The notes beneath the pieces are model-generated. The model was not told the origin of the DNA and did no database searches. It was given only the letters and a program-made list of their open reading frames with translations. 36,055 bases of DNA from a virus. Its lineage: Duplodnaviria; Caudoviricetes. This document shows, piece by piece, positions 1 through 36,055 of this stretch. The DNA lies in the IMG/VR virus record IMGVR_UViG_3300044638_005324, positions 1 through 36,055 of that record; one strand, given 5' to 3'. The translations under genes and the position numbers were made by a program. How positions within the stretch are numbered: position 1 is the stretch's first letter; each line of letters begins with the position of its first letter.

Positions 1-127
1 GGCGGAATGGCTTGGACTGATTCTCTTGGATTTGATATCTATGTAACTAATCAAGTAGCAAATACTGGTACTTTAGCAACACCTGTTTCGAAAGTATTAG
101 CTGGTTCTTACAATTCAATTGCATTCG
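1..127. repeat. Terminal direct repeat (left copy); circular assembly overlap
   Basis: 1-127 is identical to 35929-36055. It falls inside the coat gene, and 127 is a common assembler k-mer size. Confidence 0.95.
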
Positions 128-276
128 CTTCGCAAATCATGGAAACTGAAGCAATTCGTTTAGAAAGCACATTTGATACAGGAGTTCGTGGATTACACGT
201 TTATGGTGCAAAAGTAATTCAGCCTAACCTTCTTCACACAGCAACATTCACATATTCAGCTGAAACAACAATTTAA
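1..276 (+). CDS. Major capsid protein, C-terminal part
   Basis: In-frame continuation across the circular junction, ending ...FDTGVRGLHVYGAKVIQP..., a typical C-terminus for this coat family. Confidence 0.9.
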   Translation, partial: GGMAWTDSLGFDIYVTNQVANTGTLATPVSKVLAGSYNSIAFASQIMETEAIRLESTFDTGVRGLHVYGAKVIQPNLLHTATFTYSAETTI

Positions 277-301
277 TATATAATCAAGGAGGAAATATAA
301 A

Positions 302-682
302 ATGGCAGCAGTATCCGTTAATACAATATCAACTTATAACACACTTAAAACATTTAATACAGTTGCAGGTTTAGCATTAGGAACTAACACTTCGTTCACA
401 ACTTTAGCAGCTGGTGACCACACATTAACACCATCTTCGTCAAGTGTATATACTAGAGCAGTTTTGTTAATTTGTGCAGTAACAACAGGTGCAACAGTTA
501 GTATAGCAGCTGGTAATTTTTGGGCAAGTAAATCAGTAGACCTTGGAACTTTAGGTGCAAATCAACTTTATGCAGTAGTTTTTGAAGGTGCAAATGTAGG
601 AGATGTATCCGCAGGAGCTCAAGCAATTGATATTACTGTTGGCGTACAAACTGTCGGTGCAGCTTGGATTGAATTGCCGTAA
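302..682 (+). CDS. Probable head decoration or minor structural protein
   Basis: Strong AGGAGG RBS, A/T/G/V-rich composition, directly after the coat gene and before a terminator. Confidence 0.55.
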   Translation: MAAVSVNTISTYNTLKTFNTVAGLALGTNTSFTTLAAGDHTLTPSSSSVYTRAVLLICAVTTGATVSIAAGNFWASKSVDLGTLGANQLYAVVFEGANVGDVSAGAQAIDITVGVQTVGAAWIELP

Positions 683-684
683 AT

Positions 685-715
685 AAAAGAGGGGGCTTAA
701 TTGCCCCCTTTATTT
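685..715 (+). terminator. Intrinsic terminator after the head genes
   Basis: AGGGGGC-TTAATT-GCCCCCT hairpin (690-709) followed by TTATTT. Confidence 0.75.
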
Positions 716-733
716 AAATAGGGAGGAACATTA

Positions 734-1102
734 ATGCCTACTTATATTCAAACGACTAGGGCTGTCAAAAATGATTTCACAACAACTACAGCTACCATTG
801 CAAATGGTACTTCATTATCTAATGCAGTTTACTTAGGTTCTTCTGATTTAATATCAATTATTATGTCTGAAGAATGGACAACAGCTAATATAACTTACCA
901 ATTTTCAGTAGACGGAATTAATTTCTATAATGCCTATAGCACAACTGCTGAATTATCATCAACAGCTGCAGTTGCAAGTAGAATTATATCTATCAATTCG
1001 GCAAACTACGATGCTGGAAGATACATTAAAATTCGAAGCGGAACTTCGGCTACACCAGTAAATCAAGCGGCAGATAGAATTTTAACTTTGATACTAGGGT
1101 GA
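734..1102 (+). CDS. Hypothetical virion structural protein
   Basis: GGGAGG RBS, T/S/A-rich sequence (IANGTSLSNAV...YIKIRSGTSATPVNQAADRILTL), located in the morphogenesis arm. Confidence 0.55.
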   Translation: MPTYIQTTRAVKNDFTTTTATIANGTSLSNAVYLGSSDLISIIMSEEWTTANITYQFSVDGINFYNAYSTTAELSSTAAVASRIISINSANYDAGRYIKIRSGTSATPVNQAADRILTLILG

Positions 1103-1106
1103 TTAA

Positions 1107-2069
1107 ATGTCAACTACAGTAAATCAGGTATTTAATATCACAATGGATTTAATAGACGAAAGAACGGATGCAGGAACTCTCACAGATTCCGATGTTGTTT
1201 CTTATCGTGTAAAAACTTACAACTTATTAAATCTATTACAAGCAGAGCTTCTTAAACAAGGCGATGTTTATTCGGAATATGAAATTTCCAATAAACCTGT
1301 TGATAATAAACTTGGATACAATTCTGGTTTTACTGTAGAACAATTCACTGGAACAGATGTTTCATTCGAAGGAGATTCACCTACAAAGGCTTATTACTTT
1401 GAAGCCGATAATGTTGGTATAGTATACATCGAAGACTATACTGGTGTTTGGAATACATTAGAAACTGTTAACACAACAACTTCTTTTGGATTTACCCCAT
1501 ATAAAGGGGTAGTTACGCCTACATCTGGTGCTACAAGGTCGAGAATACGTTTTAGTGGAACTAACTACTATCGAAATGTTAATCGTGCTTTATTCAATGT
1601 GCCATTTGCAACTTCTGCGGATGTTCCTGATTATAGACCATGGATTAAAAAGACAATGCCTTCAGACTTTAAAAGCGTAGACCAAATTGTATCAGAGTAT
1701 GTTGATTTAGCTAATAACACTTACGGACAGTATGCCAAAGATGCAAACTATAAATGGGAAGGTCGCAACAACCTTTACATGGACTACTTTTTTAATGGAA
1801 GCATTAGGATTATATATCATCCAATTCCAGAGTTATTAACTTTTTCAAATATTGGTAATTCTAGTGAAGATTTAAATCAATTACTTACTGTAGATGACAT
1901 TACAGCTAGAACTATTTTACCATACGGATTAGCAGCTCACTTACTGTTAACTGAAAACTCTGCTTCAGCTTCTTTTTTCAACCAACGATATGAGGAATTA
2001 AAATTTGAAGGCACTCGGCAACAACCTGCAAGTGCTGAACAAATAATTAATATTTACGGAGGGATTTAA
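1107..2069 (+). CDS. Probable head-tail adaptor (podovirus tubular-protein-A-like) with a central insertion
   Basis: Helical N- and C-terminal segments (LLNLLQAELL; ILPYGLAAHLLLTENSASASFFNQRYEEL); position between the head genes and the nozzle gene. Confidence 0.6.
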   Translation: MSTTVNQVFNITMDLIDERTDAGTLTDSDVVSYRVKTYNLLNLLQAELLKQGDVYSEYEISNKPVDNKLGYNSGFTVEQFTGTDVSFEGDSPTKAYYFEADNVGIVYIEDYTGVWNTLETVNTTTSFGFTPYKGVVTPTSGATRSRIRFSGTNYYRNVNRALFNVPFATSADVPDYRPWIKKTMPSDFKSVDQIVSEYVDLANNTYGQYAKDANYKWEGRNNLYMDYFFNGSIRIIYHPIPELLTFSNIGNSSEDLNQLLTVDDITARTILPYGLAAHLLLTENSASASFFNQRYEELKFEGTRQQPASAEQIINIYGGI

Positions 2070-4952
2070 TTGGCACAAATTCAAGTTCAAAAACCTCCTT
2101 CTCCAGTTGCGATAAATAATTTCTTGGGTATTAACGAAGATACTAGCGGTGATACTCAATTAAAGTTGGGCGAAAGTCCAGATATGACTAACTTCAGAAT
2201 AACCGAAAACTATAAGCTAAAAAAAAGAGAAGGTTATCTTCAACTATTTGATTCCTATGGTTCTTATGAAATACGTGGAATGTTTAGTGGTAATTTAAAT
2301 AATATATTAGTTCAATTATTTGCAATGAATGGTAAGATTTGGGTTCAAGAAGAAATAAGCGGAACAGATTATGCAACTCTTGATACATCTTCTTATACAA
2401 ATGTAGATGTAATTAAAACGACAGCATCTTCCATTTCACCTATCCAAGCGGGTACAACTGGTGTAAATGGTTTTAATATATATACAAACTCAAACAGAAA
2501 TTCTCTTTCAGAAGTTTCTCAAGCAAACATAGATTTAATTGCTAGTATAGGAAAATACTATTATCACACAGACAAATCAATTTGGATAATTGTAACAAAG
2601 GGTTTGTACGGAAGCATTGCCGCTGCACGTACAGGATTAGGTGTGTCTTACGCTTACCATCAATTATATAATCCATCCGTTTCTTTATCTGATTCAGTAA
2701 CTAATTTTTTCACATTCAATGATACGCAATATACTTTTGGAAGTTTAATTTCATCTAAACGCAAAACATCATTATATATTATGGATGGAACTGGTTACTA
2801 TTTTTGGGATGGTACTGATTATGGTTCTGTAACTGGGTATGTTCCTAAAGTTTCAATATCTAGTTTGTATGATGGGACTGAAGCTTCTGAATTTGAACCA
2901 CTTAATTTGCTTACAAACAAAAGAGGACAAGACCTTACTGGTGCTACAGATTATAGTATAAGTGGTTCTCAATATGCGACTTTAGACAAAGTTACTTTCT
3001 CAAATGTTCACGTAGTAAAAACTACACCAGTAGCAAGTATTGTGCCTGGAACCTCCGCTACCTTTACAGCTAGTATTTCTGGAACAACAATGACTGTTAC
3101 CGCAACGAGTCTTAGCGGAATTGATGTTGGTCACGTTATTACTGGCACAGGCGTAACTGCTGGGACTTTTGTAACTGCTTTTTTAACTGGCAGTGGTGGA
3201 AATGGAACTTATACTGTTTCTGTATCTCAAACAGTAGCTTCTACTTCAATGGACTCATACAGTCCTATTATGGTAGTAAAAAACAGTTCTAATTTAGTTC
3301 TAACGCAATATTCTTATAATGATATAGATAATGCACTAAGTGAAGGTGGATATTATGTCCATACTGACAAATCAATTTGGTTCATAGTAGACAAAACTGC
3401 ATATGCAAACATAACTGCAGCTAGAGAAGATTTAGGAATTTCTTATTGGTGTCCTTTAGTTTATCAATTAGCGGAGTTCAACCTAAAATCCGTTGACTAT
3501 GTTTATTCTTTAAGTGCAATGACAAATGATTACCAATTACAAATAATCAACTCGGATTACTTGGTTAATCTGCAAACAGGTAGAATAACTTTTAAAACCC
3601 AACCTATTTCAAATGTAAATACAATTCAAGTTTATTATACACGTGGTTTCCAATCAGATATTAGTACAGTTAGTGGTACTCTTACTTATAATATTACTTT
3701 TAACGGAAACAATGTAACTAATTTAGATAGTGTTGACTTTGTTTATTTGAATGGTATATTGAAAACACCTACAACTGATTATACTATTAACTTAGTAAAT
3801 GGAACTGTTACTTTAATAGCTAATCCAGGCACAGGAACAAATAATTTAGTTGTTTATGCATCCAAAGAATCTTTAGTCAGACCAGAAATCACAGATAGAA
3901 AATATAACATGAGATTCGGTGGTTCTAATGACTTTAGAATATTTCTATATGGAAAAAACATCGGAGAAGGAACAAATCGTTATTATTATTCAAATCTTGC
4001 AAACGGATTACCCTCTGCTTCTTACTTTCCTGCAAGTTTTTATAACGAAATTGGAACACCCGAAAACGTAATAACTGGTATAACAAGGCAATACGATAGA
4101 CAAATTATATACACAGATATTAATGGTGCTTTTTATTCTTTTTATGAAACGACACAAATAGATGGAATTACTTTTCCTAGTTTCCCTGTATTCTCAATTA
4201 ATAAATCAATAGGTAATTCGGCTATAGGTCAAGTTCAAGTAGTTCAAAATAATCCATTTACTGTTTTTAAAGGAATACAAGAATGGGTAGGAACTTCAGT
4301 ACAAGATGAAAGAAATGCTAGATACATTTCAAAACGAATGCAAGTATCATTAGATTCCGTTGATTTAACACAAGTCACAACCATTGACTGGGAAAAAAAA
4401 TATGAATATTGGGTATGTAGTGGTAATCAAGCTTTTGTTTACAACTATAGACTGGATGTTTGGTATAAGTTTGAATTTGCACATAATGTAAAGCCTTTAC
4501 TTGTTGTAAATGATATTTTATACTTTGGTACAGATGCTGGTCAAATTATGCAATTCTTATCATCTAAAACGAATGACAATGGTACAGTTATTGATGCACA
4601 TTGGGAAACAGGTTTTTACGACTTTGATGCTTTATGGTTACAAAAATACATTTACGAAATGTGGATTTCATTAAGTCCTGAAGGTAAAACTTCAGTAGAT
4701 ATAACGTACGAAACAAACTACAATCAATCCGCTTTAACATATCAAGCATCTTATGATTTAATAACATTTGTTGGAATGGATTTTAGTGAATTTTCTTTTT
4801 CAACAAGCAGTAATCCTCAACCATTTAGATTTAAAATAAAGGCAAAAAAGTTTGTTTATTTTAGATTAAATTTAGATAACACTGATTTGGGAGACACTCT
4901 TACAATATTATCAATTAATTTAGCTTCCGCATATGGAAGCAAGACGAGGTGA
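2070..4952 (+). CDS. Probable tail nozzle/stabilisation protein (P22 gp10 / T7 gp12-like) with inserted duplicated modules
   Basis: TTG start after GGAGG. N-terminal FLGINED...ESPDMTNF...LKKREG and C-terminal [12 protein letters not shown]...K motifs; 960 aa; position in the arm. Confidence 0.65.
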
Positions 4953-4956
4953 CAAA

Positions 4957-6714
4957 ATGCCATTTACAAGTTGTACAGTTACAGTAAATAACATAGCAAG
5001 TTTGTCGGATTTACCAAACACGACAGATGGTCTAACATCTACTCAATTAAAAGAAAAGTTTGACCAGGCTTCAACCGACCTTAAGACTTATCTTAACAGC
5101 ACATTACTAACAGAATTAGCTAGAACAACAACAGGTTTAAGTGCAACAGAAAATATTGGTGGTAGAACAATACCATCAGTTACTGGAAGCACTAGTATAT
5201 CTGCAGGAACTTTATATTCACAGTTGTTAGCACTTCAAACAAAAATAGGTAGTTTTGTAAGTGGTACTGGATTTATGCCAATTACTGGAGGTACATTTAC
5301 TGGTTCTGTTCTTTTCCCTGACGGAACTGAAGCATTACCTTCAATTAGCAATTCAGATGACTCCGATACTGGAATATATTTTCCATTAGCCAATAGATTA
5401 GCAATAACTACTGGTGGTATAGAAGCACTTAGAGTAGATGCAGGGCAAAGATTTGTATTTCAAAACACAATTAATCAACAAACTAGATTCGGTTCAGGAA
5501 CTGTAGTCCCAAACTTTCAAATGATAGGTGATAGTACATCTGCAACTAATTCAGGTTCATGGTTTTTAAGTGGACAGTATTCTTCAGATGCTGTTTCAGG
5601 TAGATTATTCTTTACAAAAAGTAGAAGTGCAACTAAAAATACAACAACATCAGATGGACATATCAGCGTATTAGAATCAGATTCCTTAGGACTATTAAGT
5701 TTTGCTGGTTCTGACGGAGAAAAATATGTAGAAGCTGCCAGAATTTCTGTCGAAGTAGACGGAACTCCTGGTATAAGTGATATGCCTGGAAGATTAAGAT
5801 TTTTAACAACTGCCGATAATGCACAAACACCTTCTGAAAGAATGAGAATAACTCAAGATGGAAATGTAGGAATTGCAACAACTAGCCCAGGTGCCAAATT
5901 ACACATTGATGGTGATTTATTGGCTTCAAGTGCAACTTCCAAATTTTCAACAAGATTTTCAACAACATCAATTACTCCTGACTATCAGTTCTTCGCAACT
6001 GGTGCAGGTTCAGCAATTTTAGCAGGTAGATTTTCAGCAGATGCTTCAAGTTCTAGAATATACTTTGCTAAAAGCAGAAATGCAACAGCAGGTTCTCATA
6101 CAGTAGTTCAATCAGGTGACCAATTAGGTGTGCTTTCGTTCGGTGGTTCTGATGGAACTTTAATTTCAGAAGGTGCTAGAATTTCAGTAGAAGTAGATGG
6201 AACTCCAGGAACTAACGATATGCCAGGTAGAATAGTTTTCTTAACTACTGCCGATGGCTCTGCAACTCCTACTGAAAGACTAAGAATAAGTTCTACTGGT
6301 TTGTTAACTTCTCCGCAAACTTATGCACAATTAGTAACCGCAAGTGTAAGAACAGTTTTAGTTGATAGTGCAGGTCAAATCGGTAATGCCACATCATCAT
6401 TAAGACATAAAGAAAGTATAGAAGACTTAACAGTAAATGTAGAGGATATATTAAAACTAGAAGCAAAAACTTTCTTTTATAAAGAAGATGTAAAACAAAA
6501 CGGAGAAAACGCAATAAGAACTGTTGGGTTTATTGCCGAACAAGCAAAAGATTTAGGTTTAACATATTTATATAATGAAGATGAAGATGGATTACCCGAT
6601 TATTTTGCTTATGATAAGTTTTCAGTTTATTTACTTCAAGTTGTAAAAAAACAACAACAAACAATCGAATCCTTACAAACAAGAATTGAACTGTTAGAAA
6701 GTAAGGTGAATTAA
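4957..6714 (+). CDS. Tail fibre/spike with a C-terminal peptidase S74 intramolecular chaperone
   Basis: SSLRHKESI...GFIAEQ...coiled-coil C-terminus and two internal DMPGR repeats. Start moved to ATG 4957 (GAGGTG RBS). Confidence 0.85.
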   Translation: MPFTSCTVTVNNIASLSDLPNTTDGLTSTQLKEKFDQASTDLKTYLNSTLLTELARTTTGLSATENIGGRTIPSVTGSTSISAGTLYSQLLALQTKIGSFVSGTGFMPITGGTFTGSVLFPDGTEALPSISNSDDSDTGIYFPLANRLAITTGGIEALRVDAGQRFVFQNTINQQTRFGSGTVVPNFQMIGDSTSATNSGSWFLSGQYSSDAVSGRLFFTKSRSATKNTTTSDGHISVLESDSLGLLSFAGSDGEKYVEAARISVEVDGTPGISDMPGRLRFLTTADNAQTPSERMRITQDGNVGIATTSPGAKLHIDGDLLASSATSKFSTRFSTTSITPDYQFFATGAGSAILAGRFSADASSSRIYFAKSRNATAGSHTVVQSGDQLGVLSFGGSDGTLISEGARISVEVDGTPGTNDMPGRIVFLTTADGSATPTERLRISSTGLLTSPQTYAQLVTASVRTVLVDSAGQIGNATSSLRHKESIEDLTVNVEDILKLEAKTFFYKEDVKQNGENAIRTVGFIAEQAKDLGLTYLYNEDEDGLPDYFAYDKFSVYLLQVVKKQQQTIESLQTRIELLESKVN

Positions 6715-6715
6715 A

Positions 6716-8545
6716 ATGGCTGTACTAAGAAGTCCTGGCAATAGAATGGTTGATACACAAGCTGGAGGAAGAGTAGTAAAAACAGGGGATACAACATCTA
6801 GTATTAGAAATAACAAATTAGGTGTATCAGTAGTAACTTTAACTCCATCACAAAAATTAGAAATTCAAAGAAAAGCCAATGCAGGTATACCATTAACAAA
6901 CGCTAGTCCTTTAGCACAACAATATTATGATTCTGTTAAAAAAACGGGTAACATTTCGAATGCAGGACAACAAAGTCAATTCGGAGGAATACCAGGTAAT
7001 ACCCAAAGTGGTCAAGGTTCTAATATTTCAAAACCATTATCTTTAGATATTGCCAAAGGTGTAACAGCTTTACAACAAGCTGCGGCTAAAGGTATTAATT
7101 CTCCTGAAAGCAAATCTTATATGACTTTAACTAATAACAAAATAAAAACAGAAAAACCAAAACCATTAGGAATGTCTGCAACAGTTGAGGGAATAAAGGA
7201 ATTATTTAAAACTGTTTTTAATAAAAAAAGTGGATTTCTTTTGCCATCAGATTCTAAATATAAAAATATTAATGTTGAAAACGAAAAAAAATATTTACAA
7301 AATCTTTATGAAACTGGAAATGAAGGTCAAAAAGATTTTGCTAAAAGACAAGCTAAATTATATGGCATTCAATTAAAAGAACCACAAGCATTAACACAAA
7401 CGATTCAACCAGGAAATCAAAGTTCTTTCTTAGGTATACCAGGTATAACAGATACTGGAGAAGGAGCTTCTTTAGTCAAACCTAAACAAGAAACTATAAT
7501 TCCATCAGAAATAATTAAAAAAGAAACTCCTAAAAAAGAAGATAAAGTAATAAAAGAAGATGTTGATAAAATTGTTGGGAATCAAAACAATATAGACGAA
7601 GACAACGCAAAAAAAGTTTTGGAAGATTTAACTAAAGAAGAAATAACTGCTGTTAATAACGCTTCAAGCACAGAACAAAAAAACGATATCATGAAATATT
7701 TCAATAAACTTCAAGACGAAATTACGAGAAGAACTATTTCTCAATTAAGAACTGGTAAAGAACAAGCGTTATTAGGCTTAGGACAAGCACAAGCTGCAAT
7801 AGCTCCTCAATATGAATCACAAAGAGCTAGAGCTGCAACGACATCTATGCAACAAGCTCGTAATTTTTCTGAATACCTTGCTGCTCGTGGTCAATCCACA
7901 AGCGGTTTAGCGGCACAAGCAGAGCTTTCTAGAGGTAGTGGTTTAACACGTCAACTTGGAGAAATTGGTCAACAACAACAAGCAACACAAGACCAATTAA
8001 ACGCTAACAAAGCAAAGATACAATCTGATTTCCAACTTGCAATTGCTAATGCTAAATCTAATGCAGAAGTTACGAAATTAAATCAAGCTTTAGCTCAAGC
8101 TATGAAGCAAGAAGATAGAGCATATTCAGAACAAATTTATGAAAAACAAAAGCAAGATAGATTAAATGAAATTCGTTCTGGAAGAGAATGGCAATTAGCT
8201 TTTGCTAACTATCAAAATGCAATAAATAGAGGTAATACTGAAGAAGCAAGAAATTTCCAAATTAAAATGTTTGAATTAGAACAACAAGCTACTAAAGATT
8301 TAGTTACATTTAGAGCTAGTTTAGAACCTCCCGCTGTTGAAAAACCTCAAGATTATAATTATAAAACTGATTCTAATTTTGCAAATGCTTTGCAACAATT
8401 ACAAAGCGGTGATGTTGAAGCGAATTATAATGATATTGTCCAAAATGCTAGTGATTATATATACGCTTTTGGATATGAAGGTTATAATGAAATTAAGAAA
8501 CAATTAGAAGGTATTTTGAACAGAAATCCTTTTTTAACACAATAA
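6716..8545 (+). CDS. Probable internal virion/ejection protein
   Basis: Q/A-rich coiled coil (LAARGQSTSGLAAQAE); lies between the fibre gene and the giant ORF, as in podoviruses. Confidence 0.55.
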   Translation: MAVLRSPGNRMVDTQAGGRVVKTGDTTSSIRNNKLGVSVVTLTPSQKLEIQRKANAGIPLTNASPLAQQYYDSVKKTGNISNAGQQSQFGGIPGNTQSGQGSNISKPLSLDIAKGVTALQQAAAKGINSPESKSYMTLTNNKIKTEKPKPLGMSATVEGIKELFKTVFNKKSGFLLPSDSKYKNINVENEKKYLQNLYETGNEGQKDFAKRQAKLYGIQLKEPQALTQTIQPGNQSSFLGIPGITDTGEGASLVKPKQETIIPSEIIKKETPKKEDKVIKEDVDKIVGNQNNIDEDNAKKVLEDLTKEEITAVNNASSTEQKNDIMKYFNKLQDEITRRTISQLRTGKEQALLGLGQAQAAIAPQYESQRARAATTSMQQARNFSEYLAARGQSTSGLAAQAELSRGSGLTRQLGEIGQQQQATQDQLNANKAKIQSDFQLAIANAKSNAEVTKLNQALAQAMKQEDRAYSEQIYEKQKQDRLNEIRSGREWQLAFANYQNAINRGNTEEARNFQIKMFELEQQATKDLVTFRASLEPPAVEKPQDYNYKTDSNFANALQQLQSGDVEANYNDIVQNASDYIYAFGYEGYNEIKKQLEGILNRNPFLTQ

Positions 8546-8563
8546 TATTAAGTTGGTGAAAAT

Positions 8564-11500
8564 ATGGCAGATTATAACTTTAAATCTCCAATTCTTCAAA
8601 AAGTTTACTCTCAACAACCTGGAAGTACCATGAGACCAGGAATTACCAATCAACCTCAGCCAAAAGAATTTAAGTCAAATATATTACGTCAAGTTTATGG
8701 ACAAGAAATCACTCAACCTACTGTTCCGCAAGCTCCAACAATGCCTGAAGAAGAACCTGGATTTTTGGGAAGGACATTAAGAGCCTTACCAAAACCAATT
8801 CTTAAAGCTTTGAGTTCTGATAGTTTTTTAGTTAAATCACCTTTAAAACCTATTGCCGATAAAATTTTACCTGCAGGATTTGGTAAAGAATCCGAAAGAT
8901 TAAGAAAAAGATTTATAGATAGCACAACCTTTGGCTTAACTGGTGAAGTAGATAAAATCCTAGGCAAAAATATTGATTATCGTGATGCAAGGTCTTTATC
9001 AGATGATAAATTAGGTTCTGTATTAGATGGTGCTTCAACTATTGCTGGTTATTTTGTTCCTGGTTTGGGTTGGTTAAAAGGAGTTAAAGCTTTAGGTCTT
9101 GGTGCTAAATCTATTCCTGCTTTATCAAAAGGGGCTTCTTTATCTCAAAAAACCGGTAGACTTGGTAAAGTTGCTGCTCAACAAGCAAAAGAAGGTATGG
9201 CAATTGGTTTAGGTATATCTGCAACAGAAGTTGGCGTAAGAGAATCTTTAAATCCACAAGATTATACAGCGAAAGAAAATATAAATTATATTGGTCAAAA
9301 CGTTCTGATGGGTCTTGCTTTAGACCCATTAGCTTATGGCGTTTTTAGAGGTATATCAAAATTAAAACAAAAATTATCAAAACCACAAATTGATTTATCT
9401 ACAGAAACTGGTGAAATGATTCCTCCAGTTGATTTCAAACTACCACAACCAAATGAATTAAATGAACAAGTATTCAAAGATTTGTTCGATTTAAATGTTA
9501 CTAAAGATGAAGTAGACAGAATTAAGACTGCTTTATTATCAGAATTTAACTTACAAAGAATGAAAAAAGCAGAAGAAGATTATGTAAAAATAAATGAATT
9601 AACACCTGAAGAACAATATGCTTTTCAAGAAAAAATGTATGAAACAGTTTTTGCTCATGAAATAGCAAGATATATTCGTCAAGAAGAATTAGAAAAAACT
9701 TTTGGTAAATTAAAAATTGACGATAAAGATTATTCCGATTACAAAACTGCTGCAGAAAAGAGATACGAACGAAAAATAAAAGAATTAGAAGAATTAGATG
9801 CACAAAAACAAAGAGAAATAAAAAAACAAGCAAAAAGTGAAATTACTAGTACTTTTAGAGAACTCCCTAGAGCTAATAAACAATTAATGCAAAAAATAAA
9901 ACAACTTGAAAAAGAAAATATTTTTGCTGATTTGAAAGAAGAAACAATAACAGCTCCACAATTAACTTCAACAGTTCCGCAATTAACTTCAACAGTTCCG
10001 CAATTAACTTCAAGAAGAAGAAGTACTAAAACTGCAAGTAGTAAATTATTGCCGACACCAACAACCACTGTTTCTTCTGAACAGTTACCTTTCATTTCTC
10101 AAGATGTAAGTGTACCTTTAACTACAACTAAACCAACTAAAACTACAGTAGACTCAAAACAAACATCAAAAAAAGAAAATCAATTTAATTATATTGGAAA
10201 AAGTGGTAATTTAGTTCCAACTGAAGGCAAGGTTTATAATTTTAGAAATGGAGAAAAAGGATTCTACTTTAAAGCAAGAGATTTATATTACATTGCCAAA
10301 GAAGACGGCACTGTTCTTTCTAATGGAAAAACTTTAAAAGAAGCAACATCTAATTTTTATAAATCTCCAAAAGCTGAATCTAATATTTCACAAGCTAAAG
10401 CAGTTACCTCACAAAAAAAACAATTAGAAACAACTGTTGAAAATTTTACTGTTTTCAACAGAATGACGGAAAAACAAGAAGTTGCTGCTTTTAAAAAAAT
10501 AAAAGGAATTAATGAAGAAATAAATTTACAAAATAGACAAAATAAATATTATAGATACAATACTAAATCCGGTAATTTTGAATTAAAAGAAGTTAGAGGT
10601 TCTAAAGAAGGAAAAGAATACGTTATTCGTGATATGGACGGAAACGTTCTATCCAAAGGTAAAGATAGATTCGGTGCTTTTTATAAGTTAAACGAACCTT
10701 TCTTAAATGATGCTAAAAAAGATATTCCGGAATATATTCAAAATAGATATTCTCAAGAAGGAAAAATCCGTTCTATTGAAAGCAATCAAACATATCAACA
10801 AAAGAAAGCGGATATCAATACTCAAAATAGAAAAGAATTTTTAGAAAATGAAAATTTAATTTCTGTTATAGTCAAATCAAAAGATGGCAAGAAATTCACA
10901 ACAACTGAAGTAAAACCTTATTCTATTGACAGGACAAGTGTCTATTATTTAGTAGATAAAAAAAATAAATTTAATATAATTGATTATTTTGAAAAAAGAA
11001 TAATTGCCACTGGTGATACTTTGCAAGATGCTGTTTCAGCATACAAAACCGAAATGGCTAAAAGAGTTGAAATTATTAAAGCAGAAGATTTAAAAAAGAG
11101 ACGTGAAATAGAAGCTGCAGCAAGAGGAGAAAGAGAAGCGGCAAGGTTGAGAGATAAAGAATTACCTAAACCTAGAGATGCTTCAAAACAAATAGTAATA
11201 GATGCAGAACAAAGTAACATTAAAAAATATTCAGAAGAAGTACAAAGTAAAATTAAATTAGCAAGAAAATTTTTATCTCAATTAAAAAAAGAATATGATG
11301 ATAATGGTTATTCAATTCCAAATGTTCGTCAAGAAAACGAAAAATTTTTAAATGAATTATCTAGAATAAACGATAGACTTTTCGTATTAAAATCTCAATA
11401 TCAAGAATCTTTAAGTTTGTTGAAACAAAATTTAGAATTTAACGAAACAGTTTTATCTCAATCTGAAAGAAAAATTTTCTCCGAAATTGAAGACTTAAAA

Positions 11501-14500
11501 AAAGAAATTTTAAATACACAAAAAGAATTGCAAAAAGCAAGAACATCTTTCGTTGAATCATACACTAAAGGAACAGAAGAACAATCTAACGAAAAAATTG
11601 ATTCAGATTATAAAAAAACGATTCAAGAAACAGAAAAGAATTCAATACTTTATCAAAGTATGGAAGAATTTGATATTAATGCTAATAAAGATATTTTACC
11701 TGAAAATAGATTTAGAATAATTGATAATGTTACTAAAAAAGAAAAAATAGTTGATGGCAAAAAGACAAAAATTAATAATTTAGATATTTTGTTTACTAAA
11801 AATAATAATAAAGTCCAAGCTTATGATTATAAAAGCGGTGTTTTAATTGAAGAATCAGAAACTTTAGATAGTTTAAAAACTGTTTTAAATGACATTATTA
11901 AAATGCGTGGGGAAAAAGAATTATTATCTAGAATTGTAAAAAACTTTGGAGCATTTAGAAATGAATTATTTGTCAAAGGTGCATCAATTGAGAAGGAATT
12001 AACTGATATATTTAAAGGTCAAATAAGGTCAAGAGTCTTACCTTATTATACACCTAAAGAAATTTTTGTAATGAGTAAATATGGTTCATGGTTAATTCAA
12101 ACAGGATTTACAAAATCATCTTTATGGGCATTAAAAATGATTCAAAAATTTGGAAATTTCATCAGACCTTATCTAAATAAAATATTTAAAAACTCTAAAA
12201 ACTTATTTGAAGATAAAATATCCGAAACAGATTTACAAAGTAAAGTAATTAAAGAAGAGAAGACTAGTCAAGAAATTAAAAAGTTTGAAGAAAAAAAATT
12301 ACCTGTTTCTACAGACAAAAATATTCCTCAAGAAATAAAAAATAAAATAGTAAGACCTGATTCAGAAATGCCATCCCAACAAATGAATGCTAAATCAAAT
12401 AAATTTGTTATAGATTTTATTGACAGACTTTCTCCAATTAAATTATTAAGCGATAAAATTTATGATTTAGTATCTGACTCTGTGCGTTCTGTAAACTTAG
12501 CTAATAACTCAGTTTACAAAAGACAAGTTGATTTAGAAGGTAGAGATTTAGGAAAAAGTTTATTAGAAATATTAGAACCTGTTTCTGATAATTTAGAAGA
12601 ATTCTCTAGATATATTGTATATCGTGCCTCTAAACCACGTTTACTTAAAAACGACCAAGTAGCATATGAAGATAAACTCTTAAATTTTGATGAAGTAGAT
12701 AGTTATGTTAAAAACATTGAAGAAAATAATCCTAACATTGCTTTAGCTGGATTGGAATGGAATACATTTTTCAAAAATATTAGAGATATTTTAGAAAAGG
12801 AAAATGTTTTTACTAAAGAAAGACTTGCAGAATTAGAAAAAGAATTCCCTGACTATGCACCATTGACTAGAGATTTTGATGAAAAAACAAGCTTTTCAAT
12901 TTTACAAAAAATTAAAGAAGGTGGTTCTAAACGTAATGTTTTTGAACCGATAGTTACCGTAATGGAACAACAAGTTCGTCTTTATAATTTTTTGTTAAAA
13001 AATAGAGCAAATCAAGAATTATTAAGTCAAATATATAAAAATCCAAAGAAATTTGAAGACTTAGGTATTAAAGTTGGTAAAGTTATAGATTCAAGTGAGA
13101 AAGTTGATTTAGTTAAATCTTTACAAGATTACGAAAAAAACAAAGTTATAAAAGTTAGACAAAATGGTAAAGTTATACCTATATCATTTGATAATGATGA
13201 TATATTCAACGCAATGATTAACTATAGTTCAGCTGAAAGAAGTGCTATCATAAATGCGGCTGAAGAATTTACTAAAGCTGTTAAACGTTCAGCAACTGGT
13301 GTTCTTGCACCTTTATGGAGTATAAAAGGAACTGTAATGGATACATCAAGAGCCATTATTAACTCAGATAATCCAATGTTACATTTAGGTTATTTACTAA
13401 AAGCTTCTGTAGCACCATTTGCACCAAAAGGTTCGGCGTTACGTAAAATGCAAGAAGCATTTGAGTTTTCGGGTAACGGAATGAGTGCTGCTCTTAGAGA
13501 TTCTAAAGAATCAAGAATCGGTTCTTTAGATTTCGGAAAAAGTCTTGCATCAAAAGTAAAAAGAAAAATACAAGTGCTAAATCCACTTTCAAGTCAATCT
13601 TTTTGGGGACAAACAGCAGATTACTTTGAGAATATGAATCGTGTGGCAGCATTTAACTTTAAACTTGACCAACTTAAAGGAGAATTAACTCCCGAAAACA
13701 TTAGGATAGCTTCTGAATACGCAAGAAAAATTACAACTGATTTTACTGTAAAAGGTAAAAAGTCAATGGAAATGGAGAAGTTCTTTCCATATACAACTGC
13801 ATCAATTGCTGGTACAACTCAATTATTAAGAAAAATGAAAGACAATCCGATTAAAACCGCTGGTATATTCGGTGCAACATTAGTAATGCCAAAACTCATG
13901 GAATTTTCAAATTTTGGAGATGACCCTGATTATCAAAGGTTGAGCAGTAGAGAAAAATACAGAAATTTAATTATTGGTAAAAACTCTGAAGGTAAATTTA
14001 TCAAAATACCTTTAGACCCTCAGTTTGGTATAGTTTCACAATTAATAGTAGAAACTATAGATGCTTATAAAAATGGAAATCCAAAAGCATATCGTGATGC
14101 AATGAAAGAATTGACAAATATTTATTTACCTCCTCCTGTTTCTGGAATGTTAGAAGGATTAAATAAAAGTGGAAAAGAATTGTTTAATGTTAGAGAAAGT
14201 TTAAAAGGCGTATCTAAAGCGACTTCATTATCTTCTGTTGTTTCTGTAATGACAAATGAATCTTTTACAGGAGCACCTATTGAATCTTTAGAATTCCAAT
14301 TGTCTTCCATAAGACCTGGACTACGTTATAACGAAAAAACTTCTCCATACGCTAAATTTATTGGTAAATATACTGATTTTTCACCAATGAAAATTGATTA
14401 CTTACTTCGTTCATTTGGTGGAGATTTTGCTCGGTATGGTTTACCTTTATCAGCCGATGTTGGAAGTTTCAAAGCTCAAGACTTCTTGAGAAACTTTATC

Positions 14501-14836
14501 GCTGACCCTAAATTATCAAATAACCTTTCATCAGATTTTTACACAAGTCGTGATAATTTGAAAAGAGCTAGGTCTGAGTATATTGATAAAAAAATACCTT
14601 TACCAAATTGGTATGATGAAAGATTATATCAAGCAATTTTTTCACAAGCAAACAACTCTGTTAGTAAAAGACTTACTCAATTAAGAAATGCTTACACAAA
14701 AATTTCAATGAACAAAGAATTAGATTTAAAGACTAAAACTAAGAAGCAAAAAGAAATCCAAGAGTTAATAAACAAAACATATATTGATTGGAATAACGCA
14801 ATGTATAGAGCAGGTGTTCCAAATAAAAAATATTAA
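8564..14836 (+). CDS. Large 2090-aa virion/ejection protein with a C-terminal LPD38-like region
   Basis: C-terminal ENMNRVAAF...ITTDFTVKG...FFPY...DDPDYQRLS..EKYRNLII...FIKIP...SPMKIDYLLRSFGG resembles large polyvalent protein domain 38 (recalled). Confidence 0.7.
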   Translation: MADYNFKSPILQKVYSQQPGSTMRPGITNQPQPKEFKSNILRQVYGQEITQPTVPQAPTMPEEEPGFLGRTLRALPKPILKALSSDSFLVKSPLKPIADKILPAGFGKESERLRKRFIDSTTFGLTGEVDKILGKNIDYRDARSLSDDKLGSVLDGASTIAGYFVPGLGWLKGVKALGLGAKSIPALSKGASLSQKTGRLGKVAAQQAKEGMAIGLGISATEVGVRESLNPQDYTAKENINYIGQNVLMGLALDPLAYGVFRGISKLKQKLSKPQIDLSTETGEMIPPVDFKLPQPNELNEQVFKDLFDLNVTKDEVDRIKTALLSEFNLQRMKKAEEDYVKINELTPEEQYAFQEKMYETVFAHEIARYIRQEELEKTFGKLKIDDKDYSDYKTAAEKRYERKIKELEELDAQKQREIKKQAKSEITSTFRELPRANKQLMQKIKQLEKENIFADLKEETITAPQLTSTVPQLTSTVPQLTSRRRSTKTASSKLLPTPTTTVSSEQLPFISQDVSVPLTTTKPTKTTVDSKQTSKKENQFNYIGKSGNLVPTEGKVYNFRNGEKGFYFKARDLYYIAKEDGTVLSNGKTLKEATSNFYKSPKAESNISQAKAVTSQKKQLETTVENFTVFNRMTEKQEVAAFKKIKGINEEINLQNRQNKYYRYNTKSGNFELKEVRGSKEGKEYVIRDMDGNVLSKGKDRFGAFYKLNEPFLNDAKKDIPEYIQNRYSQEGKIRSIESNQTYQQKKADINTQNRKEFLENENLISVIVKSKDGKKFTTTEVKPYSIDRTSVYYLVDKKNKFNIIDYFEKRIIATGDTLQDAVSAYKTEMAKRVEIIKAEDLKKRREIEAAARGEREAARLRDKELPKPRDASKQIVIDAEQSNIKKYSEEVQSKIKLARKFLSQLKKEYDDNGYSIPNVRQENEKFLNELSRINDRLFVLKSQYQESLSLLKQNLEFNETVLSQSERKIFSEIEDLKKEILNTQKELQKARTSFVESYTKGTEEQSNEKIDSDYKKTIQETEKNSILYQSMEEFDINANKDILPENRFRIIDNVTKKEKIVDGKKTKINNLDILFTKNNNKVQAYDYKSGVLIEESETLDSLKTVLNDIIKMRGEKELLSRIVKNFGAFRNELFVKGASIEKELTDIFKGQIRSRVLPYYTPKEIFVMSKYGSWLIQTGFTKSSLWALKMIQKFGNFIRPYLNKIFKNSKNLFEDKISETDLQSKVIKEEKTSQEIKKFEEKKLPVSTDKNIPQEIKNKIVRPDSEMPSQQMNAKSNKFVIDFIDRLSPIKLLSDKIYDLVSDSVRSVNLANNSVYKRQVDLEGRDLGKSLLEILEPVSDNLEEFSRYIVYRASKPRLLKNDQVAYEDKLLNFDEVDSYVKNIEENNPNIALAGLEWNTFFKNIRDILEKENVFTKERLAELEKEFPDYAPLTRDFDEKTSFSILQKIKEGGSKRNVFEPIVTVMEQQVRLYNFLLKNRANQELLSQIYKNPKKFEDLGIKVGKVIDSSEKVDLVKSLQDYEKNKVIKVRQNGKVIPISFDNDDIFNAMINYSSAERSAIINAAEEFTKAVKRSATGVLAPLWSIKGTVMDTSRAIINSDNPMLHLGYLLKASVAPFAPKGSALRKMQEAFEFSGNGMSAALRDSKESRIGSLDFGKSLASKVKRKIQVLNPLSSQSFWGQTADYFENMNRVAAFNFKLDQLKGELTPENIRIASEYARKITTDFTVKGKKSMEMEKFFPYTTASIAGTTQLLRKMKDNPIKTAGIFGATLVMPKLMEFSNFGDDPDYQRLSSREKYRNLIIGKNSEGKFIKIPLDPQFGIVSQLIVETIDAYKNGNPKAYRDAMKELTNIYLPPPVSGMLEGLNKSGKELFNVRESLKGVSKATSLSSVVSVMTNESFTGAPIESLEFQLSSIRPGLRYNEKTSPYAKFIGKYTDFSPMKIDYLLRSFGGDFARYGLPLSADVGSFKAQDFLRNFIADPKLSNNLSSDFYTSRDNLKRARSEYIDKKIPLPNWYDERLYQAIFSQANNSVSKRLTQLRNAYTKISMNKELDLKTKTKKQKEIQELINKTYIDWNNAMYRAGVPNKKY
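9950..10012 (+). repeat. 21-bp tandem repeat x3 (TAPQLTS/TVPQLTS/TVPQLTS)
   Basis: ACAGCTCCACAATTAACTTCA followed by two copies of ACAGTTCCGCAATTAACTTCA, in frame. Confidence 0.95.
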
Positions 14837-14846
14837 AGGTGATAAA

Positions 14847-15074
14847 ATGAAGGATGAAATTTCGCAAGAAATACTTCAAAGACTTACAAGAGTAGAAACA
14901 AAATTAGATATGATTGCTTCAGCTAAAGAAACTTCTATGGAAGCTTTACAATTGGCTAAAGAAGCACACAAAAAAATAGATAAATTAGAAAGAATTGTAT
15001 TTTGGGCATCTACCACTATAATCGGTGGTGGATTCCTAAGCTTTTTGACTCTGTTTGCAAAAGGAGTTGAATGA
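14847..15074 (+). CDS. XhlA-like holin/haemolysin family protein
   Basis: ILQRLTRVETKLD...AHKKIDKLE coiled coil plus one C-terminal TM helix. ATG 14847 after AAGGTG. Confidence 0.75.
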   Translation: MKDEISQEILQRLTRVETKLDMIASAKETSMEALQLAKEAHKKIDKLERIVFWASTTIIGGGFLSFLTLFAKGVE

Positions 15075-15099
15075 TTCAAAAAACAGAAAGGGGAAAATT

Positions 15100-15489
15100 A
15101 TGAAAAAATATTTAATTTTTATTTTACTTTTTTCTTTTTTAATAACTGGGTGTTCTTCTTTAGAATCAACCAGGTATGAATGTCAAAGTTTTGAAAATTG
15201 GGATGAAGCAAAATGCAACCCTCCAGTTTGTTATCAAGACTTCTTATGTACTAAAGATTTATATCCTCAAGAGTTTTGGGATTCTTTAGAATTAGAAAAC
15301 CAAGTACCTGAATGGGTGAAAGATAACTTTAAACAATATGCAGATGACCAAAACTTCAGGTTCATAGAAGCTTTGTTTAATGGAGATACTGATTTACAAG
15401 AAAGAATAAAAGAAGATGCTGAAAGAGTTGGGTATTTAATTGTTCCAACATTATACTTAGGAGGAAAAAAAAATGAAGAACAAATATAA
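15100..15489 (+). CDS. Cys-rich lipoprotein
   Basis: Signal peptide MKKYLIFILLFSFLITG-C (lipobox), then RYECQSFENWDEAKCNPPVCYQDFLCTKDL. Confidence 0.75.
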   Translation: MKKYLIFILLFSFLITGCSSLESTRYECQSFENWDEAKCNPPVCYQDFLCTKDLYPQEFWDSLELENQVPEWVKDNFKQYADDQNFRFIEALFNGDTDLQERIKEDAERVGYLIVPTLYLGGKKNEEQI

Positions 15490-15742
15490 TGATGTTTTGA
15501 TTTTTATTATTGGTGTAACTTTAACTTTAGTCTTCGGTGGAATTGTTTTTTCACTTCTTTACAGTTTGTTATTTGTAGAACAACCGATGCAACAATCACC
15601 GAATGATGCTGCATTCATCGACTTGGTAACTACATTAGCAACATTTTTGACAGGTTCACTTGGTGGATTTTTAGCTGCGAACAGCATAAGTAAAAGTTCA
15701 GAAACACAAACAGCTAAAAACGAAGAAGAAACACCAATTTAG
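15473..15742 (+). CDS. Two-TM membrane protein coupled to the lipoprotein
   Basis: Two hydrophobic helices separated by EQPMQQSPNDAAFIDL; overlaps the previous gene; AGGAGG RBS. Confidence 0.75.
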   Translation: MKNKYNDVLIFIIGVTLTLVFGGIVFSLLYSLLFVEQPMQQSPNDAAFIDLVTTLATFLTGSLGGFLAANSISKSSETQTAKNEEETPI

Positions 15743-15754
15743 GAGGAAAAATAA

Positions 15755-16336
15755 ATGGGTCATTATGACGGATATCGAGTAACCTCCCCATATGGGGAAA
15801 GAATATCTCCAATTTCGAAAGTTAAAGAAAAGCACACTGGAATAGATTTAGCCAAAGCACATCAAGGTGACATTTTTTCTTTTACAGATGGCATAGTCAC
15901 ACACGCTGAATTTGCACAAAAAGGAACAGGTCTTGGCGGTTTTGGTAATACTGTTTGCATAGTTGACAGCAACGGATATTTGCATCTCTATGGTCATTTA
16001 GATTCTTGTACTGTACAATTAAACGATAAGGTCAAGAAAGGTCAATTAATTGGCAAACAAGGAAACACAGGTCAATCCGCAGGGAGTCATCTTCATTACG
16101 AAATACGCTCACAATCTAAGCCTAGTTTTGGTTGGAGAACAGATGTAAATCCAACAGAATACCTTGATAAATTCTTCTCTCAACCCGCTCCTAAGGTTTC
16201 AAAAGAAAAAATAGATTGGAAAGAAGAAGGATTAAAGTTTCTACAAGAGGAGTATGGTATTGATAAAAAATGGAAAGCAACCGATGAAATTGACTTTGGC
16301 ACTCTCGGTGCAATTCTATCAAAAAAGAAGGGTTGA
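15755..16336 (+). CDS. Endolysin, M23 family peptidase
   Basis: HTGID (HxxxD), YGHLD and GNTGQSAGSHLHYE (HxH) motifs; lies between holin-like genes. Confidence 0.9.
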   Translation: MGHYDGYRVTSPYGERISPISKVKEKHTGIDLAKAHQGDIFSFTDGIVTHAEFAQKGTGLGGFGNTVCIVDSNGYLHLYGHLDSCTVQLNDKVKKGQLIGKQGNTGQSAGSHLHYEIRSQSKPSFGWRTDVNPTEYLDKFFSQPAPKVSKEKIDWKEEGLKFLQEEYGIDKKWKATDEIDFGTLGAILSKKKG

Positions 16337-16340
16337 TAAT

Positions 16341-16541
16341 ATGAAAAACAGATTAAAAAATTATGCACTTTGGATTTCAATTTCTTCATTTATTTTTATG
16401 ATTATTCAGAACTCAGGTTTACAAATAACTCCTGAATCTTGGAATTTATACGTAAACTCGATACTAGGTATCTTTATATTACTCGGAATAGTCAATAATC
16501 CAACAACCGATAACAAAGGTTTTGGTGACGACAAGGAGTGA
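16341..16541 (+). CDS. Phage holin (Bacillota type)
   Basis: MKNRLKNYALWIS...ILGIFILLGIVNNPTTDNKGFGDD, with two TM helices. Confidence 0.85.
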   Translation: MKNRLKNYALWISISSFIFMIIQNSGLQITPESWNLYVNSILGIFILLGIVNNPTTDNKGFGDDKE

Positions 16542-16545
16542 TTTT

Positions 16546-16920
16546 ATGTTAGACAGACACAAAAAATTTATTGAAGAATATATGATTGATGGAAATGGTA
16601 AAGCTGCTTATTTAAGAATATATCCTAATGTATCGGATACTTCAGCAAAAGAAGCAGCTTCAAGACTTTTGAGAAGGGCTGATATAAAAATGGAATTGGA
16701 AAAATTGCAAGATGAAAGAATGAAAAATGTAATGTGGAACGCTGAAGATATAATTTTGCAAATCAAAACAATCGCTCAATCAGAAGGTTCTTCTACTACT
16801 GAAAAGTTAAAAGCATTAGAATTAGGAGCTAAATCTTTAGGTTTATTCAGAGACAAAGTAGAACATTCAGGTTCTGTTTCTATTGTATTGGATAAAGATG
16901 TAGAGGACTGGTCTGAATGA
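16546..16920 (+). CDS. terS: Terminase small subunit
   Basis: RHKKFIEEYMIDGNGKAAYLRIY...AASRLL...KLKALELGAKSLGLFRDKVEHSGSV, typical of Terminase_2. AAGGAG RBS. Confidence 0.88.
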   Translation: MLDRHKKFIEEYMIDGNGKAAYLRIYPNVSDTSAKEAASRLLRRADIKMELEKLQDERMKNVMWNAEDIILQIKTIAQSEGSSTTEKLKALELGAKSLGLFRDKVEHSGSVSIVLDKDVEDWSE

Positions 16921-17225
16921 AAACACCTGCTTGGCAACGCAAAGAAGGAAAGAATCCAAAGGGTGGACTTAACGCAAAAGGTAGAGCCTCTTATAACGCA
17001 TCAGGTGGTAATCTAAAGCCTCCAGTAAAAAAAGGAGATAATCCTAGGAGGGCATCTTTTCTAGCTCGTATGAGTGGTAATCCTGGTGCTGAACGAAAGC
17101 CTGACGGAACACCTACTAGATTGCTTCTTAGTTTACAGGCTTGGGGAGCTTCATCGAAGGCAGATGCAAAGGCTAAGTCAAAAGCAATTTCCAATAGATT
17201 AAAATCTAAAAAAGAAGGTAAATAA
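16917..17225 (+). CDS. Small basic phage protein (DUF6321-like)
   Basis: KTPAWQRKEGKNPKGGLNAKGRASYN...RRASFLARM motif, recalled from uncultured aquatic phages. Confidence 0.65.
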   Translation: MKTPAWQRKEGKNPKGGLNAKGRASYNASGGNLKPPVKKGDNPRRASFLARMSGNPGAERKPDGTPTRLLLSLQAWGASSKADAKAKSKAISNRLKSKKEGK

Positions 17226-17226
17226 T

Positions 17227-17619
17227 ATGTACACCAAACCTTCATTACGAGAGTCTATTAAAAATAAAATCATGGCTAGTGACAAGGGTGGAAATCCAGG
17301 TCAATGGTCTGCACGAAAAGCCCAACTTCTTGCTTTAGAATACAAGAAATCAGGTGGAGGATACACCGGTTCTAAAAAAGCTCCTCAGAAATCACTAGAT
17401 AAATGGACTGGTGAAAAGTGGACTACTAAATCAGGGAAACCATCGACTCAAGGTAAAGAAGCAACAGGTGAAAGATACCTACCTAAAAAAGCGATTCAAT
17501 CTCTAACGAGTTCAGAATATGCAAGAACAACGAAAGCGAAAAGAGAAGGAATCGAAAAAGGAAAACAATTCGTTGCACAACCTAAAAAAGTAGCACAAAA
17601 AACAAAAAGGTTTAGGTGA
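17227..17619 (+). CDS. Small basic protein (DUF5872-like)
   Basis: YTKPSLRE..K..I.A..KGG.PGQWSARKAQLLA.EYKK.GGGY...ERYLPKKA motif (recalled). Confidence 0.65.
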   Translation: MYTKPSLRESIKNKIMASDKGGNPGQWSARKAQLLALEYKKSGGGYTGSKKAPQKSLDKWTGEKWTTKSGKPSTQGKEATGERYLPKKAIQSLTSSEYARTTKAKREGIEKGKQFVAQPKKVAQKTKRFR

Positions 17620-17673
17620 TGAAAATGCAAAGAAGAAGCGAAAGAAGAAATGATGAAGTGGAGGAGGAATAAC

Positions 17674-17883
17674 TTGGCTGCTAAAAATGTTGTTCCAAAA
17701 GGTTATCACATGATGCCAAGTGGTAAACTTATGAAAGATTCCGAAATGAAAAAAAACAAAATGTCTAAAGTTATGAAAGAGTATGGAGCAGGCAAACTAA
17801 ACATCGGCAAAAGCAAGAAAATTGTTAAAAATCAGAAACAAGCCGTTGCTATTGGTCTTTCAGTTTCTCGCAAAAAAATCTAA
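17674..17883 (+). CDS. Small basic protein (DUF6496-like C-terminus)
   Basis: TTG start after GGAGGAGG. GYHMMPSGKLMKDSEM followed by KVMKEY..GKL..GKS.K.VK..KQAVAI.LS. Confidence 0.6.
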   Translation: MAAKNVVPKGYHMMPSGKLMKDSEMKKNKMSKVMKEYGAGKLNIGKSKKIVKNQKQAVAIGLSVSRKKI

Positions 17884-17919
17884 GTATTACGCAAAAAGCG
17901 TTTACTAATAAATTAGAAG

Positions 17920-18153
17920 GTGGAAAATAAAATGATGAAAAATATGGGATATGGTGGCAAAATGAAACAAAAAAATGAAACACGAATGAAATCTGTAAAA
18001 GCTATGGAAGGTATGAAATCAGCTGTCGCAATGAAACCTTCGGCTGCAAAACCGAGCAAAGCAATAATGGGAGTCGGAACGAAAAAAACTGTTACTAAAC
18101 TACCTGGGAAACCAAATACAAAGATGACTAAAACAAAAATAAAAATGTTTTAA
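17920..18153 (+). CDS. K/M-rich small basic protein
   Basis: Low-complexity Lys/Met-rich ORF ending at the terminator. The true start may be ATG 17932. Confidence 0.6.
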   Translation: MENKMMKNMGYGGKMKQKNETRMKSVKAMEGMKSAVAMKPSAAKPSKAIMGVGTKKTVTKLPGKPNTKMTKTKIKMF

Positions 18154-18154
18154 C

Positions 18155-18189
18155 AAAAAAAAGGGAGGCGATAAACCGCCTCCCTTTTT
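18155..18189. terminator. Bidirectional intrinsic terminator between convergent arms
   Basis: A8-GGGAGGCG-ATAAAC-CGCCTCCC-T5. Confidence 0.9.
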
Positions 18190-18601
18190 AATTGAAATCC
18201 AATTTCTTTTCCATAAAGATACAATTTTTTTGTAAAGCGTGATTGAGGAAAGCCTTATTTATTTTGAGTATTTTCGCAAGTTCGCTTCTGCTCATTTTTT
18301 TATTTTTCTTTATAAATTCTTTTTGCTCTTCTGTAAAATTGAATGAAGTCATTGATTCTGCAAATTTATCTACCAATTCTATTACTGGCATTTTATCAAC
18401 AACAGGTCTAATAATTGGCGTTTTGTCCGTATAGCCATTATCTATTAAAAACAAAATTTCTCTATATACCATACTTCTTGATATTTTCATTTTTAATGCT
18501 ATTTGTCTTCCTGTTACTTTTTGTGTATAAAAATCTAAAATCATTTTTTGTCTATTATTTAATTGAGAAGTGTCTTTATTCAAAAGTTTCATCATCCTCA
18601 T
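18188..18601 (-). CDS. HTH DNA-binding protein; possible late regulator
   Basis: Two HTH-like segments (TGRQIALKMKISRSMVYREI; SRSELAKILKINKAFLNHAL); last gene of the early/middle arm. Confidence 0.6.
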   Translation of the reverse strand: MRMMKLLNKDTSQLNNRQKMILDFYTQKVTGRQIALKMKISRSMVYREILFLIDNGYTDKTPIIRPVVDKMPVIELVDKFAESMTSFNFTEEQKEFIKKNKKMSRSELAKILKINKAFLNHALQKNCIFMEKKLDFN

Positions 18602-18758
18602 TACTAATATTTAATATTTCCCCTGTTTCTGAATTTATTTCTAATAATCTATTGTTCCACATGTAAAATCCAACAATACCGACATCAGGATAACCAATGT
18701 CTTCTCCATCAAAATCACTTTGCCAAATCAAATCTTTTCCATCAATCCAAATTTTCAT
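18576..18758 (-). CDS. Hypothetical acidic protein
   Basis: GGAGGT RBS; start overlaps the stop of the 3D-domain gene. Confidence 0.6.
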   Translation of the reverse strand: MKIWIDGKDLIWQSDFDGEDIGYPDVGIVGFYMWNNRLLEINSETGEILNISNEDDETFE

Positions 18759-19204
18759 GGTAATATAAATACCTCCAAATGTTGTCTTCCGAATGATAAA
18801 GCATCTTCTAACTCTTCCATATATACATCTAACTTACCTTCAGTAATAGCAGAACCTCTATCCGTACAAGTAAATACTGTTTCAAAAGCAGGAATATACA
18901 CCTTAGTTCCAAATTCCATTGACTTAGGACAAGCTAAAGTAATTCTTTCCCAAGCTCTCTGACCACTAGCCGTTATACCATAATACTTATCACCAGGATT
19001 TTTACCTGTTGACTCATATCCTGCGGTGTACGCAGTTACCTCGAAAGTTTCAAACTTAGGTTCTATTTTAATTTCTTTAATTACTTCTACTTCTTTTTCT
19101 ACGTATATTGTTTTTGGCTCTTCTTTCAATAACAGAAAAGATATTCCAAACCCTATTAACACATAAAAAATAGCTACTATCCAACCATTGATTGTAATTC
19201 TCAT
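18755..19204 (-). CDS. Membrane-anchored 3D-domain (MltA-like) protein
   Basis: N-terminal TM helix; VTAYT...ITASG...FGTKVYIP...DRGSAI...LDVY. Start moved to ATG 19204. Confidence 0.85.
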   Translation of the reverse strand: MRITINGWIVAIFYVLIGFGISFLLLKEEPKTIYVEKEVEVIKEIKIEPKFETFEVTAYTAGYESTGKNPGDKYYGITASGQRAWERITLACPKSMEFGTKVYIPAFETVFTCTDRGSAITEGKLDVYMEELEDALSFGRQHLEVFILP

Positions 19205-19311
19205 TATATCCCTCTTTTCTCTAATAGTATTTTGACTAGAGCCATAAGGAAGTAAAACCCTATGGCAAAAGTCACATAAAAACAAATCATTGTAATAGCG
19301 AATCTAAACAT
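19204..19311 (-). CDS. 35-aa single-TM peptide
   Basis: MFRFAITMICFYVTFAIGFYFLMALVKILLEKRGI. It fills the gap between mazG and the 3D gene with a TAATG overlap and is not in the ORF track. Confidence 0.6.
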   Translation of the reverse strand: MFRFAITMICFYVTFAIGFYFLMALVKILLEKRGI

Positions 19312-19648
19312 TTTCTTCATTCTCTTCAACTCTGTTTACAGAGTCCTCTGTCTTGAAACCTTCAGGATAACGTTTGACTAGTTTCTCAATATTATATTGT
19401 GCCACTTCTTTCATGTCGATATTAAGAGCAGTACACATACCTGCGACGTACCAAAGTACATCTCCAAGCTCTGAAGCAAGTCTTTCTACATTAAACTCAT
19501 GTCCTTGAAATAAAACCTTTTTCATGTAATCTACTGTTTCTCCGCTTTCTCCAACTAAACCCATACTCATATTCACTAAAGTCAATTCTAAACTTTTTTC
19601 TGTGTTCAAAGTTCTCGCAGCCAATTCTTGATATTGATTAAAATCCAT
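19304..19648 (-). CDS. mazG: MazG-like nucleotide pyrophosphohydrolase
   Basis: MDFNQYQELAART...MGLVGESGETVDYMKK...ELGDVLWY...NIEKLVKRYPEGF. Confidence 0.9.
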   Translation of the reverse strand: MDFNQYQELAARTLNTEKSLELTLVNMSMGLVGESGETVDYMKKVLFQGHEFNVERLASELGDVLWYVAGMCTALNIDMKEVAQYNIEKLVKRYPEGFKTEDSVNRVEENEENV

Positions 19649-19661
19649 TTTTATTCCTCCA

Positions 19662-20033
19662 TTATTCCATTTTTTCAAATTCCATTTCAACACGTGGATT
19701 GGACTTATCTATGTCAAAATCTTGAATCTGTGGCAATGCCCACCTGTCGTCAACATAAATTTGGGCATCTTCTAAAGCATCCATCAGAATCTTGATTGTA
19801 TTGTGAGTATCACGTCGACGGTAATCAGGAAAATAATACCAAAGACGAACGATAACTTTATGATGTGCGGTAGACCACTCATTTTTCTTCCTCCACTCCC
19901 CTGCTTGTATTACAGTATCTTCAAACCACATTTTAGCACTCTTACTCAATATTCTAGTTAATCTATGACCAATCCTACCATTAATGTACATGTGATTCAC
20001 TGAAGGTGGTAGTGTTAAAATTAATCGGCTCAT
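19662..20033 (-). CDS. rusA: RusA-family Holliday junction resolvase
   Basis: LPPSVNHMY...PDYRRRDTHNTIKILMDALEDAQIYVDD...NPRVE. Confidence 0.88.
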   Translation of the reverse strand: MSRLILTLPPSVNHMYINGRIGHRLTRILSKSAKMWFEDTVIQAGEWRKKNEWSTAHHKVIVRLWYYFPDYRRRDTHNTIKILMDALEDAQIYVDDRWALPQIQDFDIDKSNPRVEMEFEKME

Positions 20034-20215
20034 ATTACACCTTTCCTTCCTAAATCCATTATTAAAACTGCGACCTCATCCATTGGTCTTCTAACATATT
20101 TCGCAATGTGTCTTATGTGCATTTTATCACGATAACATTCTATAACTTTTTCAACTTGTTCTATTTTCCAAATGAAATCCATATCTTCAAGTGGAATGTA
20201 TTTTGTCGTATTCAT
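20030..20215 (-). CDS. Small HTH-like protein of the Bacillales phage type
   Basis: YIPLEDMDFIW...HIAKYVRRPMDEVAVLIMDLGRKGVI. Confidence 0.6.
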   Translation of the reverse strand: MNTTKYIPLEDMDFIWKIEQVEKVIECYRDKMHIRHIAKYVRRPMDEVAVLIMDLGRKGVI

Positions 20216-20381
20216 TTTTAATTTCACGCACCTTTTTTTTAATTTTTTTTGTGTCCCAAAGCGGTTCACCATATTCTAAAAAAGATAAAGTTTGAGTAGA
20301 TATGCCTAGTTTATTAGACATTTCTTCTTTAGTCATTTTACAATGTTCTCTAACTGTCTTCAGATATACGTTGAATTTCAA
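20187..20381 (-). CDS. XRE-family HTH protein
   Basis: LKTVREHCKMTKEEMSNKLGISTQTLSFLEYG. Confidence 0.75.
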   Translation of the reverse strand: MKFNVYLKTVREHCKMTKEEMSNKLGISTQTLSFLEYGEPLWDTKKIKKKVREIKNEYDKIHST

Positions 20382-21181
20382 TCTTCATCACCTGTGTTTC
20401 TCATACGATAGTTAATGTTACCGCCTACTAACTCGACAGTGAAGTTCTTCGACATCTCGTATATCCTGCTGCCCAAAGCCTCATCAATCCTTAGAAGGTC
20501 ATCCACTAACTTTTCGCTTGAAATTAGCATCGGAAGATTATTCATGTAACGATAATTGACAACTGCAAACATCTGTTCAATTTGAAACTGTGTGTTATCT
20601 TTTCTACCTTTGAACAAGTCATCTATGAACAAAACTTCAGCCTTCTGCATTTTCTCAATTCTGTTGTTAAGGTTATCGAAGTCTGACTTCAAGTCATTGA
20701 ATCCTTCAACGAATGGAAAGTAAAATACTTGTACGTTGTTATCAAGTAATTTATTCGCAATAGCCATGAGAAGGTGTGTTTTGCCCGAACCACTTTGACC
20801 TAATAGTGAAATGGAGTTTTGTCTTTTATTTCTAATCTCATCAAACCTATCGTTGTAACTGACTGCACATTTATAAGCTGACCTCACAATTTCATCTAAC
20901 CACGTGATATCAAACTTGCTGAAGTTCTTCATTCTAAACTCACTAGTTATTTGACTTGCCTTAAAAAGTCTTTCGGTTTTTGTTTTGTTGAAGCAATCGC
21001 ATCTTACATAGTATTCAATACCTTCTCTTACCACTACATATCCTTGATTGTCTTTACATTTATCACAATTATAAGTAATTCTTGGATGTGTACTTTGATA
21101 CTCTTCCGTCTTTGACATTTCCTTCAGTTGTTCTATTCTCTGAAGTATTTCTGTCATGTCCAAATCCTTTAGGCTTTTCAT
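20378..21181 (-). CDS. DnaC/IstB-like ATPase (helicase loader)
   Basis: CDKC...CDC Zn site, Walker A GQSGSGKT, Walker B LFIDDL, SRIYEM. The start may be slightly downstream. Confidence 0.9.
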   Translation of the reverse strand: MKSLKDLDMTEILQRIEQLKEMSKTEEYQSTHPRITYNCDKCKDNQGYVVVREGIEYYVRCDCFNKTKTERLFKASQITSEFRMKNFSKFDITWLDEIVRSAYKCAVSYNDRFDEIRNKRQNSISLLGQSGSGKTHLLMAIANKLLDNNVQVFYFPFVEGFNDLKSDFDNLNNRIEKMQKAEVLFIDDLFKGRKDNTQFQIEQMFAVVNYRYMNNLPMLISSEKLVDDLLRIDEALGSRIYEMSKNFTVELVGGNINYRMRNTGDED

Positions 21182-21797
21182 CGTTCATCACCCTCTCGAA
21201 TACCCAACCTATCATAACGTGATAGTGGCTTTTGTATTTTGGTTCTTTAGCTTGAATGTAATTATTAAGTATCGTTATACCTTTTTCTAATAGTGATTCA
21301 TCTTTATATTTCTTGAGAAGTTCTTCATACTCTTCTTTCGTTAACAACACTCTTTCTAAATACTTATCCTTACCTAACTTAACCTTACCTAACCTAACCT
21401 TACCTATGCTGTCATTTGTCGGACATTTGGTTGACATTTGACTTTCAGTCTCATAATTTACATCTCCTTCCAAAAACTCAACACTACTTATTTTAACTAA
21501 AAGGTTTTTATACATACTATCAATCATTCTGTCTGCACGAATTAGATTGTGTTCGTTCCAATGCACAATATAAGTTACCAAGTCTTCATTTAACACAATA
21601 ACAAATTCCTTGACTACAAGTATCTTCAAATCATCTTCAGTTGCACCAATCATTCTCATGATGTTGTAAGCTTCAGCAACACCTTCGTCATCTGCATTAA
21701 GACCTAGATGAAAGTATAAACATTGTGTAGACACTGGCATTTTAAGAAACTTTGCAGAGTTAATTACTTTCTTACTAAACATTCTACGTTGAGCCAT
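21069..21797 (-). CDS. Replication initiator (replisome organiser type)
   Basis: MAQRRMFSK...FLKMPVSTQCLYFHLGLNADDEG N-terminus and GKVRLGKVKLG linker; immediately upstream of the DnaC-like gene. Confidence 0.88.
   Translation of the reverse strand: MAQRRMFSKKVINSAKFLKMPVSTQCLYFHLGLNADDEGVAEAYNIMRMIGATEDDLKILVVKEFVIVLNEDLVTYIVHWNEHNLIRADRMIDSMYKNLLVKISSVEFLEGDVNYETESQMSTKCPTNDSIGKVRLGKVKLGKDKYLERVLLTKEEYEELLKKYKDESLLEKGITILNNYIQAKEPKYKSHYHVMIGWVFERVMNDEKPKGFGHDRNTSENRTTEGNVKDGRVSKYTSKNYL
21361..21446. repeat. Short repeats in the initiator gene (possible iterons/origin)
   Basis: CCTTACCTA x3 at a 15-bp period, plus (G)ACATTTG/TCATTTG x3. Lambdoid-type origins lie inside the initiator gene. 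Confidence 0.45.
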
Positions 21798-21808
21798 TTT
21801 CTTTCCTC

Positions 21809-22015
21809 CTAATCAAAATAGTATTCATCAATGTGAAAATTTTTATTAACATCTGTGCAATGACCATGGATATCAGATTCCGTTTTTCTGACTTGTACTT
21901 CATGCATCGTTTCACAAGCAGGGCATATCATCAAAATATGTCCATATAATTTACTCATCGTCATGCATATACCATTCCTTATTAAGTTTTTCGTCATGAT
22001 ATAAAAGCTTGTCAT
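21809..22015 (-). CDS. Small CPAC-motif (Zn-ribbon-like) protein
   Basis: MICPACETMHEV...HGHCTD. The true start is probably near 21964. Confidence 0.55.
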   Translation of the reverse strand: MTSFYIMTKNLIRNGICMTMSKLYGHILMICPACETMHEVQVRKTESDIHGHCTDVNKNFHIDEYYFD

Positions 22016-22100
22016 AGTAATATATTCTTTCCTCGTAAGACATTGAATTTTCTACTAGTTTTCCATAATACCAAATCATTATTCTATGATAGGTTTTCAT
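21951..22100 (-). CDS. Hypothetical Tyr-rich protein
   Basis: MKTYHRIMIWYYG... after GGGAGGT RBS. Confidence 0.6.
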   Translation of the reverse strand: MKTYHRIMIWYYGKLVENSMSYEERIYYYDKLLYHDEKLNKEWYMHDDE

Positions 22101-22101
22101 T

Positions 22102-22362
22102 CTATAACCTCCCTTGATATTCGTAACCGAAATTTTTGAATACATACTTTCTAATAGCCGATTCATAAACATCCAACAAACAATTTAATGTTTCTTGTAA
22201 ATATTTTGAATTATTAGCAATCTCGCATTCTTCTTCGCTAAGAATGTTTTCTTCGTATAAATAATGAGTAACATCAATTAATTCGTAATAATATCCTTTT
22301 TTGTGAAAACTATCATCTAAAAAATTTTCAACAATGATTTCAATTTCTAAAACAGTTTTCAT
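22102..22362 (-). CDS. Hypothetical acidic protein
   Basis: GAGGTG RBS; tightly packed in the operon. Confidence 0.65.
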   Translation of the reverse strand: MKTVLEIEIIVENFLDDSFHKKGYYYELIDVTHYLYEENILSEEECEIANNSKYLQETLNCLLDVYESAIRKYVFKNFGYEYQGRL

Positions 22363-22375
22363 TTTATCACCTCAT

Positions 22376-22519
22376 TCAGTAATCAAATTTATCGTAACCA
22401 TGTTCTTTCTCCCAATAATAGTTGTATCTTCGGTGATGATGTTTTCTTTTGTTAGAATTTTTTGTTGAAAAAAACATTTCGCAATGATAAAACTTCATCA
22501 GTCTGTAATATAGTTTCAT
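22376..22519 (-). CDS. 47-aa hypothetical protein
   Basis: MKLYYRLMKFYHCEMFFSTKNSNKRKHHHRRYNYYWEKEHGYDKFDY; ATGA overlap with the upstream gene; not in the ORF track. Confidence 0.55.
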   Translation of the reverse strand: MKLYYRLMKFYHCEMFFSTKNSNKRKHHHRRYNYYWEKEHGYDKFDY

Positions 22520-22992
22520 TTTAACAACTCCAATTCCGAAATCTTTTTCTTACAAATCTTTTCAAATTCTTTTAACGGAAACAATCTACCATGACTACTG
22601 TAATCTTCATTCTTGCAAGTCACCTTTTTGTAATTATTGATAATCATGGGTAAGTTACTTCTTAAAACATTTGTTTCAATAATGTACAGAGCGATACCTA
22701 TACAGTAATAAACTATAATGTCTGATTCACTCTTGACCGACCACCCCTCATCTAATTTCACATCATTGGAAATCGTTTCGATAAACACGTTTCTTGTTTC
22801 TCTTGTTTTACCATCAGACTTATATTCTACCTTACTAATACCCTTATTGCTAGTGAAAATTCTGTCTATACCTTTCTTTTGTTCTTCCATGCTTACTTTT
22901 TTTATTTCATAAAACTTTCCGAAATATAAATCTAATATGTTTTCGAAAAACTCTGATTCTTTCACTGAATCATTAAAGTTATAAACCTTCAT
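22516..22992 (-). CDS. PD-(D/E)XK-like nuclease-fold protein
   Basis: EQKKGIDRIF...KVEYKSD...TRNVFIETIS...GW...SDIIVYY; GGAGGT RBS. Confidence 0.6.
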   Translation of the reverse strand: MKVYNFNDSVKESEFFENILDLYFGKFYEIKKVSMEEQKKGIDRIFTSNKGISKVEYKSDGKTRETRNVFIETISNDVKLDEGWSVKSESDIIVYYCIGIALYIIETNVLRSNLPMIINNYKKVTCKNEDYSSHGRLFPLKEFEKICKKKISELELLK

Positions 22993-23275
22993 ATAACCTC
23001 CTTTTATATTGTATCCCTTCAACAGTTTCGTCTAACCATTTATGACAAGGTACACATAGATGCCATAAATCATTTTCATTTGTCACATGGTTTATTTGTT
23101 TTCTTCCAATCAAGTGTGCCATGTGAACTGCACGTTGGCTGCTGCAACGTTCACAGATGCCATTAGAACGTTCGTAAACTATTTCTCTTACGTTATTACT
23201 AATAGCACCTTTTTGTCGTTGTGTAGGCTTAATTCTTTTCTTATACAGTTGGTCTTTTTTACTTATCCCTGCCAT
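22979..23275 (-). CDS. HNH-type endonuclease
   Basis: ERSNGICERC...HMAHL...LWHLCVPCHKWLD. Confidence 0.75.
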   Translation of the reverse strand: MAGISKKDQLYKKRIKPTQRQKGAISNNVREIVYERSNGICERCSSQRAVHMAHLIGRKQINHVTNENDLWHLCVPCHKWLDETVEGIQYKRRLYEGL

Positions 23276-23601
23276 TCGGTTTCCTTTTGAATTTTTAATA
23301 TGGATTGAAGCATTGTAGATTGTGTCTGTAATGCTGAGATGGAGTCACGAACTGCAGTAAATTGCCCATCCGTCAAATCTCTTTCAAACATTTCGTCTGC
23401 ACATTTACCTTTAGCCATGTCAGGTATTATAGTCATTGCAAATCCTTGCTCTTTCAATTCTACTGTTGTTTTGAATATCGCCAAGCGATATAATCGTTCG
23501 GCTTCAGCTTTCGCCTTAGCCAAACGATTTAACTCGATTATCGCATTGCTCAATCTTTTGTTTACAATTCTCATTTCATCTATCACATCTACGTATGACA
23601 T
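23263..23601 (-). CDS. Coiled-coil protein in the recombination module
   Basis: All-helical ORF directly after ssb; loosely reminiscent of UvsY-type mediators (weak). Confidence 0.55.
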   Translation of the reverse strand: MSYVDVIDEMRIVNKRLSNAIIELNRLAKAKAEAERLYRLAIFKTTVELKEQGFAMTIIPDMAKGKCADEMFERDLTDGQFTAVRDSISALQTQSTMLQSILKIQKETEWQG

Positions 23602-23951
23602 TAGAACGGAAACTCCTCATCTTCGACTTTAACTTCTTTACCTTTAAAAACATCTTTGGATTTAATAATTAATTCATTCACAATGATTTGGTCACGATAA
23701 ACCTTGACCCCATCTTTTTCGTAATTATTGTTTTGAAGTTTACCAATGAAACTAATTGTGTCACCTTTTTTCATGTTGTTAGTAATCGTTTCGGCTACAT
23801 CCCCAAAAGCGACGATGTTGAAATAATCGGTGCGTTTTTTGTCTTTACCTTCAGTTACAGAAATAGAATTTGTTAGAAAAGCATTACCTTTATCAGATAC
23901 TTTGAAGTTATTATCTCTCGTTAATACACCTGTCATCTCCAATTTATTCAT
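23601..23951 (-). CDS. ssb: Single-stranded DNA-binding protein
   Basis: GVLTRD...TDYFNIVAFG..AE....KKGD...GKLQ...YEKDG; acidic tail EDEEFPF. Confidence 0.92.
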   Translation of the reverse strand: MNKLEMTGVLTRDNNFKVSDKGNAFLTNSISVTEGKDKKRTDYFNIVAFGDVAETITNNMKKGDTISFIGKLQNNNYEKDGVKVYRDQIIVNELIIKSKDVFKGKEVKVEDEEFPF

Positions 23952-24559
23952 TATTTATTCTCCTTTTTCTTCAACAGGATATCTTGCATTTGTTTATTAG
24001 TTGCACCTTTATTATACATTACTTTGTGCCATTCATCGAACTTATCTTCGACTCCACCAAGTTCAACCCAAAAATCTCTTAAGTTGTAATATCCGTTTTT
24101 GTCGTGGTCTACTCGGTCTTGGTCAGACTTAGATTGATTACGCTCGTCAACGCTTGAATCAGCTTCAGGGTCGTCGCCTGTCGGAATCATAAAGGCTTTC
24201 ATTAAAGCATACTTTTGAGCACCTGTAATGGCTTTATAGACGCCTTTATCACCACTGTCTTGACCTTCTCCATACGAAGTTAGTGACAACTTCTCATCTG
24301 AATCTCCATCGTAAAAAGTAAATTCCATCTCAACTGTGACAATGTTTTCTAAATTACCTTTTGAAGTAGTGTGGATTCTGTTAGTACAAGACTTAACAGA
24401 AGGAATCATAAGAACATTTAGTTTAGCTAGTTCTTCACGAATACGCTCATTTACATCAGCTTCTGTTGCGTATTTATACTTGTGAAACGAGTTGTAACCT
24501 GTCTTCTGAATATACTTCACTTGCTTCATAACTTCTACTAGTTTAGTTATTAATTTCAT
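23951..24559 (-). CDS. erf: ERF-family ssDNA annealing protein
   Basis: KTGYNSFHKYKYA...GEGQDSGDKGVYKAITGAQKYALMKAFMIPTGDDPE. Confidence 0.88.
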   Translation of the reverse strand: MKLITKLVEVMKQVKYIQKTGYNSFHKYKYATEADVNERIREELAKLNVLMIPSVKSCTNRIHTTSKGNLENIVTVEMEFTFYDGDSDEKLSLTSYGEGQDSGDKGVYKAITGAQKYALMKAFMIPTGDDPEADSSVDERNQSKSDQDRVDHDKNGYYNLRDFWVELGGVEDKFDEWHKVMYNKGATNKQMQDILLKKKENK

Positions 24560-24743
24560 GTCTACCTCCATATACTGTTGAAACAGTTCTTATGAATTTT
24601 TCTAACTGTTTTTCATTTGTGAATACCAAACGCACCATTCCGTCTTCTTGTTCAATGTGAATTACCCTCGAACCATCTCCTTCATTGTAAACAATAATAC
24701 TCATTTCTGAATTACTAAATTCATGTGTAGTGTAAGTTATCAT
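24543..24743 (-). CDS. Hypothetical protein
   Basis: GGAGG RBS; packed in the operon. Confidence 0.6.
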   Translation of the reverse strand: MITYTTHEFSNSEMSIIVYNEGDGSRVIHIEQEDGMVRLVFTNEKQLEKFIRTVSTVYGGRHEINN

Positions 24744-24747
24744 TTTT

Positions 24748-24960
24748 TTATTCCTCCATTTCGAAAATGTCTTCTACTGAACATCCAAAAAATTTAGCCA
24801 TTTTTAATGCTGTCATGATATTGACGCCTAATCCATTCTCTACTTTATAAATTGTGACTGCAGTTAATCCTAATGCATCGGCTAATTGTTTTTGTGTTAA
24901 ATCAAATCCCTTGCTTCGTCTTAAATACTTGAGATTGTTTTTTAATTTCATTTTTATCAC
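24748..24960 (-). CDS. XRE/Cro-like HTH regulator
   Basis: LKNNLKYLRR...LTQKQLADALGLTAVTIYKVENG...ALKMAKFFGCSVEDIF; first gene after the promoter. The start is probably 24951. Confidence 0.85.
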   Translation of the reverse strand: MIKMKLKNNLKYLRRSKGFDLTQKQLADALGLTAVTIYKVENGLGVNIMTALKMAKFFGCSVEDIFEMEE

Positions 24961-24973
24961 CTCCTATACATGT

Positions 24974-25003
24974 ATATTAACATACTGTTATTATTCTTGT
25001 CAA
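24974..25003 (-). promoter_or_regulatory. SigA-type promoter for the recombination/replication operon
   Basis: TTGACA-N18-TAATAT with a TGn extended -10, directly upstream of the AGGAGGTG RBS. Confidence 0.6.
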
Positions 25004-25123
25004 CGCATATTATTATTTTTTTATAAATAAAAATTTGTTAAATCTAACATTTAGGACTATTTTATTTTTGAGTGGGAAGTGGTAGAATTTAGTTATAAAA
25101 TACAAAAACAAGTTGGTGATACT

Positions 25124-25360
25124 GTGGATAAAGTGAATCCGAGTCATTATAAAAATGGAAAAATAGAATGTATCGACGCTATTGAATCAGCTACTCATTA
25201 CTTGACAGGTTTTGATGGGTATTGCGTCGGCAACATTATTAAATATGTTTGGAGATATGACACAAAAAATGGTTTGGAAGACCTTTACAAAGCACGATGG
25301 TATTTGGAAAAACTAATTAAAGAACATGAGGAGCTGAAGAATGAGATACATTCAAGCTGA
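25124..25360 (+). CDS. DUF3310 / T7 gp1.7-like protein
   Basis: VNPSHYKNGKIECIDAIE...GNIIKYVWRY..KNGLEDLYKARWYL. Confidence 0.88.
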   Translation: MDKVNPSHYKNGKIECIDAIESATHYLTGFDGYCVGNIIKYVWRYDTKNGLEDLYKARWYLEKLIKEHEELKNEIHSS

Positions 25361-26126
25361 CATTAAAGACAGTGTAGATGAAATAGTCATTTTCCCAATC
25401 GGCGATTTGCATATCGGCTCACCTCACTTCGAGAGAAAAATACTTGAAAAACAATTAAAAGAAATTGATAAGACCAAGAATGCAAGAATAATCTTGATGG
25501 GCGATTTAGCTGAAATGAGTACGAAAACATCTGTCGGAGCGGGTGTTTACGAACAAGACCAAAATGGGCAGCAGCAGATGATGTTGGCGAAATCCATATT
25601 TTACCCTTACAAAGACATCATTGACTGCATTGTAGGTGGCAATCACGAAGAGAGAATTAAAAAAGATTCAGGATTTGATTTATCTTTATATTTTGCTCAA
25701 CTTATGGGACTTGAAGAAAAATACGCTAATTACCAAGGTGTTGTAAAGTACACAATAAATCAAAGAAGTTTCGATGTTTCTGTGTGGCATGGTGCGGGTG
25801 GTGGCTCTACATCGGGTGGTGCAATGAATCGTCTCATGAAACAATCCCTTACTGTATTCGCTGATATATACTTGATGGGTCACGTACATCAAAGACAAGC
25901 ATCTTCAAAACAAATATATGTACCTGACAATCGAAACGACAAAATCGATTTGATGCAACAATACTTCGTGGTTACAGGCTCTGCTTTGAGTCACGAACAT
26001 AGTTATGCAGAGATGGCAGGATTCGCACCATCGAATACAGGATTCCCTAAGATTCATCTTTCAATAAGCCGTAAAATAATTGACGGACATAAGCTAAGAA
26101 GTAAAGAAGTGAGGGTTGAAATATGA
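25341..26126 (+). CDS. Calcineurin-like metallophosphoesterase
   Basis: GDLH, MGD, GNHE, WHG and GHVH motifs. Confidence 0.9.
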   Translation: MRYIQADIKDSVDEIVIFPIGDLHIGSPHFERKILEKQLKEIDKTKNARIILMGDLAEMSTKTSVGAGVYEQDQNGQQQMMLAKSIFYPYKDIIDCIVGGNHEERIKKDSGFDLSLYFAQLMGLEEKYANYQGVVKYTINQRSFDVSVWHGAGGGSTSGGAMNRLMKQSLTVFADIYLMGHVHQRQASSKQIYVPDNRNDKIDLMQQYFVVTGSALSHEHSYAEMAGFAPSNTGFPKIHLSISRKIIDGHKLRSKEVRVEI

Positions 26127-26269
26127 CGGAAGGCGAATATTACACTTTTGTTTTGCTACTTAACGAACTTAAAAAGTTTCCTGATGTCAATCAATCACAT
26201 ATTAGTTATATTGAAAAACAAATTCAAAGTATAAATATCACAAGTTTAAGGGGAGATTCCATTGGCTAA
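26123..26269 (+). CDS. 48-aa hypothetical protein
   Basis: MTEGEYYTFVLLLNELKKFPD...; ATGA overlap; not in the ORF track. Confidence 0.55.
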   Translation: MTEGEYYTFVLLLNELKKFPDVNQSHISYIEKQIQSINITSLRGDSIG

Positions 26270-26426
26270 ATTTATAAGCACGGATGATTGGGCTGACTAT
26301 TTGCATGAGGGACTAATCTCACAAGGAATAGTCCCCGACGAAGATATGATAATGCTCATAATTGATTTGACATTAGACTTCTTTGAAAGTGAAGAAGTTA
26401 TTGATTTTACTTTGGATATTGAATAG
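26262..26426 (+). CDS. 54-aa acidic protein, YozD-like
   Basis: TTG start after GGGGAG. MAKFISTDDWADYLHEGLISQGIVPDEDMIMLIIDLTLDFFESEEVIDFTLDIE resembles the Bacillus YozD pattern (recalled). Confidence 0.55.
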   Translation: MAKFISTDDWADYLHEGLISQGIVPDEDMIMLIIDLTLDFFESEEVIDFTLDIE

Positions 26427-26434
26427 TCCAAAAA

Positions 26435-26578
26435 CTACAAAAGCTTTTTTAATGAATCAATATCAACTGAATCATAAAGTTCAAACACAATAACTGGACA
26501 CATGTTGCATTTCCAAACGTGTGTTTCTTTTCCTAGTAGATTATATTCTAATTCTTCTTCACATGCAGGACATTTCAT
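26435..26578 (-). CDS. 47-aa Zn-ribbon protein
   Basis: MKCPACEEELEY...WKCNMCP...; GGAGG RBS; ATGA overlap; not in the ORF track. Confidence 0.65.
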   Translation of the reverse strand: MKCPACEEELEYNLLGKETHVWKCNMCPVIVFELYDSVDIDSLKKLL

Positions 26579-26796
26579 AGTATCATCTCCTCCAATTCAA
26601 TAATCTCTTGCAGTTTCTCTGAAGCATACTCACCTACATCACCATGTTCATAATACTCGTAGTCGTCGTAGATGGTGTTAGCTAACTCCATAACACCTTT
26701 GAAATCTAAATTATTAAACTTGTTCGTCTTTCCAATCTCATAGACAATTTGTGCAATGTACTTCGAATCATTGTATAAATCTTGATAGTGTGACAT
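26575..26796 (-). CDS. Hypothetical acidic early protein
   Basis: AAGGAG RBS. Confidence 0.65.
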   Translation of the reverse strand: MSHYQDLYNDSKYIAQIVYEIGKTNKFNNLDFKGVMELANTIYDDYEYYEHGDVGEYASEKLQEIIELEEMIL

Positions 26797-26854
26797 GTTA
26801 ACATCTCCTTTTTTTATAAGCGTTTTTGAATGGAACGCTCTAAACCATGGATAA

Positions 26855-27013
26855 TTATTTAATTCCTTTTTCTTTTAACGCATCAATTATAATTAGCAAT
26901 GCTTTGGAAAAACCTATTTCATATGCCTGTATTTCGCTTTCTGACCAATCCTGTTCAATAAATAATCTTTTCTTTTCTAAATCTAATTCCTCAATAATCT
27001 TATTAGTGTCCAT
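26855..27013 (-). CDS. 52-aa hypothetical protein
   Basis: MDTNKIIEELDLEKKRLFIEQDWSESEIQAYEIGFSKALLIIIDALKEKGIK; AGGAGG RBS; not in the ORF track. Confidence 0.65.
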   Translation of the reverse strand: MDTNKIIEELDLEKKRLFIEQDWSESEIQAYEIGFSKALLIIIDALKEKGIK

Positions 27014-27022
27014 TTCTTCCTC

Positions 27023-27265
27023 CTATAAATTATTTTCATGGTCATTCAACAATCCAAAATCAATAGAACGTATTTCGATTTCATCATCGAATGACACTAT
27101 CGACCAAGCACCTTTAGAATGTACGTTTATTAAACATGATTCTAAAACTTCTTCAATAGTTAAATCATCAAATGGTAATTCAATTGTATCCCCACCCTTT
27201 AAGGTGAAGATACAATCATAATAAACAACTTCAACATCTTTCAAATCACAATTAGTTACAATCAT
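27023..27265 (-). CDS. Hypothetical acidic protein
   Basis: ATGA overlap with the upstream gene; GGAG RBS. Confidence 0.6.
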   Translation of the reverse strand: MIVTNCDLKDVEVVYYDCIFTLKGGDTIELPFDDLTIEEVLESCLINVHSKGAWSIVSFDDEIEIRSIDFGLLNDHENNL

Positions 27266-27993
27266 TTAGTCATCTCCACATCTACTACGAATCCTGTTGT
27301 ATCTTTTATAGCTTTTCCTTTTGCATACAAACCTACAACAACATTTTGTGGCTCTGTAAATCTTATGTCGCTATCATCTCCAGTAATAACACGTTTACCC
27401 ATGAAGTATTCGGGTAAATCCTTGCTTCTGAACACCACAGCCATTCTCATATTGTTTTGTAATGCTTGTTCAACGAATGGTCTGAATGCCTTTGTACCAC
27501 TATAACTAAATGTCAAATCGTAGTTTGGTATTGATGTATCTCTTTTGGATATTTTAGTGTAGTCATAGAATTGTACGTCGGGAAACAATTCAAATATGTT
27601 TTTGTAAGTTTTACCTTCATGTTCCACTTCGTATTTTTCCCAAACAATGTCGCTAGTCCCATTTAATCTAACTGCTAATTTTTTATCAAAGTGAAGTGCT
27701 TCTAACTTTGATTTATTTATATCGAATACTAAATCCTTGAAGAAACGAACTTTATCGTGATGAAATAATAATGTCTTTCTTAGTCTACCTTGAATGACTG
27801 TTGACATACGACCTCTACCTGCATGATACAAACATGTCTTGTCTAGTCCACATCCTGCAATTTTAGCGAATGGACATAGGTCAACTACTTCAGAGAAATC
27901 TGATGGCGTTAAGTAAAGAACCATTGTATGATACCCATACTTCTCACCTTTTATTGTCTTTGCGTTGTTGCTAGTTAGTAATGCTTTGTACAT
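27262..27993 (-). CDS. Gp88-like protein (degenerate radical-SAM-like Cys motif)
   Basis: LCPFAKIAGCGLDKTCLYHAGRG...VRLNGTSDI.WE...FYDYTK...YDLTFS...GDDSDIRF...VVGLYAKG. Confidence 0.65.
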   Translation of the reverse strand: MYKALLTSNNAKTIKGEKYGYHTMVLYLTPSDFSEVVDLCPFAKIAGCGLDKTCLYHAGRGRMSTVIQGRLRKTLLFHHDKVRFFKDLVFDINKSKLEALHFDKKLAVRLNGTSDIVWEKYEVEHEGKTYKNIFELFPDVQFYDYTKISKRDTSIPNYDLTFSYSGTKAFRPFVEQALQNNMRMAVVFRSKDLPEYFMGKRVITGDDSDIRFTEPQNVVVGLYAKGKAIKDTTGFVVDVEMTK

Positions 27994-27994
27994 A

Positions 27995-28201
27995 TTAATC
28001 AATCTCCTCTACATTAAAGTTTGGTTTTACCCAATGGTAATAAACACATACTGAATCACAAAAATATTCGCCATCAACTATCACGTGACTATGACCTTCA
28101 TAAATCTCATTACCACATGGACAATCATCTAAATGCTCCGCTTCCTCTTCATGCAATGGAATATCATAATATCTATCTGTGTTCGGTTCATCGTAGCTCA
28201 T
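27995..28201 (-). CDS. Small Cys-rich (Zn-binding) protein
   Basis: CPCGNEIYEG...DGEYFCDSVC; GGAGGTG RBS. Confidence 0.7.
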   Translation of the reverse strand: MSYDEPNTDRYYDIPLHEEEAEHLDDCPCGNEIYEGHSHVIVDGEYFCDSVCVYYHWVKPNFNVEEID

Positions 28202-28364
28202 TCAATTCACCTCCTTCCATTAGTTTATCTAAAGCATTCAACAATTTAGTTCTTCTTTTATTTAATTCGATGCTTACAAAATCAAAGGTATACTTTCTAG
28301 ATTCTATGAGTATTATCTTTTCGTTCAATTCATCTATTTCTTTAACCAATTCTTTGATAGTCAT
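28188..28364 (-). CDS. 58-aa coiled-coil hypothetical protein
   Basis: MTIKELVKEIDELNEKIILIESRKY...; GGAGGT RBS; not in the ORF track. Confidence 0.6.
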   Translation of the reverse strand: MTIKELVKEIDELNEKIILIESRKYTFDFVSIELNKRRTKLLNALDKLMEGGELNELR

Positions 28365-28407
28365 TATTAAACCTCCGATGATTTTTTATTTTTATAAAGA
28401 TTTGCAC

Positions 28408-28668
28408 TCATTGAACATTCACGTTCCCACTTTTGAAGTAATTTCTGTAATAGATATACGTTGAATAAACATCTCTTTCCCATTCAAACAAATCCTCACT
28501 TGTGAAGTAATTTCTGTAATAGATACATGTCGAATAAACATCTTTGTTCCTCATTTGTTTCCTTACAAACGTCGAAGCAATTCTTTTGATTTGTGTATTA
28601 TCCGCATAAAAAGACTTTACAAAAACACCATTAATAAATATTACAGCATACATATATAATACCTCCAA
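28408..28668 (-). CDS. Hypothetical protein with an internal duplication
   Basis: DVYSTCIYYRNYF / DVYSTYIYYRNYF. The start is probably 28653 (GGAGGT RBS). Confidence 0.6.
   Translation of the reverse strand: MEVLYMYAVIFINGVFVKSFYADNTQIKRIASTFVRKQMRNKDVYSTCIYYRNYFTSEDLFEWERDVYSTYIYYRNYFKSGNVNVQ
28434..28543. repeat. 41-bp direct repeat x2 (69-bp period)
   Basis: 28434-28474 vs 28503-28543, with three transition differences. Confidence 0.9.
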
Positions 28669-28679
28669 TTTTATATTAG

Positions 28680-28790
28680 TTATCTCTTAATCCAATTGAC
28701 CAGTAAGCCACAAACGGAGACCAATAATAAGAAAAACCCAACAATAGATATCAAAGATAAAAAACCTAATAATAACGCTACGACAATCAT
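28680..28790 (-). CDS. 36-aa single-TM peptide
   Basis: MIVVALLLGFLSLISIVGFFLLLVSVCGLLVNWIKR after GGGAGGT; not in the ORF track. Confidence 0.55.
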   Translation of the reverse strand: MIVVALLLGFLSLISIVGFFLLLVSVCGLLVNWIKR

Positions 28791-28862
28791 ACTTTACTAC
28801 ACCTCCCAAAGCTTCCCATATCCATGCTAGAAACATATTAAACCTCCTTTCGGAGAACCGAA

Positions 28863-29084
28863 TTAACGGCTCTCCTTTATTAATTTTAAATGCTCATTGT
28901 TAATCAGCGACATGAACTCTACTATTTGTTCTTCGGTCATGAACAAAGTAAAGTCACCTTGTGACATGTAATCTCTTGTTGCACTTACTGAAATCGAAAC
29001 AACAGTTTTACCTGATACTTCGAATTTTCTCATTCCTACTTCAAATGAGTTATCCTTCAGATGCATAGATGATGACATTGACAT
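28863..29084 (-). CDS. Hypothetical early protein
   Basis: AAGGAGGTG RBS. Confidence 0.7.
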   Translation of the reverse strand: MSMSSSMHLKDNSFEVGMRKFEVSGKTVVSISVSATRDYMSQGDFTLFMTEEQIVEFMSLINNEHLKLIKESR

Positions 29085-29085
29085 A

Positions 29086-29286
29086 TTAATTCACCTCCTT
29101 CATTAGGTTATTATAAACTTCTACTACTTCTTCATAGCATGTTTCAGCTATGTACTCTAAAATCTCTTCATAAGGTTCATCGGGAACCCCATCGACTATC
29201 CATTGATAATAGATGTCTTCATCACCTATATCAATAATATTGTCGTGCATCGTTACTAACATTGCTACCTTCTCTTGTACTGTCAT
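29086..29286 (-). CDS. Acidic early protein downstream of hammerhead B
   Basis: GAGGAGG RBS; IGDEDIYYQWIVDGVPDEP. Confidence 0.75.
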   Translation of the reverse strand: MTVQEKVAMLVTMHDNIIDIGDEDIYYQWIVDGVPDEPYEEILEYIAETCYEEVVEVYNNLMKEVN

Positions 29287-29309
29287 TTTAATTCCTCCTC
29301 ATAATTACT

Positions 29310-29359
29310 GACCTCGTCAGGTAGTGCTATACACTACTACGTCTCACGACGTTTCGGTC
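29310..29359 (-). ncRNA. Type II hammerhead ribozyme B
   Basis: Minus strand: GACC GAAA CGUC-GUGA-GACG UA^ GUAGUG-UAUAG-CACUAC CUGACGA GGUC. The core is complete, all three stems are Watson-Crick, and the cleavage triplet is GUA. Confidence 0.93.
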
Positions 29360-29361
29360 TA

Positions 29362-29580
29362 TTAATCTTTCCAAAACTCTTTGTATATATCACTTCTTGC
29401 CATCTCTGTATGATTACGTAAGATAACCCAGTAATCAAACAAGCTAGTTAATTGCTTACCTTGGAATCCTAATGACTCCATGTATTCGTAAATCTTTGAC
29501 ATGTTGTACTCCAATGCTTCCATGGTCATTAAGAATTCATGTTCATCCATCTTACTCAATTCTTTGCCATTGTATTTCAT
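29362..29580 (-). CDS. Hypothetical early protein (between the two ribozymes)
   Basis: MKYNGKELSKMDEHEF...; GGGGG RBS; the stop codon is 2 nt before hammerhead B. Confidence 0.7.
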   Translation of the reverse strand: MKYNGKELSKMDEHEFLMTMEALEYNMSKIYEYMESLGFQGKQLTSLFDYWVILRNHTEMARSDIYKEFWKD

Positions 29581-29582
29581 GT

Positions 29583-29792
29583 CTAATTCCCCCATTCCCA
29601 TGATTCTAGGATAGTTATGCAATCAGTGTAGAAAGAGCCTTCAGTAACTCCACAATGTCTAGCTGAGATACTACCATCTTTCTCAGCAAAGAACTGAACT
29701 TCAGCTTCCTGAAGTTCTGAATACACGGTCATAGAACCGTTTTTAATAATTGTTGCAGGATTGTATTCAATCCCAAGGTAGTAATAATTCAT
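29583..29792 (-). CDS. Hypothetical early protein downstream of hammerhead A
   Basis: GAGGAGG RBS. Confidence 0.7.
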   Translation of the reverse strand: MNYYYLGIEYNPATIIKNGSMTVYSELQEAEVQFFAEKDGSISARHCGVTEGSFYTDCITILESWEWGN

Positions 29793-29818
29793 GTCTAATT
29801 CCTCCTCTTATTACTGAT

Positions 29819-29868
29819 GTCCTCATCAGCTAGTGCTATACACTAGGACGCTTCACAGCGTTTCGGAC
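29819..29868 (-). ncRNA. Type II hammerhead ribozyme A
   Basis: Minus strand: GUCC GAAA CGCU-GUGA-AGCG UC^ CUAGUG-UAUAG-CACUAG CUGAUGA GGAC. The core is complete and the cleavage triplet is GUC. Confidence 0.93.
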
Positions 29869-29875
29869 TGTTTAG

Positions 29876-29921
29876 GTACTTACTAATTAACTAGTTAATT
29901 AACTAATTAATTAGTAAATAC
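29876..29921. repeat. 46-bp near-perfect AT-rich palindrome
   Basis: GTACTTACTAATTAACTAGTTAA|TTAACTAATTAATTAGTAAATAC, with two mismatched pairs. Confidence 0.85.
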
Positions 29922-29940
29922 TCAATGAGCATTTACTTAT

Positions 29941-29983
29941 AAAAAAAAAAAAAAAAAAGAAAAACCTTAGCTTACGCTAAGGT
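29941..29983 (-). terminator. Intrinsic terminator with a very long U tract
   Basis: ACCUUAGC-GUAA-GCUAAGGU followed by UUUUC and U18. The stop codon of the upstream gene lies in the loop. Confidence 0.85.
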
Positions 29984-30295
29984 CACTGATACAAAGTAGA
30001 ATCTTCTGTTATCTTCTCTAATAACTTGTAACAATTCCTCTTTGTTACTTACACAAACGAATCTTGCTTTGCCTTTATATCCATAGTTGAATCTAACACT
30101 CTTACCTAATTCAAAGTGCTTACCAACTTCTATAAGAGCTTCAGTATGAACACCAGCTTTAACCGTCTCAGTAGTTAGTCCTTTTACAGCTAACTTGATA
30201 GTAATAGGCTTATACTTCTCTTTAGGAGCAATAACTTTATAACCTAAATTCACTAACACTTCAATTGCTTTTTGTTCTTGAGATACTTTAGACAT
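29972..30295 (-). CDS. First early gene, basic hypothetical protein
   Basis: MSKVSQEQKAIEVLVNLGYKVIAP...; K/V-rich; the RBS is weak, so the start is uncertain (30313 possible). Confidence 0.65.
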   Translation of the reverse strand: MSKVSQEQKAIEVLVNLGYKVIAPKEKYKPITIKLAVKGLTTETVKAGVHTEALIEVGKHFELGKSVRFNYGYKGKARFVCVSNKEELLQVIREDNRRFYFVSVTLA

Positions 30296-30349
30296 ATACA
30301 CACAACCAATCATAAGAGAGTCGGCGAGTCGTCCTCAACCGCTGACCAC

Positions 30350-30378
30350 AGTATGGCACAAAAAGTTTTCGATTTCAT
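30350..30378 (-). promoter_or_regulatory. Putative early promoter
   Basis: ATGAAA-N17-CATACT with a TGTG extended -10, just upstream of the first - strand gene. Confidence 0.45.
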
Positions 30379-30383
30379 GCAAG

Positions 30384-30514
30384 TTATCCACAGAGTTATC
30401 CACAGCTGCAATGAGTGTTATTCAGGGTTGTCCACAACTGTCAACTATAAGTCCTGTGCATAAGTGCCATATTCCACTAAAATTGTGGATAACTATAGAT
30501 AAGCATGTGCATAA
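30384..30514. promoter_or_regulatory. Cluster of six DnaA boxes
   Basis: TTATCCACA at 30384 and 30396, TTGTCCACA at 30428, TGTGCATAA at 30455, TGTGGATAA at 30484, TGTGCATAA at 30506. Confidence 0.8.
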
Positions 30515-30742
30515 GTCCTTGAGCAAAGAAATACCATTTCCTTCCAAAAGTTTGTATAGTGTAGGGTTTTTAATGTATAGTGTTTGCTTGTTAAGATATA
30601 AATATATATATAGTAATTACAGATATAGACCCATGTCACCCATACAGGCGTCCATGGTTTATTATTATTACATCATATACAAATTGACACTTTACCTTTA
30701 TCCCAATAATTTCCAGTAAATAGACATAAAAAAAGACGAAAT

Positions 30743-30777
30743 CCCTTTCCCCTCCCTTACAATCCCTCCCCTATCCC
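30743..30777 (-). other. G-quadruplex-forming motif
   Basis: Minus strand GGG-ATA-GGGG-A-GGG-ATTGTAA-GGG-A-GGGG-AAA-GGG (six G tracts). Confidence 0.6.
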
Positions 30778-30782
30778 TAAAC

Positions 30783-30823
30783 TCATTTGAACTTAATCAT
30801 TTGAATTTAATCTTTTGAACTTA
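30783..30823. repeat. 14-bp tandem repeat x3
   Basis: TCATTTGAACTTAA TCATTTGAATTTAA TCTTTTGAACTTA. Confidence 0.8.
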
Positions 30824-31000
30824 TCTTTTAATTATTTAAATACTAAATACATTCGACATTAAAGATACGATATCCTTCTAACAAAAGTATTATAGATGTG
30901 AACAATTTGTGAACACTATAAAACATTGATAAATAAAAGAGGAAGAGGTAAAATGAAACAAAGAAGTCCAAAAAAAATTTTTTGAAAAAATGAGGTAAAC

Positions 31001-32383
31001 ATGAAAATAGCTATTAACCCTTACCCAAGACAGATAGAGTTCTTTAAGAGTAAAGCTAGGTACATTGCATACGGAGGTGCTAGAGGTGGAGGCAAGTCAT
31101 GGGCAGCACGTATGAAGGCAGTGTTACTTGCGATTCGTTACGATGGCGTACAGATACTTCTGCTGAGACGTTCATTAAAAGAGTTACGAGAAAACCACGT
31201 TCTCCCGCTTCAAAAGGTATTAAAAGAAATTGCTCACTTCTCAGAAATGAATAAAGAGTTTTCTTTTAAGAATGGTTCTCGTATCGTACTTGGTTACTGT
31301 TCAACTGAGTCAGATGTGCTTCAGTATCAAGGACAAGCATATGATGTTATTTTCTTGGAAGAAGCTACGCAATTTACGGAAATGCAGTTCCGTACATTTA
31401 CAGAATCTAATCGTTCAAGTGGACAGATGAAAGAAAGATTTTCACCACGGATGTACTTTACTTGTAACCCAGGCGGAGTTGGTCATAACTGGGTAAAACG
31501 ACTATTCATTGATAAAGTCTACATTGGTAAGGAAAAAGCAGAGAACTATCATTTCGTTAAGTCCACAGTTTATGACAATAAGTATTTGATGGAGAATAAC
31601 CCTGAATATGTAGAAAACTTAGAAAACCTTCCCGATGCACGTAAACGAGCCATGTTGTATGGAGATTGGGATGCTTTCGAAGGACAATACTTTGAAGAGT
31701 TTAGTCACGATGTACATGTGTGCGATGCTTTTGAAATTCCTCAATACTGGGACAAATACGTTTCATTAGATTACGGATTAGATATGTTAGCAGTATATTG
31801 GTACGCCACCGACTCTCAAGGAAACACATTTGCTTACAGAGAGTTCTGTGAACCTAATTTAATTATTAGTGATGCTTGTAAACGCATATTATCTTTAACC
31901 AAAGAACAAATCAAAACATTTTACGCACCACCTGACTTATGGAACAGAAGACAAGATACAGGTAAGAGTGCAGCAGAGGTCTTTCAAGAGAATGGAATCT
32001 TTTTAACTAAGTCTAATAATGATAGAATACAGGGATGGTATAACGTAAAAGAATGGCTGCAAGTTTTAAAAGTCAAAGATGAACAAACTGGTGAGGAGAA
32101 AAATAGTACACGCTTGAAAATTTGGAAGAATTGTGCTATCCTTATTAAGAATTTACCATTACTACAACATGATGACAAAAAACCTAATGATATTTCAAAT
32201 GAACCTCACGAAATCACTCATAGCCCCGATGCATTGCGGTATTTTTGCTCAATGCGTACACCACCATCACAAAAAACTGTCGCAAAAGCCGTAAAAGGTG
32301 CGTTTGATAAATTCTTTAAAGAAGATACAGCGAATGAATATCAAATACATGACAGTTACGTTAAATATGGAGGTTGGAAATGA
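31001..32383 (+). CDS. terL: Terminase large subunit
   Basis: Walker A YGGARGGGKS, Walker B IFLEEA, TCNPGG, and nuclease motifs SLDYG and THSPDALRY. Confidence 0.95.
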   Translation: MKIAINPYPRQIEFFKSKARYIAYGGARGGGKSWAARMKAVLLAIRYDGVQILLLRRSLKELRENHVLPLQKVLKEIAHFSEMNKEFSFKNGSRIVLGYCSTESDVLQYQGQAYDVIFLEEATQFTEMQFRTFTESNRSSGQMKERFSPRMYFTCNPGGVGHNWVKRLFIDKVYIGKEKAENYHFVKSTVYDNKYLMENNPEYVENLENLPDARKRAMLYGDWDAFEGQYFEEFSHDVHVCDAFEIPQYWDKYVSLDYGLDMLAVYWYATDSQGNTFAYREFCEPNLIISDACKRILSLTKEQIKTFYAPPDLWNRRQDTGKSAAEVFQENGIFLTKSNNDRIQGWYNVKEWLQVLKVKDEQTGEEKNSTRLKIWKNCAILIKNLPLLQHDDKKPNDISNEPHEITHSPDALRYFCSMRTPPSQKTVAKAVKGAFDKFFKEDTANEYQIHDSYVKYGGWK

Positions 32384-32625
32384 GTTATTCTTTTGAAATT
32401 ATTATCTTTTTACTATTGATAGTTAACATTTTAATTAATTTGTACATTTATAAAGAAATTATTCTTAACTTCACAAAAAAAGAACAACCTATTTATATAG
32501 AAAAACAAGTTGAACTCAAAACAAACAAAACAAAAAACAAAGAAGAGTCAGAAGAAGATAAAATCATAAGTGGTCTGAACAACCTATTAGTATATGATGG
32601 CAGTCCGACTTCCAAAAAGGAGTAA
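32380..32625 (+). CDS. Small protein with an N-terminal TM helix
   Basis: Hydrophobic N-terminus; ATGA overlap with terL; GGAGGT RBS; C-terminal GLNNLLVYDGS. Confidence 0.65.
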   Translation: MSYSFEIIIFLLLIVNILINLYIYKEIILNFTKKEQPIYIEKQVELKTNKTKNKEESEEDKIISGLNNLLVYDGSPTSKKE

Positions 32626-32628
32626 TAG

Positions 32629-34350
32629 ATGGCTAAAAAACCTTCTCCTTCATTTAATTCACAAGAAACAGAAGAATGGAAACAGTATCAAGCGGGTATA
32701 GACTACAACCACAAAATAGATTTATACCAAACAGTAAATAAAAATGAGCGTTTTTATGCAGGTGACCAATGGAATGGTGTCGTTTCAAACGGACTTCCAA
32801 CACCTGTTTTCAACATATTAAAAAGAATTATTAATTACTTCGTCTCCTCTATTTTGAGTCAAAATGTTACCATGCACTTTGTACCTGAAGCAGTAAGTGC
32901 TGAAACTCCTGAAGATGAAGAGAAACTTAAAAAAGCTGCACAATTAATTAGTGATTATTCAACAACACTTTGGGAAAAAAACAAAATGAATTTTAAACTT
33001 CGTCAATGGTTATTGGATGCAGCAGTAAGCGGAGATGCGTGTGGTTACATATATTGGAATGCAAACATCGATGCAGGACAAGCAGCTAAAGGTGATATTG
33101 ATGTAGACAGAATTGACAATGTAAATGTATTTTTTGGTGACCCAAACGAAAAAGAAGTTCAGAAACAAAGATACATCATTATATCAGCTCGTGAGTTAGT
33201 AGCTAACTTACAAGATGAAGCTAGAGCAAATGGAATATCAGAAGATGAAATTTTAAAAATCGGTTCAGATGAAGAAACATTTTATCAATCAGGTGACCGC
33301 TCACAGATACAGTTAGACTATCGTTTCGATGGGTTTGGAAAAACAACTTCATTAATTAAGATGTACAAAAAAGACGGAAAAATTTTTGCTAAAAAGATTA
33401 CTAAGTTCACAACGATTCGTAAAGAGTGGGATACCAAACTTACTCTGTATCCTGTAACTTTGATGAATTGGGATGTACGCAAGAACTCCTATCATGGACA
33501 AGCACTTGTGACTGGAATTATCCCTAACCAAATTTTCATTAACAAAATGTTCGCAATGGCAATGATGTCGTTGATGCACACTGCTTTCCCTAAAGTAATA
33601 TACAATAAAAATATGATTACAGCTTGGAACAATCAAATCGGTGCAGCAATCGGAATTGAAAGAATGGGTAACGAATCTGTTGGAAACGTAGCTCAATACC
33701 TAAACCCTGGAACTATGTCAGGTCAAGTTATGCAAACGATTGATTTAGCTATTAACTATACAAAAGACATGCTAGGTGCTAACGATAACTTGCTAGGAGA
33801 CATTAACCCCGAAAGAGCATCGGGTCGTTCGATTATAGCGGTTCAACAAGCATCTGCGGTACCATTAGAAAATATCAAACAAAACATGTATCAATTCTTA
33901 GAAGACATGGGTTATATATGGTTGGATTACATCACTAACTATTACGGAACTCGGAAGATTGATGCTGAAATATTAGGTCAAAGACAAATCGTTGAATTTA
34001 ATTTTGATGATATTAAGAACATGAAGTTCCGTTTAAAGATTGAAGTTGGTGCTTCTTCTTACTGGTCTGAACTTGCTTCGATTGAAACTTTAGATAGATT
34101 GTTGCAACAAGAAGCAATTACATTCAAACAATACCTAGAGAGAATACCAACAGGATTAATTGCACAAAAACAATCATTGCTTGAAGAAATTAAAGGTGAA
34201 GATACTAGAAAACAGTTTATATATGAACAGTTGGCTAGATTCTTAGAAACACTTCCTCCAGAACAACAACAACAAATTCAACAGTTATCTCCTGAAGAAC
34301 AAGAAGCACAGTTAATGAATATGATGATGCAAGGTGGTGAAATGCAGTGA
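32629..34350 (+). CDS. Portal protein (P22-like)
   Basis: NERFYAGDQW...PVFNILKRIINY...SGRSIIAVQQAS; 573 aa; lies between terL and the scaffold gene. Confidence 0.88.
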   Translation: MAKKPSPSFNSQETEEWKQYQAGIDYNHKIDLYQTVNKNERFYAGDQWNGVVSNGLPTPVFNILKRIINYFVSSILSQNVTMHFVPEAVSAETPEDEEKLKKAAQLISDYSTTLWEKNKMNFKLRQWLLDAAVSGDACGYIYWNANIDAGQAAKGDIDVDRIDNVNVFFGDPNEKEVQKQRYIIISARELVANLQDEARANGISEDEILKIGSDEETFYQSGDRSQIQLDYRFDGFGKTTSLIKMYKKDGKIFAKKITKFTTIRKEWDTKLTLYPVTLMNWDVRKNSYHGQALVTGIIPNQIFINKMFAMAMMSLMHTAFPKVIYNKNMITAWNNQIGAAIGIERMGNESVGNVAQYLNPGTMSGQVMQTIDLAINYTKDMLGANDNLLGDINPERASGRSIIAVQQASAVPLENIKQNMYQFLEDMGYIWLDYITNYYGTRKIDAEILGQRQIVEFNFDDIKNMKFRLKIEVGASSYWSELASIETLDRLLQQEAITFKQYLERIPTGLIAQKQSLLEEIKGEDTRKQFIYEQLARFLETLPPEQQQQIQQLSPEEQEAQLMNMMMQGGEMQ

Positions 34351-34478
34351 AAGATATGAAAAACAAAGTAGGAATGATGATGGCTGTGATGATGGGTAAA
34401 AAGCCAACAAAAGCATCTGTAAAGAAAACAGCTTCAAGAACAATTGGCAAATCGTATGCAAAAGGTAAAAAAATGTAA
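34347..34478 (+). CDS. 43-aa K/M-rich basic peptide
   Basis: GTGA overlap with the portal stop; MKDMKNKVGMMMAVMMGKKPTKASVKKTASRTIGKSYAKGKKM; not in the ORF track. Confidence 0.55.
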   Translation: MKDMKNKVGMMMAVMMGKKPTKASVKKTASRTIGKSYAKGKKM

Positions 34479-34483
34479 TACAT

Positions 34484-34590
34484 TGTATTACTGTGGGAGA
34501 CACCACGTTAAAATACAGAGTTAAACTTCCTTAGCTAGTTATTGAAATTTAAAGCTAAGACCAAATTTTGCTCACCATAGCAAAGGAGAT
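34484..34590 (+). promoter_or_regulatory. Structured leader of the scaffold gene
   Basis: TGTATT/AATACA encloses GTGG-GAGACA-CCAC; CTTAGCT/AGCTAAG hairpin; TTTGCT-CACCAT-AGCAAA hairpin abuts the GGAG RBS. Confidence 0.45.
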
Positions 34591-34594
34591 TATC

Positions 34595-35353
34595 ATGGAA
34601 ACGATGTTAGATGACAACCAAATCATCGAAAATGAAATAGGAACAAATATTGAAAACGAGGGTTCGGAAAATATATCTCAAGAAGATTATCTTGAAATTA
34701 AATATAATAAAGAATCCTTACGTTTAGATAAGGAAAAAGCTCGTGAGTTAGCTCAAAAGGGCATGAATTACGAGAAAGCTGTAGAAAGAGCAAGACAAGA
34801 AGCACGTGATGCGTATATTGCTGAACAAGGATATGAATGGGAAGGTCGTTCCATTACAACTGAAACGGAATATAGAGAAGCATTGCGAGAACAAGAACTT
34901 CTTCAGCAATATCAGAGCTATGATGTACCTGAAGAAATTGTTCAAGAATTAATTGAAAACAAAAAGTTTCGTGAAAAATACGAAACTGAGCAACAACGTG
35001 TTGAACGTGAAAAATCTCAAGAACAAGATTTCCAATATTTTTTAGAAACTTATCCAGACGTAAAAGCAGAAGAAATACCCGCTTCAGTTTGGCAAGAAGT
35101 AGAAAATGGTAAGTCTTTAATTGATGCTTACATGAAACACGAAAATAAGATTTTAAAAGAACAATTAGGCAAAACCAATAAATTAGAAACTATTTCTCAA
35201 CGTAATCAAGAAAATGCATCTGCTTCGATTGGTGCTATTAAATCTAATGGAGAATCTGCACCTTTCTTTACTAAAGAACAAGTTTCTAAAATGAACACTA
35301 AAGAAGTAAACAAAAATTGGAAGTCAATAAATGAATCCATGAAAAAATGGTAG
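34595..35353 (+). CDS. Capsid scaffolding protein
   Basis: Acidic coiled-coil protein (ELAQKGMNYEK; FLETYPDVKAEEIP; FFTKEQVSKM...WKSINESMKKW) directly upstream of the coat gene. Confidence 0.8.
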   Translation: METMLDDNQIIENEIGTNIENEGSENISQEDYLEIKYNKESLRLDKEKARELAQKGMNYEKAVERARQEARDAYIAEQGYEWEGRSITTETEYREALREQELLQQYQSYDVPEEIVQELIENKKFREKYETEQQRVEREKSQEQDFQYFLETYPDVKAEEIPASVWQEVENGKSLIDAYMKHENKILKEQLGKTNKLETISQRNQENASASIGAIKSNGESAPFFTKEQVSKMNTKEVNKNWKSINESMKKW

Positions 35354-35367
35354 AGGAGAAATTATAA

Positions 35368-36055
35368 ATGTCAATTTCAAATTTTATTCCACAAATATGG
35401 TCTACAAAAATCCTTCGTACATTAGAAGACAATCTAGTAGGTAAACGCATCTGTACTTTAGACGCAGAGGGCGAAATCAAAAAATTCGGAGATACTGTAA
35501 TTTTTAACGGACTTGCAGACCCAACAATCAGTTCGTATTCAGGTGCAAGTATTTCTTACGAAGCACTTCAAGATGCTTCTGTTGTATTACAAATCAGTCA
35601 ACAAGATTATTTCGCATTTAAAGTTGGAGATATTGAAAAGGCACAAGCTAATGTCGATGTTAAAGGTAGCCAGGCTGACCGAGCTGCTTATAAACTACAA
35701 CAAACTGCAGATAGTTACATTCTTGGATTGTATGGACAAGCAGGATTAACTTCTAGCGGAACAATTACTTCTGCTAATATCTTTTCCAAAGTTGGAGAAG
35801 TACAACAATCTCTTGCACAAAACAACGTATCTGATTCAGATATGTGGATGGTTATTCCTCCTTGGATTCGTTTGAAATTAGAACTTGCTGGTGTTAAATT
35901 CCAAGTTAATAATGGTACAAATGGTACAGGCGGAATGGCTTGGACTGATTCTCTTGGATTTGATATCTATGTAACTAATCAAGTAGCAAATACTGGTACT
36001 TTAGCAACACCTGTTTCGAAAGTATTAGCTGGTTCTTACAATTCAATTGCATTCG
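35368..36055 (+). CDS. Major capsid protein, P22-coat-like (5' part; continues through the junction to 276; 278 aa in total)
   Basis: ATG at 35368 after GAGGAG. Reads MSISNFIPQIWSTKILRTLEDNLVG...GEIKKFGDTV... and is open to the window end, in frame with the 7..276 ORF. It follows the scaffold gene and is missing from the supplied ORF track. Confidence 0.9.
   Translation, partial: MSISNFIPQIWSTKILRTLEDNLVGKRICTLDAEGEIKKFGDTVIFNGLADPTISSYSGASISYEALQDASVVLQISQQDYFAFKVGDIEKAQANVDVKGSQADRAAYKLQQTADSYILGLYGQAGLTSSGTITSANIFSKVGEVQQSLAQNNVSDSDMWMVIPPWIRLKLELAGVKFQVNNGTNGTGGMAWTDSLGFDIYVTNQVANTGTLATPVSKVLAGSYNSIAF
35929..36055. repeat. Terminal direct repeat (right copy)
   Basis: Exact copy of 1-127. 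Confidence 0.95.

Follow-up and report, generated by a model that had tools for sequence, protein, structure and literature searches.

Two type II hammerheads ahead of putative early phage genes represent a pseudoknot-less subclass with a covarying anti-core tail

Two compact motifs on the minus strand of a tailed phage genome, HH1 and HH2, are canonical hammerhead motifs that likely cleave themselves. They represent a pseudoknot-less type II subclass that was undetected here by the Rfam type II model. Both carry a short 3' tail that can pair with the catalytic core, and this anti-core tail, for which covariation with core position N7 is shown across the subclass, appears to be a selected second fold. 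The explanation that we favor, with modest confidence, is that the early RNA is self-cleaved without protein and that the tail most probably closes on the core after the cut, giving a double-hairpin 5' end.

Results

The phage genome and its early region

The window, meaning the whole stretch of DNA analyzed, is an entire phage genome, rated complete: a single 36,055-base contig whose ends overlap by 127 nt. Structural and lysis genes occupy the plus strand; the minus strand, from about 30300 to 18200, carries replication genes and a run of small genes. The ribozyme region is termed "early" as a presumption from this gene content. The genes for the small (16522-16920) and large (31001-32383) terminase subunits are split by the entire 14-kb minus-strand early/replication block, within which lies a plus-strand metallophosphoesterase gene (25341-26126) that is 76-86% conserved among relatives. 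Elsewhere, a 2090-aa protein (8564-14836) has LPD38, a large polyvalent protein domain, close to its C-terminus and is possibly an ejected virion protein, and an 81-aa ORF (28408-28653) harbors a 54-nt direct repeat with 69-nt spacing (28428-28550) that repeats a 23-residue unit. Five DnaA-box-like 9-mers cluster upstream of the early genes at 30384-30514: TTATCCACA at +30384, +30396, and -30492, and TTATGCACA at -30514 and -30463. An additional DnaA-box-like 9-mer is located at -25131.

The closest named match of the terminase is Bacillus phage PK1 (38%), and the genome encodes DnaD-like and DnaC-like loaders as well as M23 and 3D domains. Together with strong GAGGAGG sites, these loaders and domains point to a probable Bacillota host. 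A terminase-based search of GTDB genomes returned 32 candidates, none of them a relative, and thus found no host genome. Neither a blastn search of 28000-31000 against annotated phages nor a metagenome scan with a 25-nt DNA pattern gave a match, and the listing of sequencing runs showed no RNA run holding phage sequence.

Two canonical type II hammerheads

Scanned in full with motif descriptors, the genome yielded exactly two type II hammerheads:

29868-29819, minus strand: HH1, predicted cut at 29847/29846, N17 at 29847 (GUC)
29359-29310, minus strand: HH2, predicted cut at 29338/29337, N17 at 29338 (GUA)

In each, loops close stems I and III and stem II is open, which is the type II permutation. 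Both combine GAAA and CUGAYGA with three short stems: stem I of 6 bp (7 bp if U-G closes) capped by UAUAG, stem II of 4 bp, and stem III of 4 bp capped by GUGA. The two motifs are spaced 509 nt apart. When the sequence was shuffled 200 times with dinucleotide composition retained, both strands together gave six loose matches and no strict ones. Under the descriptors used, the window holds no type I or type III hammerhead. The original prediction had described two complete minus-strand type II hammerheads of this architecture, about 510 nt apart, with these cut sites and with compensatory changes in their stems, and each of these points is borne out. HH1 and HH2 differ at 10 of 50 positions, eight of which form four compensated pairs while the other two are N7 and N17. 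They look like the products of a duplication. Across 66 nt, the two copies are 76% identical. Similarly, both sides change in 10 of the 15 pairs of a 12-sequence alignment that was selected for the type II fold.

The search with Rfam hammerhead models that had been proposed as a check detected neither copy. No hammerhead was reported for the whole window at the gathering score or for 24000-36055 at E<=5, and RF02276 (Hammerhead_II) alone gave no match at E<=10; its fast first look yielded no candidate, and the model threshold is 37 bits. The Rfam scans of the window returned only four weak matches, all unrelated to hammerheads. A pseudoknot between loop I and the 3' tail was considered for both copies and rejected, as the UAUAG loop has no partner in either tail.

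Leaders, flanking genes, and the upstream region

The elements that surround the two hammerheads are, in order of transcription:

29941-29984, minus strand: intrinsic-terminator-like element, a 9-pair hairpin (29984-29963) and a 22-nt U-rich tract
29876-29921, no strand assigned: A+T-rich palindrome of 46 nt whose transcript would fold into a 21-bp hairpin; its end lies 8 nt ahead of HH1
29799-29807, minus strand: Shine-Dalgarno GAGGAGGAA of the first gene, beginning 6 nt past the HH1 tail
29583-29792, minus strand: 69-aa ORF downstream of HH1, no family
29362-29580, minus strand: 72-aa ORF between the ribozymes, its TAA stop ending 2 nt ahead of HH2 stem II
29292-29300, minus strand: Shine-Dalgarno GAGGAGGAA of the gene after HH2, beginning 7 nt past the HH2 tail
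29086-29286, minus strand: 66-aa ORF downstream of HH2, no family; it shares 45% identity across 40 aa with an ORF of the relatives L542 and L543

No family was found in PHROGs, Pfam, or the protein atlas for the ORFs adjoining the ribozymes. From the predicted cuts, the leaders measure 54 nt to the ATG at 29792 (HH1) and 51 nt to the ATG at 29286 (HH2). These distances and the GAGGAGGAA ribosome-binding sites (RBS) are as originally predicted, and so is a product that starts with a hairpin at its first base, given that the first nucleotide is paired in the lowest-energy predicted fold.

The terminator-like hairpin closes a 107-codon ORF, and HH1 begins about 95 nt later. This ORF (29972-30295) has no Shine-Dalgarno, starts about 7 nt past the likely start of a promoter-like site (30338-30309), and is possibly near-leaderless. 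A scan of the gap between the terminator-like hairpin and HH1 found no consensus sigma-70 promoter, so transcripts that include HH1 would either read through the terminator or start at a promoter that departs from the consensus; with such a promoter, HH1 would trim the 5' tip and split nothing. The original proposal was processing of an early polycistron; HH1, which lies behind the terminator-like hairpin, may instead trim a 5' end. The A+T-rich palindrome region stands out in folding (z -6.9), and the palindromes upstream of HH1 are candidates for an operator, an origin element, or a double-stranded RNA substrate. A second, 12-bp palindrome (29915-29939) overlaps the 46-nt one between the terminator and HH1.

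A further proposal, that the ribozymes standardize mRNA 5' ends, found little support. Cutting is predicted to lower Shine-Dalgarno accessibility in HH1 (0.43 to 0.21) and to raise it in HH2 (0.65 to 0.93), the copies are duplication-like, leaders of the class differ in length as described below, and one close relative has only an apparently decayed copy.

A pseudoknot-less subclass in IMG/VR and GTDB

Hundreds of similar motifs occur in IMG/VR. Two scans with no Shine-Dalgarno in the pattern, each covering 6 or 8 of 64 parts, correspond to an estimated 1400 or so and 980 stored stretches, and their samples overlap; the loci of one further scan, which had a Shine-Dalgarno in its pattern, were excluded from all RBS and tail counts. 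The returned loci fold as type II hammerheads in 119/135 and 120/132 cases. In motifs whose flanks are long enough, an ORF with its Shine-Dalgarno and start codon comes within the next 45 nt in 76/131 (two controls, 7 and 8) and 61/134 (controls, 6 and 6). Across the class, the leader from cut to start codon measures 39-81 nt, and its median is 58 nt in one set and 54 nt in the other. Between -12 and +10 nt relative to stem II, an upstream stop is present in 93/172; the control at -100 nt (0/101) is a weak one because compact phage genomes put stops near any intergenic element. Several loci (L299, L300, L177, L178, L222, and L550) carry three to four or more type II hammerheads per 1-2 kb, each between small genes.

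We define the subclass as the 133 motifs with a 17-nt stem-loop I as in HH1 and HH2, a length that the pattern of one scan fixed. The first base of loop I is U in 128/133, A precedes stem II in 130/133, stem II is 4 bp in 124/133, and a loop-tail pseudoknot is possible in 10/133. HH1 and HH2 both show this pattern, with a 6-bp stem I leading into a loop that opens with U and with an A beside stem II. These two bases may make the single tertiary contact of minimal hammerheads, a geometry for which a literature search found no published source; the S5 legend of the 2011 study of type II hammerheads (PMC3088659) mentions U and A contacts. Dataset S1 of the same study holds a type II alignment in which earlier members of the subclass may be present.

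Among GTDB genomes, 8 of 14 pattern matches fold. The folding matches are labeled Acidimicrobiia, Acidobacteria, Polyangiaceae, Chloroflexi, Clostridia, and Paracoccaceae, along with one further bacterium.

A tail predicted to compete with the active core

Folding revealed a feature missed by the original prediction: in both copies, the CUGAY core has its complement in a 3' RUCAG tail. The resulting helices are:

29814-29829, minus strand: HH1 anti-core hairpin, CUGAUG (29829-29824) with CAUCAG (29819-29814), 6 bp, 4-nt loop
29308-29320, minus strand: HH2 anti-core hairpin, CUGAC (29320-29316) with GUCAG (29312-29308), 5 bp, 3-nt loop

The HH1 hairpin is incompatible with stem II and the active core, and the GUCAG strand of HH2 overlaps the 3' strand of stem II. 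Secondary-structure energies, which hold no tertiary terms, are -18.5 (anti-core) versus -16.3 kcal/mol (active) for HH1 and -17.1 versus -16.9 kcal/mol for HH2. The probability of HH1 stem II in ViennaRNA is 0.97 in an RNA ending at stem II and 0.02 with the tail, and HH1 may accordingly cut slowly or rarely; the values for HH2 are 0.76 and 0.45. Across the 55 subclass members with an anti-core helix of at least 5 bp, active minus anti-core energy has a median of +0.3 kcal/mol (quartiles -1.0 to 2.2). Tertiary contacts, which are outside the energy model, should favor the active fold. Given the near-equal fold energies, the tail probably also lowers the fraction cut, and cutting is perhaps incomplete.

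These energies bear on an alternative that we regard as unlikely, in which the tail acts before cleavage: the anti-core helix would be an OFF fold adopted when stem II is delayed or melted, and cutting would be conditional on a ribosome at the upstream stop, transcription speed, or a protein. The mutual exclusion of the anti-core helix and active core, the near balance of the two folds across the 55 members, the loss of stem II in HH1, which is predicted to be mostly closed, and the upstream stop that ends 2 nt before HH2 stem II are all consistent with such a switch. Against it, upstream stops are no commoner with the tail (23/49) than without (29/58; p 0.85), HH1 has the stronger tail helix yet no abutting upstream gene, and no conserved anti-tail element came to notice. 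Neither upstream stops nor an RBS (p 0.70) are enriched with the tail, which led us to reject the tail as a device coupled to upstream translation.

Related phages retain, move, and lose the module

We examined 24 terminase loci. Three carry the ribozymes and are fragments of the same phage, and 21 are without a canonical motif; most of these 21 do not reach the early region. Exact matches to both ribozymes came from three IMG/VR loci, which share 100% identity with the window and were set aside as adding no evidence. Apart from same-phage fragments, the terminase relatives that reach the early region are L134 (72% terminase identity) and L132 (90%). L134 has no hammerhead in 10 kb. The type II layout of L132 (minus strand, 8881-8821) is complete, but core position A9 is G, the first pair of stem III is broken, and N7 is mismatched to the AUCAG tail of this copy; these core, stem, and N7 changes read as decay. 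The decayed copy in L132 and its absence from L134 suggest that the element is dispensable. The ORF upstream of the L132 copy now ends inside the stem III loop of the decayed hammerhead. A GATAG/CTATC hairpin at 9290-9325 of L132 was rejected as a ribozyme substitute; it contains a GAAC-N4-GTTC box and is more likely an operator. L132 has no DnaA-box-like cluster at this place and features seven GAAC-N4-GTTC boxes of LexA type instead, so the relatives may use different host regulators there.

Among seven metagenome relatives found through the phosphoesterase, three carry the same subclass on the same strand and in the same region, and the other four are only 1.3-2.3 kb long. L540 has two copies, L542 and L543 have one identical copy, and each precedes the RBS of a different gene. 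From these comparisons, the ribozyme module appears to be retained in the lineage, yet it moves and is sometimes lost.

Such mobility would be expected of a near-neutral leader cassette, a ribozyme plus RBS that spreads by duplication or recombination among small early genes with its tail inherited or kept by DNA palindrome repair. The variable copy number, position, and downstream gene of the relatives, the apparently decayed L132 copy, and the similarity of the two window copies over 66 nt all speak for this reading. We nonetheless judge it improbable, as the stems are fully compensated and as the tail itself behaves like a selected RNA helix in the respects described below.

The anti-core tail covaries with N7

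Tail counts were made on the IMG/VR sets with no Shine-Dalgarno in the pattern, in which 208 distinct motifs reduce to 188 at 80% clustering (two from the phage itself). An anti-core helix of at least 5 bp is present in 55/120 subclass members and absent from 65/120; when the tails were shuffled 500 times, it arose in 9.4 members on average and in 20 at most. The other 68 type II motifs have it in 6 cases (shuffled mean 2.7, maximum 10).

N7 is the sole free core base within the helix. For motifs whose N7 partner falls outside stem II, the pairs are U-A 12, C-G 15, U-G 0, and C-A 0 (p 6e-8; one C-U case excluded). A further scan, with TCAG fixed and N7 and its partner free, returned 122 loci and 113 distinct folded motifs in 92 loci, on contigs partly shared with the first sets. 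At 80% clustering, 75 of 100 were scorable: U-A 36, C-G 30, U-G 5, C-A 1, U-U 2, and U-C 1 (p 6e-14 for the first four pair types). At 70% clustering, the counts are U-A 30, C-G 22, U-G 5, and C-A 1 (p 3e-10). All covariation p-values count clustered sequences as independent and are thus overstated. GC content was ruled out as the source of the signal, which persists within GC strata (p 1.5e-6 and 9e-6; the lowest stratum has only 6 U-A cases). A 12-sequence alignment selected for TCAG has U-A in 9 and C-G in 3 at the N7 pair, and the remaining five pairs are invariant. In the HH2-like form, AG follows a stem II strand ending in UC in 23/27 versus 16/93 otherwise, with N7 = C in 18/23 versus 21/68.

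Three of these patterns count against a near-neutral cassette: the covariation persists at 70% clustering, with the U-A and C-G states each found with several stem II types; U-G is tolerated above C-A, as expected for RNA pairing; and the kept complement is that of the core only, and only downstream. Anti-CUGA occurs downstream in 53/120 and anti-GAAA upstream in 5/120, which places the anti-core helix wholly within the 3' product. The anti-core helix and the loop-tail pseudoknot, which also lies in the 3' product, are nearly exclusive of each other.

Discussion

If an inactive second fold is selected and lies wholly in the 3' product, then either the shape of the product is selected or the cut is regulated. 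We prefer the former, with the tail closing on the core after cleavage. Stem II would form as the RNA emerges, before the tail is free, and in place of the usual pseudoknot, loop I would contact, through its first U, the A immediately 5' of stem II. Cleavage would leave an upstream piece with the stem III hairpin and a cyclic phosphate at its end and a downstream piece with a 5'-OH on the stem I hairpin at its start. The 4-bp stem II would then dissociate and the tail pair with the core, giving a 5' end of two stacked hairpins that offers a 5' exonuclease little single strand, with the Shine-Dalgarno beginning 6-7 nt beyond. The outcome would be separate small early mRNAs, each with its own lifetime. 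Because a 4-bp intermolecular stem II should dissociate unaided, the tail would be unneeded for an irreversible cut. The original prediction had offered protein-free processing of early RNA as the function of the ribozymes; this stands as the most likely function, although the idea was already published in 2011 (PMC3088659).

A closed 5' end would matter in Bacillus, where RNase J1 can start on 5'-OH RNA: it degrades the glmS product (Laalami et al. 2014, PMC3997798), so a 5'-OH end is not protective in itself. The opposite use of the cut can also be envisaged, in which the 5'-OH product is a decay signal, as in glmS, and is fed to RNase J1 to limit the dose or lifetime of small early proteins. 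Degradation of glmS mRNA after ribozyme cleavage and the Bacillota-like appearance of the phage agree with this alternative. We consider it decidedly unlikely in view of the predicted pairing of the product's first nucleotide, the strong Shine-Dalgarno sequences of the downstream genes, and the same design in genomes labeled Acidobacteria, Polyangiaceae, Chloroflexi, and Paracoccaceae, an occurrence beyond Bacillota that argues against a tie to Bacillota decay enzymes.

Placement ahead of early genes is one more example of a known layout; what the analysis adds is the pseudoknot-less subclass and its covarying anti-core tail. Our literature search, which covered few subscription papers, found no description of such a tail, and a string search of the 11 supplementary files of the 2011 study (PMC3088659) for tail motifs matched only a primer, gapped alignments being of a kind that escapes such a search. 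Since the subclass is missed by the Rfam type II model here, phage ribozyme counts are probably low. Compact natural hammerheads with a self-closing product could also serve as bacterial expression parts. More speculatively, and with limited credence on our part, the subclass may be a natural two-state ribozyme in which the tail locks the core and cleavage of early mRNA, instead of being constitutive, is controlled by transcription or by the passage of ribosomes. If true, this would be a ligand-free conformational switch in the simplest ribozyme, used by phages of many phyla.

Comparison with known systems

RiboJ is an engineered insulator, and T7 early RNA is processed by the host protein RNase III. 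The proposed likeness to these systems is that a cut upstream of an RBS leaves a hairpin-led mRNA and that an early transcript is divided. An insulator role of HH1 and HH2 would be conjectural: leaders of the class range between 39 and 81 nt, and predicted Shine-Dalgarno accessibility differs between the two products.

The closest precedent is the prophage type II hammerheads (RF02276) of Perreault et al. 2011 (PMC3088659), which cluster around prophage genes and were proposed to process polycistrons. Three clustered arrays cleave in vitro, and clustered phage hammerheads also cleave in E. coli. The layout ahead of gene starts and the processing idea are thus already known from that study, and HH1 and HH2 resemble its motifs in the open stem II, the canonical core, the occurrence of multiple copies around single genes or short gene blocks, and the proposed cutting of transcripts. 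As described there, the majority of type II motifs have a pseudoknot and many lack it. HH1 and HH2 differ in having no pseudoknot between loop I and the 3' tail; their tail pairs with the core instead, and RF02276 misses them. The purpose of bacterial and phage hammerheads has been described as undefined (Weinberg et al. 2019, PMC6765202), and later reports describe more genes associated with hammerheads and a case from a eukaryotic virus (Eckert et al. 2023, PMC10085705; PMC13725137).

HHphage of haloviruses HF1 and HF2 likewise directly precedes the first ORF of a polycistronic early transcript, and the early halovirus transcript cited in the 2011 study has a mapped 5' end within 3 nt of the cut (PMC3088659). 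It differs in its variant core with an insertion, its archaeal host, and its 13 nt to the start codon, whereas HH1 and HH2 have canonical cores and 23-26 nt from stem II to the start codon. Finally, the glmS ribozyme (PMC3997798, PMC6765202) also self-cleaves in a bacterial 5' leader and yields a 5'-OH mRNA, as is predicted here. It is metabolite-triggered and destabilizing, whereas HH1 and HH2 have no evident ligand site and their product starts in a predicted hairpin.

Follow-up and report, generated by a model that had tools for sequence, protein, structure and literature searches.

Two hammerhead motifs in a phage small-gene array

The window, meaning the whole 36,055-nucleotide stretch of DNA analysed, covers a complete virus record of 36 kb that carries direct terminal repeats and the genes of which include those for terminase, portal, DnaC-like and DnaD-like proteins. 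Its best terminase relatives, at 52% (unannotated) and 38% (Bacillus phage PK1), are too distant to fix the host. Two elements, called A and B, sit on the minus strand within an array of small genes that have strong Shine–Dalgarno sites. Of 12 proteins tested, 10 are without a Pfam match; another is GP88, and the last gave a sub-threshold match.

A and B are two complete predicted type II hammerheads, both of which carry the full consensus core (C3 U4 G5 A6 N7 G8 A9, G12 A13 A14 A15 and U16 H17, as given in the accessible part of PMC3088659). In each copy, the stem II 5′ strand is followed by GAAA, stem III, the cut-site triplet (GUC in A, GUA in B), stem I, CUGANGA and the stem II 3′ strand. 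Loops close both stem I and stem III, stem II is open, and neither copy has a mispair adjacent to the core. Stem III comprises 4 bp plus A15.1–U16.1, stem I 6–7 bp (17 nt) and stem II 4 bp, where position numbers outside the core follow what we take to be the usual hammerhead numbering.

Hammerhead A, up to A9, occupies 29823–29869 of the minus strand. An A (29869) precedes the stem II 5′ strand GUCC (29868–29865), GAAA (29864–29861), stem III with a GUGA loop (29860–29849) and GUC, with the predicted cut between 29847 and 29846; stem I (29846–29830, with U1.7 at 29840), core CUGAUGA (29829–29823) and the stem II 3′ strand GGAC (29819–29822) complete the element. An A-rich linker (29792–29813) carries the Shine–Dalgarno sequence GAGGAGG (29807–29801) and leads to an AUG at 29792, which opens a 69-amino-acid ORF (29583–29792). 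A 72-amino-acid ORF (29362–29580) comes next, and its stop codon (29364–29362) ends 2 nt ahead of stem II of ribozyme B.

Hammerhead B, up to A9, spans 29314–29360 on the same strand, with an A at 29360, the stem II 5′ strand GACC (29359–29356), GAAA (29355–29352), stem III (29351–29340), GUA, with the predicted cut between 29338 and 29337, stem I (29337–29321, with U1.7 at 29331) and core CUGACGA (29320–29314). The stem II 3′ strand GGUC plus AG (29308–29313) is followed by a linker (29286–29307) with GAGGAGG at 29300–29294, and an AUG at 29286 begins a 66-amino-acid ORF (29086–29286). All three ORFs lack a PHROG or Pfam match and have no assigned function. The predicted cuts would release a 509-nt piece carrying two ORFs.

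The minus-strand region upstream of A (29876–29984) holds a terminator-like hairpin with a long T run (29984–29963) and then, between this site and the ribozyme, a 46-bp AT-rich, near-perfect palindrome (29921–29876, arms 92% complementary). No promoter consensus was called between the terminator-like hairpin and the palindrome. The palindrome could be an operator or promoter region, in which case the role of ribozyme A may be to trim a transcript at its 5′ end and not to separate genes. Elsewhere, a 54-nt direct repeat (28428–28550, 87% identity, spacing 69) lies inside an ORF of 80–86 amino acids (28408–28668). Three 13-nt direct repeats with 14-nt spacing (30783–30823), possibly origin or regulator sites, are located in the long stretch of non-coding DNA that separates the small-gene array from terminase.

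Exact and close pattern scans recovered identical ribozymes in only three further contigs. Ribozyme A has no match beyond 22–23 chance bases in an annotated cultured-phage collection, and four prokaryote genomes yielded one extra candidate match. An antisense hammerhead was also considered and rejected, as the other strand of both copies lacks A9 or GAAA in place.

A predicted second hairpin that excludes the active fold

The original prediction described, just 3′ of each core, bases complementary to the catalytic core itself, and sequence and fold prediction place an anti-core hairpin there in both copies. Copy A has CUGAUG-AGGA-CAUCAG (29829–29814, minus strand), in which the tail AUCAG (29814–29818), the complement of CUGAU, contributes to a 6-bp hairpin that includes G8–C10.4, and the stem II 3′ strand becomes the loop and closing pair. 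Copy B has CUGAC-GAG-GUCAG (29320–29308, minus strand), a 5-bp hairpin whose anti-core GUCAG is contained within the stem II 3′ strand and the following AG. Both hairpins draw on bases from the 3′ strand of stem II and are mutually exclusive with that stem. Each hairpin ends 21 nt ahead of the AUG served by GAGGAGG. The probability that an anti-core 5-mer lies near both cores in the window by chance is roughly 10⁻⁴, and in both copies the anti-core hairpin is part of the predicted minimum-energy fold of the precursor and of the 3′ product.

Two further claims hold only in part. The UAA after the hairpin is present in both copies but fails as a family feature, occurring in 11 of 160 tails among the matches listed. 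The complement was also said to track the C/U difference between the two cores. Taken by itself, the A/B pair does not amount to a clean compensatory change, as its partner positions are non-homologous: C7 of B pairs with G10.2 inside stem II, and the partner of U7 in A lies outside stem II. Tracking is borne out instead by covariation in other phages, in which the arrangement in A is the commonest register and that in B an overlapping register.

Relation to known hammerheads

Perreault et al. in 2011 (PMC3088659; RF02276) described type II hammerheads of prophages and phages that cluster around genes, are active in vitro and have a pseudoknot between loop I and the tail; the accessible text suggests processing of long transcripts and leaves their function open, and PMC10085705, in the available part, continues to treat the purpose of these clusters as unknown. 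A and B share the topology, the core and the occurrence of several copies flanking single genes or short blocks. However, the tail of the published consensus pairs with loop I, whereas that of A and B pairs with the core, and both copies lack the complement for a loop I pseudoknot of at least 4 bp with the tail behind stem II. Neither copy matches RF02276 even at an E value of 10; homologues score 24–45 bits against this model, with 7 of 24 matches listed above its cut-off. The RAGATH-17 RNA model (RF03095) gives 19.4 bits against a cut-off of 102.3, which is chance level, with only the first hairpin and AU-rich bases aligning.

Hammerheads activated by a single U1.7–A trans-Hoogsteen pair provide a second comparison (PMC9217987, in the part available). 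Both copies likewise have a U seven bases past the cut and an A 5′ of the stem II strand, but this A lies in the open 5′ flank of a type II stem II rather than in a GUGA loop. These bases suggest that A and B form a U1.7–A contact of stem I with stem II. We take such a contact to be of the sTRSV type.

Viroid RNAs adopt alternative folds that compete with their ribozymes, and the insulator RiboJ carries an added downstream hairpin. A natural flank also inhibits the HDV ribozyme (cited in the accessible text of PMC3553993). The phage tail resembles these natural sequences in pairing with part of a ribozyme and competing with its fold; those of HDV and viroids are long-range and tied to replication of circular RNA genomes, whereas the phage element is a local core–tail hairpin in an mRNA. 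Engineered counterparts are the TRAP hammerhead with its 3′ attenuator (Burke et al. 2002, as described in PMC9576606) and cis-blocked hammerheads (PMC3553993), which, in the portions available, share with the phage element a cis strand complementary to the core that competes with the active fold; in A and B, as in TRAP, this strand lies on the 3′ side. Their blockers are longer and opened by oligonucleotides, whereas the phage tail is natural, forms 5–7 bp and has no known activator. RiboJ-type insulators (PMC12857756, available part) also cut and then present a hairpin and an exposed ribosome-binding site as a standard mRNA leader, although they are engineered and their hairpin is a separate element rather than being built from the core itself.

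We found no description of a natural anti-core tail in the openly accessible literature. A core-complementary tail is not mentioned in the accessible main text of PMC3088659, and four tail strings are absent from its readable supplements, with 300 of the 1018 pages of Dataset S1 covered, none of them from the type II alignment (pages 982–998).

Covariation of the tail with the core

Homologues were collected by scanning contigs from viruses, metagenomes and genomes for sequence patterns, which yielded at least 773 loci, at least 721 descriptor hits and at least 469 distinct type II hammerheads. A stricter stem filter removed 10, leaving at least 459, of which at least 382 came from scans without the tail in the pattern. 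Several scans were stratified by N7 or stem II, and frequencies are therefore best read from the least filtered sample alone, the pattern of which required Y7 and U1.7.

Homologues do carry the complementarity: of the 122 matches listed in the least filtered phage sample, 41 have the tail and 81 lack it, and four control windows further downstream in the same sample contain it in 1, 2, 0 and 0 of 122. Two starting points account for most occurrences of its UCAG: the one used by B, 2 nt inside stem II, and the one used by A, directly after stem II plus one base. In the tail-blind set, among the matches listed, the tail accompanies C7 in 53 of 126 cases, U7 in 42 of 172, A7 in 1 of 59 and G7 in 0 of 25. 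For one stem I length, we estimate that roughly 350 stored stretches hold such variants. The scans also revealed a large IMG/VR class (L009–L903; an estimated 2200 or so stored stretches) of type II hammerheads with a 17-nt stem I, 4-bp stem II, U1.7 and flanking A, mostly below the Rfam RF02276 cut-off. Six loci (L025, L048, L062, L068, L089 and L090), mostly tail-less, have, just upstream of stem II, a CUGAC, CUGAU or CUGAG that resembles a second partial core.

The original proposal that the complement looks maintained is supported by covariation between N7 and its partner. Where the partner lies outside stem II, tail-blind samples contain 34 C–G, 25 U–A, 1 U·G, 1 C·A and 4 other combinations among the matches listed (n = 65, P = 7 × 10⁻¹⁵), and the whole strict set contains 54 C–G, 60 U–A, 6 U·G, 1 C·A, 2 A–U and 6 others among the matches listed (n = 129). 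Among disjoint nearest-neighbour pairs of C7 and U7 ribozymes, 21 of 27 matches listed exchange C–G for U–A, and 3 more are accommodated by wobble pairing. In the B register, AG follows GGUC in 30 of 36 cases, whereas it follows GACC in 5 of 69 and GUCC in 6 of 64, although it also follows GGCC in 22 of 64, among the matches listed.

The 40–50 nt of variable stems preclude a reliable tree, and descent was controlled only roughly, by grouping those ribozymes whose flanks are similar or whose loci are shared, which gave 303 families. When one ribozyme was drawn from each family in 200 draws, the largest P value for covariation was 2 × 10⁻¹⁷. Both forms are present within only 2 of the 303 families, and the covariation spans about 90 flank-unrelated families.

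An independent scan for core and tail only, with the hammerhead left out of the pattern, gave at least 117 distinct hits. Among the matches listed, 77 of 117 lie inside full hammerheads and none of these is mismatched (69 U–A, 7 C–G and 1 U·G); the 33 of 117 without stem I have mixed partners (12 and 10 Watson–Crick, 6 U·G and 5 C·A), and a further 7 of 117 have the hairpin without a full descriptor match.

These data bear on whether the complementarity has any function in RNA, or instead reflects a palindrome in the DNA or a mutation, produced by template switching, that a few lineages have inherited. The sequences share descent to an uncertain degree, the asymmetry of G·U over C·A at N7 is small (6 versus 1 among the matches listed) and near-miss tails have no clear wobble excess, all of which would fit such an origin. 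However, spacing varies, covariation extends across the flank-unrelated families, and 2 A7 cores among the matches listed have a U partner. Template switching should also extend the repeat into stem I, yet such pairing is depleted, as described below. We thus regard the absence of an RNA-level function as extremely unlikely. Sequence comparison confirms that the tail complementarity is not due to chance and that pairing is kept by matching base changes across phages; on this comparative evidence, A and B carry a selected second fold that excludes the active fold on a known type of ribozyme.

Sharp boundaries and retained ribozyme features

The anti-core helix is 5–7 bp long and ends at C3. The base after UCAG is able to pair with position 2.1 in only 5 of 160 cases among the matches listed, versus 29.8 expected, and with one ribozyme per family in 4–5 of 120 versus about 22.5. 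The next base pairs with 2.2 in 31 of 160 cases versus 49.6 expected among the matches listed. Off-register and tail-less controls gave no such avoidance. If the tail could pair with 2.1, the precursor would probably be little affected, but the product would lose the pairing of its first base, and the avoidance of such pairing is, in our reading of the sequences, the best hint of a role in the product state.

A start codon could be assigned for 317 of 459 hammerheads among the matches listed. The median distance from hairpin end to AUG is 22 nt in all three registers, equal to the median from stem II to AUG in tail-less Y7 ribozymes among the matches listed. Hairpins closer than 15 nt to the AUG number 0 of 100, against 31 of 217 stem II ends of tail-less ribozymes, among the matches listed. 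This spacing floor implies that the hairpin is present during translation and is kept clear of the ribosome, and would apply equally to cut and uncut RNA.

Tail carriers retain the fast GUC site in 149 of 158 cases, and both U1.7 and the A before stem II in 159 of 160, among the matches listed. When these bases were left out of the pattern, U1.7 and the A were found in 184 and 189 of 210 homologues among the matches listed, and ribozymes lacking the U1.7–A bases had the tail in 0 of 22 matches listed from samples blind to both tail and U1.7. The retention of U1.7–A by carriers places the tail in a subclass whose 3′ flank is free of the published pseudoknot. It also indicates, together with the retained GUC and the presence of the 5′ half in nearly all motif hits that bear stem I, that the ribozyme is still under selection.

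The sharp boundaries of the hairpin and its flush stacking on stem I could also be explained if the two-hairpin fold were recognised by some protein or nuclease of the host or phage, with exclusion of the core being incidental. We consider this very unlikely, since the loop varies in size (3–10 nt) and sequence, and since intact hammerheads account for 77 of 84 motif hits with an upstream hairpin, whereas only 1–2 look decayed with the tail kept, among the matches listed. One locus (L775, minus strand, match 301–316) resembles a decayed hammerhead, with GAAA displaced from stem III and stem I and the anti-core tail kept.

Proposed action after cleavage

We give an even chance to a model in which the tail works mainly after the predicted cut, as a product lock that creates a two-hairpin, 5′-sealed leader. 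The ribozyme, judging from the consensus, would fold with its 4-bp stem II and the U1.7–A tertiary contact and cut at GUC or GUA; the tail would compete and may slow cutting but not switch it off. Once cut, the products would be held together by stem II only, and the tail would displace it, making the cut one-way and dismantling the half-core. The predicted 3′ product has stem I, with its first base paired, stacked directly on the anti-core hairpin, followed in both copies by about 21 bases predicted to be unstructured, including the Shine–Dalgarno sequence. Each gene block in the array would thereby gain a standard 5′-sealed leader. We count in favour of this model that an engineered 12-nt blocker halted only about 44% of cleavage until it was reinforced (PMC3553993, available part). 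Against it, about two thirds of relatives are tail-less, and a 4-bp junction should separate unaided.

The suggestion that refolding yields a two-hairpin leader with an open ribosome-binding site is consistent with the end of the helix at C3, the intact stem I and the distance of at least 15 nt from hairpin to AUG, but the predicted gain in opening is small. When the tail is barred from pairing, the predicted cost of opening the site rises by a mean of 0.65 kcal/mol (n = 99) and by more than 1 kcal/mol in 29 of 99 cases; the rise is not seen in copy A, in which the predicted energies are reversed (4.1 versus 3.7 kcal/mol).

A block on circularisation gained no support. Among the matches listed, the stem II strands are mutually compatible in 83 of 115 neighbouring ribozyme pairs, a raw count without a null, and the intervening piece could then circularise; the A–B pair has an A·A mismatch in this arrangement. 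The originally suggested block on re-ligation would predict tails where neighbours could circularise, but no link was found between the tail and circularisation-compatible neighbours (19 of 28 versus 64 of 87 among the matches listed, P = 0.63).

Competition before cleavage

By nearest-neighbour energies, the hairpin in the precursor is predicted to be more stable than stem II by about 2.5 kcal/mol in the A register, which is the commonest, and nearly level with it in the B register; in copy A the predicted preference is 2.2 kcal/mol. Some effect before cutting is thus expected, with slowing being likely. The native fold of copy A is predicted at 3%, rising to 42% with 2 kcal/mol of extra stabilisation and to 79% with 3 kcal/mol. 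The energy model cannot settle this balance because it lacks the non-standard pairs of the core, the tertiary contact, Mg2+ and coaxial stacking. A seemingly stronger, compensating stem II in tail carriers (P = 2 × 10⁻⁵) vanished once base 10.4 was matched (P = 0.72), and, among the matches listed, ribozymes of the commonest register and tail-less ones cannot be told apart by flank GC.

The tail could instead be an attenuator that acts before the cut by keeping most precursor inactive, such that cutting by a fast ribozyme becomes slow, partial or conditional. A ribosome, a protein, Mg2+ or temperature might shift the balance, and different registers might set different cleavage fractions along the array. 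We see this as a real possibility, held with appreciably less than even confidence. It accords with the predicted presence of the hairpin in the lowest-energy precursor fold, with a predicted median stem II pairing of 0.02 in the commonest register versus 0.53 in tail-less Y7 ribozymes among the matches listed, and with register strengths that differ (about −0.3 versus −2.5 kcal/mol), A and B being one of each. The layout also matches that of the TRAP hammerhead, whose 3′ attenuator sequesters the core (in the available part of the review PMC9576606). However, the exclusion of the hairpin from the initiation region and the limit of 5–7 bp on the helix count against attenuation, we saw no effector-binding element, and strict avoidance of pairing with 2.1 seems hard to reconcile with tuning of the precursor.

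Terminating ribosomes might open the hairpin, as upstream stop codons often lie within 10 nt of stem II; this is the case for 257 of 451 related phage hammerheads among the matches listed. A ribosome terminating there would cover the 5′ half of the ribozyme, tail or no tail. Such proximity is independent of the tail (77 of 158 carriers versus 180 of 293 tail-less ribozymes among the matches listed), and copy A has no upstream ORF near stem II.

A kinetic version of competition was part of the original prediction, which envisaged a short co-transcriptional window in which the ribozyme can cut only once stem II has emerged and until the tail follows, with latecomers staying uncut. In stepwise folding of A, predicted stem II pairing is about 0.4 until the tail is complete and 0.02 thereafter, as this idea would require, but the tail is complete only 5 nt after stem II in A and 2 nt in B, and B has no such window in the modelled folding. 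At usual elongation rates, transcription of 2–5 nt takes a fraction of a second. Short hairpins should also re-open within seconds, and one of 5–6 bp should exchange rather than lock. The rate reported for a natural type II hammerhead is a lower bound of 1.2 per min (PMC3088659, available part). We regard a kinetic window as highly improbable. Taken jointly, all readings other than a product lock and leader or an attenuator and switch are unlikely.

Implications

Cleavage-linked translation is described for eukaryotic RNA viruses (PMC13725137, available part). For this class of phage hammerheads we can propose, tentatively and with considerable doubt, that about a third are natural two-state ribozymes, in which an attenuator sets the cut fraction of an early polycistronic message copy by copy, shifted by translation or a phage factor, and the tail serves as a brake before cleavage and a lock after it.

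A selected fold that excludes the active fold means that the RNA has a second functional state. The tail provides a five-base handle, rescuable by compensatory changes, with which regulated ribozymes could be told from leader-making insulators, and hundreds of natural variants with graded strengths may be useful parts for synthetic insulators or switches.
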